From Candidatus Saccharimonadales bacterium (GTDB taxonomy: Bacteria; Patescibacteriota; Microgenomatia; Woykebacterales; RBG-16-39-9b): 59,520 bases of DNA. The stretch spans positions 1-59,520 of the forward strand of contig DATIHF010000071.1 in NCBI GenBank assembly GCA_035480955.1, given 5' to 3'. The notes under the pieces were generated by a model. That model made no database searches, had not been told where the DNA came from, and saw only the letters and a list, made by a program, of their open reading frames with translations. The first letter of the stretch is position 1; each line of letters begins with the position of its first letter. The position numbers and the translations under genes are program-made. Shown piece by piece: positions 1 to 59,520 of this stretch.

Positions 1-1188
1 GGCTGCAATCAGCAGCTGATCAGGGTCGGTGCCGACACCGTCGATGATCTCCTGGACCTTGCGGTCGATCTGCTGATCCATGAACTCGCCGTTGAGCTTG
101 CCGGGGAAGTGCTGAAGGGTCTCCGCGACGGTCGCGTGGGATTTCGCCTTCATTTCCTCGGATAGATTGGCGTTGTACCTCCCCATGTCGATCAGACAGA
201 GGTTGACGAACTCGTATTCCTGTGTTCGCTTGTTGAATACGCGGTAACCGTAGGGGACCTGGACCCCATTCACGTTCGGGCCGAAGTAGTAAGGGAGCTC
301 GTGGCACCAACTACACATGTTGGGGCGCTTTTCGGTCAGACTTTGCTGGGTCGTCACGTCTTCCTCCGTTGGTCGTGCGCTAGGCACGCCTATTGCGTCT
401 CGTAGACGGCTTCTTGCACCTGCTTCGTTCGGGCGGTGAATAGCCATTGCTGGCTCCTCTTCAGCTGAAGTAGTTGCCCCTCCTTTCGCAACCAAATCAT
501 CCCAACCAATTTGCACGATCCGCTTGATCTCGTTATCGGTAAAAGAGCTATTTCGCACTTCCCAACCCTCCACATAGGCATCTCTGTCTGCGGGAAGGTA
601 AAGGATGCGGCGATAGTCACTCTTCAAAACGAGGTTCTTGATTCCCTTTGGCCATGACTGGCCGTTAATTTCTGGGAAGCTGGGCTTATGACCGACGGTC
701 CGCTGAATGTTGCGGAAATTTCTCCTCAACAGTTGAACTATCAGATCTATGTCTTCCAGAATGTAGCCAAGCTGCCTGATCAGATCTTTATTTGGCGCCG
801 TGTGCTTGATCTCTACTATTCCTACGATTGTCGCCGTAGAACCCTCGTCAATGATCAGATCATCAGGGTTGGAAAAACTACGGGGAGGAACTAGCGGGAT
901 CTCAAATGAAGTTGTTCTAAGGAAAGCGAGCATGTAGTCTCTTGCTGCGCCAGCTTGTCCTTGTGTCTTTATGTAGCTTGGATCCAGCTTGGTCAGCTCT
1001 TCGTGCAGCTTGCCTCGTTTTCTCGCGATTGTTAGTTCATCTCTTTCTGCATATGAAATTCCTTGGGTGCCGAGTTTCTTCAGGATGGAGACTTGCACAC
1101 CTCGTTCTTCCTTACCCAAATGCGGGCGGAAGCGAGTGATATCCTCAATCACCTTGGAAACCCATTGATCAACGTCCCGAATAGTCAT
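1..1188 (-). CDS. Orphan protein with a complete 5' end, truncated at the 3' end by the window edge (at least 396 aa). N-terminal region has a PD-(D/E)xK nuclease-like core.
   Basis: Not in the ORF track because there is no stop inside the window. The minus frame whose codons end at position 1 has no stop between cta at 1246-1248 and position 1. ATG at 1188-1186 follows GGAAGGAG with a 7-nt spacer. Translation starts MTIRDVDQWVSKVIEDITRF. NPDDLIIDEGSTATIVGIVEIKHT fits D...ExK. CSWCHE occurs later. Confidence 0.6.
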   Translation of the reverse strand, partial: MTIRDVDQWVSKVIEDITRFRPHLGKEERGVQVSILKKLGTQGISYAERDELTIARKRGKLHEELTKLDPSYIKTQGQAGAARDYMLAFLRTTSFEIPLVPPRSFSNPDDLIIDEGSTATIVGIVEIKHTAPNKDLIRQLGYILEDIDLIVQLLRRNFRNIQRTVGHKPSFPEINGQSWPKGIKNLVLKSDYRRILYLPADRDAYVEGWEVRNSSFTDNEIKRIVQIGWDDLVAKGGATTSAEEEPAMAIHRPNEAGARSRLRDAIGVPSARPTEEDVTTQQSLTEKRPNMCSWCHELPYYFGPNVNGVQVPYGYRVFNKRTQEYEFVNLCLIDMGRYNANLSEEMKAKSHATVAETLQHFPGKLNGEFMDQQIDRKVQEIIDGVGTDPDQLLIAA

Positions 1189-1216
1189 CGGAGCGCTCCT
1201 TCCTCTTACGTGGCTA

Positions 1217-1244
1217 ATTATACCTGAAAATCTGGAAAAGTCAA
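1217..1244 (-). promoter_or_regulatory. Sigma70-type promoter, TTGACT-16 nt-TATAAT, about 25 nt upstream of the ATG at 1188
   Basis: Plus-strand agtcaa at 1239-1244 and attata at 1217-1222, which read TTGACT / TATAAT on the minus strand. Confidence 0.5.
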
Positions 1245-1360
1245 CCTATAGTTGATAAATGTGGTGGCAAGGTTTAAATCTAGGTTTTGATTGATAATTC
1301 AAGCAGTTATAATCTTTTTTATTACGAAACGCTTCAGCGGTTCATACCCTTTTTGGCAAC

Positions 1361-1469
1361 AAAAAACTCCATTTACTGGAGCCTAAGGGAAGTATAGGGG
1401 ACAGTTAGCTTTAAGGCTAATCCGATCTGTCCCTATGGCTGCTTTTCACCTGTTTCGGTAAACAGGGTG
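1361..1469 (-). terminator. Three stem-loops downstream of the 142-aa gene; the last is followed by a T6 run
   Basis: Minus-strand hairpins: CACCCTGTTT/AAACAGGTG (1447-1469), GGGACAG/CTGTCCCC plus ATA/TAT (1394-1436), and CTCCA-gtaaa-TGGAG followed by TTTTTT (1361-1381). Confidence 0.4.
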
Positions 1470-1517
1470 AGGCTCAGTTAATGCTTCACAAAAACCTCCT
1501 CTGCTCGAACTGAGCTA

Positions 1518-1946
1518 CTAGGCCAGGGCGAGCTCGGGAACCACCTCGGCGTCGTCGATCTTCAGGAAGCTGAGAAGACGCTCAATATTGGCGTCGGCTC
1601 TCTTCTGCTGTTGTGCGCGCCGGGTGCTCCTGTTCGTCTTTCCGTGCATGGACTTCTGTGCTTTCTCGCGAATCGTTCGCTCGATTGAGAGAGCACGTTG
1701 CATGTCTTCCACTGCCGTGGCAGCAGCTGACCAGTGAAGTCGGCTCGCGTGATCGAGGACGTCCTCGTAGTGAGGCTGGCTCAGAGAACCAATCTCGCGC
1801 TCGACCACCTTTGAGAGCACCTTTTCCACATACTTCTTATCCTCGTTGTGGAAACGGCAGATCAGTGACTCATCGTTTAGAGAGATGAGTCCCAACCCAC
1901 CGTGCTTGCCTGGCTCGTCTGCCTGGCAAAAAAGTGGCTTACTCAT
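1518..1946 (-). CDS. Hypothetical protein, 142 aa (orphan, GC-rich cassette A)
   Basis: Track ORF. ATG preceded by AAAGGAG with a 6-nt spacer. No family motif recognised. Confidence 0.6.
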   Translation of the reverse strand: MSKPLFCQADEPGKHGGLGLISLNDESLICRFHNEDKKYVEKVLSKVVEREIGSLSQPHYEDVLDHASRLHWSAAATAVEDMQRALSIERTIREKAQKSMHGKTNRSTRRAQQQKRADANIERLLSFLKIDDAEVVPELALA

Positions 1947-2181
1947 TTTGTTCTCCTTTCAAAGAGAACAGCTCCACGGAAGTACAGGGGAGCATCTGTT
2001 TGGCTTGAAGCCAAAAATCCGCTCCTGAAGGTAACCCTCAAGAGCAGATTTCTAGCCTCAATCTGATCTAGTTCAAATTTGGCCCTTAAGACTCGGGAAG
2101 AATTTTTCACCTCCTTTGTATAGATTCCCCGTAATTTCTTACGGACCAAGTTTGAGAAGATCAGTTCTAGGTTTGGGACGA

Positions 2182-2218
2182 GCGGGAGGATTTATTGCAT
2201 TTCTGCTAGTCCTCCCGC
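2182..2218 (-). other. 9-bp GC-rich stem-loop, about 40 nt downstream of the 48-aa micro-ORF
   Basis: gcgggagga (2182-2190) pairs with tcctcccgc (2210-2218). No U-run follows, so it may be a processing or stability element rather than a terminator. Confidence 0.35.
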
Positions 2219-2256
2219 CCGATTGTCCCTATTCAGTTGTCACTCAAGCCGCTGGT

Positions 2257-2403
2257 TCAGCTCTTGCGAGCGGACGCCAGGGCCTTGCAGGTCTTGTCGA
2301 ACGCGTCACCGAGGCTGTACGCGCGGTCTGTGCGGCCGCCGGGCAGGACGATGAGCTTCGAGTTGACGTTGAATTGCTTGTACGACTGACTGTTGCGGGA
2401 CAT
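2257..2403 (-). CDS. Candidate micro-protein, 48 aa (MSRNSQSYKQFNVNSKLIVLPGGRTDRAYSLGDAFDKTCKALASARKS)
   Basis: Below the ORF-track size cutoff. ATG at 2403 preceded by AGGAG with a 6-nt spacer. It is the first ORF after the promoter at 2483-2511. Track ORFs 2116..2481(+) and 2244..2492(-) are other frames with Arg/Ser/Ala-biased composition. Confidence 0.35.
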   Translation of the reverse strand: MSRNSQSYKQFNVNSKLIVLPGGRTDRAYSLGDAFDKTCKALASARKS

Positions 2404-2482
2404 GCAATACTCCTGATAAGTGCGCTAGCCGCCTCAAATTGGCTGACTAGAAGCTCACGCTTTATGCCTGAACTTAAATAAA

Positions 2483-2511
2483 AGTATAGCATATTTTAGC
2501 CCTTTTGTCAA
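2483..2511 (-). promoter_or_regulatory. Near-consensus extended -10 promoter (TTGACA-17-TGC-TATACT) at the edge of cassette A
   Basis: The minus strand reads gtacTTGACAaaagggctaaaatatgcTATACTttt. It fires leftward into the GC-rich segment. Confidence 0.6.
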
Positions 2512-2546
2512 GTACTATGGGTCCTATATATTGTTGTGTTTGGGGA

Positions 2547-5498
2547 TTATTTTCTCACTAAACTAAATGGGCAAATAGAATTGAATGGGCAGTAATAGCA
2601 CGCTGGTGTCCGACCAAAATACTTGGGGTTAGCTGGAAAACTATCGGTCATTAGGTTTTCTTGAACCTTTCCCGCAACTTCGATTACCTCTTCTTCGGTT
2701 TTCTTAATTAATTCCTTGTCGGGAGAATAGCCGCCGACCAGACCGCTTTCCAAATCGTAAATTCCGACAAAGTCTGGGACGACTCTGTAATTTTTAAAAT
2801 AAGCTAGCGTGTAGACTTTCAACTGAATACTGTCTTTGGCGTTTTTCGCGAGCTCTTCCTCGGTACGGTTTTCCGTGGACTTGTAATCAATGATGCGCAC
2901 TTTATCTTTTTCAATATCGACTCGGTCGTAGCGACCATTAACTACTACTTGGACTTCTTTGGTGTCTAGTGAAAAACGAAAAGGTTTCTCGATAAAAGAC
3001 GGCAACTCCTTTGAAGAGTTTTCTCTCTGCCAGAAAGCTTTGAGAACTGACTTGGCTTGGACGAGTCTTTGTTCTTCGTGGGCGGCAGTGAGAAAACCTT
3101 CGTTGACCCAAGTGTTTTCCAAAACTTCGTAAAGTTGGTCAAGTTTTGGGGTGATCCCAGCTAGTTTTATTTTCCAAAATTCGGCAACAGAGGCGTGGAG
3201 GGCAAAACCGTAAACTACCGCGTGATGGCGGAGAATGGGCAAGCGCAGGACATGAGCATAGCGGTATTTGTAAGCACAGGTTTCGTAATCATCAATGCTC
3301 CCCTGAGAAAGAGTGATGATTCTCCTTTTCGCAACGCTGCTCAGGAGGACTTTTTCCTGAGTTATTATTTCAAACTGTTTGATTTTTTCTAGAGAACTCT
3401 TAGCTTGGACTTTACCCTCGGAAGAGGGTTTATCTAGTGCTTCCAGCACAAAAGGAGAGATCTTCTTGAGTCTTTTTCCTCCGGCATCACGCGACCAGGT
3501 GTAATAAAGCCTTTCTTTGGCACGAGTGGAGCCAACGTAAAAGAGCCGTCTTTCTTCTTGAATATGAAAGTCCCCTTCCGGCAGAGTTTCTTTGATCAGC
3601 TCTTCTGGCAAGGATAGGATTTCACTTCTTTCTCGAGAGGGGAAACGATCGGCCACTAGCCCCACCATAAAGACAGTAGAGAATTCCAACCCTTTGGCAG
3701 CGTGAACCGTCAACAGACTCACGGCATCGAGATCAGGGTCAAAATCAGCCGCCGCTGGGTCATCTCCCACCTGTTGCATGGTTTCTAAATAATCAACAAA
3801 AGCGGCAACTGACTCGTTTTGTGAAATCTGGATAAATTCAGTAATTTTGTCAAAAAACTTGGCGATGTTTTGAATTTTTAGTACTGACTCAACGCTTCCT
3901 TCTTTTTCCAGCTTTTTCAAGTAGAGAGTCTTTTCCAGGAATCGGTAGAGGACTTTGCCAATATTTTCTTTACGGGAAAGCTCCAAGGCTTCACTCTGAT
4001 CACTAATTAACTTTTCAACTATTGCGGCTGCTTTATCTGAAACTTCAATTTCCTCAAGTTTTTTTAAATTTGCAAAAGTATAGGCGAGACTCCTGTTTCT
4101 TTTCTTCGAAAAGTCAGAGAGAGTGATCGTATCTGCTACCGGAAGTTGGTAAATTTCTGAGACGGCTAAATCATACAAGCTGAGCGAGTCTTCTAAACTC
4201 ACTAGGGTCTTGAGGAAAGAAATTAATAAGCGAATTTCTTTTTGTCCGTAGAGCCCAGAAATTCCGCTAAATTTAAAGGGGATTTTTCTTAAATTTAGGC
4301 CCCTGATGAAAGGATCAGCCTGGGAATTAGCTCTTACTAAGATTGCAATTTCTTTGTAATTTTTTTTATTTTTGATTATTTTTTCGATTTTTTCAGCGAC
4401 AAAGTCAGATTCCTCTGATAGAGCTTCAAAAGCAAAGTCTTGTGGTCTCTCTCCCTTTTTTTTAATAACACTTATTAATTTTTTATTAATTTTATTTTTT
4501 ACTTCGAGGCGGTCTGGGTCATTGAATTTAATGAGACGATAACTGCTGTCGAGAAGCTCTTGAGTGGAGCGGTAGTTTACAGTAAGAACAATCTGCTCTG
4601 CTTTAGGGAAATCTTTTTTAAACTGCAAAATATTTGAAATTGACGCGCCGCGGAATTTGTAAATGCTTTGATCATCATCCCCAACAACAGTCAGATTTTT
4701 GTGAGAGGAAGCGAGAAGTTTAACTAATTCGTTTTGTGAGTAGTTAGTATCCTGGTATTCGTCAACTAAAATATATTTAAACTTTTTTTGATAGTTTTTC
4801 AGAATTTCTGGGTTTTTTCTAAATAATTGCAGGGTCTTAAAAACCTGATCTCCGTAATCGATTTTTCCCGCCGCCTCTTTTAGTTCCTCGTAATGAGTAT
4901 AAAAATCAGCGAGTTCTTTTATTTTTTCAAGCTCTCTTGTTTTTTCACTTTTTTCTTCTTTATTTTTTATTTTTGCAAGATTATTTTTGGATTTTTGGAG
5001 ATATTTTTGTAGCTCCTCAGGGGAGTTATCTTCATCTTTAGCGCGGGAAATAAAAGAAAGTATGGCTTCGATAAACTTGGTTGGGTTGGAGAGAGGTCGG
5101 TAGTACCTCAATTTAAAGGAGAAGAGGTTTTGCAGTACGAAAAGAATTTGCTGAGGCTTGCTCAAGACTTTGAAGTCCGAGGGCATCCCCATCTCCAAAG
5201 CTTTCTCACGCAAGACTCGGTCACCAAAAGCATGAAAGGTAGAGATCCAAGTATCAACGTAACCATAGGGAACTAAAACATCAACCCTTTCTTCCATCTC
5301 AGCGGCCGCTTTTTCAGTGAAAGTCAAAGCCAGAATTTCCGAAGGCTTGGCTAGTTTTTTTTTAATTAAATAGGCGATTCGGCGCGTGATAACAGTGGTT
5401 TTGCCAGTCCCAGATCCGGCAATGATCAGCAAAGGGCCTTCTGTAGTCGTAACGGCTTTTTTCTGCTCAGTGTTTAGGGAGTAGAGAATCTCAGTCAT
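2547..5498 (-). CDS. UvrD/PcrA-family helicase fused to a C-terminal Cas4/AddB-type PD-(D/E)xK nuclease with Fe-S cysteines
   Basis: Helicase motifs: GSGTGKTT, VDEYQDTN, VGDDDQSIYKFRGA, NYRS, TVHAAKGLEF, YVGSTRAKERL. C-terminus: ETCAYKY ... DRVDIEKDKVRIIDYKS ... CYYCPFNSIC. Confidence 0.85.
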   Translation of the reverse strand: MTEILYSLNTEQKKAVTTTEGPLLIIAGSGTGKTTVITRRIAYLIKKKLAKPSEILALTFTEKAAAEMEERVDVLVPYGYVDTWISTFHAFGDRVLREKALEMGMPSDFKVLSKPQQILFVLQNLFSFKLRYYRPLSNPTKFIEAILSFISRAKDEDNSPEELQKYLQKSKNNLAKIKNKEEKSEKTRELEKIKELADFYTHYEELKEAAGKIDYGDQVFKTLQLFRKNPEILKNYQKKFKYILVDEYQDTNYSQNELVKLLASSHKNLTVVGDDDQSIYKFRGASISNILQFKKDFPKAEQIVLTVNYRSTQELLDSSYRLIKFNDPDRLEVKNKINKKLISVIKKKGERPQDFAFEALSEESDFVAEKIEKIIKNKKNYKEIAILVRANSQADPFIRGLNLRKIPFKFSGISGLYGQKEIRLLISFLKTLVSLEDSLSLYDLAVSEIYQLPVADTITLSDFSKKRNRSLAYTFANLKKLEEIEVSDKAAAIVEKLISDQSEALELSRKENIGKVLYRFLEKTLYLKKLEKEGSVESVLKIQNIAKFFDKITEFIQISQNESVAAFVDYLETMQQVGDDPAAADFDPDLDAVSLLTVHAAKGLEFSTVFMVGLVADRFPSRERSEILSLPEELIKETLPEGDFHIQEERRLFYVGSTRAKERLYYTWSRDAGGKRLKKISPFVLEALDKPSSEGKVQAKSSLEKIKQFEIITQEKVLLSSVAKRRIITLSQGSIDDYETCAYKYRYAHVLRLPILRHHAVVYGFALHASVAEFWKIKLAGITPKLDQLYEVLENTWVNEGFLTAAHEEQRLVQAKSVLKAFWQRENSSKELPSFIEKPFRFSLDTKEVQVVVNGRYDRVDIEKDKVRIIDYKSTENRTEEELAKNAKDSIQLKVYTLAYFKNYRVVPDFVGIYDLESGLVGGYSPDKELIKKTEEEVIEVAGKVQENLMTDSFPANPKYFGRTPACYYCPFNSICPFSLVRK

Positions 5499-6507
5499 CT
5501 TCTCTTTCTGGCAGAGTTTTTTCCTCTTTTGAAGAGGGTAAGTCGGAAACGGAGGTTATTTTATTGGACAAACTTGAGTAACGATTGTTGACCAAGTCTG
5601 AAGTATTTTTGGTATCGGCAATATGTTTGGTTAAAACCCGCAGGGCCTCGCCAAATTTCTCTGACTCAGTCTGGATACTACGCAGAGAAGTGATGATCAC
5701 CTCAGCTCTTTCTTCAATTTTCTTTCCCTCAAAAGAGATCAGAATTGTTCGCAGGTAAGCGTAAAAAGTCGAAGGGGAAACTGGTAAGACTCTTCTCTTG
5801 TGGGAGTAATCCGAGAGCTCACTACTCTCCGCCATAATCTCGTAGAAAACTGCCTCACTGGGAACATACATCAGGGCGTAGTCAATCGTTCCCTCTTCTG
5901 GCAAGATGTATTTATTGGCGATATCGTCAATGTGTTTTTTGACATCTCGGCTAAATTCTTTTTGATGAAGGTTTTTCTCGGCCTCAGTTTCAGAGGAGTT
6001 CATTTTGCGGAAATTCTCTAGAGGAAATTTCGAGTCAATCGGGATGATGCCGGCTTCGGTTTTGATTGCGGCATCGACGATTTCCCCACTTTTGAAACGA
6101 TATTGCAGATTAAAACTTCCTTTAGGCAAGAACTGGCCAAGAAGCTGCTTGAGAACCTGCTCGCCAATATTCCCCCGCAGCTTCGGAGAGCGCAGGAAAT
6201 CTTGGAGCTCTTTCATCGAACGGCCAATCTCGGACATTTCCCCAATTTCTTTCTGAACTCCAGAGATAACGGTTGCAGCTTTATCCAAGCGTTCATTCAG
6301 AGCGTTACTTGCTTCACTGAGTTGTTTTTGTGTCGTCTCGGTGTTTCGATCCAGCGACGCTTGCATTCCTTTCAGCCATTCGGTCAAAACTTTCAGACTC
6401 TCTTCTTCACGATTATTTTTAGCAGATTTCTCGATTGCTTTATAAATAATGAAAAAACCAACAATGAGGATTATTCCGAGAACTACAAGTAAAGTTTGGG
6501 TATCCAT
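5491..6507 (-). CDS. rmuC: DNA recombination protein RmuC
   Basis: N-terminal TM segment plus coiled coil. LRSPKLRGNIGEQVLKQLL and IPIDSKFP are typical RmuC blocks. Overlaps the helicase gene by 8 nt. Confidence 0.8.
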   Translation of the reverse strand: MDTQTLLVVLGIILIVGFFIIYKAIEKSAKNNREEESLKVLTEWLKGMQASLDRNTETTQKQLSEASNALNERLDKAATVISGVQKEIGEMSEIGRSMKELQDFLRSPKLRGNIGEQVLKQLLGQFLPKGSFNLQYRFKSGEIVDAAIKTEAGIIPIDSKFPLENFRKMNSSETEAEKNLHQKEFSRDVKKHIDDIANKYILPEEGTIDYALMYVPSEAVFYEIMAESSELSDYSHKRRVLPVSPSTFYAYLRTILISFEGKKIEERAEVIITSLRSIQTESEKFGEALRVLTKHIADTKNTSDLVNNRYSSLSNKITSVSDLPSSKEEKTLPEREDD

Positions 6508-6558
6508 AGATTGCCCATCTTAGCAAAGTTCTCCTGAAGTTGTAAACTGAAGTTATAC

Positions 6559-6960
6559 GTGTTTCTCTACATCCTTCCGACTATTTTGCTAACCGCTCTC
6601 TCAAGCCTAGTTTTTCTTTTCATCGCCAACTATACTTCTCCGAGAGACGCAAGCGGGAACCTAATTTTGATTAATACAATTTATTTTTTTGTTTCCGCCT
6701 TTGTGAGCCTTGCTGGCTTCTTCACCCTTTTGTTATACTCTGTCTCGAGCCTGAGAAGGAAGTCTTCTGAAAAAGCCAAGGTGGAGAAAATTCATACTCC
6801 CAAGATCGACTTCCGCAGAAGTCTGAGACACGGTGTACTTGCCAGCTCTACCATTGTTGGGATTGGTCTGCTCAACGCGTTGCAGTTTGCCAACCCACTC
6901 AACATAATTTTGCTGATATCAGCTTTTCTGTTGATTGAAATTTACTTCTTTGGACACTAA
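6559..6960 (+). CDS. Hypothetical membrane protein (about 4 TM)
   Basis: Track ORF with GTG start and hydrophobic segments. No motif recognised. Confidence 0.45.
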   Translation: MFLYILPTILLTALSSLVFLFIANYTSPRDASGNLILINTIYFFVSAFVSLAGFFTLLLYSVSSLRRKSSEKAKVEKIHTPKIDFRRSLRHGVLASSTIVGIGLLNALQFANPLNIILLISAFLLIEIYFFGH

Positions 6961-6966
6961 CTGTTT

Positions 6967-8367
6967 ATGGACAAGAAAAAGTTTTTTGTAACAACACCAA
7001 TCTACTACGTCAATGACGTTGCCCACATTGGCCATGCCTACGCGACGATCGCCGCGGATATCCTCGCGCGCTTTCACCGAAACCTTGGAGAAGAAGTTTT
7101 CTTTTTGACTGGGCTTGATGAGAATTCTCAAAAAACCGTTGCCGCCGCAGAGAAAGCTGGTAAAAGTCTTGAAGACTACACTAACGATCTAGCGACAAAG
7201 TGGCAGGAAACCTGGAAGAATTTGGCTATTTCAAACGATGACTTTATTCGCACCACCGAGCCTCGTCACAAAAAAATAGTCGAGGATTTTTTTAAAAAAG
7301 TTTTCGAAAAAGGAGATATTTACAAAGGTAAGTATGAAGGCCTCTATTGCGTCGGTCACGAAGCTTTTTTACGAAAAGAGGATTTAGACGAAGGAGGGCT
7401 CTGTCCTGATCACAAAACCAAACCAGAGCACCTCTCAGAGGAGAACTACTTTTTTCGTCTCTCAAATTATCAAGGCCAGCTCCTAAAATTTTATCAAGAA
7501 AATCCTAATTTTATAGAACCAAAAGAGCGCTACAACGAGGTGGTCAAATTTGTTGAGTCTGGTTTGCAAGATATCTCAGTCACCCGGGCCAATCAAAAAT
7601 GGGGTATTAGTGCTCCTAATGACAGCTCTCAGGTAATTTATGTCTGGTTTGACGCTCTGATCAACTATCTTTCCGCTGATCCAGGCAAATGGCCGGCTGA
7701 TCTACACATCATTGGCAAAGATATCTTGCGTTTTCACGCCATCATTTGGCCAGCAATGCTTCTCTCCGCTGACTACCCTCTTCCCAAGAAAATTTTTGCC
7801 CATGGCTTTTTTACCGTTGACGGGGTAAAAATCAGTAAGTCTTTGGGTAATAGTATCGATCCTGTGGAAATCGCTAAAGAATATGGTAATGACAGTCTGC
7901 GTTACTTTCTTTTCCACGAGTTTCCTTTTGGCAATGACGGCGATTTTTCCTTCGAAAGACTTAGAGAAGTCTACAACTCTGATCTGGCAAACGGTCTGGG
8001 GAATTTAGTCTCTCGCGTGGCGACTCTGGCACAGAAACTTGATTTAGACGGTTTAAAAATTCCCGAGAAGCCACTACTGGATTCTACTTTTCGAATTCAC
8101 TTAGAAAAGCTAGAGTTTTTAGAAGCCCTTGACTATATTTGGGACAAAATCAGAAAAGTTGATAAAAGTATTGAGCAAAATAAACCTTGGGAGACTCTTA
8201 AAGAAGACCCTGAGAAAGCCAAGGCGGTCGTTGAAAATTTGCTTCGTCAGATCGTTGAGATAAAAGAGTTGATTGAACCTTTTTTGCCGGAAACTGCTAC
8301 TAAAATCACTGAACAATTCTCTGGTCTAAAGATAGTCTCTCAAAAACCCCTTTTTCCAAGAAAATAG
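6967..8367 (+). CDS. metG: Methionyl-tRNA synthetase (short form, no C-terminal tRNA-binding domain)
   Basis: TTPIYYVNDVAHIGHAY (HIGH motif) and KISKSLGN (KMSKS motif). Confidence 0.9.
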   Translation: MDKKKFFVTTPIYYVNDVAHIGHAYATIAADILARFHRNLGEEVFFLTGLDENSQKTVAAAEKAGKSLEDYTNDLATKWQETWKNLAISNDDFIRTTEPRHKKIVEDFFKKVFEKGDIYKGKYEGLYCVGHEAFLRKEDLDEGGLCPDHKTKPEHLSEENYFFRLSNYQGQLLKFYQENPNFIEPKERYNEVVKFVESGLQDISVTRANQKWGISAPNDSSQVIYVWFDALINYLSADPGKWPADLHIIGKDILRFHAIIWPAMLLSADYPLPKKIFAHGFFTVDGVKISKSLGNSIDPVEIAKEYGNDSLRYFLFHEFPFGNDGDFSFERLREVYNSDLANGLGNLVSRVATLAQKLDLDGLKIPEKPLLDSTFRIHLEKLEFLEALDYIWDKIRKVDKSIEQNKPWETLKEDPEKAKAVVENLLRQIVEIKELIEPFLPETATKITEQFSGLKIVSQKPLFPRK

Positions 8368-8370
8368 TCT

Positions 8371-9141
8371 ATGAAACCAATCGACACTCATGCCCATCTG
8401 CAGTTTCAGAAATTTGACTCGGATCGTTCTGTTGTTGTCAAAAGAAATTCGCAGGATCTACTGGCGGTTATCAACCCTGGCGCTGACCTAGATTCATCCG
8501 AAAAGGGGGTTGCCCTTGCCCAAGAGGTTGACAATTTTTATGCTGCAGTAGGGGTACACCCGCATCACGCGGACAATTGGGATAAAACTTATTTACCCAA
8601 ACTAGAAAATTTGATCAGTCAACCTAAAGTTGTCGCGGTTGGGGAGATCGGGCTGGATAACTACCAATACGCTGGTTACCCAGCGCCAGAAATCGAAAAA
8701 CAAAAAGAAATTCTAATTCCCCAGATACAGCTATCGCTAAAACACCAAAAACCCATTTTATTTCACTGTCGAGAAGCCTATGATGATTTATATGAGGCTA
8801 TCAAAGCTTATCGTCCTTTGAGAGGCTTAGTTCATTGTTTTATGGGTGACTACTCCGTCGCGCAAAAATTTGTTGATCTAGGACTTCTGATTTCTTTTGC
8901 GGGGAACCTAACTTACAAAACAAATGCGCACATGCGAGAGGCCGCGGCCGCTCTTACCCAAGATAAAATTCTTTTGGAGACTGATTCGCCCTATTTGACT
9001 CCAGAGCCACACCGAGGACAAAGAAATGAGCCCGTCAACGTCATCTTTGTCGCGAAAACTATTGCGACTGTGCGAAAAACTAGTCTGGAGAAAATTATCG
9101 AAGTAACCACTAGCAATGCAAGGGAACTTTTTAAAATATGA
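8371..9141 (+). CDS. tatD: TatD-family metal-dependent hydrolase/DNase
   Basis: IDTHAHL, GEIGLD, HCR/HCF and ETDSPYL blocks. Confidence 0.85.
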   Translation: MKPIDTHAHLQFQKFDSDRSVVVKRNSQDLLAVINPGADLDSSEKGVALAQEVDNFYAAVGVHPHHADNWDKTYLPKLENLISQPKVVAVGEIGLDNYQYAGYPAPEIEKQKEILIPQIQLSLKHQKPILFHCREAYDDLYEAIKAYRPLRGLVHCFMGDYSVAQKFVDLGLLISFAGNLTYKTNAHMREAAAALTQDKILLETDSPYLTPEPHRGQRNEPVNVIFVAKTIATVRKTSLEKIIEVTTSNARELFKI

Positions 9142-10610
9142 GAGGCCCAAGTAACCTCCTAGAGAGGCTAACTCCGTTTTTTTCTTTAATCTTATTGACC
9201 ACTCCTCTATGGTTGTCCTTTTTCCTGCCCGCCTTTACCGTCTATCTAATTTTCATTTTCGATCTTTATTTTGTCTACCGCTCCTCCTTTTTAGCAATTA
9301 ATTCAGTACGCTCCTACTTGAAAATTAAAGAAAGTGCTCAAACAAATTGGTTGGAGAAAGCAAGGAGTGAAAACTTGTCTTACCAAAAGGTCCATCACTT
9401 AGTTTTCATCCCAACTTACAAAGAGCCTTACACTATTCTGGAAAGAACTCTCTCGTTTCTCGCTGCGTCTGAGTTTCCTTCGAAAAATATCATCATTGTA
9501 CTAGCCGGTGAGGAAAGGGAAGAGGGCTTTTTGGAAAAGGCAGAAGAATTAAAGAAAAATTTCGCGAAATTTTTCTACCAGATACTCGTAACGCGCCATA
9601 TTTTGAAAGAGGGTGAAGTCGCCGGCAAAAGCTCCAATCAAAACTATGCGGCAAGTTTGGTTTCCTTTTTTATCGAACAAGAAGGCTTTGACGAAGACTT
9701 TCTCACCATCACCTCCTGCGATGCCGATGTAGCGATCCATCCCAAATATTTCTCCAACCTTGCCTATCTTTTTCTGAAAAGCCCTGAGCCTTACAAACGC
9801 TTTTGGCAAGGAGCACTCGTCTTCTATAACAACATTTGGCGTGTCCCACTCCCTGTTCGAGTAGTTCACACTCTCTTTTCAGTCGCGGGAGTCGCTGATC
9901 TGATGCGTTCTAAAACCAGTTTTATTTACTCAACTTATTCTGCCTCCTGGAAAATGATTAAAGAGGCTGGTTTTTGGGACCCTGACGTTATTAGCGAGGA
10001 TTGGCACCTTTTTTTCAAGACTTTTTTTGCCACCAAAGGGCAGGTGGAGCTGGAGCCAATTTTTCTTGCTTCCTCAGCTGATGCAGTTGAAGGGAACGGC
10101 TACCTTAACTCTCTTTCGGCTCAGTACCAGCAAAACCGTCGCTGGGCTTGGGGAGTGGTCGATGTTGGCTATGCTTTAAAAAAGTTTAGAGAGCACTACC
10201 GAGAAATCTCAATTCCTAATTTTATTATTCGCTTACTCAGAGCTCTCGAACAACACCTGCTCTGGCCAGTCAACTGGTGGTTTATCACTCTCGGGGCCAC
10301 TCTACCGCCTTTGATAAACCCTAACCTGCGCTATACAACCCTTGGCTATTATCTCCCCAAACTCTCGGGAATTATTTTGACCATTTCTACTTTATTTATC
10401 CTCGTGATTATTGTCATTGACATCCTTTTGCGTCCACCCAAGCCAGAGGGAGCGAAAAAGAGCTTTTTCTTGGTCAGTATTCTTCAGTATCTTCTCCTGC
10501 CAATCACTGGCTTTGTTTTCGGTTCGCTACCGGGAATGGACGCTCATGCCAGGCTTCTCTTTGGCAAGCGTCTCGACTACAAAGTAACCGAAAAGTTTGA
10601 AAAGAAATAA
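9138..10610 (+). CDS. Membrane glycosyltransferase, family 2 (processive type)
   Basis: IPTYKEP, CDADV, SEDWH and QxxRW (QQNRRWAWG), with flanking TM helices. Confidence 0.7.
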   Translation: MRGPSNLLERLTPFFSLILLTTPLWLSFFLPAFTVYLIFIFDLYFVYRSSFLAINSVRSYLKIKESAQTNWLEKARSENLSYQKVHHLVFIPTYKEPYTILERTLSFLAASEFPSKNIIIVLAGEEREEGFLEKAEELKKNFAKFFYQILVTRHILKEGEVAGKSSNQNYAASLVSFFIEQEGFDEDFLTITSCDADVAIHPKYFSNLAYLFLKSPEPYKRFWQGALVFYNNIWRVPLPVRVVHTLFSVAGVADLMRSKTSFIYSTYSASWKMIKEAGFWDPDVISEDWHLFFKTFFATKGQVELEPIFLASSADAVEGNGYLNSLSAQYQQNRRWAWGVVDVGYALKKFREHYREISIPNFIIRLLRALEQHLLWPVNWWFITLGATLPPLINPNLRYTTLGYYLPKLSGIILTISTLFILVIIVIDILLRPPKPEGAKKSFFLVSILQYLLLPITGFVFGSLPGMDAHARLLFGKRLDYKVTEKFEKK

Positions 10611-10653
10611 ATTTGATTCTTAGTTTCTAAAGAATGCTATAATTCTCCAACTT

Positions 10654-11007
10654 ATGGATGAGGAAAAGAAGGTTTCGCCCTTTCGACCGGTGAGTCTCTG
10701 GGCTTTTTTTGGAAATTTAATCATTCTTGTTTTAGGAGTTTTTTTGCTGTTTTGGCACCAGCAGAGTTTGCCACCAAAGATCCCTCTTTGGTTTTCTCAA
10801 CCTTGGGGCGAGAGCCGACTCTCCGATCCAGCCTTTCTTTGGCTACTGCCTTTGTTGATTGCCTTTTTCCTGGTGGTTAACAATGGCTGGGCGAAATTTT
10901 TGGAAAAAAATCATCCTCAGCTTGCCTTGCTTTTAGTTTGGACCTCTTTCTTGATCGCTATTGTCTGCTTCTTCCCGCTTTACCGAATCATTTTAGCGGT
11001 CATCTAA
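10654..11007 (+). CDS. Hypothetical small membrane protein
   Basis: Track ORF with 3 hydrophobic segments. Confidence 0.4.
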   Translation: MDEEKKVSPFRPVSLWAFFGNLIILVLGVFLLFWHQQSLPPKIPLWFSQPWGESRLSDPAFLWLLPLLIAFFLVVNNGWAKFLEKNHPQLALLLVWTSFLIAIVCFFPLYRIILAVI

Positions 11008-11010
11008 GCT

Positions 11011-12120
11011 ATGTCTTATATTATTGTCGCTTTGATTGCTTTTCTTTTTTCTTACCTTAGCTCACCTTTGACAATCAAGTTGGCGAGGAGATTCTCTCTA
11101 GTCGATCTTCCAAAGAGTCCACACCCAGCGGCCTTGCACAAAAAAACCTTGCCTCGGGCGGGGGGAATCGCGCCTCTACTTGGTTTTCTAGCGGCTTTAA
11201 CAATTTTTGCCCTTTGGAGTCCTGCCTTTTTCTTTTCCAAAGCAGTCTGGGGAATAGTTATCTCCGCGGCTCTTCTAGTTGCGCTAGGAACCGCTGATGA
11301 TAAATACAATCTCAATCCTTACTTGCGACTGGCTGCTAATTTTGCGATTGTTGGCATCGTAGTAGCTGCTGGGGTGGGAATTAACTCCTTTACCAATCCT
11401 CTGGGAGGCGTTTTCTTCCTTAACCAAACGATTTACCACATCAGCCTACCGGCAATCTTTGGGCCACTAGCAGGAGCCCATTCGATCGTTCTTTGGGCGG
11501 ATCTTTTCGCTTTTCTCTGGATTATTTGGGTCATGAACGCCCTCAACTGGAGTAGCGGTGTTGATGGCCAATTGCCTGGGATCGCGAGCATTGCCTTGTT
11601 ACTTCTCGGGATTGTTGCCTCGGCTCTTGTCAGCAAAGACCCTGGTCAGTTTTTTGTCGCGGTTTTAGCTTTTGCCGCGGCGGGGGCCTTCCTTGGCTTT
11701 CTACCTTTTTCCTTTTATCCCCAAAAAATCATGCCTGGATACGGGGGTTCTACACTAGCGGGTTTTTTGATCGCAACCCTGGGTATTTTATCTGGCGCAA
11801 AGCTTGCAGTTGTTTCTTTAGTGATACTGATTCCCCTCATCGACAGTCTTTGGGCCATCCTACGCCGAGTTTTGGGTAAACACTCTCCTGTTTGGGGCGA
11901 CAGTTTTCACCTTCATCACCAACTTCTTCGCATGGGCTGGTCAATTCCTCAGATCTGCTATTTTTATTATTTTGTTACTGCTGTCTTTGGGCTCCTGGCA
12001 CTGCAGCTTGATTCTCAAGAAAAATTTTTTGCTCTGGCAATTTTGGGAGTAATAATTTTCTCCGCTTTATTTACAATTTTTATTTTGGTGGGAAAATTCG
12101 ACTTAAAGAAATATGGCTAA
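11011..12120 (+). CDS. Polyprenyl-phosphate sugar-1-phosphate transferase (GT4, MraY/WecA family)
   Basis: GTADDKYNL and NALNWSSGVDGQ motifs in a polytopic protein. Confidence 0.8.
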   Translation: MSYIIVALIAFLFSYLSSPLTIKLARRFSLVDLPKSPHPAALHKKTLPRAGGIAPLLGFLAALTIFALWSPAFFFSKAVWGIVISAALLVALGTADDKYNLNPYLRLAANFAIVGIVVAAGVGINSFTNPLGGVFFLNQTIYHISLPAIFGPLAGAHSIVLWADLFAFLWIIWVMNALNWSSGVDGQLPGIASIALLLLGIVASALVSKDPGQFFVAVLAFAAAGAFLGFLPFSFYPQKIMPGYGGSTLAGFLIATLGILSGAKLAVVSLVILIPLIDSLWAILRRVLGKHSPVWGDSFHLHHQLLRMGWSIPQICYFYYFVTAVFGLLALQLDSQEKFFALAILGVIIFSALFTIFILVGKFDLKKYG

Positions 12121-13036
12121 ACTTTATTACCTCTTGGTTTCCGCTCGCCCAAGACAATGGTTGAAAAATTTAGCAGTTTTTGCAGCGATCTTTTTTGACG
12201 GTCGTTTGGCTAATAGAGAAGATTTTAAAACCGTTACTTTTGTTTTTATAATTTTTTGCTTGCTTTCAAGCGCAATTTATTTGATCAATGATGTGGTCGA
12301 TATTGCCGCTGACCAAGTTCATTTTTCAAAAAAAGAGCGCCCTATCGCCAAAGGCTTGATCTCAAGGAATTTGGCAGTTTTTACTAGCGTTTTACTTTTA
12401 ACAGCCGCCCTCCTGACGGCACTACAAATCTCTGATTTGGTTTTCCTCTCGGCACTAGTTTTTGTAACAGTGCAGCTTTTCTACAGCTTTTCTCTCAAAC
12501 AAATAATTCTCCTTGATGTTCTAACGATTGCCGCGACTTTCATGCTGAGAGTTTTTGCCGGCTCTTTTGCGATCAATGGACCGCTTTCTGCTTGGCTGAT
12601 CTTAACGGTAATGATGCTTTCCCTTTTCCTGGCAATTGGGAAAAGGAGAAGTGAGGTAACCTTACTTTCGCACCGACAAGCAGCGGTGCACCGAAAAATC
12701 CTTTCTCATTACCCTTTAAACCTCCTCGATGGTTTAGTGTTTATGATGGCAACGGCTACTTTATTGACTTACAGTCTTTTTAGCTTCAACACAGGCAAGG
12801 CAATTTCGACTAATTTGGTGGGAAGTTTTTTACCAACTACACTGTCGAACCCTCGTTGGCTCATGATCACCATCCCCGTGGTAGTGTACGGAATTTTTCG
12901 CTATCTTTATCTAATTTTTGAGGAAAAAGAGGGCGAGTCGCCGGAAAAAGTTTTACTATCTGATTTCCCGCTTTTCTCGAGTGTTTTAGTCTACGGCTTA
13001 GTGAGCTTCACTATCATTTATATCTTTAATGCTTAG
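12113..13036 (+). CDS. UbiA-family prenyltransferase, decaprenyl-phosphate phosphoribosyltransferase-like
   Basis: ARPRQWLKNLAVF and NDVVDIAADQVH..K..RPIAKG motifs. Start overlaps the upstream stop (ATGGCTAA). Confidence 0.75.
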   Translation: MAKLYYLLVSARPRQWLKNLAVFAAIFFDGRLANREDFKTVTFVFIIFCLLSSAIYLINDVVDIAADQVHFSKKERPIAKGLISRNLAVFTSVLLLTAALLTALQISDLVFLSALVFVTVQLFYSFSLKQIILLDVLTIAATFMLRVFAGSFAINGPLSAWLILTVMMLSLFLAIGKRRSEVTLLSHRQAAVHRKILSHYPLNLLDGLVFMMATATLLTYSLFSFNTGKAISTNLVGSFLPTTLSNPRWLMITIPVVVYGIFRYLYLIFEEKEGESPEKVLLSDFPLFSSVLVYGLVSFTIIYIFNA

Positions 13037-13584
13037 GTGTCTTTGGCGAATTTATAGAAAACAAAAGTAAGCCCAAGTGTAATCGTCAAAGAAACCCCAA
13101 GAACAAACGATGAGGTTAGTCCCTGATAAACATTGATGATAATTAGAAAGAACACTACCCAAGTCAGCAGGAGCCAAACCGCGGCCTGATGATAAACTTG
13201 TCCAGTGGTGGTGAGCCAAAAGTCTTTCCCCTTTTTAATTAATTTGCTTATTAAAGTCGGGTGGGTGAAGTCGATGTTTAAATGCTGAGCCTGAAAAATA
13301 GTCCAGGTAAAAGCTAGCCCACACACTAAAATTGTAACTAAATCAGAGAAATTGGTGACTGTTGAGAGAGCTTCTGAACTTGAGAAAGAGAAAATTAAGA
13401 AATTGCTTCCCGTCGGCTCTAAACTAATTGTCCAGGGAATTTGAAAGATTAGACTAGCGAGAAAAATCCCGAGTATTTTGGTGGAAATTACGATCACGCC
13501 GGGCAAAATTGCTCGATCAACCAACTTAAGGGCAGAAACACTCTTCATACTAGAAAGGTTAGCAAGTTTGAAGCTCTCTAGCAA
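13033..13584 (-). CDS. Hypothetical membrane protein
   Basis: Track ORF with multiple TM segments. No motif recognised. Confidence 0.4.
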   Translation of the reverse strand: MLESFKLANLSSMKSVSALKLVDRAILPGVIVISTKILGIFLASLIFQIPWTISLEPTGSNFLIFSFSSSEALSTVTNFSDLVTILVCGLAFTWTIFQAQHLNIDFTHPTLISKLIKKGKDFWLTTTGQVYHQAAVWLLLTWVVFFLIIINVYQGLTSSFVLGVSLTITLGLTFVFYKFAKDT

Positions 13585-13629
13585 GCTCTCCTCTTAACCA
13601 ACTTCGAACAATTTGTTATCCTTACACAG

Positions 13630-14508
13630 ATGAAAAAGATTGTGGTTATTTCTCTTCTTACTTTGGTTGCAATAGTTTTGGTGTATTTATTTTTCGAATA
13701 CGCCCTACCAACACTCTCTCCGAACAACGCTAGTTTGTCAGTTAATGTGAGTGGGGAGAGTGCAAAAATTTATCTAAATAATAAAGAAATTGGGAAAACT
13801 CCTTACTATTCTGCTAAACAAAAAATCGGTGATTATGATTTAGAAGTTAGGCGAGGCACTACGAAATGGGTGACTAAAGTTACCCTCACTAGCCACACTC
13901 TGACGATGTTAGAGGTGGATCTTTCAAAAGAAAATCTTTTTACCTCGGCAAACAATCTGTCTTTTAAAAGTGGGGAGAGGAGTTTATTGGTCCTGACGAA
14001 GCCAGACAAAACCAAGGTTTTTCTTGATGAGCACTCGAAAGGGACCTCCCCACAAAAACTCTCTCCGAGTGCTGGGGTGTCCAGTCTAAAGATTGCCAAG
14101 GATGGTTATCTGACCCGCGAAGTGCCCGTGAGTATCGAAGAGGACCATACCTCCACCGCTTTAATTTATCTTTCCGCAGACCCTTTTGGAGTAACTAAAA
14201 AACTTGATGGAAATGCAAAAGTTACTCTTTTTGGTTTCTACAACAGCTTCATTGACCTTTCAAGAGATTACAGCAGCTGGGCTGAAGGAGTAGACCATAC
14301 CCAAATTTCTTTTTCTTCAAATGAGACTCACTTTGACGCTTTAGTGGACCCCAATGGTAAAGTTTACCCACTCAACCCAACACAATGGCAGAACAAACTC
14401 TCCAGCAAAGCAGACGCCAACGTCGGCTATTTGTCCAAAGACGCAAACTACACTCTAACTGCTTCGGCTAAGTCTTCGTGGGAAAGTCTAAAAAGTAAGT
14501 TCAACTGA
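13630..14508 (+). CDS. PEGA-domain-like secreted/anchored protein
   Basis: N-terminal TM anchor. Two segments (AKIYLNNKEIGKTPY, KVFLDEHSKGTSP...IAKDGYLT) resemble PEGA repeats. Confidence 0.5.
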   Translation: MKKIVVISLLTLVAIVLVYLFFEYALPTLSPNNASLSVNVSGESAKIYLNNKEIGKTPYYSAKQKIGDYDLEVRRGTTKWVTKVTLTSHTLTMLEVDLSKENLFTSANNLSFKSGERSLLVLTKPDKTKVFLDEHSKGTSPQKLSPSAGVSSLKIAKDGYLTREVPVSIEEDHTSTALIYLSADPFGVTKKLDGNAKVTLFGFYNSFIDLSRDYSSWAEGVDHTQISFSSNETHFDALVDPNGKVYPLNPTQWQNKLSSKADANVGYLSKDANYTLTASAKSSWESLKSKFN

Positions 14509-14513
14509 AGGCT

Positions 14514-14587
14514 TGGAGGCGTCGAGGGGAATTGAACCCCTGTAAAAGGTTTTGCAGACCTCTACCTAGCCACTCGGTCACGACGCC
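14514..14587 (-). tRNA. tRNA-Cys (GCA), CCA encoded
   Basis: Minus strand reads GGCGTCG..ACC-GAGTGGCTA-GGT..GAGGT-CTGCAAA-ACCTT..AGGGG-TTCAATT-CCCCT-CGACGCC-T-CCA. The cloverleaf folds by eye with a 3-bp D stem. Confidence 0.85.
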
Positions 14588-14643
14588 AAGCTATTCGGGA
14601 GATTATACCAAATTAGTTTTGCTAAGCACAGTTTCGGTGGGAT

Positions 14644-15366
14644 TTAGATGAAAATGTAGATTTTAGCGTTTTTCTCCAGGCCTTGATACCAGCTTTGAAA
14701 TTGGGAGTTCAATTTATCATTCTGCAGTTGGTTGCGCACTGCGTCTTTATTGGAGAGATCTACTCCGGTGAGATTGTTATCTTTATTTTTCGCCACGAAA
14801 TCTTCGATTTCTTTATCGGAGATTTTGATTTTATCAGCAAGTAGTTTTTCTACCATCAACTGAATTCTGATTTGGTTTTTAAATTCCGCTTCGCTGATAT
14901 TTCTGGACTGTAGTTCCTGTTTGAGTTGGTCTTTACCACCAACTTGTTTCTCAATATCAGAAGTTTTTTTATCAAGATCGCTTTGGGCAATGACGATTCC
15001 CTTGCGGTTGGCTTCTTGAGTGATGAGTTTGTCTTGGACGATTTGGTTGAGTACTTGCTTGCTATCCTTTTCTTTCAAGTTCTGGTAGTACTCTAGTGTC
15101 GATATTGGCTGGTTGTTTACTACCGCAGCAACAAACCAATTCTTTTTGATAACAAGGATTGCTCCGAGCGCAACGATAATTAGGAGCGCAACTAAGAGGC
15201 GAAGGTAAAGAGTACGATTTTTGGAAATATTACTACCAGCCGCAGAGTAGTAGCTCTGAAATGTATTTTCTGATTTCTTTTTTCGACTTGCTTTAGTGCG
15301 GGTAGGAGTCTTTTTTGGGGCTTCCTCTTTCTTGGAAGTTTTTTTAGCTCTTGCCATAGGGACCAA
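14644..15366 (-). CDS. SurA-N-terminal-like / PrsA-like chaperone domain protein, membrane anchored
   Basis: Basic N-terminus, one TM, then a helical region (VNNQPISTLEYYQNLKEK...). No PPIase motif seen. Confidence 0.45.
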   Translation of the reverse strand: MVPMARAKKTSKKEEAPKKTPTRTKASRKKKSENTFQSYYSAAGSNISKNRTLYLRLLVALLIIVALGAILVIKKNWFVAAVVNNQPISTLEYYQNLKEKDSKQVLNQIVQDKLITQEANRKGIVIAQSDLDKKTSDIEKQVGGKDQLKQELQSRNISEAEFKNQIRIQLMVEKLLADKIKISDKEIEDFVAKNKDNNLTGVDLSNKDAVRNQLQNDKLNSQFQSWYQGLEKNAKIYIFI

Positions 15367-15414
15367 ATAATTCTAAAGCATCCTTTAGCAATATTTCAAG
15401 GGGTATTTTTCGAA

Positions 15415-15440
15415 GCAAAGAAAAAGGGCCACCTGGCCCT
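15415..15440 (-). terminator. Intrinsic terminator after groEL
   Basis: Minus strand reads AAGGGCC-aggt-GGCCCTT followed by TTTTCTTTG. Confidence 0.6.
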
Positions 15441-15469
15441 TTATCCATTCTTCAATCTAACTGTGGGAA

Positions 15470-17409
<1,940 letters not shown>

Positions 17410-17453
17410 TAAAACCTCCTTAAAATTATTTTGAACTTAATTTATTGGGCAAA

Positions 17454-17480
17454 ATCGCACTCACTGTGAAAGTGTGCTAA
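17454..17480 (-). promoter_or_regulatory. CIRCE-like inverted repeat (HrcA operator)
   Basis: Minus strand TTAGCACAC-N9-GAGTGCGAT versus consensus TTAGCACTC-N9-GAGTGCTAA. It lies between the promoter and groES. Confidence 0.65.
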
Positions 17481-17483
17481 CGT

Positions 17484-17512
17484 AGTTTAGCGGCAAGCCT
17501 TATTGTTGTCAA
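17484..17512 (-). promoter_or_regulatory. groESL promoter, TTGACA-17-TAAACT
   Basis: Plus-strand tgtcaa at 17507-17512 and agttta at 17484-17489. Confidence 0.55.
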
Positions 17513-17523
17513 GAGTGGAGGAA

Positions 17524-18882
17524 TTATTTCTCTTTACTTGGAGCTATTAGCTTGTATTTGGTCAGAATCGGGGTAATTCTTTTCTCTAGGTCAACTAGCT
17601 CGGCCTCTGTACTACCGCCAGTTTCCAACTTAGTAATGCTTTTTTTTAATTCGGTAATTAAATTGTCATTGAGTCCCTCATCTTGGGTACTGTCTTGGAG
17701 AAACCAACTTTGGGCGGTGGGTGCTTCACTCAGGTAAGGGGAGAGGAGCGGGTTATCAATTTGCTGCTCGGCCATATCGACTCTCGGGTAGACTCTTCCC
17801 AAACCAACACTTTTGGTGTCGAAGTCATAAACAGTTTTTAAAGCTTCTGGGGTAACCAGATATTTGGCAAATTTCCAGGCTGCGGCCTGCTTTGCCTTAG
17901 AAGAATTGGCTCCCACTCCAATTGCCCAGTAACTTCCCCAGTTGACGCTTTTTGAATCGACCAGTTGGGGGACCTTAGCAACTCCAAAATCCATACTTAA
18001 ACCTTGCTCTTTAAGGTAGTTTTGCAAAGTGGGGATTTTAGCCGCAGGCAGTAGAATCATCGCAGTCTTTCCTTTGGCAAAAGCTTCTAGACTGTTTGGT
18101 AAAGTGTTGTCCCAAGTTCGACTTTTACGGTTAAAGTCTAGGTAGAAATCAACTGTTGTGGCGGCGAGACTCTTACCATTGGTGTCTTTATCGCTAGCCA
18201 AAGTTAGCTTCGCGTCCCTAATAAAATCCACCCCCGACTGCAGGAAAAGCAGCCCCAAGATATCTGAGGCATTCTCGACATTGTTTGCCGATCCCAAAGC
18301 AATCGCCGAGTTAACGATCCTTTGTCGGTCTCCGGCGGTTAAAGAGGAGACATAGGGTGATTGCAGAGAGGACCAGGTGCGTGGTGGTTCGGAAAAATTA
18401 CTTTTTGCCAGAAGAGTTTTATTGTAAAGGAGCGCTAGACTATCAAACTCTAGTGGCAAGCCTCGAAAAGTTCCTTGCCATTTAAGATCTGCTTTAGCAA
18501 TGGGGTAGAAAGTCTTTTCAAATTCTTGGCTACCCATCACCGAGCTGGGCATTGGGGAAAGCTCAGAAAGTAGCTCGGGACCCCACCCAGAGTGCCACCA
18601 GAAAAGATCCGGCCCACTCTTTCCGTCGAGCGATGCTTTTAAGGTTGAGTAATAATTGTCCACCGGTCTTTTTTCGTATTCTATCGTGATGCTAGGATTT
18701 TTTGCCTGGAAATCTGTTTTCAAAGTCTGAAAAACACTAGTGTCCCAAAGTCCTACCACTTTAATAGTCGTGGCAGCTGGCTTTTTGTTGTACGGGAAAA
18801 CTAAATAGAGAAGAGCGTAAGTTAGCCCAAAAGTGACGAGGAAGAGACAAGTGTAGGCGATGATTTTTTTGGCAGAGAGCAT
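17524..18882 (-). CDS. Extracellular solute-binding protein (ABC transporter, family 1-like)
   Basis: N-terminal anchor, with size and blocks (PDLFWWHSGW, TAMILLPA) typical of sugar-binding SBPs. Confidence 0.65.
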   Translation of the reverse strand: MLSAKKIIAYTCLFLVTFGLTYALLYLVFPYNKKPAATTIKVVGLWDTSVFQTLKTDFQAKNPSITIEYEKRPVDNYYSTLKASLDGKSGPDLFWWHSGWGPELLSELSPMPSSVMGSQEFEKTFYPIAKADLKWQGTFRGLPLEFDSLALLYNKTLLAKSNFSEPPRTWSSLQSPYVSSLTAGDRQRIVNSAIALGSANNVENASDILGLLFLQSGVDFIRDAKLTLASDKDTNGKSLAATTVDFYLDFNRKSRTWDNTLPNSLEAFAKGKTAMILLPAAKIPTLQNYLKEQGLSMDFGVAKVPQLVDSKSVNWGSYWAIGVGANSSKAKQAAAWKFAKYLVTPEALKTVYDFDTKSVGLGRVYPRVDMAEQQIDNPLLSPYLSEAPTAQSWFLQDSTQDEGLNDNLITELKKSITKLETGGSTEAELVDLEKRITPILTKYKLIAPSKEK

Positions 18883-18890
18883 TTTTTTAC

Positions 18891-19766
18891 TTATTTTTTA
18901 ATTCTATCGAGATAGTCGGAGAGTGGTTGGGCTAGACCGTCTCTTTTGAGGGCAAATTCGATATTTGCCTCGATGAAACCAAGCTTGTCACCAATATCGT
19001 AGTAGCGCGCGTTGTCCACCAACACCGTGTAAACTGGTTCATTTTGGATTAGTTGCTCGATCGCATCGGCAAGCCAGAGCTCTCCAGACTTCCCTGGTTG
19101 AAGTTGGTCGAGATACTTCCAGATTGAGGGGGTGAAAACATAGGCTCCGTGAGTCGCGATATCACTGGGGGCTTCGTCGGGATTTGGTTTTTCAACGATT
19201 TTCTCAATTTGATAAACATTGCCTTCGACTGGTTTGACCTGGGCAATCCCGTATTTACTCAACGACGCTTTATCAGCAATCTTGACCCCACTGATCACTG
19301 AGACTTGGTATTTATTGTAAACATCGAGGAGTTGTTTGAGACGGGGAGGCTCAGCGTAAATGAATTCATCACCCCAGACTACTGCGAAAGGCTCGTCCTC
19401 AACTAAATGTTTGGCAGCGATCACGGGTGTGGCGTTGCCGTAAGGTCCTTTTTGCCTGATATAAATAAAGTTTGCTAGCTTAGCAATTTTTTCTATTTCT
19501 TCAGCTTTGTCATTTTTATCAACACTTTTGAGAAAGTCTTCAAGTTCCTTACTGCGATCGAAATGATCTTCAATGGGACGCTTACTGCTACCGGTGACAA
19601 TCACAATGTCTTCAATACCGGAGTTGGCAATCTCTTCCACCACGTATTGGATCACTGGCTTATCCACAATCGGAAGCATTTCTTTGGGCATTGCCTTGGT
19701 TGCCGGTAAAAATCTAGTCCCCAAACCAGCGGCCGGAATAATCGCTTTAGTTACTTTGTTTTTCAT
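18891..19766 (-). CDS. galU: UTP-glucose-1-phosphate uridylyltransferase
   Basis: KAIIPAAGLGTRFLPATKAMPKEMLPIVDKP. Confidence 0.9.
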   Translation of the reverse strand: MKNKVTKAIIPAAGLGTRFLPATKAMPKEMLPIVDKPVIQYVVEEIANSGIEDIVIVTGSSKRPIEDHFDRSKELEDFLKSVDKNDKAEEIEKIAKLANFIYIRQKGPYGNATPVIAAKHLVEDEPFAVVWGDEFIYAEPPRLKQLLDVYNKYQVSVISGVKIADKASLSKYGIAQVKPVEGNVYQIEKIVEKPNPDEAPSDIATHGAYVFTPSIWKYLDQLQPGKSGELWLADAIEQLIQNEPVYTVLVDNARYYDIGDKLGFIEANIEFALKRDGLAQPLSDYLDRIKK

Positions 19767-19852
19767 AAAAAGGTTTTTTAATTTATAATTATGGTATCAT
19801 AGCTTCGTTGGTGGAACAAATATTTTTATACTTTTAAAGGAGGTGAGTTATT

Positions 19853-20413
19853 TTGATAAAAAACCCTTCCCAACGCGTTGGCGTTTTTATTGATGTACAA
19901 AATCTTTATTACTCAGCCAAAAATCTCTACAACGCAAAGGTAAATTTTGGAAAAATACTGGAAAAAGGGGTCGCGGGGCGACAACTTATTCGTGCTTTTG
20001 CTTACGTGATCCGTGCCGATATCCCCGAAGAACAATCTTTTTTCGATGCTTTGACTAAAGCTGGTTTTGAAGTGAAAAGTAAAGATATTCAAGTTTTTGC
20101 CGGGGGAGCCAAAAAAGGTGATTGGGACGTGGGAATCGTCATCGATATGATCCGCATGGGTCCAAAACTCGATGTGATCGTCCTGGTTTCCGGTGATGGT
20201 GACTATGCCCCAGCTCTTGAGTATTTGCGCAACCAAGGTCATTTGACTGAAGTTTTTGCTTTTGGCAAAAGTACCAGCGCCAAATTAATTTCCGAGGCCG
20301 ATGAGTTTACTGATTTAGATGAAAACAGTCGGGAATACTTGATCGCCGGAAAAAAACACGGTTACCGTAGACCTTACCAAAATCCAGAAAAGCCGACTCT
20401 GCCGGAATTATAA
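19853..20413 (+). CDS. NYN/LabA-like domain protein
   Basis: VGVFIDVQNLYYS and VLVSGDGDYAPALEYLR blocks. TTG start after AGGAGG. Confidence 0.7.
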   Translation: MIKNPSQRVGVFIDVQNLYYSAKNLYNAKVNFGKILEKGVAGRQLIRAFAYVIRADIPEEQSFFDALTKAGFEVKSKDIQVFAGGAKKGDWDVGIVIDMIRMGPKLDVIVLVSGDGDYAPALEYLRNQGHLTEVFAFGKSTSAKLISEADEFTDLDENSREYLIAGKKHGYRRPYQNPEKPTLPEL

Positions 20414-20426
20414 AAAAAGCGCCAGT

Positions 20427-20666
20427 TTAGTTTTTCCGGCGCTTTGAGTTTTTCACGATCTCAATTTCTTCTTCTAGTAGTCGATGCTGGTGTTGACAGT
20501 TTTGAAAATCAACAATGATGTAGAGGTCTGACATTTTGGGACTCTGTTTTGGTCTTTCTACGACAGTCCCAATGTCACCGTGCCTTCCATGCAACTCTAG
20601 ATGAGGGCGCCTTCCCTTCCAATCGAAATCAGCCTTGACCTTAATATGGGTTCCCGGCTTAACCAT
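20427..20666 (-). CDS. Hypothetical protein, 79 aa (track start 20684 is TTG; the ATG at 20666 is preferred)
   Basis: Track ORF. No motif recognised. Confidence 0.45.
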   Translation of the reverse strand: MVKPGTHIKVKADFDWKGRRPHLELHGRHGDIGTVVERPKQSPKMSDLYIIVDFQNCQHQHRLLEEEIEIVKNSKRRKN

Positions 20667-20695
20667 GAAACAGTCTCCCTTCAACTATGGGTTTC

Positions 20696-20723
20696 ACTAT
20701 AACTTATTTTTCTGTTTTGTCAA
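20696..20723 (-). promoter_or_regulatory. Candidate promoter, TTGACA-16-TATAGT, for the 79-aa gene
   Basis: Plus-strand tgtcaa at 20718-20723 and actata at 20696-20701. Confidence 0.4.
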
Positions 20724-20728
20724 TTTGG

Positions 20729-20789
20729 AAAATAAAATGACCCCGCTCGTCCGACCAACCCTCAGGGTTGTTGTGTCGGACGAGGCGGG
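20729..20789 (-). terminator. Intrinsic terminator closing cassette B
   Basis: Minus strand reads CCCGCCTCGTCCGAC-(nested CAACCCTGAGGGTTG)-GTCGGACGAGCGGGG followed by TCATTTTATTTT. Confidence 0.6.
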
Positions 20790-20819
20790 ATCAGGGTGCC
20801 GGGCTCCGTCAGGTGCTAC

Positions 20820-20959
20820 TTAACGGTTTGGAGTCCGGCCGGCGCGCACGATGCCATGTTGGCGCCGCGCTCGATGGTTCACCAGGGCGACGCGCCGCCG
20901 TCCGTGATGTTGTCGAAGATACGCTTTGCAATCCAGGGTGTGGTCGCCAAGTATCTCAT
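20820..20959 (-). other. Body of cassette B: either an sRNA or two coupled micro-ORFs (26 aa at 20879..20959; 20 aa at 20820..20882)
   Basis: GGAGG, 4 nt, then ATG at 20959 gives MRYLATTPWIAKRIFDNITDGGASPW*. Its TGA overlaps a GTG (TGGTGA) that opens MNHRARRQHGIVRAGRTPNR*. The segment is very GC-rich with many GC palindromes. Confidence 0.3.
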
Positions 20960-21017
20960 GGGTCCTCCAAGACCTTGTCTTCACTGATCACTCGACCTGT
21001 GAAGTTTTGACCCAAAT

Positions 21018-21046
21018 ATGTTAGCACAAAATGTCAACATTGTCAA
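21018..21046 (-). promoter_or_regulatory. Extended -10 promoter (TTGACA-17-TGC-TAACAT) at the edge of cassette B
   Basis: Minus strand reads cccatagtgTTGACAatgttgacattttgtgcTAACATattt. Confidence 0.55.
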
Positions 21047-21088
21047 CACTATGGGTCTCTGTCTCTCTTTGTGTTAGAATTAGCTCTG

Positions 21089-22075
21089 ATGAAAATTTTA
21101 GGAATTGAAACTTCTTGTGATGAGACCGCAGCCGCCGTGGTGGAAGATGGTACAAAAATCTTGTCCAATCACCTCTCCTCTTCTCTACCCCATCATGCCC
21201 AAACCGGTGGGATCATCCCGGAGACTGCTGCTCGGGAGCAACTCAAAGCTTTTGTTCCGGTAATCGAGCAGACTCTGCAAGACGCTTCCCTCTCCCCTTC
21301 CCAGCTCGACGCCATTGCCGTCACCGCCGGTCCAGGTCTTTTTGGCTCTTTGATTATTGGGGTGGAGTCCGCCAAAGCACTCTCTTTTGCTTGGAATAAA
21401 CCTTTGGTTCCGATCAATCATTTAGTTGGGCATATTTACGCAAATTGGCTGGAAAATCCCCAAGTACCAAGCTTTCCTAACTTGACACTAGTGGTCTCCG
21501 GCGGGCATTCGGAATTAATTTTGGCCAAAGGTCACGGAGATTTCGAGTGGCTTGGCGGCACTCGTGATGACGCCGCCGGTGAAGCTTTTGATAAGACTGC
21601 CCGAGCGCTCGGACTCACCTATCCAGGCGGCCCCTCAATACAAAAAGCGGCAACTGGAGTAAAAAAACTCGCCAATACTCTTCCCCGTCCTCTTTCTACC
21701 AGTAACGACTTTGACTTCTCTTTTTCGGGGTTAAAAACCGCAGTGGTAAATCTTGCGGGCGACAAAAACCTATCGGAAACCGAGGTTTCCCAATTTGCCG
21801 CCGAGATCCAAGAAGCAATTGTTGATTCACTTTTGATAAAGGCAATGAAAGCAGCTGAGAAATACGACGTTAAAGAATTTCTCTTAGCCGGAGGGGTCGC
21901 GGCCAATACTCGCTTAGTTGAAAAAGCCCGTGAACAGTTTACCGGAGCAGTCCACGCCCCGTCCCCCAAACTTTGTGTGGACAACGGTGCGATGATCGCC
22001 GCCGCCGCTTTTTTCAATTATTCTCCAGTTCCGTGGGAAAAGGTCGAGGCTGACTCTAGTCTTTTCTTTGATTAA
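21089..22075 (+). CDS. tsaD: tRNA N6-adenosine threonylcarbamoyltransferase TsaD
   Basis: MKILGIETSCDETAAAVV and GVAAN blocks. The ATG at 21089 is preferred over the track GTG at 21071. Confidence 0.9.
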   Translation: MKILGIETSCDETAAAVVEDGTKILSNHLSSSLPHHAQTGGIIPETAAREQLKAFVPVIEQTLQDASLSPSQLDAIAVTAGPGLFGSLIIGVESAKALSFAWNKPLVPINHLVGHIYANWLENPQVPSFPNLTLVVSGGHSELILAKGHGDFEWLGGTRDDAAGEAFDKTARALGLTYPGGPSIQKAATGVKKLANTLPRPLSTSNDFDFSFSGLKTAVVNLAGDKNLSETEVSQFAAEIQEAIVDSLLIKAMKAAEKYDVKEFLLAGGVAANTRLVEKAREQFTGAVHAPSPKLCVDNGAMIAAAAFFNYSPVPWEKVEADSSLFFD

Positions 22076-22098
22076 ATTTAACTATATAATCCGCTCCA

Positions 22099-24177
22099 AT
22101 GGACAAAAGCTACGACCGCAAAAAGGTTGAAGAAAAATGGTACTCCTTTTGGGACGAACAGGGCTATTTTAAAGCCGATCCAAACTCTGATAAGCCAAAA
22201 TATTCTCTTTTGATTCCCCCACCCAATCTCACTGGTGAGCTTCATCTCGGCCATGCCATGCAGCACTCAATACTTGATGCTCTCGCCCGCTACAAAAGAA
22301 TGAGCGGTCACGACGTCCTCCTTTTACCCGGGGTCGATCACGCGGGTATTCAATTTGAGGCGGCTTTCGAAAAAAAGTTGTCCAAAGAAGGTCTCTCCAA
22401 ACAAAAACTCGGTCGTGAAGAGTGGCTCAAAAAAGCTTGGGGTTTTAAAGAAGAAGTCTATACTAGTGTTTCCAAAACCTGGCGCTTCCTCGGACTCTCC
22501 GCTGACTGGTCCCGAGAGGTTTTTACCCTCGATGAAGGTCCAAGGAAAGCAGTTTTTGAAGAATTCAAAACTTACTTTGATAAAGATTTGATTTACAAAG
22601 GCCCTTACATCGTGGTCTGGTGTCCCAAAGACCAAACGGCGATCGAAGATGTCGAGGTCGAATACGAAGAGAGAGCGGAAAAGCTCTACTATCTCAAGTA
22701 CGGTCCCCTGACTCTGGCAACGGCTCGGCCCGAAACCAAATTTGGCGACACTGCAGTAGCCGTGCATCCAGACGATAAACGCTTCCAAGAGTATGTTGGT
22801 AAAGAAATCGAGATCGAAACTCTCTCTGGCAAGAAAAAAATGCAAGTCATCGCCGACACTGCAGTTGACCCGAAATTTGGTACCGGAGTGATCAAAGTAA
22901 CTCCAGGACATGACTTTACCGACTACGAGATCGGCCAACGTCACAATTTACCAATCATTCAGGTTATAGACAAGACTGGTCGACTCACAGAGGTTGCGGG
23001 CAAATACGCCGGCATGAAAGTCGCCGAAGCTCGTGAAGCAATGCTGCCGGAGTTGCGGGAAAAAGGCATTTTGGTCAAAGAAGAAGATTACACTCACAAT
23101 GTCGCTGTTTGTGAACGCTGCAAGAGTGTCGTGGAGCCCATTATTTCCGAAGAATGGTTCGTCAAAGTTAGGGAAATGGCCAAAGAAGCTGTTCAACTCA
23201 TTAAAGAAGACGAAATCACTTTTTTACCAAAAAATTACGAGAAAATTTTGGTGGAGTGGCTCGAAAATATTCACGACTGGTGTATCTCTCGCTCTCTCTG
23301 GTGGGGACACCGCATCCCAGTTTGGTATAAAGACAAAGAAATGAAGGTTTCTCAAGATTCTCCTGGTGAGGGTTGGGTTCAGGATGAGCAAGTACTGGAC
23401 ACTTGGTTCTCTTCTGGCCTGTGGCCTTTTTCGACTTTGGGTTGGCCAGAGAAAAGTACTGAGCTTGAAAAATACTTCCCCTGGGATTTTGAGATCAGTG
23501 CTCCGGAGATTAAATATCTCTGGATTGCGCGTATGGTCATGCTCAGCAAATATTTCACTGATCAAGTTCCTTTCAAAACCATGTTTTTCCACGGCATGTT
23601 GCGAGATCTGGAAGGGCGTAAGTTTTCCAAATCTTTGGGCAATGGCATTGATCCCAACTATTTGATTGAAAATTGGGGGGTGGATGCCACCCGCATGGCG
23701 CTCTACTCCTACTCAGTCCCGGGACGAGACGGGAGAGTTTCTAAACAAATTCTCGATGAGCGAGGAAAAAACTTCCGCAATTTCGAAACCAAACTAAGAA
23801 ATATCGCTCACTACGTCATTGAGCTAAAACCAGAAGGATCTAACGAAAAGTTAGATTTTAAAAATGAAGACGACGCGTGGATCAAAAAAGAACTTGAGAC
23901 TACTATTAATAATGTAAGCGCCAATATTGATTCACTTAATCTACATCTGGCGACTGAAGAGATTTACAATTTCGTCTGGCACAAGCTTGCTGATGTTTAT
24001 CTAGAAAAAACTAAAGAGCGTCGAGCGGAGGCGCAACCAATACTAGAATATGTATTAGAGTCTTCTTTAAAACTTCTCCATCCTTTCATGCCTTTTGTCA
24101 CGGAAGAGCTCTGGCAGAGCCTACCTAACAAAAAAGGTGAATCCATCACGATCTCCCTTTGGCCAAAAAACCCTTAA
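22099..24177 (+). CDS. valS: Valyl-tRNA synthetase, short form (692 aa, no C-terminal coiled coil)
   Basis: PPPNLTGELHLGHA (HIGH motif), KFSKSLGN (KMSKS motif), LLHPFMPFVTEELWQ. Confidence 0.9.
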   Translation: MDKSYDRKKVEEKWYSFWDEQGYFKADPNSDKPKYSLLIPPPNLTGELHLGHAMQHSILDALARYKRMSGHDVLLLPGVDHAGIQFEAAFEKKLSKEGLSKQKLGREEWLKKAWGFKEEVYTSVSKTWRFLGLSADWSREVFTLDEGPRKAVFEEFKTYFDKDLIYKGPYIVVWCPKDQTAIEDVEVEYEERAEKLYYLKYGPLTLATARPETKFGDTAVAVHPDDKRFQEYVGKEIEIETLSGKKKMQVIADTAVDPKFGTGVIKVTPGHDFTDYEIGQRHNLPIIQVIDKTGRLTEVAGKYAGMKVAEAREAMLPELREKGILVKEEDYTHNVAVCERCKSVVEPIISEEWFVKVREMAKEAVQLIKEDEITFLPKNYEKILVEWLENIHDWCISRSLWWGHRIPVWYKDKEMKVSQDSPGEGWVQDEQVLDTWFSSGLWPFSTLGWPEKSTELEKYFPWDFEISAPEIKYLWIARMVMLSKYFTDQVPFKTMFFHGMLRDLEGRKFSKSLGNGIDPNYLIENWGVDATRMALYSYSVPGRDGRVSKQILDERGKNFRNFETKLRNIAHYVIELKPEGSNEKLDFKNEDDAWIKKELETTINNVSANIDSLNLHLATEEIYNFVWHKLADVYLEKTKERRAEAQPILEYVLESSLKLLHPFMPFVTEELWQSLPNKKGESITISLWPKNP

Positions 24178-24233
24178 AAACGCAAACGGGACAGATCCGA
24201 GAGTGTTCCGAAGAACAAACCCGAACCTGCCCC
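24178..24233 (-). terminator. Strand-specific terminator closing cassette C
   Basis: Minus-strand RNA: GGGGCAGGUUCGGG pairs with CUCGGAUCUGUCCC as a 14-bp stem with 4 G-U pairs (these become A-C mismatches on the plus strand). Apical GUUC-UUCG-GAAC, followed by GUUUGCGUUUUU. Confidence 0.65.
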
Positions 24234-24246
24234 CTTGCACACTGTG

Positions 24247-24798
24247 TTAGTTGCCCGAACTTCCGTAGCCGTAGTTAATGGACCGCAGGGCCTGGTGGTA
24301 GTCGAACGCCCGATTGCTCCGCCGTCTGAACCGCTGAGTTACCGTGTGCGGCAGAGGGTCGAAGGCTCGGTCGATGTCGGCGTCGAACCCGCGGGTCGAG
24401 GTTTCGAACCAAGATCCGTTGAGCTTACGCTCCACAGCCCATCCCAGCCATAACTCGCTGGCCAGATGGGCAAACACTCCTGGCTTCTCGTCGACGAGCA
24501 TCTGGTTGATGCGCTCGTTGACCACCTTCGGCCAAGAAACCCTACTCAACCGCCGGTTGATCTCGCGGAGGATGGGCCTGCGGACAATGTCCATGCTGAG
24601 CCCCGTCAAACGAGAGAGCCGGTCGGCGCGCTCGCGAGGGCTTGGGTAATATTCGCCCAAGACCTCACGCAATCTGCTGCGTAACCCCTCCTGCTCCTCC
24701 TGGCTGACGAAGTCGTAGTTCGCCCGAATCCAAGGGCGGATACGCCGCTGGAAACGCGTCTCAATCGACTGGTCTTCGGCTTCGTGATCCATGACCAT
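24247..24798 (-). CDS. Hypothetical protein, 183 aa (orphan, Arg/Trp-rich)
   Basis: Track ORF with AAAGGA 7 nt upstream. No family motif recognised. LSRLTGLSMDIVRR could be an HTH (weak). Confidence 0.6.
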   Translation of the reverse strand: MVMDHEAEDQSIETRFQRRIRPWIRANYDFVSQEEQEGLRSRLREVLGEYYPSPRERADRLSRLTGLSMDIVRRPILREINRRLSRVSWPKVVNERINQMLVDEKPGVFAHLASELWLGWAVERKLNGSWFETSTRGFDADIDRAFDPLPHTVTQRFRRRSNRAFDYHQALRSINYGYGSSGN

Positions 24799-24827
24799 TT
24801 TTAATTCCTTTCAGTGTGCATCGGTCA

Positions 24828-24886
24828 TTTAACCTTGATGGTTAAAGATCCGCTTAAGAAAACGAGGTTGCCCTCATTTGCTTAAG
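24828..24886 (-). promoter_or_regulatory. Leader module 1 (HP1 CTTAAG-framed hairpin plus HP2)
   Basis: Minus strand: CTTAAGCAAAT-GAGG-gcaa-CCTC-GTTTTCTTAAG (24853-24886), then TTTAACC-atcaa-GGTTAAA (24828-24846). HP1 starts 88 nt before the ATG at 24798. Confidence 0.5.
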
Positions 24887-24938
24887 ATTAGGTGACGCAA
24901 CTGGTTGTTGCGGCACCCGGGGCGCTGTCGGTGAAAGA

Positions 24939-25061
24939 CTACGCCCTCTTTGGCAGTTTGATGATGATTTCAGTACGCTTGCTTCGCTTCCGAAACGCGT
25001 CCCAGAGTGTTGCGTCTTGGAAGTTAAGGACGTAGCGCTCGAGATTCACCCATTCGGGCAT
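24939..25061 (-). CDS. Candidate micro-protein, 40 aa (MPEWVNLERYVLNFQDATLWDAFRKRSKRTEIIIKLPKRA)
   Basis: AGGAGG with an 8-nt spacer, then ATG, beginning 20 nt after the hydrolase stop. Below the track cutoff. Confidence 0.35.
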   Translation of the reverse strand: MPEWVNLERYVLNFQDATLWDAFRKRSKRTEIIIKLPKRA

Positions 25062-25080
25062 CTGCCTTACCTCCTTTCTG

Positions 25081-25794
25081 TCAGTTCAACAACGACTCGA
25101 TGATGCTCGCTGCTCTTTCCGGCTCTAGGATGATCCAATCATGACCTGCATTGCGAACGATTACCGGATCCTGCCGAAGCGCTCTCCGCATCTCCCAGCA
25201 GTTTGGGAAATACTCATCGTCGTCCGACCAAACCAAGTCTATTGGAACCTCGACTAGTTTGATCTGCCTGACCACGTCACTCTGAGTCGTGATCTGAAAC
25301 GCTTCCCACATCCAGAACGGATGAAGCAAGCTGTTGCGGACGAAACTCAGCACGATCTGAAGCGCTTTCACTTTGTTGCGGCCGAAATTACGCCGGTTCT
25401 TTCTTAGGGCCGCACCTAACCAACCGATGAGGCTGCGATTCACTTTCTCCCCAGCGATAGAGTTGGCAACTATTTTGCCAAACCTCTCCGGAAAAACTAC
25501 GACCCAGCGCAAAGCGACCAAACCACCCATCGAATGGGCGACGATGTCAACTCTGCCCCAACCATACTTTTCCGCGAGCTCTTCCAGTGCGCTCACGATC
25601 TGCCATCCATCGCCCAAACCATTGAGGTCCGGGATGACAACGAGGTGACTCTTCGCGAGCTCCTCTCCCAGATCCTCGTACAGGCTCGGACTCATTCCTA
25701 GGCCATGCAAAAGGACCACAGTGCTATCGTGTTCAGTCCCCGCGAGGAGATAGTGAACACGAGTACTGCCGACCAGATCACTGCAGTGCTTCAC
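25081..25794 (-). CDS. Alpha/beta-fold hydrolase, 237 aa
   Basis: LLHGLG (oxyanion hole), AHSMGG (nucleophile elbow), WSDDDEY, AGHDW. The GTG at 25794 is preceded by AAGGAGG with a 6-nt spacer. The track ATG at 25905 has no RBS and would read through leader module 2. Confidence 0.8.
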   Translation of the reverse strand: MKHCSDLVGSTRVHYLLAGTEHDSTVVLLHGLGMSPSLYEDLGEELAKSHLVVIPDLNGLGDGWQIVSALEELAEKYGWGRVDIVAHSMGGLVALRWVVVFPERFGKIVANSIAGEKVNRSLIGWLGAALRKNRRNFGRNKVKALQIVLSFVRNSLLHPFWMWEAFQITTQSDVVRQIKLVEVPIDLVWSDDDEYFPNCWEMRRALRQDPVIVRNAGHDWIILEPERAASIIESLLN

Positions 25795-25819
25795 GCTCTC
25801 CCTCCTTAGGGATACAAAA

Positions 25820-25875
25820 GCTCGATTCTCGAGCCTCCGCTTAAGAAAACCAACAGTAAAGTTGATTTGCTTAAG
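25820..25875 (-). promoter_or_regulatory. Leader module 2 (HP1 plus HP2)
   Basis: Minus strand: CTTAAGCAAAT-CAAC-tttact-GTTG-GTTTTCTTAAG (25840-25875), then GCTCGA-gaa-TCGAGC (25820-25834). HP1 starts 81 nt before the GTG at 25794. Confidence 0.5.
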
Positions 25876-26126
25876 GGGAATGTTCTTCTGGGAAGAACTC
25901 AGCATGCAGATTGCATACCTAAAAGCCCCTTCTTCTCTATTGTGGGATACCTCTGAAATCTGGCTGATTCCCTAGGTGCCTATGGATCATGCGTAAAGTT
26001 GGCTCCCAACAACCAACAATCACTCCCCATAGGTCTCAGGCTTTTTTTCGTTGTCCTGCCAACGACTTTGCTTTTACCCCAGCAGTATTTTCTGGGAACT
26101 AACCGGATGTTAGCTTTTGCCTGAAG

Positions 26127-26687
26127 CTAGAACAGACCGCGCAGTTTTTGCTCTGCGGCTGCACGCACGAGATCCCTCAGAGATTCCCATTCATCTGAGT
26201 CTGATATCATGCTTTGAAGTACGTCGACGGCCATGAAACGTACCCTTGTTTCGGCCGACTCATCTTCAGCAACAGCCTTGAGGGCTGCTTGATCCGACTT
26301 GATCTTCTCGATCGCCAGCCCATCGGCCAACGCGCTCTGGGCCGCTTCGCTAGCATAATCCAACGCGTTTTGGGAAACCTTTTCGAGTGCTTCCCTGGCG
26401 TGCGGGATCTCGACATGCTCGGATAATTCGTCCGCGGCCATCTCGCGAAGATCCGTGGGACGGTTGGGATCGAGTAGAACCTCGATCGCTCCTTCCATTG
26501 TGCGGATAGGCTCGAGGTACTTCCTCAACTTTTCGCCGTCCAGGTCACGGTTCATGCATTGCATGCAACCCATGACATGTTTGTCAACCTCCTGCAAGTC
26601 CTCTGGCAGGGTGTCGTCTGGTCCCAAAGCAGCTAGTTCCCTTTCATGGAAGAGCCGCCTCAGCACCTCTGCGTTTGGGTGTTCCAT
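26127..26687 (-). CDS. Cytoplasmic protein with an N-terminal ZAS-type (H-x3-C-x2-C) zinc motif and a HEAT-like helical C-terminus
   Basis: H14...H37-VMG-C41-MQ-C44. The C-terminal helical repeats (e.g. ETRVRFMAVDVLQ) resemble HEAT/PBS-lyase repeats. RBS AAGGAG. No TM segment. Confidence 0.55.
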   Translation of the reverse strand: MEHPNAEVLRRLFHERELAALGPDDTLPEDLQEVDKHVMGCMQCMNRDLDGEKLRKYLEPIRTMEGAIEVLLDPNRPTDLREMAADELSEHVEIPHAREALEKVSQNALDYASEAAQSALADGLAIEKIKSDQAALKAVAEDESAETRVRFMAVDVLQSMISDSDEWESLRDLVRAAAEQKLRGLF

Positions 26688-26838
26688 TGAACTACTCCTT
26701 TATTGCAGCGAAAGCATCAGAGGAGGCTTTCAATCTCCTGTATCGAACCAAATAGCCTGCGAGAGTGGTTTTCTTGTTAGAAAACTCTCCGCTTTGGGTG
26801 GCTAGAAAATCCCGCTCAATTAGACTAGAGCTTGTCAC

Positions 26839-26872
26839 AAAACCAAACGACCTTATTCGGGACGTTTGGTTT
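26839..26872 (-). terminator. Internal hairpin/terminator overlapping the stop of the 56-aa gene
   Basis: Minus strand reads AAACCAAACG-tcccgaataaggt-CGTTTGGTTT followed by TGTG (weak U-tract). Confidence 0.45.
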
Positions 26873-27041
26873 AGAGTTGTGGCTGCTGTGCTTTTTCTAG
26901 GTTGTAGAATACAATCCCCAACCCGTAAAAAAAGCCAGCCAAGGCCGTAGCCATGATCGCAAGCGTCACGGTACCCGTGAACACCGCTACCGCTGCCACA
27001 ACCGCAGCCACCAAGGCCGCGACGAAGTATAAGGTTATCAC
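26871..27041 (-). CDS. Small hydrophobic protein, 56 aa, 2 predicted TM
   Basis: The GTG at 27041 is preceded by AAGGAGG with a 5-nt spacer. Sequence VITLYFVAALVAAVVAAVAVFTG...LAGFFYGLGIVFYNLEKAQQPQL. The track start at 27161 would run through leader module 3. Confidence 0.5.
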   Translation of the reverse strand: MITLYFVAALVAAVVAAVAVFTGTVTLAIMATALAGFFYGLGIVFYNLEKAQQPQL

Positions 27042-27063
27042 CCTAACCTCCTTTACTAAGAGT

Positions 27064-27119
27064 CCAGATTCATTTGATCCGGCCTCTCTTAAATCAACCT
27101 CTAGTGAGACTGGCTTAAG
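27064..27119 (-). promoter_or_regulatory. Leader module 3 (HP1 plus HP2)
   Basis: Minus strand: CTTAAGCCAGTCTCA-ctaga-GGTTGATTTAAG (27088-27119), then CCGGAT-CAAATGA-ATCTGG (27064-27082). HP1 starts 78 nt before the GTG at 27041. Confidence 0.5.
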
Positions 27120-27192
27120 GATTCCCGAGGGGTTGGTTGTTACTCTTTCAGTGCGTTGCACCTACTCGAACACCCTCGGGTTTCCATCAGAA

Positions 27193-27438
27193 TTAGCTCC
27201 AGATCAGCGGGATCCGAAGCTTGGGGTTCGCCAGCTTGAGGTAGACCGCGTGGTCTCCCCGAATAGCTGTCGCCTTGACGATGAAGCCTGTGCCGCTTCC
27301 TTCCTCGTAAGCAGCTGACTTCACCTGGCCGATGTTGACGTGAACTCCACTCTTCGTCAGCACGGTCAGCTCTTCTCCCAACGACGGACGCTGCGCGATG
27401 GTTCCACCGTCGATGATGACCGGCAAAACCGTGACCAT
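27193..27438 (-). CDS. Hypothetical protein, 81 aa
   Basis: The ATG at 27438 is preceded by AGGAGG with a 4-nt spacer. Sequence MVTVLPVIIDGGTIAQRPSLGEE.... The track start at 27468 lacks an RBS. Confidence 0.55.
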   Translation of the reverse strand: MVTVLPVIIDGGTIAQRPSLGEELTVLTKSGVHVNIGQVKSAAYEEGSGTGFIVKATAIRGDHAVYLKLANPKLRIPLIWS

Positions 27439-27459
27439 GGGACCTCCTGATGGATAAGC

Positions 27460-27518
27460 CACAAACAATTTAGCTTGTGCGCTCCCTTAAATCAGCCTCA
27501 GATTGAGACTGGCTTAAG
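27460..27518 (-). promoter_or_regulatory. Leader module 4 (HP1 plus HP2)
   Basis: Minus strand: CTTAAGCCAGTCTCA-atctga-GGCTGATTTAAG (27486-27518), then CACAAGC-taaatt-GTTTGTG (27460-27479). HP1 starts 80 nt before the ATG at 27438. Confidence 0.5.
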
Positions 27519-27587
27519 GAAATTAGTTACTTTGCTAGGCAAAGAACTCGGCTTAGTTTTCCAGGCTAAGCTTGAAGAAAAGTGAAG

Positions 27588-27989
27588 TCAGTAACCCCAG
27601 GCCTTGAAGTCTCCGAAGAGCTTCAGCGCGTTGAGCAGAATCTCCTCGATCGTCAGCTTGGCGTATTCCTCGGCGGGCGTCGACGGTACAAGAGCCTCGT
27701 TGATCTGAAGTGCTTCCCCGATCCGCTCTCTTTGCGTCTCACAGAGGTCAATCATGAGGTCCACATCGTAGGGGTAGCCTTCGTTACCCTTCCTGAAGTG
27801 GTAGGTGACCGCTTCAGTAAGACGGAATCGGAAGTATACCTCTGCCACGAACATGAACGAATCGACCGGCACCTGCCACATGAACTGCTCGCCTAGCGCG
27901 TGGACCAGTTTGGCCCATTCTATCTCCCCAGACTCAGCTTGGCGTACCAAGTTTCGTGCCTGGACAATCCTATCGACTTCCTTTGACAT
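27588..27989 (-). CDS. Hypothetical protein, 133 aa
   Basis: The ATG at 27989 is preceded by AAGGAG with a 6-nt spacer (track start 28007). No motif recognised. Confidence 0.6.
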   Translation of the reverse strand: MSKEVDRIVQARNLVRQAESGEIEWAKLVHALGEQFMWQVPVDSFMFVAEVYFRFRLTEAVTYHFRKGNEGYPYDVDLMIDLCETQRERIGEALQINEALVPSTPAEEYAKLTIEEILLNALKLFGDFKAWGY

Positions 27990-28010
27990 TTCACACTCCT
28001 TGAGCATAGT

Positions 28011-28069
28011 TCGAGCTCATTTGGCTCAAACTCCAAAGTACTAAAAAAGCACCTGGTAACTGGCTTCAA
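28011..28069 (-). promoter_or_regulatory. Leader module 5 (degenerate HP1 plus HP2)
   Basis: Minus strand: TTGAAGCCAGTTACCAGGT (28051-28069) resembles CTTAAGCCAGTCTCA. HP2 is TTGAGC-CAAATGA-GCTCGA (28011-29), with the same loop as module 3 on a different stem. It starts 80 nt before the ATG at 27989. Confidence 0.35.
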
Positions 28070-28211
28070 ATGTATATTCTTCAGGGCAATGACTTGCAAT
28101 GACAGTTCTTTATACTTCAAACCCAGTTACTAGATGCCTTGATCTAGATAACTTGATCGCTGTGGCAGCTTCAAAAGTCAGCTGGCGATCTATTTAATTG
28201 TTAATGACAAA

Positions 28212-28240
28212 AGTATAGCACACTATCGGCCATTTGTCAA
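28212..28240 (-). promoter_or_regulatory. Extended -10 promoter (TTGACA-17-TGC-TATACT) at the edge of cassette C
   Basis: Minus strand reads gtacTTGACAaatggccgatagtgtgcTATACTttt. The -35 and -10 flanks are identical to the cassette A promoter. Confidence 0.6.
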
Positions 28241-28293
28241 GTACCACGCTACGCATAACTTAAGTATGGGAGGGTGAGGTTATGGGCCCACCC

Positions 28294-28533
28294 TCAACTG
28301 ATCTCTTCCAAAGTGTTGTCGCGACCACAGTTCGGGCACTTGGTACCACTTCGAATATTAGTCGGTTTGTGGCAAGTTCGGCATCGGTACTTATACTTCT
28401 CGGTTCCTTCTGGCCTCGGAATAGGCTTGCCAGATTCCAGCAACTTATCCAGTTCCTTCTTTCTCTCTTTACGGTCAGGCGTCCATTCGTCGAACTTATC
28501 AGGCACGCTCGAGCCTCCTTTACCCCGTACCAT
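28294..28533 (-). CDS. Small basic zinc-ribbon protein, 79 aa
   Basis: CRTC...CPNC. Followed by hairpin GAGGGTG/CACCCTC (28270-28295). Confidence 0.5.
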   Translation of the reverse strand: MVRGKGGSSVPDKFDEWTPDRKERKKELDKLLESGKPIPRPEGTEKYKYRCRTCHKPTNIRSGTKCPNCGRDNTLEEIS

Positions 28534-28582
28534 TATCTCAGGGTGGTCAAACAGAGCTATTTACTTTGCTGGGATAGGGAAT

Positions 28583-29293
28583 TTAGCCTTCTGGGGGTCC
28601 TGCTTTACTGCCTTCAGAGCTTTGATTGACTTCTTCACCTATTGGTTCTTTCTCGCCGCCCTCTTCACCCTCAGCTTTTTCAGCAGTAGCTTCAACATCC
28701 TCAGGTGAGACTTCAGGCTCGGGCTCTTCTTCTTTCATTTCCGCAGTTTGAACAGTCACCACCACCTCTTCTGGGTCGTTGGTGATCTCAACTTTGTCTT
28801 TTTCGACTTTGAGGTCTTTCACGTGCACTGCCTGGCCGACTTCGGTCAGCTTCTCCGCATCTACCTCGATACTGGAAGGAATATCAGTTGGCAAACACTC
28901 AACTTCGACTTCGTTGAGGGTTTGAAGCAATAATCCTTCTCCGCTTTTCGCAATTGGTGACTCCCCGACCAAAACTACAGGCACAGCCGTGGTGATTTTC
29001 TCTTTAAGGTTTACTTTGTGAAAATCCACGTGGATGAGGTCGTCATGGACTGGGTCTCTTTGGAGGTTGTGAATCAAGGAAGGGTAAACTTCATTTTTGA
29101 CCTTAACGTCGATCAAAGCGGTTTCCCCGGCTTCTTTGAAGGTTTTCTGAAAATCTTTGAAAGCAACTTGAACAGAGATGGACTTCACGTCCTTACCAAA
29201 AATATTGGCGGGGATCACACCTTCTCGGCGCAGCTTTTTAACTTTCTTTCCCGTTAAGGAACGCTCTTCTACATTTAATTCTGGTCTAGACAT
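28583..29293 (-). CDS. rplY: Ribosomal protein L25/Ctc form with an acidic C-terminal tail
   Basis: RSLTGKKVKKLRREGVIPANIFGK at the N-terminus. Confidence 0.85.
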   Translation of the reverse strand: MSRPELNVEERSLTGKKVKKLRREGVIPANIFGKDVKSISVQVAFKDFQKTFKEAGETALIDVKVKNEVYPSLIHNLQRDPVHDDLIHVDFHKVNLKEKITTAVPVVLVGESPIAKSGEGLLLQTLNEVEVECLPTDIPSSIEVDAEKLTEVGQAVHVKDLKVEKDKVEITNDPEEVVVTVQTAEMKEEEPEPEVSPEDVEATAEKAEGEEGGEKEPIGEEVNQSSEGSKAGPPEG

Positions 29294-29365
29294 ACAGAGG
29301 TATTATAAGCAAACTTGTAATTGTTCAATTATAGAGTGAGTGTCAAGCCTACAGCTTGGCAGTAT

Positions 29366-29770
29366 CTAGGATTTGGTTTGTGGTTGGGGCTCAACAATTT
29401 CTTTTTTGACTGGCTTTTTGTAAAGCGCGCGGACACTGGCGACTTTGATCTTTTTCGCTTCCTCATGGATATCAAGCACGTCATCAGCGGTTAGATTGTT
29501 GAGAGAGATTGTTTGGAGCTGTTCTTTTAGCATGTCTTTTTCAAGTGAAACACTGGCAGCTAACATTTGTTCACGAGAGCACTTGGGGCAAGTATACTGA
29601 GCGATCAAGGAGTTATCTGATTCAGAAATAATTTCCAGATTACCGCTTTTGAAAGGCTCCTTACAGGTACATTCCCATTCCTTGCCAAACTGCTCGACAA
29701 ACAAGCGCATTAGCTTTCCATTCATCAACCTAGAGTATACCAAAACAATCAAGAGTACAAAAGCCCTCAA
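29366..29770 (-). CDS. Hypothetical protein with a CxC...CxxC motif (start uncertain; internal Met codons at 29725 and 29710)
   Basis: Track ORF. ECTCKEP...CPKCSREQ. Confidence 0.4.
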   Translation of the reverse strand: MRAFVLLIVLVYSRLMNGKLMRLFVEQFGKEWECTCKEPFKSGNLEIISESDNSLIAQYTCPKCSREQMLAASVSLEKDMLKEQLQTISLNNLTADDVLDIHEEAKKIKVASVRALYKKPVKKEIVEPQPQTKS

Positions 29771-29776
29771 AGAGGC

Positions 29777-31507
29777 TCATTGATTTTCTAGTTTACTCAG
29801 AGTCTCTTTAATGCTCTCGGACAATTGCTCATTTTCCTTCTCGAGAGTTTCAGACTGCACAACCAGAAAGCTTTTTGAAGGAGCAATAGTCCCAACCAGC
29901 TCTTTTTCGTTTAGATTCCCTAAATCTAGTTTCACCACACTGATCTGATCCTCCGCGGCAGAGAGATCATCAAGGGTGTCCTCTAAGCTCTTTTTTGCCT
30001 CCGCAGCGGTAAGATTGGGATTGTCCGCACTTGAGAAAAGTTTCTGACCTGCAGCGGAAGAGAGCCGAATTGATTGTGCCAAAGCCGCGCTGGTGGCAAA
30101 ATCTTGGTCAAGAGCCTGCTCCCCCTTGGCTAACCAGAGAATTTTCAGTGCCCAGTTTACGTTGCCCAAAGAGTTGGCCGCGGTTTCAAAATGCTTTTGT
30201 GAAGAAAGGGAAACTTTGCTCGCCTCCTCGTTTTGATTGTTCTCAAAAGCACTCGTCGCCTCTTTTAGTTCACGAGTGCCTAAGTAACCATTAACACCAA
30301 CTGAAAAAAGCGGGTAAACCAAGACACTGAAGATCAAAAGGGCGGAAAAAGTAAACACCGCGACTCGCACTAAAGTTGCGCTTCTACTCCTCTTTTGCTT
30401 TGGGCTCTTTTCTGCCGCAACTTCTTTGGTCGGAGTCAGTGGAGCTTGTTCTGCAGCCCTTTGCTCAGGCTCATTCTCAACAACCGTGGTTTCCGGATTG
30501 CTCTTGATTTGAAAACTCTGTAAGGTCGCACCAATCCCTTCGGCTAAAGAAACTTTAGGGTTCCAGCCGAGTTTTTCTTTGGTGTTGTCCAAGTCAAAAT
30601 GGTCCGTTGAGAACTCTAGATTGTCTTTTTCTTTTTTATGCTCAATTTCTGCTTCAGGAGTAACTTGCTTGATCGTGTGAGCAAACTTTTCCAGAGTAAC
30701 CTTGTCCGGATGAACTAAAATGAAAATTTCCCCGTTAAAGTCTCCAACCGCCGCTTTGATCAGACTAAAAATCAAATCAGAAACATAAGTGGGGTGGATG
30801 ATCTTGAGACCATCGCCAACTAGGGTTAAGGGTCTCCCCTCCAAAGCCTCTTTAAGTAGGTTGGCAATTTCGTCTCCGCGCTCAAGATTCATTTTCGGCC
30901 CGTAAGCGTCTTTCAGACGAATTATGGTCACCGCCACTTTAAATTTGTTGTAGTACTCAAAGGCAAGGGCCTCGGAAAATCTTTTCGCCTCATGAGAAGA
31001 GAGAATTGCCTCTTCCCCAGGAGTTTTACCAAAATAGTAACGCAGGGAGCTTGAGGAGATTGCCCCGCTGTAGAGATCGGCTGAGGAAGCGAGGATAAAT
31101 TTGGCACCCTGTGCCTTTGCCAACTCTAAAAGCTCTCGGGTCCCTAAAGAATTAACCAACAAAGTGTCAAGCGAAAAGCTTTTTTGACTCTTGTACTCCT
31201 CGACCGCCGCGAGATGAAAAATATAATCGAGTTTCACACCCTCGGGTAAAACAACTGCCGCATTGTTGATGTCGGCTTCAATAAAGGTAAAGTTGGGTGA
31301 GGTGAGCAAGTCTTTGAGATTTTCTTTTTTCCCCGAGGAGAGGTTGTCAACTGCAAGGACTCGGAAATTCTGGGAGACTAAGGTCGAGCAAAGCTGTGCT
31401 CCAATAAAACCAGCCGCCCCGGCAACAAGTGCTGTGGGTTGAGAGTTTTTAACTGTTTGGGGGGCAGTTTCTGGCATAGTTGTTTGAGTCCTTCGAATTT
31501 TACCCAA
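29777..31507 (-). CDS. SDR-family NAD-dependent sugar epimerase/dehydratase fused to a C-terminal TM plus extracytoplasmic helical region
   Basis: VAGAAGFIGAQLC (GxxGxxG motif). The SSADLYSG region is typical of UDP-sugar dehydratases. TM near residue 380. Confidence 0.7.
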   Translation of the reverse strand: MGKIRRTQTTMPETAPQTVKNSQPTALVAGAAGFIGAQLCSTLVSQNFRVLAVDNLSSGKKENLKDLLTSPNFTFIEADINNAAVVLPEGVKLDYIFHLAAVEEYKSQKSFSLDTLLVNSLGTRELLELAKAQGAKFILASSADLYSGAISSSSLRYYFGKTPGEEAILSSHEAKRFSEALAFEYYNKFKVAVTIIRLKDAYGPKMNLERGDEIANLLKEALEGRPLTLVGDGLKIIHPTYVSDLIFSLIKAAVGDFNGEIFILVHPDKVTLEKFAHTIKQVTPEAEIEHKKEKDNLEFSTDHFDLDNTKEKLGWNPKVSLAEGIGATLQSFQIKSNPETTVVENEPEQRAAEQAPLTPTKEVAAEKSPKQKRSRSATLVRVAVFTFSALLIFSVLVYPLFSVGVNGYLGTRELKEATSAFENNQNEEASKVSLSSQKHFETAANSLGNVNWALKILWLAKGEQALDQDFATSAALAQSIRLSSAAGQKLFSSADNPNLTAAEAKKSLEDTLDDLSAAEDQISVVKLDLGNLNEKELVGTIAPSKSFLVVQSETLEKENEQLSESIKETLSKLENQ

Positions 31508-31573
31508 ACAAAGCTATCTTCGTAAAGACTACTAAACTCCCTCAAAAGAGTGCTTTTTGGTATAAAGTAGAGA

Positions 31574-31990
31574 TTAATTTTGATCTAGTATTCGATTGAC
31601 CTCAAAATCCGCTTCCTTGTTCTGCTCACGGGGAACGTGTTGGTAGGTTACTTTCGCAAATTTTTGCTCGTAGCTTTTGATTTGGCTGATTAGCTTCGCC
31701 AGGTCAGGGTTTTTGATTCTAAACCTACCGGTGAGTTGGTTGGCGATTAGGTTTGAGTCTGTATAAAAATTAATCTCAGTTTCTTCTGGTTTGTACTTAT
31801 CTGAAGAAACTAGACTTTCGTAGGCGAGCAAGAGTGCGGTGTACTCAGCGACATTATTGGTCGCGATACCTAAATATTTCCCGCAGATTTCCTGCAGATT
31901 TCCCGCAGCATCTTTGATCACTGCGGCCGAAGCGGCTTTACCAGGATTGTTACGGGATCCCCCGTCAGTATAGATGACAACTCGGCTCAT
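31574..31990 (-). CDS. RNase H-like (RNase HI family) protein
   Basis: VIYTDGGSRNNPG, NNVAEYTALLLA and DSNLIANQ blocks. Confidence 0.75.
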   Translation of the reverse strand: MSRVVIYTDGGSRNNPGKAASAAVIKDAAGNLQEICGKYLGIATNNVAEYTALLLAYESLVSSDKYKPEETEINFYTDSNLIANQLTGRFRIKNPDLAKLISQIKSYEQKFAKVTYQHVPREQNKEADFEVNRILDQN

Positions 31991-32451
31991 TTTTTGAAAA
32001 TTTTTATTCTTCGGTTGGGCTCTTCACCTTCAGATTCGGATTGATAGTCCGGATAGTTCTCACCCAGAATAACATGGACGCTGCGTCGCTCTGAGGCACT
32101 CATTGGCGGCAAGCTCTCCTCACTCCGGCTACTTTGTTCAATCGACTCAATCGCTCGCTTGAGCATTTCTCCCAGTTTTTCTTCTCTTTCTGCTTTGTAA
32201 GAACCGATATCAACCAGCACTCTGGTCCACTCTTCTTTGTTCTCGCGATTAACCATCAGAGACAGGAGTAGTTGCAAGCTCTCCAAAGTTTGGCCGTGGT
32301 AGCCAATCAAAGCTCCCAGGTTTTCACCTTTAATACTCAGCTCGACCACCCCGTCTTTTTCCTGGGCGTCTACTTCGGCGCTGAGCCCGATTTTTTTAAT
32401 CAGCTCCACAGCTAATTTTTTTGCTAACTTCTGCGAATCAGATACAGCCAT
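31987..32451 (-). CDS. jag: Jag/SpoIIIJ-associated KH plus R3H RNA-binding protein
   Basis: R3H block LPPMSASERRSVHVIL, in the position after yidC. Internal ATG at 32451 preferred. Confidence 0.75.
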   Translation of the reverse strand: MAVSDSQKLAKKLAVELIKKIGLSAEVDAQEKDGVVELSIKGENLGALIGYHGQTLESLQLLLSLMVNRENKEEWTRVLVDIGSYKAEREEKLGEMLKRAIESIEQSSRSEESLPPMSASERRSVHVILGENYPDYQSESEGEEPNRRIKIFKK

Positions 32452-33155
32452 GATTTTAATCCTCCTGGGCCGGCAATTTGATACTGTTGAATAATACCAA
32501 CTAGGGTGCTGACCAGCCAATAGAGAGCGAGTCCAGCGGGGAACCGAGTCCCTGACCAAATAATGATCAAAGGTAGTAAGTAAACTAATTGTCCTTGGCT
32601 ACTATTAAGTGCCTCGGAGAGATCGGCCTTTTCTTTGACCTCCGTTTTGGAATCGCTTTTTTCTTCAACCAAAGGCTCTGGCAACATCATCTTGGATTGA
32701 ATCAAAGTAGCCACTCCAGTGAGGATGACCAAGATTCCCGGGATTGCGATTGGGATTCCTTGGAGGTGGAAAACATTGGGCTTAGCGAGATCCCACCACA
32801 AAAAAGTTGTGTCGACGCTAGGAGTGTGAATCAGTTTAGTCAAGGCGTTGAACAGAATAATCGCGATCACCAATTGGATCACCGGCGACAAACAGGAAGC
32901 CAAGGGGTTAAAGCCAGCTTCACGATAAAGTTTGCTCTGCTCCTCAGCAGCTTTAGTACGATCCTTCGGATACTTTCTTTTTATTTCATCTAGTTTTGGT
33001 TTGAGCTCTTTAAGAACTTTGGTTTGATTGAGAGAAGTTTTTAAAAAAGGGTAGAAGGCCAAGCGGGAAACTACACCAATAAAAATAATGGTCAGCCCCA
33101 GGCTGCCACCAAAAAGATTTGTTAACGCAAGTAGTAGGTTTACGAAAATCTGCAT
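32424..33155 (-). CDS. yidC: Membrane protein insertase YidC (short form)
   Basis: Hydrophobic core, LYREAGFNPLASCL block, and genomic context. Confidence 0.85.
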   Translation of the reverse strand: MQIFVNLLLALTNLFGGSLGLTIIFIGVVSRLAFYPFLKTSLNQTKVLKELKPKLDEIKRKYPKDRTKAAEEQSKLYREAGFNPLASCLSPVIQLVIAIILFNALTKLIHTPSVDTTFLWWDLAKPNVFHLQGIPIAIPGILVILTGVATLIQSKMMLPEPLVEEKSDSKTEVKEKADLSEALNSSQGQLVYLLPLIIIWSGTRFPAGLALYWLVSTLVGIIQQYQIAGPGGLKSWLYLIRRS

Positions 33156-33165
33156 TTTTTAATAA

Positions 33166-33384
33166 TTACTTGACGGCATCGTAGCCACCGTCGTTAAAAG
33201 GATTGCAGCGGAGAATCCGCCAGGCTCCTAAAAAGCTGCCCTTGATTATACCATAGCGCTCGATTGCCTCGTAGGTATAAGCCGAACAGCTTGGAGAAAA
33301 GCGGCATACTCCTTGGAAAAGGAAGATATTACTGGAGATGTATTTTTGATAAAGCCTGATTAAGGCTAGAGCGTATTTCTTCAT
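33166..33384 (-). CDS. yidD: Membrane protein insertion efficiency factor YidD
   Basis: [10 protein letters not shown]...[19 protein letters not shown]...RILRCNP. Internal ATG at 33384 preferred. Confidence 0.8.
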
Positions 33385-33664
33385 TGCTGGCTTTGGCAGC
33401 GGCTGGATAGAGGATAATAATAATTTCCAGGCTTCCCTTGGCTTCTTCAAGCTCTTTTTGGAGTAATCTCTCGAGATGGCGACGTAAGCGGTTTCTCAGT
33501 ACTGCTTTACCGACTTTACCACTAATTATAAAACCAACTCGGCAGGAGCCCTCGGCGGAGATCTTTTTGGCAATTAATTTAAAGAGGGTCGTGTTAACTT
33601 TGTAGTCGGGGTAGTTGCGATTCCAACTTGGTGGAAGTTTGAGTCTTAATTTCGAAGGTAGCAT
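33329..33664 (-). CDS. rnpA: RNase P protein component
   Basis: [17 protein letters not shown] block, in the position after rpmH. Confidence 0.8.
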
Positions 33665-33671
33665 GGGTGCA

Positions 33672-33809
33672 CTAAACCGCTAATTTCTTACGTCCCTTAG
33701 TCAAACGTCTTTTCAAGACTGCTTTTCCAGAATTCGATGCAGTGCGGGACAAAAACCCGTGTTTTCTTTTTCTTTTTAACTTCTTTGGTTGGTAAACTCT
33801 TTTTGGCAT
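33672..33809 (-). CDS. rpmH: Ribosomal protein L34
   Basis: Below the track cutoff. Translation [45 protein letters not shown]. Confidence 0.9.
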
Positions 33810-33878
33810 AGTCAGAGGCGAGTATAAAAGATTAACCCGTGCCTGTCAAATAGTAGTACTGATACAGAAAGGTCCTTT

Positions 33879-33918
33879 TTATACACAGTTGACCTATGTG
33901 GATAACTACGACTAATAT
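33879..33918 (+). promoter_or_regulatory. DnaA boxes overlapping a candidate dnaA promoter
   Basis: TTATACACA (33879-87). A perfect TTATCCACA on the minus strand (tgtggataa, 33897-33905) lies inside the spacer of TTGACC-18-TAATAT (33889-33918). Confidence 0.55.
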
Positions 33919-33968
33919 CTCTTTACTGAATTTAATTTACTCGGAAGCACTTTCTCTGCTAACTATTC

Positions 33969-35342
33969 ATGGATAAGAAAGAACTCTGGAACAGCGTTCT
34001 CGCTGAACTGCAATTAACAATTTCCTCGGCCAATTTTCAAACTTGGTTTCGTGGCAAAACTGAGATAGTCGAGCTTCAGGTCCCACTAGTCGTGGTGGGC
34101 TGCTCTTCACCTTACGTACGGGATTGGCTGGAGCAGCGCTATTTGGGTCAGATTAAAGGGGTGGTGGACCGCCTCATCGACCAATCGACCTCGATCACTT
34201 TCGTAGTTTCTCCTTCACTAAATGTACCAGCCACCAAGACCACTTCAAGCAAGACCGCCGAGGAAACCGAGACTCTTTTTGTTAAAGAAGACCTGGGTAA
34301 GCTTTCAGAAAAATTGACGACGGCCAAGCTCAGCCCTGGCTATACTTTTTCTAACTTTGTCGTCGGCGGAAGCAACCAACTTGCTTACGCGGTGGCCACC
34401 GCGGCCGCTGAGGATCCTGGCAAAGCCTACAACCCAATTCTTTTCTACGGTGGTGTGGGGCTGGGGAAAACCCACTTGATGCAATCAGTGGGCAACGAAG
34501 TAGCGCGGAAAAATAGCAAAGCTAAAATCCTTTACGCTACTAGTGAAGACTTTACCAATGACTTGATGGAAGCAATCCAAACTAAACGCACCCGGGACTT
34601 TCGTGACAAATACCGCTCTCTTGATGTTCTGCTGCTGGATGATGTTCAGTTTATTGCCGGCAGGGAGAGCACTCAGGAAGAGTTTTTCCACACCTTCAAC
34701 GCTCTTTATTCCTCCCACAAACAAATTATCCTCACTTCCGATCGCGAGCCCTCTGAGATTGCCAAGTTAGAGTCCCGTTTGCGAAGTCGCTTCAGCGGGG
34801 GGATGATCGCAGACATCCAACCCCCGGATACTGACATGCGCGAGGCGATACTAGAATCAAAAATAAAAAGGTTAAATATTGATATCCCAAGCGAAGTAGT
34901 CCACTACTTGGCCGGCTCGGTCGGAACCAACGTTAGAGAACTGGAGGGGAGTTTGACCCACTTAGCAACTGTTGCAAAGGTCAGACAAACGGATCTCTCC
35001 CTAGAGTTGGCTAAAAGTTTCGTCGACCAGAGGAAATCCCGCGCTCTTGCCAGTAGAGTCGAACCAAAAGAAGTTTTAGAAATTGTTTCCGACTACTTTA
35101 ATGTCAAACAAAGTGAGATCAAAGGCAGCAGCCGGGTTGCGAAAATTGTTTTACCCCGGCAGATTACGATGTATTTACTTCGCACTGATCTTGGCATACA
35201 GTATGAAAACATCGCCCAGTACCTAGGGGGCCGAGACCACTCAACCGTGATGCACGGAGTGGAGAAGATCGGGAAAAGTGTGGAAAGCTCGGACAAGTTT
35301 CGCGGATTAGTTGCGGATATCCGCGCCAAGCTTTACAACTAA
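33969..35342 (+). CDS. dnaA: Chromosomal replication initiator DnaA
   Basis: GGVGLGKTHLMQ, LLLDDVQF, and a C-terminal HTH (DHSTVMHG). Confidence 0.95.
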   Translation: MDKKELWNSVLAELQLTISSANFQTWFRGKTEIVELQVPLVVVGCSSPYVRDWLEQRYLGQIKGVVDRLIDQSTSITFVVSPSLNVPATKTTSSKTAEETETLFVKEDLGKLSEKLTTAKLSPGYTFSNFVVGGSNQLAYAVATAAAEDPGKAYNPILFYGGVGLGKTHLMQSVGNEVARKNSKAKILYATSEDFTNDLMEAIQTKRTRDFRDKYRSLDVLLLDDVQFIAGRESTQEEFFHTFNALYSSHKQIILTSDREPSEIAKLESRLRSRFSGGMIADIQPPDTDMREAILESKIKRLNIDIPSEVVHYLAGSVGTNVRELEGSLTHLATVAKVRQTDLSLELAKSFVDQRKSRALASRVEPKEVLEIVSDYFNVKQSEIKGSSRVAKIVLPRQITMYLLRTDLGIQYENIAQYLGGRDHSTVMHGVEKIGKSVESSDKFRGLVADIRAKLYN

Positions 35343-35508
35343 GTTACTTTTTCCACACCCTGTCCACAAAAGAGTAAACAGCACTCAAGCGCTCTTTTCC
35401 GGAGCAAATAAGGCCGAAAGCACAGGGTACACAGGTGTGGGTTATCAACTTTTCCACTGTCTCTACTACTGCTACTGTTTTAATAAGTAATAAATAAGTA
35501 ACAACATT
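35343..35508. other. Candidate oriC segment (degenerate DnaA boxes plus an AT-rich stretch)
   Basis: tttccacac, tgtccacaa, ttatcaact and tttccactg, followed by ttttaataagtaataaataagtaaca. Confidence 0.4.
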
Positions 35509-36618
35509 ATGGAAGCAAAAACTACTAAAATTCTCACTGAAAACTTAAAGACAGCGGTCAATATCGCTAACCGTTTTGTCTCCTTGCGCCCTTCAGTTGC
35601 CGCTCTCGGCAACATTTTATTAAAAAGCAGCAAGGGGAAGATTGAGTTCTTTTCGACCAACCTAGAGAGCTCGATCGCCCTAAGTGAGGTGGCAAGCGGA
35701 GAAGACTGGGAAACAACAGTTCCAGCTAAAATTTTTGTTGAGCTGGTCAACACCCTTAAAGAAAAGGAAACTAGCTTAGCGGTTGAAAAAGAAACACTGC
35801 AGTTAGTCAGTGGAGCGACCAAAGCAACTTTCAACACAATCGCTGCTTCCGAGTTTCCCACTATCCAGCTCTCCGGTGACAAGCTGAAAAAAGACCTTTC
35901 CCAAAAAACCCTCGCCGAGATAGTCGGTAAAATTGCCTTTGCCGCCACAGTTGAAGAGACCAAACCAGTGTTAACCGGCATACTCATTCGTAGTAAAGGA
36001 GGCAAAACCTTACTAGTCGCGACCGACAGCTATCGTTTGGCAATTGGAACTTTGAACGAGAGCCTTGGAGAAGAGGAGATGCTGGTGCCCGCCAAGACTT
36101 TGGTTGAGGCTCTCAAAATCGCCGGAGAGCTGCAAGAAGAGAGCATTGGTATCGGAACCTCCGAGGAAAACAACCAACTTCTTTTTGCTGGGGACAATTT
36201 CCAGATCGCCACCCGACTAATTGATGGAGTTTACCCAGCCTACGAGCAAATAATTCCGGACACTTTTGTCGCTTCAGTCAAAGTCAGCAAAGACGCACTT
36301 ACCGACGCTCTTAAAACCGCTTCAGTCCTTTCTCGGGACATTGGTAATGTCGTCAGACTAAAACTTAAAGCCCCACAACAACTAGTGATCGAAGGTGACA
36401 CAGCTCAAATTGGTCAAGCGGTCACCGAGGTGGAAGCAGAAGTCACCGGAGAGGAGCTTACTGTTGCCTTCAACTCAAACTTTCTTCTCGACGGGCTCTC
36501 TTCACTAAAAGAAGCTGAGGTGGAAATTAAATTTTCCGGAGTGCTCAAACCCGCCGTTTTTGAAAACAGTAAAAAAGATTTTAAATACGTAGTCATGCCA
36601 GTGAGAGCGCAACGTTGA
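35509..36618 (+). CDS. dnaN: DNA polymerase III beta sliding clamp
   Basis: Position after dnaA, 369 aa, three-domain pattern. Confidence 0.93.
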   Translation: MEAKTTKILTENLKTAVNIANRFVSLRPSVAALGNILLKSSKGKIEFFSTNLESSIALSEVASGEDWETTVPAKIFVELVNTLKEKETSLAVEKETLQLVSGATKATFNTIAASEFPTIQLSGDKLKKDLSQKTLAEIVGKIAFAATVEETKPVLTGILIRSKGGKTLLVATDSYRLAIGTLNESLGEEEMLVPAKTLVEALKIAGELQEESIGIGTSEENNQLLFAGDNFQIATRLIDGVYPAYEQIIPDTFVASVKVSKDALTDALKTASVLSRDIGNVVRLKLKAPQQLVIEGDTAQIGQAVTEVEAEVTGEELTVAFNSNFLLDGLSSLKEAEVEIKFSGVLKPAVFENSKKDFKYVVMPVRAQR

Positions 36619-36622
36619 AGCA

Positions 36623-37726
36623 ATGTTTCTAGAAAAGCTGCAACTCCTAAACTTTCGAAACCTCGCCAACCAAAAACTAGAATTCAAAAATTCCATTAAT
36701 GTAATCTATGGGGACAACGCCCAAGGAAAAACTAATCTGATCGAAGCAATTTACCTTCTTTCTGGGAGCCGCTCAATGAGAGCTAAAACAGACCACGAAC
36801 TAATTGCTTGGGGCAAAGAGAAAGCAAAAATCTCTGGTAAAGCTGACTTTTTGGATCTTGAACTCACTGTCTTCCCAAATCAGAAGAAACTCTTGATCAA
36901 TAAACAAGAAAAAAGACTAACTGATCTGATCGGTACCTTTCTAACCGTACTTTTCACGCCCGCTGAGGTTGAGATTGCTTCTGGATCGCCGGACCGGCGA
37001 CGCCGCTTTTTGGATCAGTTTGCCGCCAATCTTTCGCGAGAGTACTTAGTCTCTTTGGGCAAGTATCAAAAAGTTCTCCGCGCGCGCAATGGCCTCCTCT
37101 GGCAAATTAAAAACGGACGAGCGCATGACCTGAGCGTTTGGGATGAACAGTTGGCTACTCTTGCGGTTGAGATTTGGAAAAAAAGAGTCTCGTTAATTGA
37201 AGAGCTCAATACCGAGATAAAAACCGTGAGCCGAAAACTCCTCAGTGGGGATCTCAAGCTCTTTTACGAGCCGCCAATTGCAGTTGGTTCTACTAAAAAT
37301 ATGAGAGAGGAGTTTTTAAGACTGCTTCAAAAGAGCTCTTCTGAAGAAATAAGGAAAGCGCTCACCCAAATTGGTCCGCAAAGGGACGACTTTAAAATTA
37401 TTTTGGATTTAGAAAAAAACGACAAAATTGTTTCTAAAGACTTAGGGATCTACGGGTCACGCGGGGAGCAGCGCTCTGCGGTGATTTGCCTTAAGCTCGC
37501 GGAAATTGAGCTGCTCACCGCTGCGAAAGAAACTAGACCAACGCTTTTGCTCGACGAAGTGTTAGGCGAGCTAGATCCCAAACATCAGCAACTCTTAGTG
37601 CGCCAGATTCGTAAAGGTCAGGCTTTTTTAACTAGTGCCAACTACACTGAATTAAAAAAAATATTAGGAACCGGCTATAAAAGTTTTGAAGTGAAAGACG
37701 GAGCAATTACCCCGGTGGCTGACTAG
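36623..37726 (+). CDS. recF: DNA replication/repair protein RecF
   Basis: GDNAQGKTNLIEA (Walker A), LLLDEV (Walker B), SGGEQ-like RGEQRS. Confidence 0.9.
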   Translation: MFLEKLQLLNFRNLANQKLEFKNSINVIYGDNAQGKTNLIEAIYLLSGSRSMRAKTDHELIAWGKEKAKISGKADFLDLELTVFPNQKKLLINKQEKRLTDLIGTFLTVLFTPAEVEIASGSPDRRRRFLDQFAANLSREYLVSLGKYQKVLRARNGLLWQIKNGRAHDLSVWDEQLATLAVEIWKKRVSLIEELNTEIKTVSRKLLSGDLKLFYEPPIAVGSTKNMREEFLRLLQKSSSEEIRKALTQIGPQRDDFKIILDLEKNDKIVSKDLGIYGSRGEQRSAVICLKLAEIELLTAAKETRPTLLLDEVLGELDPKHQQLLVRQIRKGQAFLTSANYTELKKILGTGYKSFEVKDGAITPVAD

Positions 37727-39593
37727 GGGGCTGGCCCTCCGGTGGGTTCTGTGGTTCAGGGTTTTGTACCGGTTCGGGTGGTTCTTGTTGTGGTTGCTGC
37801 TGTTGCTGGGAGTTTAGCTCAGCTGGATTAGAGGTGATCAGCACATGTTCATGAGGGGCGGCCTGAACTCTGATTGCCACGTGGTTGCTGCCGGCAAAGA
37901 AAAGCCCCTCCCCAATATCCGCCGCTAACAGGAGATTTCTTTCCCCTTCCGACAAATAAAAAGTATCAACAATCTGATCCACACTGGCCGAGGACTGCTT
38001 GAGCAGAATTTGGATAGAGGAATTGGTCACGATCGCTTTACCGTAATCAGATACCAGGAAATCCTCTACGTCTTGGGTTACGGTAGTTAAACCCAGATAA
38101 TATTTCCGCGCCCTTTTTGCAATTGAGTAAACAAAAGAAGCACTGTCAGGGTGTTTCATCATATACCAAGCCTCGTCGATGATCAGAAGCCTTTTCTTGC
38201 GGTCCTTTTTAATTTTGGTCCAGATGTAATCAAGAATGATAAACATCCCGATTGGTCGTAGCTCATCTTCCAAATCACGAATAGAAAAAACTGTGAAAGT
38301 GTTTTTAATATCAATGCTTGAGGACTGATCAAAGATTCCCGCTAGTGAGCCTTTAATAAACTTCTCAATTCTCTCAGCCATGGTTCGAGCTTCTGGCTCT
38401 GCGCTGTTGAGCAAGACTTCGTAAAGATCTTCGAGCACTGGAGCAGGACGGTTTTGGGTCGCCGCGTCCGGAGTGATGCCCTTGAGTTTATAAGTGGTGA
38501 TGAGTGCGCGATCGAGTATCGCGTCTTCAGTGGCAGTTAAGTTGCCCAGAATAATTCTGAAGAGAGAGTGTAGGGAAAGAATTTTCAAGCCCAACTCGTT
38601 TTCCCCTTCAGTGTAGACACCAGAGAGATCAAAAGGGTTGATCTTGGAGCTCTCCTGACCAGAGAATTTAATGTACTCTCCTCCGATTGCGTCACAAAGA
38701 GTCTTATACTCATCTTCTGGGTCAATAATAATTATTTCTGTGCCAAGCATCAGAGAGCGCAAGGCTTCCAATTTGGTCATGTAACTTTTTCCCGCCCCGC
38801 TTTTTGCAAAAATCACACTGTTAGCGTTTTCTAGGCTGAAACGATCAAAGATGACGAGGGAGCCGTTGTGCTCGTTAATTCCGTAGAGAATCCCTTCATT
38901 GGCAGTCAGCTCTGAAGAAGTAAAAGGAAAAGTAGTTGCCAGAGAAGTGGTGTCCATGTTGCGGGTGACCAAAAGCTTATCGGTGAAAGTTGGCAGAGTC
39001 GTCTGAAAACCCATTTCCTGCTGCAGAGTAGCGTGTTTGGAGATGATCAAGAGAGAGCCAAGAGTCGACTCAATCTGTTTAGTGATAGCGTTGAGCTCTT
39101 CCAGACTTTCGGCGGGGATGGTGATATAGAAAGAAAATTGGAAAAACCTTTCGATTCCGGCGACGAGCTGCTCTTGCAAAGACTGCGCGTCCTCGAGAGC
39201 GATTCGTACGGCTGGGTCGATCACCCGCCCTTTTTCAAAGTCACCTTGAACAGTTGCCTCCATCTCGGCAATCTTCCGGCGCAAATCATCCAAAATACCC
39301 TTGGCCTCTACGGGGTAATAGTAAAAAGAAATCTCTAAGGTGTGGTCAAAGTTGATGATCGGGGCGAGCCAGTTGGCACCAACAAAACGGGGGTAGCCAC
39401 TAATAAACAAAGTCCGGTAGTAAGTCTCACCAACTCTGATGTGATCAAAATCTACCTGCAAAGCAGGGGGAGCGATAATGTCTTTTACATCAAACATTCC
39501 TCGCCCAAGAGTATTTTTAACTTTTTCACGAGTTTGGGCCAGCTCAAGATCTTCTTTAGTAGGCTGCTTTTTCTTGCCGCCGAACAAGGCCAT
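37707..39593 (-). CDS. VirB4/TrsE-family T4SS ATPase (C-terminal two-thirds)
   Basis: FAKSGAGKSY (Walker A), RLLIIDEAW (Walker B), YYRTLFISGYP block, Gln/Pro-rich tail. ATG at 39593 in a TGATG overlap with the upstream ORF (track TTG at 39596). Confidence 0.8.
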   Translation of the reverse strand: MALFGGKKKQPTKEDLELAQTREKVKNTLGRGMFDVKDIIAPPALQVDFDHIRVGETYYRTLFISGYPRFVGANWLAPIINFDHTLEISFYYYPVEAKGILDDLRRKIAEMEATVQGDFEKGRVIDPAVRIALEDAQSLQEQLVAGIERFFQFSFYITIPAESLEELNAITKQIESTLGSLLIISKHATLQQEMGFQTTLPTFTDKLLVTRNMDTTSLATTFPFTSSELTANEGILYGINEHNGSLVIFDRFSLENANSVIFAKSGAGKSYMTKLEALRSLMLGTEIIIIDPEDEYKTLCDAIGGEYIKFSGQESSKINPFDLSGVYTEGENELGLKILSLHSLFRIILGNLTATEDAILDRALITTYKLKGITPDAATQNRPAPVLEDLYEVLLNSAEPEARTMAERIEKFIKGSLAGIFDQSSSIDIKNTFTVFSIRDLEDELRPIGMFIILDYIWTKIKKDRKKRLLIIDEAWYMMKHPDSASFVYSIAKRARKYYLGLTTVTQDVEDFLVSDYGKAIVTNSSIQILLKQSSASVDQIVDTFYLSEGERNLLLAADIGEGLFFAGSNHVAIRVQAAPHEHVLITSNPAELNSQQQQQPQQEPPEPVQNPEPQNPPEGQPPSQPPG

Positions 39594-40321
39594 CAACTAC
39601 CTTGCCTTTCTTCCTGAGGAGGTGGGGTGCTATTGCCCGTTGAGGGCTGAAGTGCTGGCTCAACTATTGGAGTAGTGTACTCGGTCGTGTTGAGAGCCGC
39701 CTTCTGCTCCAAGGAAACATCAGGGTTGTAGAGATCGTAGAAAAACTCAACTAGCTCTTCAGTGGACAGCAAGTGGGCTTTAACACCTATCCTGGAGACT
39801 TGTTTGGTGAGGTGATCGACCTTTGGTCCTAGATTGGTCTTGGCTTTTTCAAGAATATGCCATTTGTCCTCGACGGGACCTTTTTTCACAAACAAACTTG
39901 GAATCGTTAAGGCCTGCTGCAGAGTCGTCCCTGCAAAAGGAATAACAATATAGAAGCGCTTGTCCAAAATTTGGTTTTGTGAGACAAGCTGTTGGATAAA
40001 ACCAGCGTATAAGCTGATTTGACGAGCAATCTGTTGGTTGGGTGTTTTTTGTTGCGCTTCGGCGAGCCGGCCTAAATAGTTGGAAATATCCATTTTTTTA
40101 GAACGTACCAAAACCTGGATTGGATAGGTCAGAGAGTTGAGCAGAGCCGCGTAAGCAAAAATCATCGCGTCTTGCTCTCTTTCCGAAAGCAGATCAAAGT
40201 TCACTGCTGAAGTTTGTAAGATGGCGATCGCATTACCGTTTTTTAGAATTACAATATTATCGCGGATATCTTCAACGTCTAGGTGTTGTTGGGTTGAGGG
40301 TAGTGGTTTTTTGGCAGCCAT
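39593..40321 (-). CDS. T4SS-associated protein resembling the N-terminal segment of Gram-positive VirB4 homologues
   Basis: The block ILQTSAVNFDLLSEREQDAMIFAYAALLNSLTYPIQVLV resembles, from memory, the 'inf.L.s..eq..i...y..fLN' block at the N-terminus of Tn916 Orf16-type VirB4 proteins. Confidence 0.45.
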   Translation of the reverse strand: MAAKKPLPSTQQHLDVEDIRDNIVILKNGNAIAILQTSAVNFDLLSEREQDAMIFAYAALLNSLTYPIQVLVRSKKMDISNYLGRLAEAQQKTPNQQIARQISLYAGFIQQLVSQNQILDKRFYIVIPFAGTTLQQALTIPSLFVKKGPVEDKWHILEKAKTNLGPKVDHLTKQVSRIGVKAHLLSTEELVEFFYDLYNPDVSLEQKAALNTTEYTTPIVEPALQPSTGNSTPPPQEERQGS

Positions 40322-40340
40322 TTTTGTTTGGAAAGCTCTC

Positions 40341-43052
40341 CTAGCGAGCCTTAATTTCGACCGGAGGCATAATGGCTCCGGTAACGTCGATCTCTATAAT
40401 ATCAAAATCGTAACCGTCTTTCTCAAGCTCTAATGTGTAAACTCCGTCAGGAACCGGCGTCGAGAGAGCAAATTGCCCAATCTTGTTAGTCTTGAAGGCC
40501 CTCACTGGGTTACCGTCGTTGTCCTTAACAATTATAACTACGGTGTCTAAGAGCAGACCTCGATTGTCTTTAACGATACCATTAATCACATTAGGGATTT
40601 TGGGAGTATTGGGAAGCATTTTTCCGTAAGCTGGTTGAGCTTTGACCACTGGTCGAGAACGCTCCTCAAGTTTTTTTGCCTCCCTCTCCCTCTCTAAAGC
40701 TTTAATCTCCGCGATTATTCTAGCTTTTTCCTCTGGTGTTTTCTGAACCTTTTCTTGTTGTTTTAATACTTCAACCTGAGGATTGACCACACCAGTAGCA
40801 ATAGGTTGTGGTTGTGCTGGAGGTGAGGTTGGAGCGGCTGTTGCAGGTGGTTTCTCACCAAGTCTAGAAAGCATTGATTGAAGCTCTAAGTTGACTTTGC
40901 GGCGGCTGGCAGTAGCCTCAATTTCATTATACTGGCGGGAAATACTGGTTTGCTGCTCCAGATTTTGAAGTTTTTGCATCATGGCGCTTCGTTCCTCACC
41001 CGAGAGTTGATCAAGTTCTTTGTTACCCACCGTGGTTAACGAGGATTTCAGCTGGGTCATTTTGGTTTTGAGAGATTCGTCCGTGACATCAGCTTCCGCT
41101 GGTTCTTTCTGCTCTACCTTTTGCTCTGCCGCCTCAGCTTGCTCCTTGGCTTTCTTTGCGGCTTCCTCTTTAGCCTTAATCACTGATTCTTTGACCGCCT
41201 CTTCTCGGGCCGCTGTCTCGAGGATTTGTCTCTCGATATCATTTTGACCACTAACCGTTGCCGCAGTCGCTACCGTTGGGAGATTTTCCTTTGGCTTGGC
41301 AGTTGTCGAAACCGGAATCGCGGTAATATTTAAAGCTGCTTCTGGGTTACCGGGTAAGACCTTAGGTTGTCCAACCACAATATTAGCGGGAACCTCTTTA
41401 GTCACACCCTTTTCTATCCCCTGATTAGAAGAAGTCAAATTCACACTCGCAGAAGCAGAACCTTGTTTGGCCAGTGCTTCCGAGACTAGTTTTTCAATCA
41501 TTCCTGAGTCTATCTCAGAAGTCTTTTTGTCTACTTCCAACCGAGCCTTTTCTTTGGCAACTTCCGCTTCGACGATTTTTTTGACTGCTTCTTGATCTAG
41601 AGATTGAGGCTGGGCTTTGAGGGCCTCGTTGGCAGCTTGTTTCAATTGCTCAGGATTTGGAGGCAAGGTTTTTTCTTTAATAACTTCCGTTTTCTCAACC
41701 ACCGGAGCAGGATTGGTCACCGACGTGTTCCAGGTCGGGCCAGCGCTTGAAGTAGCCGCAGTAGAGCTTACTTGTGGTTGAGTTTGTGTTGGAGCTGTGG
41801 TTGCTGTCGGAAGCGGTTGAGAGATAGGTAGCTTTGGTTCTGCTGGTTTGGCAATCTCGGCTGGTTTGGGAGCAGCCTCAAACTTAATTTCCAGCTCTTT
41901 GGGTTTGTGATGAAGTTTTTCGTGGCGGGCCCGGTGGCCTTCCAAACCTTCCACCTTATCCCCTAACCAATCAGTTTTCTGTTTCAAGTATTTCAAAGCA
42001 ATTGTGTGGCTGTTGACTAGATCAGTTAGCGAGCCCCTCCAGGTTTGAACCGCCTCCATGACTTTCTGATCGTAGTCAAGCTGTTCTGAGAGAGCCGTTA
42101 GGGATTTCTGATTTCGCTCCTTCTCCAGCTGCAGAAAAGTTTGGTCCAGGTGAGAAACCTCTTTAGTCAAAGTTTCGATTTCTTGCTCTAATTTAGTGAT
42201 ATGGCTGGCAAACTCTTCTTTGGGTGGCTCTTTTGGTGCTTCCTTAACTTTTTGTACCACAACAGGCTCAGGTATCACTGTTTTAGGCACGCTAGCCACC
42301 TCTGGTCTCACCTCCACAGGCTTGGGTGTCTGGGCTTGGGGCAGTGCGGCTGGGCTCACTTGGGGGAGCGGGGCTGGCCTCACTGGAGCTAGTACAGGTT
42401 GGATCATTGGTTGAACAACTGGGGCAACAGGCTGCGGAGGTGTTTGAAGCTGAACCTGTGGCAACGGGACCTTCTTGATGCCGCCAGGAGCTTTGGCAGG
42501 CTCGGCAGGGAGGTTTTTCTGCTTAGTGATCTCGGAAGCGATTTTCTGCTTTAGTTGTGAAAAAAGTTCTTGATTGATCTGTTCGATTTGCTTGCGAAGC
42601 TCCTCTGAACGATACTTTGCTTGTTCAGGAGTAAGCTGGACTACTTCTGGTTTTTTGATGGCTGGTTGAGTTTGGGGAGCTCTTTTTGTCTCCGTCAGGC
42701 TCTGTACTTGCGGAGTAGTGGGAGAGTTTACTTTCGTGCGTATTTGTTCGTGAAGGCTGCTACCGAGTTGAATGACCCTTTCACCTCGGATTGAAATCTG
42801 ACCATTTTGACCCAAAGCAGAAGTAGAGACCGCGCGGTTTTGAGTGTTTTTGACAGGACGAACGTAAAGGTTGGAGCCTCCGGAGGCTAGAGTTGCCGCG
42901 GGTTTGAAGCTGACTTCTGAGGCCAAAGTAGCTTGGGAGGAAGCTTTGTGCAACACTGAGCGTGGTTTTTCCGCTGGCAAGTATCGGCTGCTCTCTGGTG
43001 CTTGGTTAACCTTGCTTCTTAAAGTTGCATTAACCCCAGTCTGTGAATTCAT
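40341..43052 (-). CDS. Large Pro/Gln/Lys-rich coiled-coil protein (903 aa) with a C-terminal CarboxypepD_reg-like beta-sandwich
   Basis: Long low-complexity PxP and EK-rich stretches. C-terminus GIVKDNRGLLLDTVVIIVKDNDGNPV...GVYTLELEKDGYDF. Confidence 0.55.
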   Translation of the reverse strand: MNSQTGVNATLRSKVNQAPESSRYLPAEKPRSVLHKASSQATLASEVSFKPAATLASGGSNLYVRPVKNTQNRAVSTSALGQNGQISIRGERVIQLGSSLHEQIRTKVNSPTTPQVQSLTETKRAPQTQPAIKKPEVVQLTPEQAKYRSEELRKQIEQINQELFSQLKQKIASEITKQKNLPAEPAKAPGGIKKVPLPQVQLQTPPQPVAPVVQPMIQPVLAPVRPAPLPQVSPAALPQAQTPKPVEVRPEVASVPKTVIPEPVVVQKVKEAPKEPPKEEFASHITKLEQEIETLTKEVSHLDQTFLQLEKERNQKSLTALSEQLDYDQKVMEAVQTWRGSLTDLVNSHTIALKYLKQKTDWLGDKVEGLEGHRARHEKLHHKPKELEIKFEAAPKPAEIAKPAEPKLPISQPLPTATTAPTQTQPQVSSTAATSSAGPTWNTSVTNPAPVVEKTEVIKEKTLPPNPEQLKQAANEALKAQPQSLDQEAVKKIVEAEVAKEKARLEVDKKTSEIDSGMIEKLVSEALAKQGSASASVNLTSSNQGIEKGVTKEVPANIVVGQPKVLPGNPEAALNITAIPVSTTAKPKENLPTVATAATVSGQNDIERQILETAAREEAVKESVIKAKEEAAKKAKEQAEAAEQKVEQKEPAEADVTDESLKTKMTQLKSSLTTVGNKELDQLSGEERSAMMQKLQNLEQQTSISRQYNEIEATASRRKVNLELQSMLSRLGEKPPATAAPTSPPAQPQPIATGVVNPQVEVLKQQEKVQKTPEEKARIIAEIKALEREREAKKLEERSRPVVKAQPAYGKMLPNTPKIPNVINGIVKDNRGLLLDTVVIIVKDNDGNPVRAFKTNKIGQFALSTPVPDGVYTLELEKDGYDFDIIEIDVTGAIMPPVEIKAR

Positions 43053-43669
43053 CCGCTACCCTCCCCGGCGGAACGGTTTTTCGCACTATCGACGACCTCG
43101 GCCATTCTCTGGAAACCTACAGTAGCAGGATTAAACTCTCCTTCTTTAGGTTGTAGGCTTGGAGCGGCAAAAACCTGGCTTTCGCTAGTGGCTGAGTTGA
43201 GGTTGAGGTTAGTCAGACGCCTTTCCTCGTTGATATCAAGAATACTTTTGGAAGCACCCTTGCGGTGGGTCTGCAAATAAAGCTTCAACTTACTGGGATC
43301 AGAGTAAATTTTGGGTTCCACGGCTGTCGCTTGGCGGTGCAGGTAAATCGAGAATTGAGGCTCCAAAAAGCCAATCTCTTTAGGCTCGTGGTGCCACACC
43401 CGTGTGTTCGGAGAGTAAACCGTCTTGAAAAAAGCCGCAATCCAGCGTTCAAAAGGCATATTGTTAAAACTAACAAAAGCTAAAGCGATCGCAAAGAGTC
43501 CTACTGGACCACCCACGAGCAAAACAATAGGAAAAGGTAATTTTGAAGAATAAAGAATAAAAATAAAGATCGCGGCGGCGGCTAAGTAGCCAAATTGCCG
43601 AAGGGTCAAGAAACCAATTAATTTGAACTCAAATCCAGTAATATTTTGTGGAACAGGATGGCTTTGCAT
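43049..43669 (-). CDS. PrgI/VirB3-like two-TM T4SS protein
   Basis: MQSHPVPQNITGFEFKLIGFLTLRQFGYL followed by 2 TM. Internal ATG at 43669 preferred. 4-nt overlap with the next gene. Confidence 0.5.
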   Translation of the reverse strand: MQSHPVPQNITGFEFKLIGFLTLRQFGYLAAAAIFIFILYSSKLPFPIVLLVGGPVGLFAIALAFVSFNNMPFERWIAAFFKTVYSPNTRVWHHEPKEIGFLEPQFSIYLHRQATAVEPKIYSDPSKLKLYLQTHRKGASKSILDINEERRLTNLNLNSATSESQVFAAPSLQPKEGEFNPATVGFQRMAEVVDSAKNRSAGEGSG

Positions 43670-43799
43670 AGATAGACTTTTTGGCTTTCTTTTGTGTGCA
43701 CTAATTATGCCTAAACTGTAGCTAAAAAACAACCCGTAACAAAGTGGATCAATTACCCTCTGATAAACCACTCACTGAAAGTAAATGATAGTTATAGGG

Positions 43800-43828
43800 T
43801 TGACACTAGCTTTGTTTTGTGCTAAAAT
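43800..43828 (+). promoter_or_regulatory. Extended -10 promoter (TTGACA-17-TGC-TAAAAT) heading cassette D
   Basis: gggTTGACActagctttgttttgtgcTAAAATcgc. It shares TTTTGTGCTAA with the cassette B promoter. Confidence 0.6.
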
Positions 43829-43856
43829 CGCTCAACAATTTTAAGGAGCAGTTTTT

Positions 43857-43916
43857 GTGGATAAATTGATTATTAAACTCATTAAGAAGAAGACCTCAGG
43901 AGGAATCCCGATTTAA
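43857..43916 (+). CDS. Candidate leader micro-ORF, 19 aa (MDKLIIKLIKKKTSGGIPI)
   Basis: AAGGAG with an 8-nt spacer, then GTG. The stop lies in the loop of the first leader hairpin. Confidence 0.3.
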   Translation: MDKLIIKLIKKKTSGGIPI

Positions 43917-43987
43917 ATCGGGAGGCCCAGCGAAAGCTTGGGCAGCAGGCTTCTGAGGACATTATGTCACCGGAAGCCTGTTTTTTT
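43894..43987 (+). terminator. Leader structure: three-way junction followed by an intrinsic terminator
   Basis: P1 CCTCAG (43894-99) / CTGAGG (43953-58). Hairpins TCCCGAT-ttaa-ATCGGGA (43906-23) and GCCCAGC-GAAA-GCtTGGGC (43925-43). Terminator CAGGCTTC (43946-53) / GAAGCCTG (43973-80) plus T7 (43981-87). Confidence 0.55.
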
Positions 43988-44259
43988 GTGAGTAAAAGGT
44001 ACTTTTACAAGTTAATAGCTTGTTTTGAAAGGAAAGAAACTCCTTGAGTCTCGTCTTGGGGTATTTGGGTTGAAGAAAATTCAGCCTAGCTACCCCTTGA
44101 TGAGATTGCATATTGCATTTCATCTGAGGGGTTAATCGTGCAACCATCTCCCGTGCGCTCGCTTTGCGTGCTGCTGGGAAGGTGTTTTACGGTAACCGTT
44201 TCGGGTGGTGCAAATGCACCTTAAGTCTGACGACTTTGGATCGTCAAGGAGGATCAGTT

Positions 44260-47200
44260 ATGACCATGGATTACGATGACGAGTATGGTGCTCCAGGACA
44301 AAATCCGCGAGACACCAAGGTAATCAGCCTCAGGGACTACGGCGAGGCGACTAAGGGCAAGTTCGATAACTTTTGCCGAGAGAATGTCGCTAAGCGAGCC
44401 GTTACCACGAGGATTGAGGATAGGGATATCCCATTCAACTGGGGACGCGGCGGCAACACCGTTTACCTAGATATGGAGACTGGTGAGCCAGTTACCTACG
44501 AAGGTGACTGGACTTTCAAAGAGAAGGCATTCACTGACCAAAGGACAGGTAAAATTACCCTGATCCAAGAGGTCGAATACGAGAGAGCCTTGAACGTCTT
44601 CGTTTGTGACCTTTGGGACCCCGAGATCGTAGGGACACCCTTCGCTCGGGCACCTTGGGACAGCAGCCGTGTTCGCGTTCTTAGTGAAGAGGAAGTGGAA
44701 CACAATATTCGGTTGTTGAGCGACGATCAAGAGGCTCGGGAAAAGGCCTATATGGGCAACAGCGCCGACGCAGGCCGGCGTTTGCGACCGCTCCTTCGGT
44801 CGTCCCGGAAGATGGTTCAGACAGACGAGCTTTCCGATACTCTTCCTCAAGAAGAGCGTCGGAACCATCACATGGAGAGCCGTCTTAAGGACCACCGAAA
44901 GCTTCGTGAGCTGCATCGGCAGAGGAGACTGTATCCAGACGATTTGGTAGAGTACCCGATGACTGGCTGTAGCCCCTTGGGACGGCCAATCGATGACTCG
45001 GACCAAACCGGCTGGCTCGATGCACTCTATCGGAGTGCAATCAGGCAACGCCGCGGTAAGAAAGACCCTCTTGGTCTGAACCAGAAGCGGGGCAGAGACC
45101 TTCCACCAGGCCTCTTTTATGAAGGTGGCAAGTACAAGGTCCGTATCGGGTCTCTCAACCTAGACGGGCTTCGAGTCCTTGCCCACAACGCAGCTGAGCG
45201 CGAAAGCCGCACCTCCAAAGAGTGTTACGAGCAACTCATGGAGGCCTTGGTCCACAAAATGGTCCGAGGAAAAGTGGGTGAAAATGTGGATGAACCGCTC
45301 GAAGCGTGCGAAATCATGGCTCGTTACGGTGAGCAAGGCCTTCGTACTGGGTCGAGTAGGTTCTACGAGGAAATCTTCAACCCGAACTCGGACACCTACC
45401 GTATCTACCCAGACGATGCTGCTCGTGGACGAGCGTGGCAGCGCCCGAAGGATCCGGACGGCGGTTATGCGTACTTACCGCTGTTTCATCGAATGCAGAG
45501 GATCCTCCACAAAGCCTACCATGTAGATCCGGTAGTTACTCCGGTCGACCAATACAACCCGTTCTGGACAACGGCGCAGTTTGAGGTTCGCTACGGAGGA
45601 CAGAACCGTAAGGACTTCCCGGTTACTGGTGAGCCGTACGACCAAATCCAACAGGAGAAGGCGTATTGGTACACTAAGGACCTGCATGTTCCTAACCGCC
45701 TGCACCGCCACCGCGCATGGTTGGATCTGATAAATGGGTTCATCGAAACCAACTTCTACCGGACCTACCCTTCGGAGCAGTACCGGTTTCGCAAAACTCT
45801 GTCTAGGCTTTTCGGAGCCCATGACAAGAAGAGCTTTCTCAGCAAAATGAGAGCGCTTCTAAAGATTCGCGATCTGACCATTCACGTTATCTCCTTGCCA
45901 ATTCCAATTTGGCGCTTTGACGGGCGTCAGTGGAGGCTCGAGCTAGATAACAGTACCTTTGATTATTTCGCGGAGGGTATCGAAGCCTTTCGTGATTGGG
46001 TCCGGATGATTGCCGAGTGGCAGCAAGTAAAGGCAATGCTCAACGCCTTTGCTGCCATGAACTTCACACGGGTCACTGCTGATCAAGGGCGCACGCGCGA
46101 CTTTGGAGGCATTTGGAATGCAGTGCCAATTTGGCAATGCGATGCCTTCTATTTCTCCTGGTTGTTTGCCAACTCCAGACCTGGTGTCAAAGACCAGAAC
46201 GGCATGCCAATGTTTGAAGGGGATAAAAACCCTGATGGCACTTGGATCTACAACCATAACTTCCGGCGTGTCTGGAAACGTCGTGCACCTATGCCTGTCA
46301 AACCCACGAGGGACCGCCCTTCCATCTTGCCCGGGGAAACCCAGGAAGAGTGGCAGGAGCGGGCTGATTTGTGGGACTCCAAGTATCCCGCCCGGCCAGT
46401 TCGGCCGACGCTGAATCCTGGAGAAACCGCAGATGCTTTCGTGGTTCGGTTGAAGGACTTCATCAAACTCCTCGGTGATTGGGAAAAGCAAACCGAGGAC
46501 AGCTGGATCGCAGACATCAAAGAGTACCAGTCAGCCATCAATGCGCGCGTCGCAATCATGGGCTGGGCCTGGCACGATCGCGACCCACTTGCAGATATGC
46601 CGCACGACACAGTCTTGCGAGCTTTGTCAGTCTATCGTTGGGCCGACTGGCTAGACATGATTGGTGTCGGAAGAGGTTTCAACAGCCAGCTCGGCGACGG
46701 TTTAGTGTCGGACCTCACGACGTTCCTCAAGGAACAGAGTTCCAAGGTTCGAAACTACCGCCACGAGACTGAGGCAATGGAATCTGACGAAGGTGCCCGT
46801 TATGACCCGCAGGGTTTTTGGGACTACCTCGGCGGCATCATTCGACCCCACATCGAGAACTTCCTCAACTACCGACTCTTCGGTACGTTTGGTGAAGAAC
46901 CTGGACCCAAGTTCCTGGACACGCTTTTCGATGGGACTGACGTTTACAACGAAAAGTCGACCCGGGTGAGAAACCAAATCAACCTGATGTGGCAAGAGGC
47001 CCCACTGAAGGGAATCAAGCGGCGGGTTCTCAAGGTCTGGGATGACAGTCTTTCCGACCACGTCATCCACATCCGGCCTCTCATCCGGCGCTTTCTTGAC
47101 GGTTTGCCGGTGGGAGTACTGGATCGTCTCCAGCCTCTCATTCGCGGCCTCAACCGGCGTTCGGACCGACGGATCCGGGAGTGGGCACAACACCTCTCTG

Positions 47201-47736
47201 TGGGCCGAACCCACGGTAAGCGTGCCTTCACCACAGCCCAGAGGTTTATTGACGAGGGCTACGGTACCAACACCGGCGAGCAGCTCGAGGAAATCGAAAA
47301 CGGCCAGCCCCGTTTGCTCACGGTTGCGGAATCCGAGCAGAAGCGTCAGGATGACCTTGGCTTCACAACCTGGATGAACTCTCAGTATGACAAGGCCTCT
47401 TACTTCATTAAGGGCTTGATCATTAGGGAGCGAAACAAGGCTTGGGTCGACTCGGGCGAAGGGGCGGAGCACGTGATCAAGGCTATCGAGAGTGGTCTCT
47501 ACCACGAGATCGCCTACGAAATCCTTGAGATCGCCAGCCACCGCGGCCTCATTCTGAAGTCGATCGACTGGTTCCCATCCTTGGATGAGTTCCGGAAGAT
47601 GTACAAGGAAACGGGTCTGGAGGATAAGTTTGAGGATCGCTGCAAGGCTCTGCTGGGGACAGCGGAATTCCGAGCAGTTATCGAAGGCTATCTGTTCCCG
47701 GACATGAAAGCCGCCATCGATCCACTAGCAGCGTAA
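44260..47736 (+). CDS. Large orphan protein, 1158 aa (Trp/Arg/Asp-rich, no TM, no recognised domain)
   Basis: Uninterrupted ORF. ATG at 44260 preceded by AAGGAGG with a 7-nt spacer (track start 44164 is upstream and has no RBS). GC-rich codons unlike the neighbouring genes. Confidence 0.8.
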   Translation: MTMDYDDEYGAPGQNPRDTKVISLRDYGEATKGKFDNFCRENVAKRAVTTRIEDRDIPFNWGRGGNTVYLDMETGEPVTYEGDWTFKEKAFTDQRTGKITLIQEVEYERALNVFVCDLWDPEIVGTPFARAPWDSSRVRVLSEEEVEHNIRLLSDDQEAREKAYMGNSADAGRRLRPLLRSSRKMVQTDELSDTLPQEERRNHHMESRLKDHRKLRELHRQRRLYPDDLVEYPMTGCSPLGRPIDDSDQTGWLDALYRSAIRQRRGKKDPLGLNQKRGRDLPPGLFYEGGKYKVRIGSLNLDGLRVLAHNAAERESRTSKECYEQLMEALVHKMVRGKVGENVDEPLEACEIMARYGEQGLRTGSSRFYEEIFNPNSDTYRIYPDDAARGRAWQRPKDPDGGYAYLPLFHRMQRILHKAYHVDPVVTPVDQYNPFWTTAQFEVRYGGQNRKDFPVTGEPYDQIQQEKAYWYTKDLHVPNRLHRHRAWLDLINGFIETNFYRTYPSEQYRFRKTLSRLFGAHDKKSFLSKMRALLKIRDLTIHVISLPIPIWRFDGRQWRLELDNSTFDYFAEGIEAFRDWVRMIAEWQQVKAMLNAFAAMNFTRVTADQGRTRDFGGIWNAVPIWQCDAFYFSWLFANSRPGVKDQNGMPMFEGDKNPDGTWIYNHNFRRVWKRRAPMPVKPTRDRPSILPGETQEEWQERADLWDSKYPARPVRPTLNPGETADAFVVRLKDFIKLLGDWEKQTEDSWIADIKEYQSAINARVAIMGWAWHDRDPLADMPHDTVLRALSVYRWADWLDMIGVGRGFNSQLGDGLVSDLTTFLKEQSSKVRNYRHETEAMESDEGARYDPQGFWDYLGGIIRPHIENFLNYRLFGTFGEEPGPKFLDTLFDGTDVYNEKSTRVRNQINLMWQEAPLKGIKRRVLKVWDDSLSDHVIHIRPLIRRFLDGLPVGVLDRLQPLIRGLNRRSDRRIREWAQHLSVGRTHGKRAFTTAQRFIDEGYGTNTGEQLEEIENGQPRLLTVAESEQKRQDDLGFTTWMNSQYDKASYFIKGLIIRERNKAWVDSGEGAEHVIKAIESGLYHEIAYEILEIASHRGLILKSIDWFPSLDEFRKMYKETGLEDKFEDRCKALLGTAEFRAVIEGYLFPDMKAAIDPLAA

Positions 47737-47744
47737 GTATAGTA

Positions 47745-47783
47745 GGCCACCCAGAGGAGCAATCCAAAGGGTGGTCTTTTTTT
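47745..47783 (+). terminator. Intrinsic terminator closing cassette D
   Basis: GGCCACCC-16 nt-GGGTGGTC followed by T7. The T-run overlaps the stop of the convergent VirB6-like gene. Confidence 0.7.
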
Positions 47784-49887
47784 ATGATTTTTCACGTTCT
47801 GGATGCTCGACATTCTTTATTTCTTCACTATCTGCTGGCTCCACCCCTGGTTCTGGAGTTTTTTGAACCCCAGTAACAAACCGATCCCGCACGTCATCGA
47901 AGTCAGCGTGAGTGACTGGTCCAAAAATTGGATTAACATTCTTTGGATTCGCGGCTCTGCCTTGAAATCTTGCAGTGTCGTACTCTTTCAAAATCGCCGC
48001 GTCTCGATCTGCTTTGCTCGTCACCCTAGTGTTACCAGACGAGGTTCTTCCTGCCCCTACATCAGGAGAAGCGAAAAATTGCGCGGCTCGAGCGAAAGGA
48101 CCTTTTTTAGCGACCACGGCAGTGGTCGTAGTTCCAGTAGCCGGATCAAAGTTTGACTCACCCAATCCCCAACCTCCTCTACCCAAAGCACCTTTAAAGG
48201 CATTGCCCCAACCCCTTGTCGTATTTACCAACTGTTGACCACCTTGAATGCCCTTACTGACGCTACCAACTGTCTGCAAGCCACTACCGACTGTCGATGC
48301 TAGAATCAAAGGAGTCGGGCCTTTGGATTTATCTCTGACCCCAAACAAATCATCCAGCGCGTCGGGCACCTTGGCGGCAAAGTAGAGAATCCCCAAGCCG
48401 ATCAAAGGACCGATATTCACAAATAAATCAGCGCCTCCTAACGGTGGTGGAGCAGTGATACTGCCATCACCAGTGAGACTAAATACTTTACCAACAGTTA
48501 AAAAGTAAGCGCCGAGATAGGCAATTACTAGAATCGCGGGGAAGGTTAAGACCGAGGCGGCCATCCGTTTGAACCAGTTGACCGTAATACTCTCAAACCC
48601 GGGTATCGCTCCAACTAGGAAAAAGAAAGGACTGAAAACAGTCAAAACTAGCATGGTGACATAGCGGACGAGAAGCTTCCAAAAAAGCAAGATTGCCAAT
48701 AAAAAGATCCCAATGCGGATTATTAGTTCAAACCCTAGAGCCGCTAGAAGCGCAATACCAGCGGCCAACCAACCCAACCCCCCAGTAAGTAAACCTCCAA
48801 TTAGTCCACCAGCAGCAAAGATACCCAAAAAACCAGGCCAATTAAGTACTGGCTTAGCAAAAAAGGCAAATACCGGCAACCAAGTTAGCGAGTTGTGGTC
48901 TGGGGTTAGCCTATTGATGTAACCCAAATCTCCGAAGTAACGAGTCACGATACTCACTGATAAATAGATAAAATCAACAAATAAGCCCGCTAAAGCAAAA
49001 CTAAAAGTGATCAAAATTAAAGCGACCGCAATTCTGGGTAAGGAATTCGTCGCGGTGACTACTGTCTTGGGATCGAGACGGCGCCTAAGCATTACCATGA
49101 AGCCAATTATCACTAAAATGATCACTGAGGCAATGTAAGCTAAGTCTCTAATTTTTTGCCAAACTCCTTTGATAACATCACCGATGGTGGTGATCCCCTG
49201 ACTTTCAGTAGCCTGAGCATTGGCACTACCAATGCCGAGAATATTGTTTTTGGCGATATTACCGACTTCAGTAATTGGATTTACCTGAGGGACATTGGCA
49301 TAAATAGAGTTGTAACTTCCATCTAAGATATTTAAGGCATTGACTGGTATTTTTGCTTCCGGAGCCATCAAGGGATCAATCTGAGAAAGCTGTTTTTGGG
49401 CTTCAGCACACTTAGTTTGAGTGTCACCTGTGGTTCCCTCGCAAGCATTAGCTGTACTCACCCCGCCAACTGCTAAAAGTATGTGGACAGGAAACGTAAT
49501 ACATTTAAAAATTAGTTCAAGGAGCTTACCACTCATAAAAGTCCAAAGGGTCGAGACTATTTCTCCAGCTAGGCTGCAGCCCCCTCCAAAAATAAAGCCA
49601 ACTCCGGGGACATCACCTAAAACATCACATACATTAGCAACTTGACCAGTCTCAGTCGTACCGTTGGGTAAAGTAACGGTTTGTGGTGTAGGTGTATTTA
49701 CAGGAAGGTTGGTTGTTGGTGTTGTTGTCGGAGCAACTTGGCTGGGTTGAGAGGTTTGAGTAGGTGAGACAGGTTGAGTTTGAGCGGCAGTTTGTGGCAC
49801 TAAAGAGAATAGGGAAAAAACTAGCAGTACAAAATAGACTAGAGCATTACGGAGTAGGTGAAGCGTTTGTTTGGTTAAAAAACTCAT
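47782..49887 (-). CDS. Polytopic membrane protein, VirB6/TrbL-like T4SS channel candidate
   Basis: Signal peptide, Thr/Pro-rich linker, Cys-containing ectodomain, at least 6 TM, Gly-rich cytoplasmic tail. Call rests on T4SS context. Confidence 0.5.
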   Translation of the reverse strand: MSFLTKQTLHLLRNALVYFVLLVFSLFSLVPQTAAQTQPVSPTQTSQPSQVAPTTTPTTNLPVNTPTPQTVTLPNGTTETGQVANVCDVLGDVPGVGFIFGGGCSLAGEIVSTLWTFMSGKLLELIFKCITFPVHILLAVGGVSTANACEGTTGDTQTKCAEAQKQLSQIDPLMAPEAKIPVNALNILDGSYNSIYANVPQVNPITEVGNIAKNNILGIGSANAQATESQGITTIGDVIKGVWQKIRDLAYIASVIILVIIGFMVMLRRRLDPKTVVTATNSLPRIAVALILITFSFALAGLFVDFIYLSVSIVTRYFGDLGYINRLTPDHNSLTWLPVFAFFAKPVLNWPGFLGIFAAGGLIGGLLTGGLGWLAAGIALLAALGFELIIRIGIFLLAILLFWKLLVRYVTMLVLTVFSPFFFLVGAIPGFESITVNWFKRMAASVLTFPAILVIAYLGAYFLTVGKVFSLTGDGSITAPPPLGGADLFVNIGPLIGLGILYFAAKVPDALDDLFGVRDKSKGPTPLILASTVGSGLQTVGSVSKGIQGGQQLVNTTRGWGNAFKGALGRGGWGLGESNFDPATGTTTTAVVAKKGPFARAAQFFASPDVGAGRTSSGNTRVTSKADRDAAILKEYDTARFQGRAANPKNVNPIFGPVTHADFDDVRDRFVTGVQKTPEPGVEPADSEEIKNVEHPEREKS

Positions 49888-49983
49888 AGGCAGGGTTTGA
49901 CTAAATTATAAGTAAAAAAGAGGCCAGAAAGCAAGGGCAAGCTTGTCTTTTGATCTCCCAAAGCTTAAAATTTAGAGAGATTT

Positions 49984-52170
49984 ATGAGCCTATTTCTGCC
50001 CGGAACAGCTGCAGTTGAAGATCCAGAAGAAGTCGCCTCCGAACCAGGTTTTGGTGAAGAAGATGGTGCGGATACTGCTGATGCGCTTGATAAACGCATT
50101 CAGGCAAATAAAAGTGGGGCAAATGACGAAGAGCAAAAAAGTGGCGGTGGACCAGGGGCCAGTGACCTTTACAATTTAAAGGATAAATTAGCTGGTGGCG
50201 GAGCTGAAAAAGGGGCCGAGGGAGCTGCTGCCGGAGGAGGGGTTGCTGAAACCGGGTCAGGCGGAGCCGCCGCGACGGGTGGAGTTACTACAGGGTCAGG
50301 AGGGGTTGCTGCGGGAACCGGGGCTGCGGGTGCAGCAACAGGAACCGGGGCTGCGGGTGCAGCCACAGTCACAGGCGCGACGGGGGCCGCTGGTGCGGCC
50401 GCTTCTACTGGAACCGCCGCTGGGGTTGTCGCTGGGGGCGGAGCAACAGTTATCAGTGGGCCGGCTGCACCAATAACGGGAACAGCAGTTGCCGTAGTTG
50501 CATTGGCCTCAAATAAAAAAAGTAGAAAAGTATTAATTGCAACAATAATCAGTGTTGTAGCCGCAGTGGGATTTTTCTTTGCTCTGCCACTCTTTGTACT
50601 TTTTGTTGCCTTTATTCCAATCCTTGGTAGTGGAGGTAATACTGAAGCAGCCGAAGGTCTCCCACAAACACCGGGAGAAAATCAGTATGCGAAGATAGGC
50701 AAAACAGTTGAAGCCAAAAGTTTGGCCAAAACCGCCGCTGAAAGTCTCCATCTGGAGAACAACCAAATACCACAAACCCTCAGCTACGCAGTTAATATTC
50801 AAGCAAAAGCAAACATTCAAAATGTTGGTTGTACTGATGAGATAACCCTCACTACAAAGGAGGGAGGAATCGAAACTCTGACTCAGCCACCAATTACGGG
50901 GTGTCCGACCCAGATGGCTGCCGGGCAAACCTTTAATTTTTCGTTCAACTACGATTTGGCCGCTGACCCGAAATTTCAGGATGCGGTTGTCACCAATAGC
51001 TTTGGAATTGGAGCAGTTGCCTCAGGCGTGGGTGCCACCGGAAACCTCGACTACACGATTCCTTTTCGAGATGTAACAGTCAATGTAGTCAATGAAGATG
51101 ACGAAAAATACAATGTTGCCAACAACCCCCAGTGGCCCAACAACTATGTTTTCACTGATTGCGGTGGAGGACAAACCTGTTGGGATTATTTAAAACAAAA
51201 ATCAATTCAAGCGGGAGTCAATCCGGCCTTTGTCTTGGCAGTTTGGATCTCAGAATCCGGTGCATCTAGCACTGTCGGAGGACACTTAAGTTGCCCGAAC
51301 GGTGGTGTAGGGTTACCTCACACGGTCGATGAGTTTAAAATTTCTGTAGATTGTTTTTTACACGGAACTTCCGGCGACCCTTACAAAGGAGCCGCCAACT
51401 ATCCGGCGGATCAATTTGCCAGAATGATTGATGATTTTTGTGATCCGGGTACTCCAGAAATTTGCTACAACCCCGCCGAAGTCGCCGGAGGTTGGAAGCA
51501 ATTTCCTACGACGCTTAAGTCCTGGTACAATAATTTAGTTCCTCCGGGTAGCGCAGGGGCGATGACAATAAACACAGGTGGAAGTGTGACACCCTCAAAC
51601 TTTACCCTTTCGGTTGTAGCAACGGTAACAATCGGAAACGCGGCGGCTAGCTGCTACTCCTTCGTTGGAGATTGGACAGCAGCTGAAAGACAGTCTGAAG
51701 AAGCCGCAATCGCCCATATTTCACAGGCGCCAGCACTCCTCAGTAAAATCTGCTCCAAAGGGAGTGTGACGCTGACTCGAGTCCATGGACAAGCTTTCAA
51801 CACGACCAATTGCCCTGGGAATATCAACATCACCGAGCAAGGGATCGGCAGTCTTAAACAAACTGCCTTCACACTGGCTCATGAGTCTGGACATATACTG
51901 CAGTGTCTGGGAGATCCGACTTGGAAAGACTTCCAGAATTTAGCACCTTACGCCTCGGAAGGCTATATTTGTAGCTACCCCTACGAAGCGGTCTTTGGTC
52001 ACAGCGAAGGAGTGTCAAGCGAAGATTACGCTGAAATGATCGGGATCTATGTGAGCTGGCCCAACTTTCGAACCAGTCTTTGTGGAGTGATCAACATGCC
52101 GACCCAGTACCCTCTTCACTATAATTTTGCCAAGGACAAACTCTTTGGAGGTTACCAATTTACTAAATGA
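49984..52170 (+). CDS. Membrane-anchored protein: Gly/Ala-rich N-terminus, TM, extracytoplasmic region with an ES (lysozyme-like?) block and a C-terminal HExxH motif
   Basis: LAHESGHILQC (HExxH). NPAFVLAVWISESGASS is weakly SLT-like. TM at about residue 185-215. Confidence 0.55.
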   Translation: MSLFLPGTAAVEDPEEVASEPGFGEEDGADTADALDKRIQANKSGANDEEQKSGGGPGASDLYNLKDKLAGGGAEKGAEGAAAGGGVAETGSGGAAATGGVTTGSGGVAAGTGAAGAATGTGAAGAATVTGATGAAGAAASTGTAAGVVAGGGATVISGPAAPITGTAVAVVALASNKKSRKVLIATIISVVAAVGFFFALPLFVLFVAFIPILGSGGNTEAAEGLPQTPGENQYAKIGKTVEAKSLAKTAAESLHLENNQIPQTLSYAVNIQAKANIQNVGCTDEITLTTKEGGIETLTQPPITGCPTQMAAGQTFNFSFNYDLAADPKFQDAVVTNSFGIGAVASGVGATGNLDYTIPFRDVTVNVVNEDDEKYNVANNPQWPNNYVFTDCGGGQTCWDYLKQKSIQAGVNPAFVLAVWISESGASSTVGGHLSCPNGGVGLPHTVDEFKISVDCFLHGTSGDPYKGAANYPADQFARMIDDFCDPGTPEICYNPAEVAGGWKQFPTTLKSWYNNLVPPGSAGAMTINTGGSVTPSNFTLSVVATVTIGNAAASCYSFVGDWTAAERQSEEAAIAHISQAPALLSKICSKGSVTLTRVHGQAFNTTNCPGNINITEQGIGSLKQTAFTLAHESGHILQCLGDPTWKDFQNLAPYASEGYICSYPYEAVFGHSEGVSSEDYAEMIGIYVSWPNFRTSLCGVINMPTQYPLHYNFAKDKLFGGYQFTK
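50314..50367 (+). repeat. Two tandem copies of a 27-nt unit inside the Gly/Ala-rich coding region
   Basis: ggaaccggggctgcgggtgcagcaaca / ggaaccggggctgcgggtgcagccaca (26 of 27 identical), in frame, encoding GTGAAGAAT twice. Confidence 0.85.
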
Positions 52171-52721
52171 AACAACTTTCACTCAGCGAGGTGTCAAGCT
52201 TTCTCAAACAAAAAGAAGTAATAGGGGTAGCAACATTGATAATTGTAATTGCCGCCCTTTCTATCTTTGAGATTGTCTCTTTGCAAACTAAAGCCTTGGG
52301 TTGGCAAGACCAGATCTTTCCGGGTAAAACTACCAAAAAACAACTTGAAAAAATAGTCGGAAAACCAGTACGCGAACAAACTAAAGAAGGACTGGAGATC
52401 TGGAGCTATAGTAGCGGTAATCGTTTTAGATTAGTTCAAGTAACTATGCGGAAAGACAAAGTTATTTTGGTAGTTGAACCGGTTTTGGATGATAAAAAAC
52501 TTATAAGTTTTCGAGACAAACTAGGTAAAGAAGAGGCAGTAATCTACGGAAAGTATGGGACTATTATCCCAGCTTATTTTTGGGGGAGTAAAGGAGTGTT
52601 ACTTTTTGCTTCTCCAGAAAACGGAGAAATCTCGGAGATCTGGTACTTTCCAAGAAGTAATCTAAACGGTTTCCTTCAAGACAATCCAGGTTTCAAGATA
52701 CAACCAACAGTTGCCCCCTAA
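52167..52721 (+). CDS. Hypothetical single-TM protein
   Basis: Track ORF with a 4-nt overlap with the upstream gene. Confidence 0.45.
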   Translation: MKQLSLSEVSSFLKQKEVIGVATLIIVIAALSIFEIVSLQTKALGWQDQIFPGKTTKKQLEKIVGKPVREQTKEGLEIWSYSSGNRFRLVQVTMRKDKVILVVEPVLDDKKLISFRDKLGKEEAVIYGKYGTIIPAYFWGSKGVLLFASPENGEISEIWYFPRSNLNGFLQDNPGFKIQPTVAP

Positions 52722-52723
52722 GT

Positions 52724-53131
52724 TTAGTTACTATGTATTTGGCAAAAAGTAGCCGCGTTACTGCCAACAGTAGGTAGACAAAATCTTCCTAACCCAGGAA
52801 CTTGGACAAAGCCAACGATAAGAGAAATTATCAAATAGGCGGCTAAGATCAAAATCAAACCCACAATTGCCCAAGTGAGACTGGCTCGAGCAGCCGTTAA
52901 GGCTTTTGGATCACCTTGAGCGGTAATATAAGCAATTCCTCCCCTAATCAGCATAATCAAAATTGCAAAACCAGCAAAAGTTGCAATGATAGAAGTGAGA
53001 TTGGCGAAAACTACTACTAGATCTGACAATTGGGCAAAGCCACCGGTTTCCGGGACTGTCGTTGCCGCGAGCACATTTTTAGGAAAAAGCAGAAGAAAGG
53101 AAGCAATAAGAGGGGCGAGGCGAAATTTCAT
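52724..53131 (-). CDS. T4SS pilin-like protein (TrbC/VirB2-type), paralogue 6
   Basis: Signal peptide MKFRLAPLIASFLLLFPKNVLA. Core GGIAYITAQGDPKALTAARASLTWAIVGLILILAA. Internal ATG preferred over the track start at 53164. Confidence 0.65.
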   Translation of the reverse strand: MKFRLAPLIASFLLLFPKNVLAATTVPETGGFAQLSDLVVVFANLTSIIATFAGFAILIMLIRGGIAYITAQGDPKALTAARASLTWAIVGLILILAAYLIISLIVGFVQVPGLGRFCLPTVGSNAATFCQIHSN

Positions 53132-53153
53132 GTGAACTCTACTGAACTGTTGG

Positions 53154-53576
53154 TTAGCCACCAACTGTGTTTGGCGCAGTCGGAAATTTAAAGTTGAAAA
53201 GATTGATCCCGAAAACTTGTCCTAAGATCAAAGTGATTGCAAAAGCGGCTACTACGACGATTAGCCCGACTACCGCAGCGGTGATACGGTCCCGCGCGGC
53301 TTGAGCGGCTTTTACGTCCCCTCCAGCGGTGATCCACTGAATACCACCGATAACAATGAAGACAAAGGTGAGAAGACCAGCGAAGAAGAAAAGTAAAGCT
53401 AGAGCGTTACTCATCAATTGACCGAGATTGGGAAAAGAGACTTGATTGATGTCAAAACCTTGAATATCCCCACTTGGGGCTTGGGCGTGAACCGGAGAGA
53501 CCAGAGAGAGAAGGGCTATTGTTGATGAGGCAAGCGAGATAATTTTGTTTCGCATCAATTGATTAATTATATTCAT
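53154..53576 (-). CDS. T4SS pilin-like protein, paralogue 5
   Basis: Signal peptide. Core GGIQWITAGGDVKAAQAARDRITAAVVGLIVVVAA. Confidence 0.65.
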   Translation of the reverse strand: MNIINQLMRNKIISLASSTIALLSLVSPVHAQAPSGDIQGFDINQVSFPNLGQLMSNALALLFFFAGLLTFVFIVIGGIQWITAGGDVKAAQAARDRITAAVVGLIVVVAAFAITLILGQVFGINLFNFKFPTAPNTVGG

Positions 53577-53605
53577 AACTTTTAAACAATTACAAGTGGT
53601 TTCTT

Positions 53606-53905
53606 CTAACTAAATTTAAAGCCGGAAACTATTGAAATCCCAAAAACTTGCTGCAGTATCAGAGCAATTGCATAAGCGGCGACGACAATAATTAACCCAA
53701 TTAGTGAATTGGTTATCCGTCTGCGGGCTGAGTCAATTGCCTTTGGATCTCCTCCTGCGACGATCCACTGAATGCCGCCGATGATAAGACTAAAAAACAT
53801 CGCCACGCCGGCAACAAAGAAAGCTAGTGTTAGTAAGGTCTGAAGGATTTGACCAAGATTGGTAAAACCGGAAAAATTTGGAATAGTGAAAATTGGTTCG
53901 TTCAT
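53606..53905 (-). CDS. T4SS pilin-like protein, paralogue 4 (no signal peptide)
   Basis: Core GGIQWIVAGGDPKAIDSARRRITNSLIGLIIVVAA. Confidence 0.65.
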   Translation of the reverse strand: MNEPIFTIPNFSGFTNLGQILQTLLTLAFFVAGVAMFFSLIIGGIQWIVAGGDPKAIDSARRRITNSLIGLIIVVAAYAIALILQQVFGISIVSGFKFS

Positions 53906-54396
53906 CCCAGTCTGATAAAGCTATTAATATGGAAAAGACTAAACAAAAGCTGTGTAATTACAAAAGCAGCAACCACAATTACTAAGCCAATGAAGGCGTT
54001 GGTGAGAGTACCTCTGGCGGCCATTGTTGCTTTCTCGTCGCCTCCGGCAAGTAAGTAACGAAGCCCTCCGTAAATGAACATAAAAAAGAAGACAATTCCA
54101 GCGACCGCATAAACAAGCTGCACTAAACTAGCGATTATCCCGTTGATATCAGTTGGTACACCAAGCTGCACAGTGTTTATTCTACCTACAGAGGCGGAGT
54201 TACCGTTATTTTGAAGTGTACCACCACCATTCCGGTTGGTATTTGGATCGTTGTTACACACCTCGGTCCCATCAGGCTGCAGTTGGCAATTGAAATTAAG
54301 ACCCTGAGCAGAACTTTTGGCAGGGAAAATAGCAAAAAACGAAAATAAGAGAAGTGAAAGAGTAAGTATTGGGCTAACTTTGTTTAAGATACTCAT
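53902..54396 (-). CDS. T4SS pilin-like protein, paralogue 3
   Basis: Signal peptide. Core GGLRYLLAGGDEKATMAARGTLTNAFIGLVIVVAA. Confidence 0.65.
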   Translation of the reverse strand: MSILNKVSPILTLSLLLFSFFAIFPAKSSAQGLNFNCQLQPDGTEVCNNDPNTNRNGGGTLQNNGNSASVGRINTVQLGVPTDINGIIASLVQLVYAVAGIVFFFMFIYGGLRYLLAGGDEKATMAARGTLTNAFIGLVIVVAAFVITQLLFSLFHINSFIRLG

Positions 54397-55058
54397 GAGA
54401 TTAAACCACCAGAGTTAAAGAGTACCTGGGCGATTAATCTAATTATGACTAATGCAGAAATCATTAGCAACAGCCCTACCGCAGCATGAGTTAGCGTGGC
54501 TCGCGCGTCAGCTATGGCTTTCTCATCTCCGCGAGCAAGCATATAGCGTATTCCACCCCAGAGTAACATCAAGAAAAAAACAACACCCCCAACAGCAAGA
54601 AGTAGGAGCAAAATTTGAGTTACCAGACCACCAAAGCTTTGGTAGTGCTGATCCTGACCGATGCAGGTCCCAGTAACCAGACGAAAGGCACAAGAAAGAT
54701 TGAATTGGTTGCCATTTGTAATCGCACCAGGAAGATTACTAGTCCCAAAAAAGTTAATTCCAAAGACTTTTTCAAAGACGCCACTTAAAGAAGCAGCTCC
54801 TAGGACAATTACCAAACCTATAACAGAGCCGGTCATCGTTCCCCGAGCACCGTCAGCTGCTTTTGGATCTCCTCTGGATATCAGATAGCGCAGAGCACCG
54901 ATGGTAAACATTACAACTGCAAATAGAGCAACTAGCGCGAATACTATCGTCAAACCAAGAGTGAGAATATCTCCTAGACTATTGAAACGGGTGACTGGGT
55001 TGGGAACATTCGTTAAACTAGGATCACCTGCTAAAACAGCTTGGTACAAATAATTCAT
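54393..55058 (-). CDS. Tandem double T4SS pilin-like protein, paralogue 2
   Basis: Two cores in one ORF: GALRYLISRGDPKAADGARGTMTGSVIGLVIVLGA and GGIRYMLARGDEKAIADARATLTHAAVGLLLMISA. Confidence 0.65.
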   Translation of the reverse strand: MNYLYQAVLAGDPSLTNVPNPVTRFNSLGDILTLGLTIVFALVALFAVVMFTIGALRYLISRGDPKAADGARGTMTGSVIGLVIVLGAASLSGVFEKVFGINFFGTSNLPGAITNGNQFNLSCAFRLVTGTCIGQDQHYQSFGGLVTQILLLLLAVGGVVFFLMLLWGGIRYMLARGDEKAIADARATLTHAAVGLLLMISALVIIRLIAQVLFNSGGLIS

Positions 55059-55083
55059 AAGGACCTTCTACTTAAAAGGTTTT

Positions 55084-55782
55084 TCATTGTCCTATTGGTA
55101 AACCAAGGATATCGACTCCGATTAGATTCAAAATAAAAACAGAAAAGATAATAATTAACAAACCGACAACAGCACTGGTGATAATGTCCCTGGCTTCTTG
55201 AACTGCCTTTGGGTCTCCTTGGGAGAAAACTAAGCGAAAACCTCCATAAACGATGAGAAGAAAGGCAACTCCACCGGCAATACCAAGAGCAATAGTTAGA
55301 AGAGTAGTAACCAGTTTTTCCGGGTCAGTTGAGATATTACCGATGCCGGTACAAACAGTGTTTGAGGGACAATTGTTGGTAGTCTGAGTTGGCTTACCCG
55401 TATTTGGGTTATTTCCACCCGGATTGTCCCCGATGGAGCCGCTGGGGAGAGTAACAGAACACAGCACTGGGGATCCTTTAGATTTGCGAATTGTAATTCC
55501 AGTAAAGTCTAGGTCAGGAGCAACCAAGGTTACCTTATAAGTATCCTCATCAGTAAAGTGGATATCAACATTGTAATTTGTCCCCTCGTAAGCAACAATG
55601 AATCGGGGGTGATCTTGGTTAAACCTTATAGTTAACTCATAGGTTGTTCTTCTCGTAACAGCTTTATCGACACTAGCCGTACAGCTATCTGCCGCTCGAA
55701 TAGGTGGTGGAAAGATAGCAATTAAAGAGAAAAGAGTTAAAAAAGTGAATAGTTTAACACGGTTAAGACTAAGGAGAGGCAT
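55084..55782 (-). CDS. T4SS pilin-like protein with an extra N-terminal domain of about 120 aa, paralogue 1
   Basis: Signal peptide. Core GGFRLVFSQGDPKAVQEARDIITSAVVGLLIIIFS. Confidence 0.6.
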   Translation of the reverse strand: MPLLSLNRVKLFTFLTLFSLIAIFPPPIRAADSCTASVDKAVTRRTTYELTIRFNQDHPRFIVAYEGTNYNVDIHFTDEDTYKVTLVAPDLDFTGITIRKSKGSPVLCSVTLPSGSIGDNPGGNNPNTGKPTQTTNNCPSNTVCTGIGNISTDPEKLVTTLLTIALGIAGGVAFLLIVYGGFRLVFSQGDPKAVQEARDIITSAVVGLLIIIFSVFILNLIGVDILGLPIGQ

Positions 55783-55881
55783 TAGCTCAATATTAACGAA
55801 AATACAGTTGCTAAGTCAAACCTAAAACTTCCTAAATTTGGTTCGGTAAGGTAAAATAGAAGCTCTACAAAGTCTCTCTTT

Positions 55882-57612
55882 ATGCCCAAAAAACTAATAA
55901 TCCTAATCATTGTGCTCTCTTTTTTTGCACTGATGCGTGGGCCCATAAAAGCAGATGAGCTGCTTGATGTTCAAAACCAAATCAACAAAAAAAATTCAGA
56001 ACTCTCCACTACTCAGGCTAATCTGGCAAAAATTCAGAGAGACATCTCAAGCCTCTCTTCAAATATCAATGGTTCCCAGGCGGATTTAGCAAAAGCCAGT
56101 GCCCAAGCTAGTGAGGTCCAAAAAGAACTAGATAAAGCAGAAGATGACCTGACCCAAAAAAGAGCCTCCTTGGACTATCTGATCAATGTCCGCAACAAGC
56201 AGATCAGGGAAGTTTACCAATTCCCAGAAAGAACTCCGCTGGAACTTTTTCTTTCCAAAGGAGACCTCACTGGTTTCTCAGAAAACCTTTCTTACCAGTC
56301 TCAGGTTTTGGGAGACTCTCACAAGCTGATCAAGACAGTTAACGAGGAGGTGGTCGTGTTGGAGAAAGCGCGCAATGATGTTTTGAAATCAAAAAATGAT
56401 CTAGACACACTGGTGGCCTCAATTAACTCCAAACTTGCTTCGCTAAAATCCAGCTATTCTGGAGCGGTCGGTCAGCAAGCTTACCTGAGCAACCAAACAG
56501 TCAAGATCAAATCTTCTTTGGGAGGGCTCACTACTAAGCAAAACCAATTGATTGCGACCAAGATCGGTAATTCGATCGCCACTGGCTCCCTTGCACTGGC
56601 TGATGATGCCAACGCCCGCTTGTCTTTTAACCCGGGTTTTTCGCCCGCCTTTGCCGCCTTTTCTTTTGGTGCTTACACCCACCGCAATGGAATGAGTCAA
56701 TACGGAGCCTTGGGTAGAGCTAATTCAGGGCAATCAGCAGAGCAAATTTTAGCCAAATACTATCCAGGAACAACCCTAAATAAAAACTACTCAATTCCCG
56801 GAACAATTGTAGTCAATGGTACCAATGATTATGGTCAAAACTTCAACAATGTTACCTATGGTTTTAATGAATACATCAAGCACCTTTACGAGGTGCCTTC
56901 AAGTTGGCCAATTGAGGTTTTAAAAGCCCAGGCCGTTGCTGCTCGCAGTTACGCGATTCGTTACGGCTCGCCGATCTGTCCTTCCCAGAGTTGCCAAGAA
57001 GTTAAACAGGAAATCAACGCTAGTAGTTGGCAAAGTGCGGTGGACGCGACCAGTAACTGGGTCCTAACCGGCGGGTCGGGAAGTTTCCAATACTCTTCTA
57101 CTTCAGGCGGCTACCTCAACACTTCAGGTTGGGACACAACCTGTGGCAATATTAGTTGTTGGCCTTCCTCGGCCTATGAAAGTATCGGCGGCTCCCCCTG
57201 GTTTTATAAAGGCTGGTACAAAAGTCTTGGCGGGGCTACTTGTGGACGCTCTCATCCTTGGCTAACCCAAACAGAATTTACTGACATTCTTAATTCCTGG
57301 GTTGTTTACACCAGAGGAAGCGCCGCTGATAAAGCAAGAGTTGTCAGTACCGACACTGCTTGCTGGGGAGGGAGTCCTTACTCAGTATCCGAAATGAAAG
57401 CTCGGGCAGATGCACTGGGTGGTTCTTACAGCAGCGTTTCTGGTAACCCAGTGATGACACCGGATTCTGGAGGATTTACTTCGTCGATGACTTTTTATAC
57501 CGATAGGGGTGGTCTGACGATTAGCGGCGGGGCCTTTAAAGATATCTTCAACTTGCGAGCACCTGGTTACCTAGTTATTAAAACTCCTCTCTACAATATT
57601 GAGCGTAAATAA
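55882..57612 (+). CDS. Coiled-coil plus SpoIID/LytB-domain cell-wall remodelling protein
   Basis: EYIKHLYEVPSSWPIEVLKAQAVAARSYAI is a typical SpoIID block. N-terminal signal/anchor and coiled coil. Confidence 0.7.
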   Translation: MPKKLIILIIVLSFFALMRGPIKADELLDVQNQINKKNSELSTTQANLAKIQRDISSLSSNINGSQADLAKASAQASEVQKELDKAEDDLTQKRASLDYLINVRNKQIREVYQFPERTPLELFLSKGDLTGFSENLSYQSQVLGDSHKLIKTVNEEVVVLEKARNDVLKSKNDLDTLVASINSKLASLKSSYSGAVGQQAYLSNQTVKIKSSLGGLTTKQNQLIATKIGNSIATGSLALADDANARLSFNPGFSPAFAAFSFGAYTHRNGMSQYGALGRANSGQSAEQILAKYYPGTTLNKNYSIPGTIVVNGTNDYGQNFNNVTYGFNEYIKHLYEVPSSWPIEVLKAQAVAARSYAIRYGSPICPSQSCQEVKQEINASSWQSAVDATSNWVLTGGSGSFQYSSTSGGYLNTSGWDTTCGNISCWPSSAYESIGGSPWFYKGWYKSLGGATCGRSHPWLTQTEFTDILNSWVVYTRGSAADKARVVSTDTACWGGSPYSVSEMKARADALGGSYSSVSGNPVMTPDSGGFTSSMTFYTDRGGLTISGGAFKDIFNLRAPGYLVIKTPLYNIERK

Positions 57613-57675
57613 ATTAAACGAGAGTAATTTACCTCTTTAGAAAAAATTTCTAATTCTGCTAAAATAGCACTGCCT

Positions 57676-58224
57676 ATGAAAGTCCTTAAACCGCCGGACC
57701 CCTCGTTTAAATTTGAAACCCAAGAGGACGAAGAAGAAGTTTTACTTTTGCTCAGAGCCCACCTAATAACTAATGTGGGCTGGATCATTGCCGCGCTCAT
57801 TTTGTCGGCACTGCCGTTGATTTTCACCAATACTAATCTTTTTGACCCCATTTTCTCCCAAATTCCAATCTCCTCAGTTGCGGGTAGAAGTTTGATAATA
57901 CTTTGGTATTTGTTTGTGCTAGCCTTTATCGTTCAGAATGTTTTGAGCTGGTATTTCAATGTTTATGTGGTCACTAATTTACGAATTGTTGACTTTGATT
58001 TTCTGCAGCTGCTCTATAAAAAAATCTCCTCGACAGAACTAGAACAAATTGAAGATGTCACCACCACTAAAGGTGGTATTGCCCAAACTCTTTTCGACTA
58101 CGGAGACTTGAGAGTACAGACCGCCGGGACCTCGCCTGAGTTTGAGTTTACTCGAATACCAAACCCTGACTTAGTCCAAAATATTATTGAGGAAGCGATG
58201 GAAAGGGTGGAAAAAAGTGGTTGA
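57676..58224 (+). CDS. Membrane protein with a bacterial PH (YdbS/YdbT-like) domain
   Basis: EEEVLLLLRAH, 2 TM, then DVTTTKGGIAQTLFDYGDLRVQTAG. Confidence 0.5.
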   Translation: MKVLKPPDPSFKFETQEDEEEVLLLLRAHLITNVGWIIAALILSALPLIFTNTNLFDPIFSQIPISSVAGRSLIILWYLFVLAFIVQNVLSWYFNVYVVTNLRIVDFDFLQLLYKKISSTELEQIEDVTTTKGGIAQTLFDYGDLRVQTAGTSPEFEFTRIPNPDLVQNIIEEAMERVEKSG

Positions 58225-58432
58225 TTTCTCGCTGGTTGGGGGAAACCTAATCAAAATAGTGGATAGCGTCTTTTTGATTTTATTTTTTATTTACTCTTTA
58301 CTTACAGTGCGACAAGTTAGTATTATGAATCACTCGGTCGTTACGAGAGCTGCCTTTTTCATCCAAATACTAGCGTGGTTGCAGCTTGCTTTGGGAGTAT
58401 TGGTAGCGGTTGTAATTTTTATGGCTTTCTAA
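58187..58432 (+). CDS. Hypothetical small membrane protein
   Basis: Track ORF with 2 hydrophobic segments. Start uncertain. Confidence 0.35.
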   Translation: MRKRWKGWKKVVDFSLVGGNLIKIVDSVFLILFFIYSLLTVRQVSIMNHSVVTRAAFFIQILAWLQLALGVLVAVVIFMAF

Positions 58433-58435
58433 AAC

Positions 58436-59520
58436 ATGGATAAAACTCTTTTTAACCAAGTAGGTGAAGTTAAAGGTGCCGCTAGTGAGTTAGAGGACTC
58501 TTTCAGCTTTCAGTTCACTCCACAAAATGAAAATCTAAAGAAAACTAGAGGTTCACTTTTCACTCTCGTTACCGTTTCTGGTAAGGTCGATGACCGCTAC
58601 GAAAAGGCGAAGAGCGTTTACCAGCAGCTGCAGAGCAGCTATTACGCCAAAACTTCGGGAAGTATTCTCCATTCTCTGTCCGAAACTCAAGACCACCTAA
58701 TTAAAGAGACTCTGAGTAAAGAAGAAGAGCAGGGAATCAAATACTCAATTCTCTCGGCAGTTTTTTGGGGTAGTGTTCTCTACCTTGGTAAAGTTGGCGA
58801 CGGAGCAGTCTTTGTCGGCCGTGGCGATAAAGTTAAACGTTTGGAATTTAGTAAGGTTGCTAGTGGTGTACTGGAAAGTCAGGACACGATTTGTTTAGCC
58901 GCGGAAAAGTTTGCCCAGGAAGTCTCTCTTGAAGACCTGCAGGAAGCTATCAATACTGAAAATTTTGAGAAAGCGCTAGAAAATTTGGACCAGAAGATTG
59001 GTAAGATTGAAGGCGCTGTTTGTGTAGTCGTGCGTCTTTCCGTCAACGCTCCATTAGAAAAAGCCGAAGGGCTCGCCATTGCAGAGTTTAATGAAAAAGG
59101 GGAAGTAGAGAGAGAAAAAGAAATGGAATCAAAACCAGAAGAGCCAGCCGTGGCAGAGACACAAGAAGCTCTCGAAGATAAAGACACTACGCTAGAAGAA
59201 AAAATTTCCCAAGAAGAGCAGCAGGAGGAAAAAATCGAAGAGAAGGCTCCAGAGAGGGAAAACGATCCTTTTGCCAATGAGCCAACTAAAAAACCCAACC
59301 GTATAACACCAATAATTGCAGCAGTCAGCCTCTATGCCACAAGGGCTTTTAACTATATCGCAAAACCTTGGCGTAAACCCCCACCTGGAGAAGAATATGA
59401 CCCAGTCAGCCGACGCAAAGCTCGGATAATTCAGATTGTTGCGGTGATTATTTTAGTCTTATTCCTGAGCCTTTTCTTTGGTTTCTTTGGTAAAAGATCC
59501 TCAGTCAAAGAAAATAAAGC
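58436..59520 (+). CDS. Hypothetical protein with a complete 5' end, running off the window; acidic linker then a C-terminal TM
   Basis: Not in the track (no stop in window). The ATG at 58436 opens a frame that stays open to 59520. LYLGKVGDGAVFVGRGDK weakly recalls PP2C-like folds. The track ORF 58879..59298(-) is its antisense. Confidence 0.5.
   Translation, partial: MDKTLFNQVGEVKGAASELEDSFSFQFTPQNENLKKTRGSLFTLVTVSGKVDDRYEKAKSVYQQLQSSYYAKTSGSILHSLSETQDHLIKETLSKEEEQGIKYSILSAVFWGSVLYLGKVGDGAVFVGRGDKVKRLEFSKVASGVLESQDTICLAAEKFAQEVSLEDLQEAINTENFEKALENLDQKIGKIEGAVCVVVRLSVNAPLEKAEGLAIAEFNEKGEVEREKEMESKPEEPAVAETQEALEDKDTTLEEKISQEEQQEEKIEEKAPERENDPFANEPTKKPNRITPIIAAVSLYATRAFNYIAKPWRKPPPGEEYDPVSRRKARIIQIVAVIILVLFLSLFFGFFGKRSSVKENK

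Follow-up and report, generated by a model that had tools for sequence, protein, structure and literature searches.

The 4-kb block located between valS and rplY in the 59,520-nt stretch of DNA analyzed here (the window) is an insertion in an otherwise tight convergent valS/rplY junction of a Curtissbacteria-like CPR (Microgenomates) chromosome. The regions that the initial annotation had described as structured spacers include conserved, covarying RNA elements (U1 and H1) which it had overlooked, and the block apparently belongs to a hitherto undescribed family of mosaic arrays that share these hairpin elements and have their genes swapped between relatives. We favor, with moderate confidence, the explanation that the minus strand of 24178-28240 is a horizontally exchanged, attenuator-gated accessory operon drawn from a shuffling cassette pool.

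Table 1. Features of the block and its surroundings, in order of transcription.
Feature	Position	Strand	Description
Zinc-ribbon ORF	28294..28533	-	79 aa, CxxC...CxxC; between rplY and promoter; GC3 0.54; possibly associated
Promoter	28212..28240	-	sigma-70-type, TTGACA-17-TATACT, extended -10 TG; 11/12 consensus positions
Leader	28142..28205	-	holds putative antiterminator segment (about 28143-28160) able to pair with U1 5′ arm
U1	28036..28141	-	conserved long hairpin, then T6; intrinsic-terminator-like; 37 pairs
g1	27588..27989	-	133 aa; orphan family, all-alpha, WGY at the C-terminus; about 11 homologues, 30-47% identity
Punctuation module 1	27456..27548	-	H0 27525-27548, H1 (type I) 27485-27519, H2 27456-27484
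g2	27193..27438	-	81 aa, small beta protein, orphan family; five homologues, 43-49% identity
Punctuation module 2	27059..27180	-	H0 27124-27180, H1 (type I) 27088-27119, H2 27059-27087; 45.4 bits
g3	26871..27041	-	56-aa two-TM peptide, GTG start; then hairpin at about 26834-26870
g4	26127..26687	-	186-aa acidic protein, H-x3-C-x2-C motif; true orphan
Spacer, 332 nt	25795..26126	-	3′ part is punctuation module 3; z = -4.2
Punctuation module 3		-	H0 25882-25898, H1 (type II) 25840-25875, H2 25819-25835; 45.2 bits
g5	25081..25794	-	alpha/beta hydrolase, 237 aa, GTG start at 25794; Abhydrolase_6 at 3e-16
g6	24939..25061	-	40-aa basic micro-ORF; strong ribosome-binding site (-16 kcal/mol); gene in public annotation
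Punctuation module 4	24822..24918	-	H0 24890-24918, H1 (type II) 24853-24886, H2 24822-24852; z = -5.6; 42 bits
g7	24247..24798	-	183-aa Arg-rich protein; C-terminal domain GFDxxxDRAFDPLP...RAFDY
Array terminator	24178..24238	-	intrinsic; minus-strand-specific fold and T-run

Composition, insertion site and expression signals

A change of composition starting right after the valS stop had been claimed previously, and both GC3 and codon usage bear it out. The distinct segment extends from 24178 (the valS stop is at 24177) to about 28250, and its seven ORFs show a GC content of 0.52-0.60 and a GC3 of 0.62-0.77; GC3 of the 28 backbone genes is 0.447 ± 0.034 (range 0.39-0.54), with a backbone GC content of about 45%. 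Relative synonymous codon usage (RSCU) identifies the cassette as foreign to the backbone, the correlation between the two being r = -0.13 as against 0.95 when one half of the backbone is compared with the other as a control. The GC values initially given (30-37% for the flanks and 65% for the block) were overstated, as in 300-nt windows the flanks range from 39 to 48% and the block from 46 to 61%. The GC excess resides in the coding sequences of the cassette; its intergenic regions have 39-48% GC, and the terminator segment, at 55%, lies above the other intergenic parts. In about 17 Curtissbacteria relatives, valS (tsaD-valS) is separated from rplY by only 0.2-1.1 kb and none of these genomes encodes the cassette proteins, which supports an insertion.

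The minus-strand gene order that had been proposed (133, 81, 56 [two-TM] and 186 aa, spacer, hydrolase, 40 and 183 aa) is correct, and so are the promoter at 28212-28240 and the minus-strand-specific terminator. An equivalent promoter precedes U1 in two array loci of relatives, L275 and L312; no partner sigma factor gene was found. The terminator hairpin (24182-24238) comprises 24 pairs, five of them G-U, and has a folding energy of -36.3 kcal/mol (z = -6.4) when read from the minus strand vs. only -17.7 kcal/mol from the plus strand; the T-run lies 3′ of the hairpin on the minus strand only. Predicted Shine-Dalgarno duplexes range from -8.4 to -16 kcal/mol at all seven cassette starts and from about 0 to -6 kcal/mol in most backbone genes, including valS, rplY and dnaA, in agreement with the observation that strong ribosome-binding sites are atypical for the backbone. 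The idea of a self-contained transcription unit is supported: the block is equipped with a separate promoter and terminator, and both its composition and its translation signals are foreign.

The 79-aa ORF lying upstream of the promoter gave only sub-threshold zinc-ribbon matches. It is variable among relatives and absent from the L275 relative; in L312 and L200, the gene immediately ahead of the promoter and U1 encodes another small protein, which is Cys-rich.

The conserved RNA elements U1 and H1

U1 is 93% identical to its counterpart in L200, 89.7% to that in L312 and 83% to that in L275, a range (83-93%) to be compared with the 65-73% identity between the backbone DNA of L312 and that of the window. 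Its consensus fold includes 37 pairs, three of them compensated, and a U-tract. Searches with nhmmer also located U1 where the L097 array begins, at the contig end of L098 and, near another contig end, upstream of the g2 homologue of L314; it was found in none of the relatives lacking the island. Folding without the 3′ arm makes the 5′ arm pair with a segment further upstream in each of the four leaders (window, L312, L275 and L200), despite their differing upstream sequences. Assembly graphs break within U1.

H1 is a bipartite hairpin with a CTYAAG base and a variable, compensated upper stem. The window contains four copies, where 0.3 would be expected by chance. In an alignment of 18 copies, 95% of cells are paired, nine of 14 pairs are changed on both sides and the pairing is equalled by none of 500 shuffles, these statistics being inflated because the copies from the metagenome scan were picked by a perfect-hairpin filter. 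With the covariance model, sense-strand scores are 42-47 bits and antisense scores 18-23 bits (46.6 and 19.6 in module 1), and 80 control loci totaling 1.3 Mb contain no match. Additional matches outside the training set come exclusively from array loci, with 12-14 of 14 positions paired. H1 is present in every locus with the cassette hydrolase family except L098, which has no match, and type II copies also precede the hydrolase homologues of L100, L101, L097, L102 and L092.

A second hairpin, H2, begins 0-2 nt past H1 in 23 of 25 modules, and at array ends the hairpins following H1 are true terminators. An ORF and the 3′ UTR behind it, H0 and H1 included, move together: in L314, the g2 homologue lies within the same frame of U1 and H0-H1-H2, and its 3′ UTR is homologous.

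As short conserved imperfect palindromes of transcribed intergenic regions, U1 and H1 recall REP/BIME, ERIC and Correia-type repeats, which can stabilize mRNA and break assemblies. They differ from these in being confined to arrays, always in sense orientation, and in being absent both from the 55 kb of backbone in the window and from 1.3 Mb of loci of relatives and other bacteria.

Cassette products and mosaic arrays in relatives

Only one product, the alpha/beta hydrolase g5, belongs to a known family; g1, g2 and g7 represent small orphan families. The catalytic triad of g5 (Ser88-Asp193-His218) is intact, and HSMGG, D193 and H218 are invariant. Its close relatives are only about 12 (39-50% identity) and occur in CPR-type contexts wherever contigs are long enough to show flanks. 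The longest ORF (274 aa) was rejected, as homologues and the public annotation support the shorter form. The g1 product was modeled with AlphaFold2 as a six-helix bundle (pLDDT 86) with no PDB match (best E = 0.18), and the g2 model (pLDDT 75) has no PDB match either. No match to g3 was obtained in protein-family searches; the L092 array holds a 74-aa two-TM peptide. An exhaustive search gave no homologue of g6, and g7, with two distant relatives of its C-terminal domain, has no Pfam, PADLOC or PDB match.

An H-x3-C-x2-C motif was the sole ground for labeling the g4 product ZAS/HEAT-like, and none of the zinc-finger or HEAT models in Pfam matches it at E ≤ 1. It matched only itself among 5.8 billion protein clusters, and neither a PDB sequence match nor a Pfam match above threshold was obtained (the best, Fes1 at E = 0.003, is below cut-off), leaving its description as a zinc-finger regulator unsupported.

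In L312 and L275/L194, the rplY/valS site likewise carries U1, followed there by other gene sets; in L312 the gene directly behind U1 is a g1 homologue. Arrays with unrelated first genes are headed by the same leader. Other CPR classes also have the elements and the hydrolase family, at unrelated places in the chromosome, and those arrays show the same elevated GC irrespective of host GC. Families linking the arrays are the hydrolase, g1, g2, the Cys-rich protein, an 82/91-aa protein and an 83/85-aa protein. The gene set as a whole is not conserved among arrays, and it is single cassettes alone that recur.

Hundreds of genomic islands have been surveyed in Patescibacteria, most transfers taking place between Patescibacteria (PMC12455944). 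The block resembles those islands in being horizontally acquired by a streamlined CPR genome; the present family differs in being defined by U1 and H1, and a term search of the survey text turned up neither hairpins nor integrons (PMC12455944).

Proposed explanation and alternatives

In the exchanged operon that we propose, transcription from the near-consensus promoter would pass through a leader of roughly 65 nt into U1 (a conserved 105-nt hairpin and U-tract) and then, on readthrough, into seven ORFs with strong Shine-Dalgarno sites, with four H0-H1-H2 modules between them and a strong terminator at the end. U1 is predicted to be the default transcription terminator and the upstream leader segment, through pairing with the 5′ arm of U1, to create an antiterminator. 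Attenuation would thus gate the array, with a signal or factor as the switch. U1 is comparable to attenuators and riboswitch expression platforms as a putative promoter-proximal intrinsic terminator whose 5′ arm keeps an alternative upstream pairing in four leaders. It differs from them in lacking any recognizable aptamer, leader peptide or known protein-binding motif and any Rfam match, and in that the same leader stands ahead of unrelated first genes. No candidate factor binding H1 or flipping U1 was identified.

The H1-H2 modules may act on mRNA as processing or stability sites and may also insulate or partly terminate between cistrons; of the four H2 copies in the window, three are without a clear U-tract, which counts against the proposed reading. 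The evolutionary unit would be one cassette (ribosome-binding site, ORF and 3′ H0-H1-H2 module) from a pool common to Microgenomates. Cassettes could be exchanged by recombination at the conserved U1/H1 and the flanking housekeeping genes after DNA uptake, a route that is conjectural as the block has no mobility gene. Three related genomes share U1 and g1 at this site, and some of the array may therefore have descended vertically with fast evolution instead of being a recent transfer. The products comprise a predicted cytoplasmic serine esterase-type alpha/beta hydrolase, the two-TM peptide and small orphan proteins, and our guess is that they jointly serve a niche or host-interaction function.

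Cassette arrays of chromosomal integrons and CALINs (attC clusters that lack an integrase), among them the Vibrio superintegron and its VCR repeats, show a similar organization. There too, mostly orphan and compositionally odd ORFs in one orientation lie behind a common promoter, same-site arrays of relatives differ cassette by cassette, and each ORF precedes an imperfect hairpin that is conserved at its base, variable in its upper stem and interrupted by an internal mismatch. H1 could accordingly be an attC-like folded single-strand site and U1 with the promoter an attI/Pc-like platform, served by a recombinase encoded elsewhere; the break of assembly graphs inside U1 would fit. However, there is no IntI integrase, roughly 10 kb of sequence to each side is free of tyrosine recombinases both in the window and in array loci L092-L106, L312 and L313, and no attC site was found. 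H1 spans 32-40 nt, at most half the size of attC (57-141 bp), and its core (CTYAAG/YTTRAG) is unlike RYYYAAC/GTTRRRY. Its G-U pairs, one of them conserved, favor the coding strand and hence RNA, and it is coupled to terminator-like hairpins. Moreover, each ORF has its own strong ribosome-binding site, and at its head the array has an attenuator-like leader in place of attI. An integron-like DNA cassette system is for these reasons unlikely.

We attribute a lower probability to a native, vertically inherited hypervariable locus, in which high GC3 and divergence would stem from a recombination hot spot (GC-biased gene conversion). The succession of U1 and g1 at the same site in the window and L312 is in its favor, as are the 46% identity of the two g1 proteins (78-80% for backbone proteins) and a neighboring valS that also looks exchanged. 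Against it, the site is empty in about 17 other Curtissbacteria, the elements and the hydrolase family recur in other CPR classes with GC elevated whatever the host GC, Shine-Dalgarno use differs from that of the backbone and the intergenic parts are not enriched in GC.

No more probable is a defense, toxin/immunity or host-attack system, in which membrane peptide, hydrolase and regulator would act together. The set of small proteins is accessory, variable and island-borne, and includes a two-TM peptide and a hydrolase with intact catalytic residues; islands are common in Patescibacteria, and transfer of an alpha/beta-hydrolase lysophospholipase into them has been reported once (PMC12455944). 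The defense or toxin/immunity function suggested in the initial annotation is nevertheless unsupported, since no block product matches the PADLOC anti-phage defense models. The recurrence of single cassettes without the set argues against a multi-component machine, and the N-terminus of the hydrolase shows no obvious signal peptide as judged by eye.

Slightly less probable still, in our view, is that the block is what remains of a prophage, a plasmid or another mobile element, as a moron-like module. Like phage morons, the block combines genes with a promoter and a terminator in one autonomous unit and differs in composition from its neighbors, and its conserved mismatch-bearing stem-loops between cistrons recall RNase III-punctuated phage mRNAs (T7 early region). 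Other window ORFs share the codon usage of the cassette, and one of them (44164-47736) adjoins type-IV-secretion-like genes. In contrast, the context is non-phage; family searches match no integrase, transposase or phage family among the block products, as initially stated, and att repeats and structural or replication genes are lacking. The only PHROGs match is a generic esterase, blastn against INPHARED (phage) and PLSDB (plasmid) gave no match, and no relatives of H1, U1 or the hydrolase were found on IMG/VR viral contigs.

Finally, an assembly chimera or binning contaminant, suggested by the abrupt shift of composition at both ends, is highly improbable, as the same joins are seen in a second assembly that is 99.97% identical (GCA_964508465.1), the right boundary lies within Logan contigs of four runs (SRR9179559, SRR9179560, SRR9179561 and SRR9179563) and the left within one (SRR9179563), and analogous arrays occupy the same site in relatives.

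An insertion between valS and rplY

The minus-strand block of seven ORFs (g1 to g7, in transcript order) lying between valS and rplY is a genuine insertion rather than an artefact. The initial annotation had left open a chimeric assembly; the block recurs, identically joined, in GCA_964508465.1 (99.97% identity), and Logan contigs cross the right boundary (from SRR9179559, SRR9179560, SRR9179561 and SRR9179563) as well as the left one (a single contig from SRR9179563). The source organism is related to Candidatus Curtissbacteria; valS identity to Curtissbacteria metagenome-assembled genomes is 72-78%. As to synteny, in about 17 Curtissbacteria-type genomes tsaD-valS and rplY converge 0.2-1.1 kb apart, compared with a gap of 4.4 kb in the window, and none of these valS/rplY loci encodes any of the cassette proteins. 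Logan contig ends from several runs coincide at 28043-28078, inside the leader hairpin-terminator U1, and at either end of the hydrolase gene (25759 and 25078). The pattern suggests that several contexts or variants carrying these sequences are present in the community; the breaks inside U1 are expected, because that sequence is common to several community contexts.

The GC content of the whole window is 45.9%. Flanks of 30-37% had previously been set against a block of 65%, a contrast that was exaggerated, because in 300-nt windows the flanks lie at 39-48% and the block (24150-28050) at 46-61%. At the codon level the contrast is still marked: GC3 is 0.62-0.77 in the seven cassette ORFs vs 0.447 ± 0.034 in 28 genes of the backbone (the remaining genes of the window), and RSCU correlates at -0.13 between cassette and backbone as against 0.95 for one half of the backbone with the other. 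Intergenic GC within the cassette is 39-48%; the GC excess therefore sits in the coding sequence.

The expression signals proposed for the block were borne out. The promoter agrees with the consensus at 11 of 12 positions. The distal terminator folds at -36.3 kcal/mol on the minus strand (z = -6.4) and at -17.7 on the plus strand, with a U-tract after the minus-strand copy only. Both here and at U1, the predicted folds consist of the GC-rich stem-loop and U-tract of an intrinsic (Rho-independent) terminator. The gene order also stood, except that the hydrolase begins at a GTG and has 237 residues, as public annotation and homologues concur. All seven ORFs possess a strong Shine-Dalgarno sequence (duplexes of -8.4 to -16 kcal/mol), as the initial annotation had stated, and most backbone genes have none. 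A TATAAT-like box was seen 6-12 nt upstream of the ATG of several backbone genes (starts inspected include 22099, 29293, 10654 and 49887). From these sequences, the backbone may make widespread use of leaderless or Shine-Dalgarno-independent initiation, in contrast to the cassette.

The leader U1 and the hairpin H1

Two conserved non-coding elements, U1 and the bipartite hairpin H1, are present in the block and had been missed in the initial annotation. U1 is 93% identical to its counterpart in L200, 89.7% in L312 and 83% in L275 (L numbers denote loci of other genomes), the backbone DNA of L312 being only 65-73% identical. Folding the consensus gives 37 pairs, with compensation at three. If the 3′ arm is excluded from the fold, then in each of the four homologous leaders the 5′ arm pairs with a segment further upstream, the sequence of which differs from leader to leader. 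As modelled, U1 is thus a putative terminator/antiterminator arrangement with the mutually exclusive pairings of an attenuator. No sensor (ligand aptamer, leader peptide, tRNA or protein site) was recognised in it: Rfam gives no match at E ≤ 5, and the conservation pattern lacks coding periodicity. Further U1 matches located with nhmmer head the L097 array, lie at the end of the L098 contig and precede the g2 homologue in L314; relatives devoid of the island gave none. Three arrays encode, directly ahead of the promoter and U1, small Cys-rich or zinc-ribbon proteins of two different families, which could be regulators of U1.

H1 occupies four intergenic regions. Its base is 6 bp long (CTTAAG/YTTAAG), its upper stem is variable and 7-8 bp long, and it contains a 1x1 mismatch. 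All four copies of the pattern found in the window are on the minus strand and inside the cassette, for a chance expectation of 0.3, and in 1.6 Mb of compared loci a script located CTYAAG hairpins only in loci of the hydrolase family, always on the gene strand. An alignment of 18 copies, some of which came through a hairpin filter so that the pairing figures are pre-selected, shows 95% pairing and two-sided changes in 9 of 14 pairs, as good a result being reached in 0 of 500 shuffles. Covariation extends to the base (CTCAAG with CTTGAG), and one U-G pair is conserved. Under the covariance model the four copies of the window reach 42-47 bits in sense and 18-23 in antisense orientation; the model has no other match in the window and none in 80 valS loci (1.3 Mb). 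Ten more copies, outside the training set, were found in array loci with pairing at 12-14 of 14 positions. H1 is the centre of a module, H0-H1-H2, in which H0 is a variable hairpin on the 5′ side and H2 a second hairpin 0-2 nt after H1 (23 of 25 modules); at array ends H2 is predicted to fold as a clear terminator. Rfam 15 returned nothing relevant at the gathering threshold or at E ≤ 5.

Two other origins of these elements were considered. Avoidance of AflII sites (CTTAAG) does not account for H1, as the hexamer occurs at the expected frequency in the window and half of its copies are in the cassette. As for dispersed repeats of the REP or MITE type, covariance model and nhmmer searches of the window and the compared loci found H1 and U1 copies only in arrays and only in sense orientation.

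Cassette proteins and mosaic arrays

Only g5, the alpha/beta hydrolase, falls in a curated family (Abhydrolase_6, 3e-16, 61 bits, the cut-off being 26.3). It displays the attributes of that fold, namely a profile score above the gathering threshold, a GxSxG-type nucleophile elbow, Asp and His; HSMGG, D193 and H218 are invariant across 12 family members. The family comprises about 12 clusters among 5.8 billion (39-50% identity), and its context is CPR-like (candidate phyla radiation) in every contig long enough to show flanking genes. A search of the same 5.8 billion clusters with the 186-aa g4 recovered only itself. This protein had been likened to ZAS and HEAT proteins. It does contain HVMGCMQC (H-x3-C-x2-C), but neither zf-HC2 nor HEAT models match at E ≤ 1, and the array holds no sigma factor gene, though the ZAS class needs an adjacent ECF sigma factor; as regards a HEAT/ARM fold, the sole match is a sub-threshold one to Fes1 at E = 0.003. 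An exhaustive HMMER search, in which g1, g2, g6 and g7 were concatenated as the query, yielded about 11 members for g1 (30-47% identity), five for g2, two relatives of the C-terminal domain of g7 and no homologue of g6. Insect cuticle repeat proteins (P0030, P0044) that matched this query were discarded as spurious repeat matches, and the g1 alignment was too variable to serve in a locus search. AlphaFold2 models g1 confidently as a six-helix bundle (pLDDT 86) and g2 as a small beta protein (pLDDT 75); Foldseek found no significant PDB neighbour of either. The two-TM peptide g3 has no curated-family match, and PHROGs, PADLOC and NCBIfam offered nothing for six of the seven cassette proteins.

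Arrays of related design exist in other genomes, at least two of them (L312 and L275/L194) at the same rplY/valS site. All-against-all BLAST connects the arrays through single shared cassettes, without conserved sets. In L312 the g1 homologue is 46% identical, and the tsaD, NYN and L25 proteins 78-80% identical, to those of the window. The 3′ UTR with H0 and H1 accompanies the upstream ORF, both for g2 (window and L314) and for an 82/91-aa ORF (L312 and L200); the unit thus comprises a ribosome-binding site together with an ORF and the H0-H1-H2 module. An orphan cluster upstream in L095 and matches in L198 and L240 were inspected and lack array features.

Coordinates of features and composition of arrays in the window and in compared loci
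Feature	Locus	Position (strand)	Description
Promoter	Window	28240-28212 (-)	TTGACA-17-TATACT, TG extension
U1	Window	28036-28141	105-nt long hairpin in 5′ leader, then T6
Hydrolase start	Window	25794 (-)	GTG
Distal terminator	Window	24182-24238 (-)	24 pairs, G-U in five; then UUUGCGUUUUU
Cys-rich/zinc-ribbon protein	Window	28294-28533	Upstream of promoter and U1
Cys-rich/zinc-ribbon protein	L312	7370-7654	Upstream of promoter and U1
Cys-rich/zinc-ribbon protein	L200	348-614	Upstream of promoter and U1
Array at rplY/valS site	L312		Cys-rich 94-aa ORF, U1, H1, g1 homologue, 118-aa ORF, H1, 82-aa ORF, H1
Array at rplY/valS site	L275/L194		U1, 75-aa ORF, H1, Cys-rich 102-aa ORF, receiver-domain protein
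GC-rich hydrolase array	L098		At 3′ end of valS; more distant genome
Hydrolase with H1	L092, L095, L097		Unrelated sites, local GC raised; U1 also in L097
H2-type terminators	L092	7705-7750; 9195-9240	Near-identical, 45 nt, direct repeats
valS	Window	22099-24177	
valS	L312	9560-11653	
GC-rich patch	Window	20690-21070	57% GC, between 85-aa ORF and tsaD
1190-aa ORF	Window	44164-47736 (+)	Cassette-like codon usage
Further ORF	Window	1518-1946 (-)	Cassette-like codon usage
Type-IV-secretion-like set	Window	37707-43771	PrgI family, large VirB4-like protein, TraG/VirD4-like ATPase

Some further observations concern these sites. The direct repeats of L092 surround the hydrolase/two-TM-peptide module, and by eye a tRNA gene lies directly beside the second copy. 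The valS genes of the window and L312 are 46% identical, next to TsaD, NYN and L25 proteins at 78-80%; going by these sequences, a replacement of valS between lineages seems to have taken place beside the hot spot. Neither a convincing gene nor an Rfam match was seen in the GC-rich patch near tsaD; the corresponding position in L098 is occupied by a GC-rich patch containing two orphan ORFs.

Proposed attenuation and cassette exchange, and other readings

Accessory gene acquisition and regulation are poorly understood in CPR bacteria, whose genomes are tiny and which depend on hosts. The best-supported reading of the block is that it would be an attenuator-gated accessory operon built from a shuffling cassette pool. 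Strand asymmetry, sense orientation, terminator adjacency and ribosome-binding sites all speak for H1 and U1 working at the RNA level. It appears to be one case of a recurring design, a switch-like leader and hairpin punctuation around interchangeable orphan genes, found in several CPR lineages and with a hot spot next to valS. Were this true, U1 and H1 would each represent a new family of structured RNA motifs, both with good covariation, and their covariance models would be a handle on the Microgenomates accessory gene pool in metagenomes. A small hydrolase family of CPR context and several orphan protein families would be tied to one mobile gene pool.

PMC12455944 describes genomic islands, and transfers among Patescibacteria, as common; a term search of the text of that article returned no mention of hairpins or integrons.

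Another proposal, which we regard as improbable, is that U1 and H1 constitute a new cassette capture specific to CPR/Microgenomates, parallel to integrons and with no recombinase gene in cis, in which H1 would provide the exchange points for units of ORF and hairpin, and U1 both the array entry and an RNA switch silencing captured genes until a signal. The array architecture is strikingly like that of integrons. Whether gene shuffling in these organisms follows an integron-like mechanism or plain recombination becomes testable.

For a true integron, or a CALIN, the defining features fail. IntI and attI lie beside an integron array, and CALINs lack IntI. The Pfam tables for window positions 14247-39293 contain no integrase, in line with the initial annotation, nor do the gene tables of array loci L092-L106, L312 and L313. 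By size, core and strand scores, attC sites (57-141 bp, RYYYAAC/GTTRRRY cores, bottom-strand extrahelical bases) differ from H1, which is shorter (32-40 nt), has other cores (CTYAAG/YTTRAG) and favours the coding strand in pairing.

A phage or plasmid origin is without support. No phage hallmark genes and no residence in a phage genome were found, speaking against a prophage or moron, and blastn of the whole block against plasmid and phage collections gave no match; on viral contigs neither the pattern of U1 nor the hydrolase profile found anything. The H1 pattern gave 85 matches on viral contigs over two of three scans, the third being empty, which we judged to be chance; an H1-like hairpin (L107) is antisense within a 1643-aa ORF, and a perfect one (L157) is as expected by chance among 81 loose matches. 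The guess of a defence or toxin system likewise finds no support, PADLOC giving only two matches (E > 0.02, about 10 bits).

Two further ORFs of the window share the cassette-like codon usage, and neither has U1 or H1 nearby. In RSCU the 1190-aa ORF is closer to the cassette (r 0.74) than to the backbone (r 0.21); it has a GC3 of 0.63 and no Pfam match. It adjoins PrgI/VirB4/TraG-like genes, the type-IV-secretion-like set that lies beside dnaA-dnaN-recF.

Follow-up and report, generated by a model that had tools for sequence, protein, structure and literature searches.

A conserved hairpin pair in front of the interchangeable genes of a fast-changing orphan-gene array

In a candidate-phyla bacterium, a small, fast-changing block of orphan genes carries a conserved RNA hairpin pair in front of most of its genes. 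Because the genes that follow these hairpins are quite different in related genomes, the pair has the look of a standard leader supplied to interchangeable genes. The analysis below covers a 59.5-kb stretch of DNA (the window, to which all positions refer) and the corresponding loci of relatives, which were located via TsaD, a gene next to the array, and via DNA patterns.

The array and its non-coding scaffold

The array lies between L25 and aaRS-TsaD, near dnaA, and occupies the same chromosomal spot in all relatives. It is hypervariable and consists of co-oriented, mostly unrelated orphan ORFs set in a conserved non-coding scaffold of host-like GC, which comprises a promoter, a leader of ~165 nt, junction modules of two hairpins (HP1 and HP2) and an end terminator. 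The ORFs have a GC content of 55% and a GC3 of 62–77%, compared with 45% GC in the junctions and a GC3 of 41–54% in host genes. Homology between the arrays of relatives was confined to leader, junctions and terminator. From one relative to another the ORFs are shuffled or unrelated, gene families occupy different positions in different arrays, and one ORF family was found flanked by different modules on both sides. This setting, in which the ORFs change among relatives and the scaffold stays, had been overlooked in the preliminary description of the locus. In the window, the array reads as follows in the direction of transcription:

28212–28240, minus strand: sigma-70-type promoter with extended −10, TTGACA-17-TGcTATACT (11 of 12 matches)
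28037–28203, minus strand: conserved leader RNA, an irregular hairpin of ~100 nt (5' arm 28140–28115, 3' arm 28070–28043) followed by a U-tract
28008–28033, minus strand: HP2-only module with loop CAAAUGA, before gene 1 (start codon 27989)
27588–27989, minus strand: gene 1, helical protein of 133 aa with a C-terminal WGY motif
27530–27572, minus strand: pair of small hairpins, a regular feature ahead of subtype-b HP1; conserved in L066 and L086
27486–27518, minus strand: HP1 of subtype b, beginning 80 nt before the start at 27438; module score 56.9 bits
27456–27484, minus strand: HP2 before gene 2, followed by the Shine-Dalgarno (SD) sequence AGGAGG and ATG 27438
27193–27438, minus strand: gene 2, orphan ORF of 81 aa
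27088–27119, minus strand: HP1 of subtype b, beginning 78 nt before the start at 27041; module score 54.9 bits
27059–27087, minus strand: HP2 with loop CAAAUGA, followed by SD and GTG 27041
26871–27041, minus strand: gene 3, predicted membrane peptide of 56 aa
26753–26820, minus strand: long-hairpin junction element ATTGAGC...TAGCC...GGCTA, here without HP1
26127–26687, minus strand: gene 4, orphan ORF of 186 aa
25840–25875, minus strand: HP1 of subtype a, closing a 330-nt spacer free of ORFs, 81 nt before the start at 25794; module score 51.4 bits
25815–25839, minus strand: HP2 before gene 5, followed by SD and GTG 25794
25081–25794, minus strand: gene 5, alpha/beta hydrolase of 237 aa (Abhydrolase_6, E=2e-16)
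24939–25061, minus strand: gene 6, ORF of 40 aa, 19 nt after gene 5 and without a module
24853–24886, minus strand: HP1 of subtype a, 88 nt before the start at 24798; module score 59.4 bits
24822–24852, minus strand: HP2 before gene 7
24247–24798, minus strand: gene 7, orphan ORF of 183 aa
24177–24236, minus strand: conserved terminator hairpin at the end of the array, which is convergent there with the aaRS gene

The promoter is the only strong sense-strand promoter of this array, and its equivalents are conserved in relatives, whose arrays have one or two each; simple scans of the window array and of relatives found no promoters within junctions. The leader RNA, which gave no Rfam match at E<5, is a conserved RNA separate from the hairpin pair and had previously gone unnoticed; the "degenerate HP1" reported at 28051–28069 is not HP1 and instead forms the 3' arm of the leader hairpin, paired with the 5' arm. 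Gene 1 belongs to a small family, a member of which sits first after the leader in several relatives.

Three junctions of the window lack HP1, namely those before 27989 (where HP2 is present), 26687 and 25061, the last of them a gap of 19 nt. Five modules had been counted earlier; four are true HP1+HP2 pairs and the fifth is the HP2-only junction before gene 1. That junction reads CTTTGGAG and represents the HP1-less form of CTTAAG[HP1]TTTAAGGAAG in the relative L079. Likewise, the long-hairpin junction element directly precedes HP1 in L069, L079 and L095.

Structure, covariation and distribution of the hairpin pair

The positions given for the four HP1 copies and their distances from the start codons were borne out. 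HP1 is 31–36 nt long and has 14–15 bp. In each of the four copies, an outer stem of 6 bp (CUUAAG/YUUAAG) is separated by a 1x1 mismatch from an inner stem of 7–8 bp with a loop of 3–6 nt. TTAAG flanks the inner hairpin on both sides as a direct repeat. HP2 starts 0–1 nt after each HP1, and its loop is often of the YAAAWG type; the two stem-loops together span ~65–75 nt. HP2 does precede the genes as described; its distance to the start codon is 17–23 nt with the stem boundaries used here, rather than the 21–29 nt claimed. It was also correct that modules 3 and 5, before genes 3 and 1, share the loop CAAATGA on unrelated stems, and that the T/C difference between the subtype-b copies turns the G.U pair of HP1 27088–27119 into a G-C pair in the other. 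Whole-module folding was far better than that of shuffled sequences for three of the four modules (z = −4.2, −3.6 and −4.1) and not for the fourth (z = −0.4). Neither a U-tract nor a promoter is present in the modules.

All seven CTTAAG sites of the cassette are intergenic, as had been noted, and account for half of the window's 14 sites. The pattern CTTAAG-N18-26-TTAAG occurs six times against 0.76 expected, a number reached in 0/100 shuffles. In subtype a the palindromic hexamers are 28–30 bp apart; in subtype b the second arm is TTTAAG, so there is no second CTTAAG. Intermediates between the subtypes exist.

The covariance-model scan that had been proposed yielded 31 modules in 249 kb, searched on both strands, from ~11 genomes or contigs. 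Every match lies on the sense strand, 30 of them in this array and one in a second mini-array. Scores were 30–72 bits on the sense strand and at most 25 bits on the antisense strand of the same sites. The array of L095, left out when the model was built, served as an independent test: it gave six sense matches, of which five lie directly before a called ORF and the sixth (4447) lies 28 nt before gene 1. In most copies, SD and start codon follow ~10–40 nt past the end of the model.

Pairing is kept while sequences change. In 17 arm-trimmed HP1 copies, 97.7% of the cells were paired and 6 of 13 pairs were changed on both sides; the observed cells paired, cells changed on both sides and covariation score were reached in 0/500 shuffles, and the two counts (pairs and pair types) in 5/500 and 9/500. 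Among the 31 model-aligned modules, 98.6% of the paired cells of HP1 and 86.7% of those of HP2 could pair, double changes occurred in 18 of 23 pairs, no shuffle equalled any measure and slid controls paired at 55% or less; this alignment was fitted to the model. The copies in these comparisons are paralogues related by phylogeny, and the counts are not equivalent to an R-scape-type test. Specific cases illustrate the compensation. The module at 24886–24822 has a near-twin before the last gene of L095 (6911), with two paired substitutions, GAGG/CCTC to GAGC/GTTC and AACC/GGTT to AACT/AGTT. Even within the "CTTAAG" stem, compensatory versions such as CCTAAG/TTTAGG and CTCAAG/TTTGAG are found. 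G.U cells outnumber A/C cells (89 versus 13), and 27/31 copies retain the U.G pair found at position 11 of HP1. The mean folding energy was −26.8 kcal/mol for the sense and −18.9 kcal/mol for the antisense strand, with the sense strand more stable in 24 of 25 copies.

The module is thus a conserved RNA-type structure composed of a basal CUUAAG stem, a 1x1 mismatch, a conserved U.G pair, a variable apical stem and a second hairpin, and in most copies it stands directly upstream of the SD and start codon of mutually unrelated genes. A few copies have no ORF behind them (L066 15975, and L081 14906, where a terminator comes next). Since there are HP1-less junctions as well as ORF-less modules, a gene does not require the module, nor is the module sufficient for one.

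Its occurrence is restricted to arrays of this type. No HP1-HP2 matches were obtained in the Rfam, phage, plasmid and viral collections. The viral scans gave no genuine copy (three chance matches that do not fold in one, none in another), and the only matches to subtype b in the metagenome scan were four short contigs, all from this locus. A first genome scan, whose pattern excluded the commonest b form, gave chance-level matches apart from one island.

Possible role of the module and alternative explanations

We consider it somewhat more probable than not (roughly 55%) that HP1-HP2 is an RNA module of two hairpins, specific to one strand and placed in the leaders between the cistrons of a single long mRNA. 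The suggestion of an RNA-level element that punctuates the operon was supported and survived every test run, including compensation in 31 copies and the strand-specific fold. One mRNA would run from the conserved strong promoter and leader RNA through the interchangeable, compositionally foreign orphan genes to the conserved terminator, and each newly acquired ORF would receive a standard, host-adapted leader from the module. We infer that the biochemical role lies in processing, in stability or in insulating translation. A trans-acting protein, most simply a double-strand- or hairpin-specific endoribonuclease, may recognise the conserved HP1 base; through the hairpins the polycistronic RNA would be cut or divided into units, the ends so produced would be shielded, and foreign sequence upstream would be prevented from pairing with the ribosome-binding site. 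Being repeated, and conserved from genome to genome, the modules probably also provide homology patches for gene gain, loss and swapping; they may serve as recombination joints too. Some observations count against this reading. RNase III substrates usually comprise about two helical turns, and HP1 with its 14–15 bp is shorter; the junctions before 27989, 26687 and 25061 work without HP1, and some modules have no ORF. In addition, a sense strand folding as single-stranded DNA predicts the same covariation and strand bias.

In an unlikely alternative, HP1 is an attC-like recombination site folded from single-stranded DNA and an unlinked recombinase shuffles cassettes behind a fixed promoter-leader platform. 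The hypervariable co-oriented array with one promoter at one fixed locus would suit it, as would the foreign composition of the ORFs against a host-like scaffold, the differing positions of gene families, a strand-specific hairpin with a conserved mismatch, the TTAAG direct repeat around the inner hairpin, and HP1-less junctions that resemble empty sites (CTT(T/A)GGAG compared with CTTAAG[..]TTTAAGGAAG). However, no R''/R' core pair (RYYYAAC...GTTRRRY) with pairing ends was found in any array, and scans that covered most of the larger ORFs of the window, and 10-kb flanks in relatives, showed no integrase, transposase or other recombinase. HP1 is also shorter than attC (31–36 versus 57–141 nt), and where attC has extrahelical bases it has a symmetric 1x1 mismatch. 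Conservation extends to HP2 and its loop, which are tied to the SD and start codon, and the ORF plus site is not the mobile unit, because the same ORF family has different modules on both sides. It is rather improbable that HP1 is a selfish element, namely a miniature palindromic insertion of the REP or MITE kind with TTAA(G) as its target and no function for the host. TTAAG on either side of the inner hairpin resembles a target duplication, and both HP1-less versions of the same junction and two sequence subtypes exist; yet there are no copies outside the arrays in the 249 kb, the metagenome scan led back to this locus, the orientation is always sense, HP2 co-varies and co-occurs with HP1, subtype intermediates occur, and a conserved base with a hypervariable compensated apex indicates functional constraint, not recent copying.

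Two further proposals concern transcription. The put RNA of phage HK022 is a two-stem RNA, and the present module, with two stem-loops joined by 0–1 nt over ~65–75 nt and sense-strand specificity, could similarly act in processive antitermination or attenuation, re-issued for each cistron to allow read-through of terminator-like spacers; the leader hairpin and U-tract at the array start would otherwise stop transcription, and further long hairpins occur in spacers. Nevertheless, put sites lie once behind the promoter and not before every gene, intrinsic terminators were rare or absent between cassettes in a simple scan, comparison of sequences and with Rfam gave no similarity, and the tight link to SD and start codon would be left unexplained. 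We regard this proposal, too, as having a low probability. The preliminary description had also offered CTTAAG pairs as DNA operators. As half-sites of a double-stranded operator, bound by a repressor that acts as a roadblock or "stoperator", they would account for the spacing of the subtype-a hexamers and for the repetition of sites along one transcription unit. This is very improbable: the second arm of subtype b and the compensated stem versions lose the hexamer, the latter retaining pairing; a strong G.U bias and a conserved U.G pair are meaningless in duplex DNA; and an operator spacer does not need a variable inner stem that stays paired. The sense-strand matches and model scores, strand-specific fold, kept pairing, double changes, G.U excess and conserved U.G pair speak for an RNA element within a polycistronic mRNA rather than for a DNA operator.

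Comparison with known systems

Integron attC sites measure 57–141 nt and have RYYYAAC/GTTRRRY cores and extrahelical bases. The arrays resemble integrons in their co-oriented, mostly orphan ORFs at a fixed locus with one promoter, in the structured strand-specific repeats between ORFs and in a content that differs among close relatives. They differ in having neither these cores nor a nearby integrase, in the much shorter hairpin without extrahelical bases, and in that ORF and repeat do not travel as a unit.

The RNase III sites in the early and late operons of phage T7 and REP hairpins such as malE-malF are intercistronic processing or stabilising hairpins. Here too, repeated hairpins with an internal loop lie between the cistrons of a predicted polycistronic mRNA, and copies within one genome share sequence. 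The present element has a shorter helix, two adjacent hairpins and a fixed distance to the start codon that follows; REPs occur throughout the genome, the modules in one array type only.

The SAS of Cluster K mycobacteriophages is a 13-bp motif overlapping the Shine-Dalgarno sequence; departures in the ESAS arms do not support RNA pairing, and the authors favour DNA binding (PMC3203893). SAS/ESAS and the present modules are alike as one-orientation repeats that immediately precede many non-structural genes unrelated to each other, and in including an inverted repeat with a variable spacer (PMC3203893). In contrast, the module has no conserved SD-linked 13-mer and its departures are compensatory.

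PeSL (promoter-early stem-loops) of T4-type phages consist of a sigma-70 promoter and a terminator stem-loop, and are likewise short conserved non-coding cassettes flanking orphan ORFs in a hyperplastic region (PMC2839356, PMC4122927). PeSL belong to a phage genome; the present modules lie in a bacterial chromosome and, instead of a promoter or U-tract, have two covarying hairpins tied to the ribosome-binding site. In both, inter-genome homology is confined to the cassettes, which can thus act as joints for gene gain, loss and replacement.

A strand-specific two-hairpin module at the array junctions

The junctions between the minus-strand orphan genes of the array (about 24.2–28.3 kb) carry a module of two adjoining hairpins, HP1 and HP2, followed by a Shine-Dalgarno (SD) sequence and a start codon. 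Four HP1 hairpins were found where the preliminary description had placed them, starting 88, 81, 78, and 80 nt before the respective start codons, and folding of these four modules confirmed that HP2 follows HP1, with 0–1 nt between them. All four have the same architecture, namely a 6-bp outer stem CUUAAG/YUUAAG, a 1x1 mismatch, an inner stem of 7–8 bp, and a short loop. The fifth, “degenerate” HP1 reported at 28051–28069 is rather part of the 3′ arm of a long hairpin whose 5′ arm is 28140–28115, and this hairpin belongs to a conserved leader RNA; gene 1, the first ORF after this leader, is preceded by HP2 alone (28033–28008). The junctions also exceed the extent first described: two small hairpins usually lie 5′ of HP1 subtype b, and a long ‘ATTGAGC...TAGCC...GGCTA’ hairpin was found upstream of HP1 in many junctions. 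All seven CTTAAG sites of the block are intergenic, as had been noted, and they represent 7 of the 14 such sites in the window. The arrangement CTTAAG-N18-26-TTAAG was observed six times against a chance expectation of 0.76.

A covariance model based on an alignment of 14 modules was used for the suggested scan for further copies. It detected 31 copies in 249 kb, with compensatory changes present, and all of them were on the sense strand although both strands were scanned. Thirty copies lay in the array locus, and the remaining one fell in L081, in a further mini-array located 3′ of groEL. Sense-strand sites scored 30–72 bits, whereas the antisense of those sites scored no more than 25 bits. 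In the array of L095, which was left out of model building, six sense matches were obtained, five directly before a called ORF and the sixth 28 nt before gene 1.

In the arm-trimmed alignment of 17 HP1 copies, which is independent of any model, 97.7% of cells were paired, and 6 of 13 pairs showed double-sided change. The observed values for paired cells, for cells with double-sided change, and for the covariation score were not attained in any of 500 shuffles; the pair and pair-type counts were attained in 5 and 9 of 500 shuffles, respectively. In the 31-module alignment, which was fitted to the model and consists of related copies, pairing was 98.6% in HP1 and 86.7% in HP2, with double-sided change in 18 of 23 pairs; no shuffle equalled any measure, and slid controls were at most 55% paired. 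A direct count on trimmed arms of the main-class HP2 (n = 11) gave 98% of cells paired, with an A/A mismatch kept. Paired substitutions separate even near-identical modules (window 24886 versus L095 6911; L079 13655 versus L085 1374). Subtypes a and b of HP1 proved to be the ends of a continuum, with intermediates in L095.

Two readings had been offered for the repeats, an RNA-level element, which was preferred, and a duplex-DNA operator. The covariation and strand specificity support the former. The operator is contradicted by the G.U bias (89 G.U cells versus 13 A/C cells), by the existence of subtype b, and by the hexamer itself: its variants CCTAAG/TTTAGG and CTCAAG/TTTGAG are compensated, so that it is pairing, not the AflII palindrome, that is kept. 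In addition, a U.G pair occupies HP1 position 11 in 27 of 31 copies, and the sense fold was the more stable one in 24 of 25 copies. The element formed by the two hairpins is strand-specific, conserved, and covarying, and the finding is real and stronger than originally described. Folding of single-stranded sense DNA would give an identical covariation and strand signature.

Orphan genes and the constant non-coding scaffold

The array and its borders include the following features:

22099–24177, plus strand: class-I aaRS gene, one border of the array
24177–24236, minus strand: terminator closing the array
25876–26126, minus strand: ORF-less spacer
27588–27989, minus strand: gene 1
28037–28203, minus strand: leader RNA
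28240–28212, minus strand: array promoter, TTGACA-17-TATACT with extended -10
28583–29293, minus strand: ribosomal protein L25 gene, the other border

The genes jag, yidC, rnpA, and dnaA are located a few kb away. The window belongs to MAG contig CAZDTU010000001.1 (GCA_964508465.1). The G+C content of the 24.2–28.3 kb block is 52–53% versus 45% in the genome. The block contains seven co-oriented ORFs (133, 81, 56, 186, 237, 40, and 183 aa), among which the 237-aa alpha/beta hydrolase was the sole family match in PADLOC, PHROGs, and Pfam. A word-indexed protein search with gene 1 returned only gene 1 itself, and a full HMMER search returned 15 representative clusters. Its predicted model, a plain helical bundle, is confident (pLDDT 86), and no structural match to it was found. 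The promoter is the only good sense-strand promoter of the block, and no enrichment of AACAATT was observed after the -10 element. The ORF-less spacer (330 nt, from gene 4 to the next HP1) contains hairpins that scanned as terminators on the opposite (plus) strand, at 26048–26065 and 26091–26107; it could represent a cassette in decay or else an antisense feature.

Loci of relatives were collected using TsaD, a conserved neighbour gene (72–83% identity), as an anchor, and the same locus was taken from other assemblies; several of these contigs stop short of the array or on reaching it, and contributed little. A DNA-pattern scan of species-representative genomes gave 60 chance-level matches and one true island, L039. 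That scan under-sampled the copies, since the IUPAC code M shut out CTAGT, the commonest form of subtype b. Its three ‘Saccharibacteria’ matches were rejected as coincidences in coding sequence. A metagenome scan for subtype b recovered four short contigs, all of this locus, and the gene-1 family led to a complete new array, L095. Of the relatives, L066 and L081 derive from Hainich groundwater.

The order TsaD, aaRS, array, L25 ... rnpA, dnaA is kept, and the ORF content between aaRS and L25 is almost wholly different from genome to genome. A few ORF families (gene 1, a CxxC family, and a ‘WEQVIW’ family) reappear at other positions. The arrays of relatives further include toxin-antitoxin pairs as well as a TetR gene and a response-regulator gene. 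The non-coding scaffold is constant, comprising the promoter, a leader of about 165 nt, the junction modules, and the closing terminator. Promoter scans of four arrays detected the leader promoter only, plus one extra promoter in L066, and none inside the junctions. Whole-array BLAST against phage and plasmid sequences gave no match; among three pattern scans of viral contigs, one gave three non-folding chance matches and two were empty.

Base composition of array and host sequences
Array ORFs: G+C 55%; GC3 62–77%
Junctions: G+C 45%; GC3 n/a
Host genes: G+C n/a; GC3 41–54%

The leader RNA forms an irregular hairpin of about 100 nt (approximately 35 pairs, two of them covarying) followed by a U-tract. 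Together with the promoter, it is 88–94% identical between relatives where TsaD is about 80% identical, and it was also found in the cassette-free locus L083. It could be an attenuator gating the array or a free-standing small RNA. No Rfam match was obtained for it: Rfam 15 at the gathering threshold detected only tRNA in the window, and at E<5 on 24100–28600 only two chance-level matches. The sole Rfam/ARAGORN match is a tRNA-Cys (GCA) at 14514–14587 on the minus strand. The closing terminator (GGGGRCAGGTTC...GAWCTGTCCC and then a U-run) recurs in L066, L069, L087, and L095; in orientation it is convergent with the aaRS gene. The aaRS gene itself shares 45–47% identity with the aaRS of relatives, which are 77–85% identical among themselves, whereas the TsaD beside it is about 80% identical to theirs; a third aaRS type is present in L069 and L074 (56–61%). 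From these sequence comparisons, the aaRS gene of the window looks replaced.

Several further loci were observed. The mini-array of L081 (3330–4270, minus strand) has a strong promoter, two orphan ORFs, and one HP1/HP2 module with the compensated stem CCTAAG/TTTAGG, and it shares a CTAGC..GGCTAG+U terminator with the array end of L079; no module was found at the equivalent position of the window. A single relative (L069 3220–4260, also L072) carries a reverse-transcriptase gene (RVT_1, 346 aa), situated between DUF72 and groEL, and no link to the array was found. The window contains a type IV secretion cluster (37707–43771 and 52724–55782) with a TraG-like ATPase, a PrgI-family protein, and five tandem T4SS-pilin genes, interleaved with large ORFs without a family match (47782–49887 and 49984–52170). 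Within this cluster, a second high-GC orphan gene (44260–47736, plus strand; GC3 0.64) encodes a protein of 1158 aa with no match in Pfam or PHROG. Its region (43800–47736, plus strand) has its own strong promoter at about 43803, a 19-aa leader ORF, a terminator hairpin at about 43945–43985, and a leader of about 430 nt. A CTTAAG site, a hairpin, and an SD sequence precede its ATG, an arrangement not scored as a module by the covariance model.

Proposed role of the modules

Most module copies are located shortly 5′ of the SD sequence and start codon of unrelated genes, and each array has only one or two promoters. HP1 is missing from some junctions, and an ORF is missing behind some modules. 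We suggest that each cistron receives a standard leader from the module, which would act within the mRNA. Processing probably occurs at a site marked by the module and leaves protective terminal hairpins; the module may also shield the ribosome-binding site against foreign upstream sequence. The conserved base of HP1, including its mismatch and U.G pair, and the often-kept HP2 loop YAAAWG look like candidate points of protein contact. Because the modules recur, are conserved from genome to genome, and form the limits of homology between arrays, a second role as gene-exchange joints, by analogy with the PeSLs of T4-type phages, is plausible.

There is a slim chance that the locus is a novel gene-capture platform of candidate-phyla (Patescibacteria-like) bacteria, with a fixed promoter, leader RNA, junction modules, and terminator, in which foreign ORFs are exchanged at HP1. 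Such a platform would be a functional analogue of the integron, unrelated to IntI/attC; the exchange enzyme would be a recombinase or an RNA/ssDNA-guided enzyme encoded elsewhere, and the hairpins would double as mRNA leaders of the captured genes.

The module is a structured RNA motif that Rfam lacks; it comes from a little-studied uncultured lineage and shows unusually clear covariation. The leader RNA beside the array is also an unclassified conserved RNA. The architecture is unusual as well: orphan genes that are interchangeable and foreign in composition sit in a conserved host-like non-coding scaffold. Should the module standardise expression, it would be a naturally occurring equivalent of the ‘insulator’ parts designed for synthetic operons and would show how reduced, host-dependent bacteria maintain expression of a fast-evolving set of accessory genes. 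If it is also an exchange joint, it would explain hot-spot turnover without visible mobile-element machinery.

Alternative explanations and comparison with known systems

An attC-like recombination site would agree with the architecture of the locus, and the array shares its locus logic with integrons. In integron attC, R″ (RYYYAAC) and R′ (GTTRRRY) pair at the hairpin base, some bases are extrahelical, and the central spacer is unpaired; the integrase, a tyrosine recombinase, and attI adjoin the array, and each ORF travels with its own attC 3′ of it. However, a search of both strands of 12 arrays by regular expression and folding found only two matches to these cores, both in L069 and with unpaired ends, and no recombinase families were detected among the window ORFs scanned, a part of the total, or in the flanks of relatives (precomputed Pfam). 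HP1 has a symmetric 1x1 mismatch instead of extrahelical bases, and the moving unit is not an ORF plus its own site, the same ORF families being flanked by different modules on either side. A selfish palindromic insertion also conflicts with the findings. REP/BIME elements have many intergenic copies genome-wide, in both orientations, and are associated with a RAYT transposase, whereas all 31 model matches in 249 kb were within arrays and in a single orientation; the metagenome scan returned this locus only, and the genome scan gave chance-level matches and one island. The conserved base and compensated apex of the modules likewise argue against such an insertion. As for a put-like antitermination RNA, the HK022 put RNA consists of two stem-loops one base apart, lies immediately behind a promoter, and acts in cis on RNA polymerase. 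The two-stem form with its 0–1-nt linker is common to both, but the module stands before each cistron, put only once behind the promoter, and known similarity is absent.

RNase III sites of the T7 type are hairpins of roughly two helical turns that contain an internal loop and are cleaved by RNase III; HP1 partly matches this form as an intercistronic hairpin with a 1x1 loop, but its helix is 14–15 bp in most copies, which is short for RNase III. The SAS of Cluster K mycobacteriophages is a 13-bp asymmetric motif 3–7 bp upstream of start codons, and the ESAS are imperfect inverted repeats of 17 bp, the deviations of which give no support to pairing at the RNA level (PMC3203893). The modules share this placement but differ in their RNA pairing, since their departures are compensatory, and no SD-linked motif is conserved across them. 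PeSL repeats carry a strong sigma-70-like early promoter in every copy; they lie on either side of ORFans in hyperplastic regions, and indels and replacements end at them (PMC2839356, PMC4122927). The array modules likewise flank ORFans and mark such ends, but the promoter is absent from the junctions of the four arrays scanned. The modules are of a known general kind, repeated intercistronic RNA hairpins flanking orphan genes in a hyperplastic locus, and, judged by analogy of behaviour, their closest counterparts are PeSL cassettes together with intercistronic processing and stabilising hairpins.

Follow-up and report, generated by a model that had tools for sequence, protein, structure and literature searches.

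A family of large, predicted soluble proteins in a fixed slot of a Microgenomatia type IV secretion locus

The gene, its product and its leader

Here, we describe a gene at 44260-47736 (+ strand) of a 59,520-nt stretch of DNA, called the window below, that encodes a protein of 1158 aa with an acidic N-terminus and a C-terminus ending in DPLAA. As a sequence-only reading had stated, it is the longest ORF in the window and lies on the opposite strand between the PrgI/VirB4 operon (PrgI at 43049-43771, - strand) and a VirB6-like gene (47782-49887, - strand), which is polytopic and convergent to it. The frame is open from a first TTG at 44164 to 47736, and the ATG at 44260 is taken as the real start because a Shine-Dalgarno (SD) sequence, AAGGAGG (44246-44252), lies 7 nt before it and orthologues begin alike, sharing the start MTMDY or MVMDY.

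The product is predicted to be soluble, with no transmembrane (TM) segment, Walker A, HExxH or DEAD motif (maximum KD19 1.26), as had been judged by eye. It is indeed rich in Arg (9.8% vs 3.5%), Asp (7.9% vs 4.6%), Tyr (4.0% vs 3.0%) and Trp (2.8% vs 1.2%), and its net charge is close to neutral (171 K+R vs 178 D+E). What stands of a proposed internal duplication is a pair of 14-aa motifs sharing RP..L.PGET, the two RP..PGET..(W/F) motifs that the sequence-only reading had noted, at 46309-46440 (+ strand); nothing of it is visible in the DNA, and the pair sits in a variable, indel-rich linker, just upstream of which (residues 640-680) the confidence of the structural model is low. An R-x-Y-xx-E motif is conserved at residues 831-836. 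The conservation profile, distant relatives and the proteins P0028 and P0029 (see below) all mark a C-terminal module of about residues 895-1158 (46942-47733, + strand) as the most conserved part, with the motifs MW..QP, HxRP, LNRxSDxR, EGYG...G, W...Q.DKA and GL.P.IA. The best-conserved residues of the family are mostly G, P, R and W in this profile, and 12 of 25 family members end in -AA.

The gene was said to have a promoter, leader and terminator of its own, and all three were found by sequence analysis. A TG-extended promoter, TTGACA-17-TAAAAT (43800-43828, + strand), matches at 11/12 positions; its -35 and extended -10 elements are kept in the 10 scannable loci (8 scanned by pattern, plus L046 and L047), its elements are visible in the alignment of L004, and the sequence of L045 ends before the promoter region. 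Between the convergent genes lies an intrinsic terminator (47744-47784, + strand), a hairpin at 47744-47777 followed by U7 (-19.6 kcal/mol, z = -4.0).

The leader is ~425 nt long and kept in nine aligned loci. It holds a uORF of 19 codons with a GTG start (43857-43916, + strand; MDKLIIKLIKKKTSGGIPI*) and the SD AAGGAG (43843-43848); a uORF of 17-22 codons stands in the same place in 7/7 translated leaders (window, L001, L002, L005, L041, L042 and L044), with the core L-I-K-K-K-T-S-x-G-P-P in the closer ones. Covariation and folding predict a transcription attenuator at 43894-43987 (+ strand), in which an antiterminator helix, P1 (43894-43902 pairing with 43950-43958), would compete with a terminator stem (43946-43955 pairing with 43970-43980) that is followed by T7 at 43981-43987. 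Compensatory changes occur in 13/23 pairs of the terminator stem (7 loci), the 5' strand of P1 lies within the last uORF codons, and in 7/7 loci a nascent transcript cut off short of the terminator's 3' arm is predicted to form P1. The hallmarks of the attenuator class (uORF with SD, alternative helices, U-tract, and overlap of uORF and antiterminator) are predicted in all seven loci that have the segment. Further downstream, an RNAalifold consensus of 6 loci gives a structured domain (44040-44252, + strand) closed by pairing of a distal anti-SD, CUCCUU (44040-44045), with the SD at 44246-44252 and enclosing several conserved helices (for example 44048-44059 with 44094-44105); of its 66 pairs, 24 show compensatory changes. 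Rfam families gave chance-level matches only against the leader (E > 0.6). In the leader, a strong promoter appears to be combined with an attenuator coupled to the uORF and with a structure that sequesters the SD, predictions that are backed by covariation, and the leader would be an undescribed RNA.

Family, slot and allele exchange

Called an orphan at first, the protein proved to have 4 close and about 30 distant relatives, a profile search yielding 35 relatives of 817-1166 aa with identity down to ~17%. No match was found in Pfam, NCBIfam, PHROGs, PADLOC or PDB sequences with single sequences or a 25-member profile; Pfam and NCBIfam gave none to a known type IV secretion system (T4SS) component (VirB1-11/VirD4; MPF-FATA Prg/Pcf/Trs/Tra), and Pfam gave none for the 25 members. 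AlphaFold produced a model with pLDDT 78.4 and pTM 0.73 from the 35-sequence alignment, on which all structural results rest (4 sequences gave pLDDT 38), and Foldseek found nothing for this model in the PDB and BFVD (best E 0.29 and 0.089, TM < 0.1). The earlier judgement that no family could be assigned holds for sequence searches and predicted structure alike: the protein belongs to a soluble family not described before, for which neither sequence nor fold reveals a relative, and offers a predicted new fold. Motif-pattern scans of GTDB genomes, JGI metagenomes and IMG/VR found no family member, a result that says little about distant members since only closest-subgroup motifs were used, and querying a word index with the 25-member alignment yielded the same five proteins and no others. 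Many distant relatives align to the profile mainly or only over the C-terminal module, and P0028 and P0029 are identical over their last 300 residues with N-terminal parts only ~30% identical; one C-terminal module is found on different N-terminal parts, in natural chimeras.

The family is the fixed occupant of one slot in an oriC-proximal, MPF-FATA-like T4SS locus of a Microgenomatia clade. The organisms of the 12 related loci are ultrasmall Microgenomatia/CPR (Patescibacteria) bacteria, and gene order is the same in all 12 readable loci, including those of relatives at E = 1e-4 to 1e-5: dnaA, dnaN and recF; VirB4, TraC-like, large-protein and PrgI genes; the leader with the gene described here; the convergent VirB6-like gene; and a pilin array. 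Neighbouring genes match PrgI, TraG P-loop and T4SS_pilin profiles. The suspected tie to secretion is borne out by every context-readable relative (12/12 in the same T4SS slot); this same occupancy goes against a recent insertion, and a T4SS locus lacking the gene, or the gene elsewhere in relatives, was looked for and not found within the clade. No T4CP gene is adjacent or in the locus. Small accessory genes have entered the region from PrgI to the leader: bAvd/IVP in L004 and L047, DUF2283 in L042. In other Microgenomatia, loci of Curtiss-, Woese-, Davies- and Levybacteria have in the corresponding position, again facing the VirB6-like gene convergently, a soluble protein of 1004-1365 aa that looks unrelated; hmmsearch and hhalign gave no signal of homology between these proteins and the family. 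For Patescibacteria T4SS near dnaA, no substrate is known, a relaxase is mostly missing and a T4CP seldom lies next to the locus (PMC11665869; PMC12102498), and in the single species tested genetically the T4SS is essential, with a role called completely unknown (PMC11665869).

Presence and position of the gene are invariant, and its sequence is hypervariable. L001 and L042 share 92% identity in VirB4, 78% in PrgI, 70% in RecF and 67% in DnaN, and only 26% in the large protein; their DNA identity is ~0.75 until ~75 nt before the start codon, ~0.35 throughout the CDS and for ~500 nt into the 3' end of the VirB6-like gene, and then 0.75 again. The high VirB4 and low large-protein identity, together with the sharp breakpoints, mean that the CDS was exchanged as a cassette; over all loci compared, divergence of the large protein is not significantly correlated with that of flanking genes (Spearman 0.04-0.21). 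Divergent alleles (~25-30% identity) are exchanged between close genomes by block replacement that includes the C-terminal tail of the VirB6-like protein, which illustrates how reduced genomes naturally exchange alleles as cassettes. This soluble tail, encoded by the 3' end of the VirB6-like gene (47782-48380, - strand), is inherited with the large-protein allele according to the L001/L042 block and a tail alignment, in which identity over columns 781-840 is 48-52% in 3/4 same-allele-group pairs (only 29% for the window and L002) and 10% for L001-L042 and window-L042. Such co-inheritance could be mere linkage, because the 3' ends of the two genes abut.

The gene has 54.5% GC and a GC3 of 0.63, vs ~0.44 for its neighbours. 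An early count of ~62% GC for 60 nt at 46261 is exact (37/60), and the backbone, put at ~37%, has ~44-48%. Of the origin in a different genetic background proposed before, one part stands, in that allele phylogeny conflicts with the flanks and the CDS is block-replaced; a recent foreign acquisition does not, as GC3 of the family gene exceeds that of its neighbours in 12/12 loci (0.51-0.72 vs 0.30-0.48). Since this excess is found in every locus and the alleles are only 17-29% identical, it is a conserved family trait and no mark of recent transfer. GC3 is even along the CDS and the excess ends exactly at the CDS ends. Relative synonymous codon usage (RSCU) correlates with that of host genes at only 0.14-0.25. 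A further GC-rich block of ORFans, at 24.2-28.2 kb, has similar usage (r = 0.81); a search for homologues of its 183-aa ORFan found none. High-expression codon bias is ruled out as the source of the excess by the ordinary usage of GroEL, GroES and L25, and a by-product of the recombined block is unsupported, the co-replaced VirB6 tail having normal GC3. A gene-specific codon anomaly kept across such deep divergence argues against reading atypical GC as recent transfer.

Candidate roles

The hallmarks of several known classes were looked for. T4CPs and other T4SS ATPases are recognised by a P-loop NTPase domain (Walker A/B) and in most cases are anchored in the membrane by the N-terminus; the protein has no [AG]x4GK[ST] motif, no TM segment and no AAA/P-loop match in Pfam or by structure, and is rejected as a VirD4/TcpA-type T4CP or other T4SS ATPase. 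MOB relaxases carry an N-terminal catalytic Tyr and a His-triad/HUH metal site; here Pfam and NCBIfam gave no match, Foldseek gave nothing, and the sole HxH is a non-conserved HRH at residue 482. No similarity to CagA (domains I-III) emerged from a PDB sequence search or from Foldseek against the PDB. Polymorphic toxin systems have a conserved N-terminal trafficking part, a variable C-terminal toxin and an adjacent immunity gene; this polarity is reversed here (conserved C-terminus, variable N-terminus), there is no toxin domain, and what comes after it is the convergent VirB6-like gene, with no small gene in between. Genomic islands are marked by an integrase or transposase, flanking repeats, often a tRNA target, and variable presence. 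The idea of an unrelated selfish cassette finds no such traits: there are no flanking repeats and no integrase or other recombinase among the neighbours, the sole tRNA is at 14.5 kb, and the gene is in 12/12 loci. The target gene of a diversity-generating retroelement (DGR) lies near a reverse transcriptase and has a template/variable repeat pair at its 3' end; no reverse transcriptase is listed in any locus and no TR/VR-like repeat occurs in the window, with a bAvd-like gene upstream in L004 and L047.

We tentatively propose, with confidence somewhat short of even, that this T4SS has the protein as its dedicated substrate or as a factor setting host specificity. With its final ~265 residues, the C-terminal module, it would dock on the machine, probably on the VirB6-like tail; the variable N-terminal two-thirds would act on or recognise the host cell, and the leader would block synthesis until opened by a cue, either translational or physiological. 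Counting for this are the invariant slot (12/12 loci), a soluble protein with nothing enzymatic recognisable and no fold match, hypervariability with allele replacement and modular chimeras, co-segregation of the VirB6 tail, the tight control predicted from the attenuator and anti-SD, and the T4SS loci of the literature, without a known substrate and mostly without a relaxase. Circumstantially, the conserved C-terminal module, the -AA ending of 12 of 25 members and the linkage to the T4SS in 12/12 loci would fit a translocated effector. Counting against it, the locus has no T4CP to recruit a substrate, a gene found without exception in a single slot would be expected of a machine component sooner than of an effector, the comparably sized soluble ORFan that other Microgenomatia keep in this slot would suit a structural role too, co-inheritance with the VirB6 tail could stem from linkage alone, and the conserved GC3 excess is left unexplained.

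The main rival reading places the protein in the cytoplasm as part of the T4SS itself, either structural or as an adaptor. Attached to the VirB6-like tail, it would offer a platform for docking in lieu of the coupling protein that is missing, and its fast evolution would follow from that of its partner. This would suit the single invariable position in 12/12 loci, the 1004-1365-aa soluble protein in the equivalent slot of Curtiss-, Woese-, Davies- and Levybacteria, and the co-segregation of the VirB6 tail with the allele; we rate it as serious yet rather unlikely, given that the protein diverges far faster than VirB4, TraC-like or PrgI and has no NTPase motif, and that the separate, heavily gated expression predicted for it is unusual for a stoichiometric machine part. 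No ~1000-aa soluble core subunit is known in a monoderm T4SS (pCF10, pIP501, ICEBs1), which counts against an adaptor. The component list in PMC12102498 likewise has none, a further point against it, and the absence of an adjacent T4CP, in our locus and as described in that paper, is a point in its favour.

Two other roles for the protein seem improbable. A nucleic-acid-processing factor, for example a relaxase that has diverged strongly or a protein for DNA uptake or handling, would agree with the Arg-, Trp- and Tyr-rich composition, the conserved R-x-Y-xx-E and faint, non-significant Foldseek matches to GyrA/ParC cores (E = 2-5), and T4SS of this kind are mostly without a recognisable relaxase, the authors of PMC12102498 allowing that very different ones may await discovery; yet an HUH/His-triad is missing, Pfam finds neither a relaxase nor a primase or nuclease, structural matches stay below significance, the net charge is about neutral, and such extreme sequence turnover is atypical of DNA enzymes. 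Cassette-like replacement with intragenic mosaicism, the small accessory genes taken up by the PrgI-leader region (L004, L047, L042) and the codon usage common to the ORFan block at 24.2-28.2 kb could instead indicate a passenger of a variable slot, that is, a defence, anti-defence or toxin-like gene in a recombination hotspot with no secretion role. We give this little credence: PADLOC and PHROGs gave no match, no immunity-like partner gene is present, within the clade the gene is never outside the T4SS slot and the slot never without the gene (12/12), and promoter (10 scannable loci) and leader (nine aligned) are kept along with the CDS. As for a recently acquired foreign gene or an assembly chimera, the GC content, GC3 and RSCU of the gene would fit, but many samples, assembled independently, show the same anomaly, slot and leader, mobile-element boundaries are absent, and GC3 is uniform in the CDS and its excess stops exactly at its ends; already contradicted, this explanation is very improbable indeed.

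A dedicated substrate or host-specificity factor could be placed in a fuller, frankly speculative picture, about which we remain doubtful: the family might be a cargo or host-range determinant of Patescibacteria T4SS, a new-fold protein of ~1000 aa with its C-terminal module fitting into the VirB6-like tail and its N-terminal part being passed into the host bacterium, allele and matching tail being shuffled from strain to strain as specificity cassettes. It would belong to a GC3-rich class of host-interaction genes, each with the same type of strong promoter and several with their own leader or terminator. The family offers a concrete, testable candidate for what the T4SS handles or how episymbionts match their hosts.

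Comparison with known systems

The locus is of the same type as the Patescibacteria T4SS near dnaA (Quinonero-Coronel et al. 2025, PMC12102498), with which it has in common VirB4, TrsD/TraC-like, PrgI, a divergent VirB6, Peptidase_M23/VirB1-like genes, VirB2-like pilin arrays beside dnaA and dnaN, and no relaxase. The sections of the paper considered here list the known components, with genes of no assignment shown in grey, and say nothing of the large soluble protein, its family, the swapping of its alleles or its leader.

Like the trp, his and pheA leaders, the predicted attenuator has a short uORF with an SD, mutually exclusive antiterminator and terminator helices, a U-tract, and a uORF lying over the 5' strand of the antiterminator. 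Those leaders control biosynthetic operons and carry codons for the end-product amino acid, whereas here the gene controlled belongs to a secretion locus, the uORF has a Lys-Lys-Lys (AAG) run and a Pro-Pro end, and a second domain, closed by the anti-SD, follows the attenuator.

CagA of the Helicobacter pylori cag T4SS and the large protein are both soluble, of ~1100-1200 aa, with a fold of their own, fast-evolving, recombining, and encoded by a separate transcription unit in a T4SS island. CagA serves its machine as a single dedicated substrate, recognised through a C-terminal region, and the large protein may do likewise. There is no sequence or structural similarity between them (the PDB holds CagA structures and Foldseek found nothing), and CagA serves a eukaryotic host and a diderm machine, whereas here the proposed host is bacterial and the machine of the monoderm MPF-FATA type. 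The Xanthomonas X-Tfe effectors (C-terminal XVIPCD) resemble the large protein in joining a variable N-terminal part to a conserved C-terminal module, and their T4SS acts against or on other bacteria, as proposed here. Unlike in that system, there is no Pfam match to XVIPCD or a toxin domain, the gene has no immunity gene beside it, the locus lacks VirD4, and one gene is present per locus where X-Tfe effectors are many and dispersed.

The extended VirB6/TraG proteins of F and SXT, with their entry-exclusion proteins, provide a parallel for the exchanged tail, in that a variable C-terminal extension of a VirB6-family protein changes with its partner. The partner of TraG is a small membrane protein of the recipient, whereas here it would be a soluble protein of ~1000 aa in the same cell, a pairing that we infer from the genes; this joint change of tail and partner suggests specificity pairs.

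A soluble protein family in a fixed slot of the T4SS locus

The longest product in the window, as the sequence-only reading had held, comes from the ORF at 44164-47736 (+; ORF scan), a protein of 1158 aa with its functional start at ATG 44260; this codon lies 7 nt past AAGGAGG (44246-44252), and the four close orthologues share an MTMDY/MVMDY N-terminus. On its 5' side are dnaA, dnaN and recF (33969-37726, +) and genes for a VirB4/TraG-P-loop ATPase, a TraC-like protein, a 903-aa protein and PrgI (37707-43771, -), followed on its 3' side by a convergent gene (47782-49887, -) for a 701-aa polytopic protein, VirB6-like by position, whose window copy has 10 TM-like segments. Beyond this gene lie genes for a 728-aa protein, six tandem divergent T4SS_pilins (PF18895; 52724-55782, -) and a SpoIID protein. 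The window VirB4 is 71-72% identical to those of Candidatus Curtissbacteria MAGs, with other Microgenomatia next best. The locus is of the oriC-proximal, MPF-FATA-like type that a survey describes for Patescibacteria T4SS (PMC12102498), and the pilin array is like those reported there for Microgenomatia and Saccharimonadia; the excerpted text of the survey does not mention the 1158-aa protein. Another fast-evolving component is encoded between the TraC-like gene and PrgI (40341-43052, -): this large protein ranges from 493 to 1035 aa among comparison loci L001-L047, with only a CarboxypepD_reg-like C-terminal part conserved.

A word-indexed search of 5.8 billion proteins returned four relatives with 39-59% identity, and an HMM built on the resulting alignment and scanned against 1.84 billion cluster representatives matched 35 proteins, 12 with E < 1e-30; the protein is not the orphan it was first called, and it shares just 17-25% identity with full-length members of 817-1111 aa. 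At all 12 loci with readable context (L001, L002/L003, L004, L005, L040/L041, L042-L047 and the window), the family gene lies in one T4SS slot, with PrgI on one side and the convergent VirB6-like gene on the other; it runs on the strand opposite the VirB4 operon, after a 600-900 bp gap and beside dnaA-dnaN-recF. Even members at E = 1e-4 to 1e-5 keep this slot. No flanking repeats, integrase or tRNA were found at the gene in the window and, given the identical slot at 12/12 loci, the family gene is thus intrinsic to the T4SS locus. Small accessory genes occur between PrgI and the family promoter in L004 (396-782), L047 (6835-7212) and L042 (9305-9517), encoding a bAvd/23S_rRNA_IVP four-helix bundle at two loci and DUF2283 at one, with no reverse transcriptase near them.

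Motif scanning confirmed the absence of TM segment, Walker A, HExxH and DEAD motifs, and residue composition the enrichment in Trp, Arg, Asp and Tyr; what had looked like an internal duplication amounts to two weakly matching 14-aa motifs inside a variable linker. The AlphaFold2 model (35 sequences; pLDDT 78.4, pTM 0.73) is helical for the most part with several alpha/beta inserts, and Foldseek found nothing significant in PDB or BFVD (best E = 0.29 and 0.089; all TM-scores < 0.1). Conservation in the family alignment peaks at residues 1-100, 500-650 and above all 750-1150. Residues kept best across members are for the most part G, P, R and W, with a few polar ones (E575, R578, R831, Y833, E836, D849, H937, R939, D969, R971), among which no catalytic signature is recognisable. 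Family N-termini are strongly acidic, and an Ala-Ala terminus (LAA, VAA, RAA and similar; window copy 47725-47733, +) is found in 12 of 25 full-length members, against ~0.7% expected from 8.6% Ala. By analogy, this ending resembles an ssrA-type C-terminal degron; alternatively, it could be an export signal.

Allele replacement and codon usage

Family-protein identity is uncorrelated with that of flanking proteins (Spearman 0.04-0.21). The closest pair by flanks, L001 and L042 (VirB4 92%, DnaN 67%, RecF 70%, PrgI 78%, VirB6-like 55%), carries family proteins of separate subgroups with 26% identity. Their DNA is ~75% identical over VirB4, PrgI and the leader to ~75 nt 5' of the start codon, ~30-40% over the whole CDS and the first ~500 nt of the VirB6-like 3' end, and ~75% again beyond. 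The window repeats this contrast: its CDS aligns with L001 (0.55-0.75 identity) and not with L042 (0.33-0.47), although its VirB4 reaches 88% identity against either locus. In the VirB6-like protein, the soluble C-terminal tail tracks the allele group, not the remainder of the sequence. Two members from other samples, P0028 and P0029, are 100% identical over their last 300 residues and ~30% over the N-terminal ~570 aa; judged by alignment, this is a clear natural intragenic chimera, which defines the C-terminal module of the family.

The 1158-aa gene has 54.5% GC and a GC3 of 0.63, its neighbours 44-48% and 0.39-0.51; the earlier count of 62% GC for the line at 46261 stands, and the backbone figure of 37% does not. 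The excess is even along the CDS and stops at its borders, favouring G/C-ending codons in various codon families (AAG 0.72 vs 0.24, TTC 0.65 vs 0.28, AAC 0.81 vs 0.49, CGG 0.26 vs 0.07). Across the 12 loci, family-gene GC3 is 0.51-0.72 and that of most neighbours 0.30-0.48. This anomaly is a family trait and, because it is kept across alleles ~25% identical, is not readable as recent transfer, contrary to the proposed acquisition from another genetic background. The genome's high-expression bias was rejected as its cause, GroEL, GroES and L25 having ordinary codons. Selection on mRNA or decoding is a candidate, as is GC-biased conversion tied to recurrent recombination, although GC3 is normal in the co-replaced VirB6 tail.

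A structured leader and related promoters

A near-consensus promoter (43800-43828), conserved across loci, precedes a leader of ~425 nt (+) whose first element is a 17-22-codon uORF (window: MDKLIIKLIKKKTSGGIPI). Its final codons supply the 5' strand to a predicted helix, which masks an intrinsic terminator at the 5' arm. At 7/7 loci nascent RNA is predicted to fold into the antiterminator and full RNA into the terminator, with compensatory changes present. The later ~210 nt form a predicted multi-helix domain, which a distal CUCCUU closes by pairing with the SD; an Rfam search with the leader gave no matching family. Given these predicted attenuator and anti-SD elements, the structured leader carries sequence elements for gating at two levels, transcription and translation.

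The TTGACA-N14-TG(T/A)TGCTA-type promoter has 4 matches in the window vs 0.06 expected. One, TTGACA-N14-TGTGCTATACT (28240-28212, -), of the type found at the 1158-aa gene, heads a second GC-rich block (24200-28240, -; 0.50-0.61 GC) with ORFan genes of 183, 274, 186 and 139 aa, the 274-aa product being an alpha/beta-hydrolase. Its RSCU correlates with that of the 1158-aa gene (r = 0.81) and not with usage elsewhere in the genome (r <= 0.08). The 183-aa ORFan has no relatives among 5.8 billion proteins; its weak 70-aa alignment to the family, at residues about 485-550, scores 14.6 bits. The promoter-pattern scan also placed copies in units at 21046-20760 and 2511-1950 (both -); downstream of each lie a short GC-rich ORF (26 aa, MRYLATTPWIAKRIFDNITDGGASPW, in one and about 50 aa, MSRNSQSYKQF..., in the other) plus a strong T-run hairpin. 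Both may be cassettes for small proteins or sRNAs and are probably the other cassettes of the sequence-only reading.

Possible roles of the family protein

The family is new, soluble and modular, fixed in its T4SS slot, with a conserved C-terminal module, and its protein is hypervariable through cassette exchange that includes the VirB6 tail. A recent insertion or artefact is effectively excluded. The sequence-only observation is borne out in part, and the inserted orphan gives way to a locus-intrinsic, allele-swapped gene that is GC3-rich family-wide. We regard the 1158-aa protein as a T4SS-linked accessory or substrate protein without known family. We know of no substrate or specificity factor for any Patescibacteria T4SS, which is why the family is of interest.

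The favoured reading, a tentative one, is that the family protein may be the dedicated substrate of the T4SS or a host-specificity factor, a role that would recall CagA in its logic and X-Tfe in its polarity. The main rival, a cytoplasmic adaptor subunit in place of a coupling protein, is somewhat doubtful, and draws on other Microgenomatia having a soluble, unrelated-looking protein in the slot. Eight loci (L006, L007, L008, L011, L013, L022, L023, L026) from Curtiss-, Woese-, Davies-, Levybacteria and other Microgenomatia MAGs encode soluble ORFans of 1004-1365 aa upstream of VirB4 and convergent with the VirB6-like gene; these show no similarity to the family by HMM or hhalign, mostly none to one another, and lack both Pfam domains and a GC3 excess. 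A DNA-processing factor and a passenger gene at a hotspot are minor alternatives.
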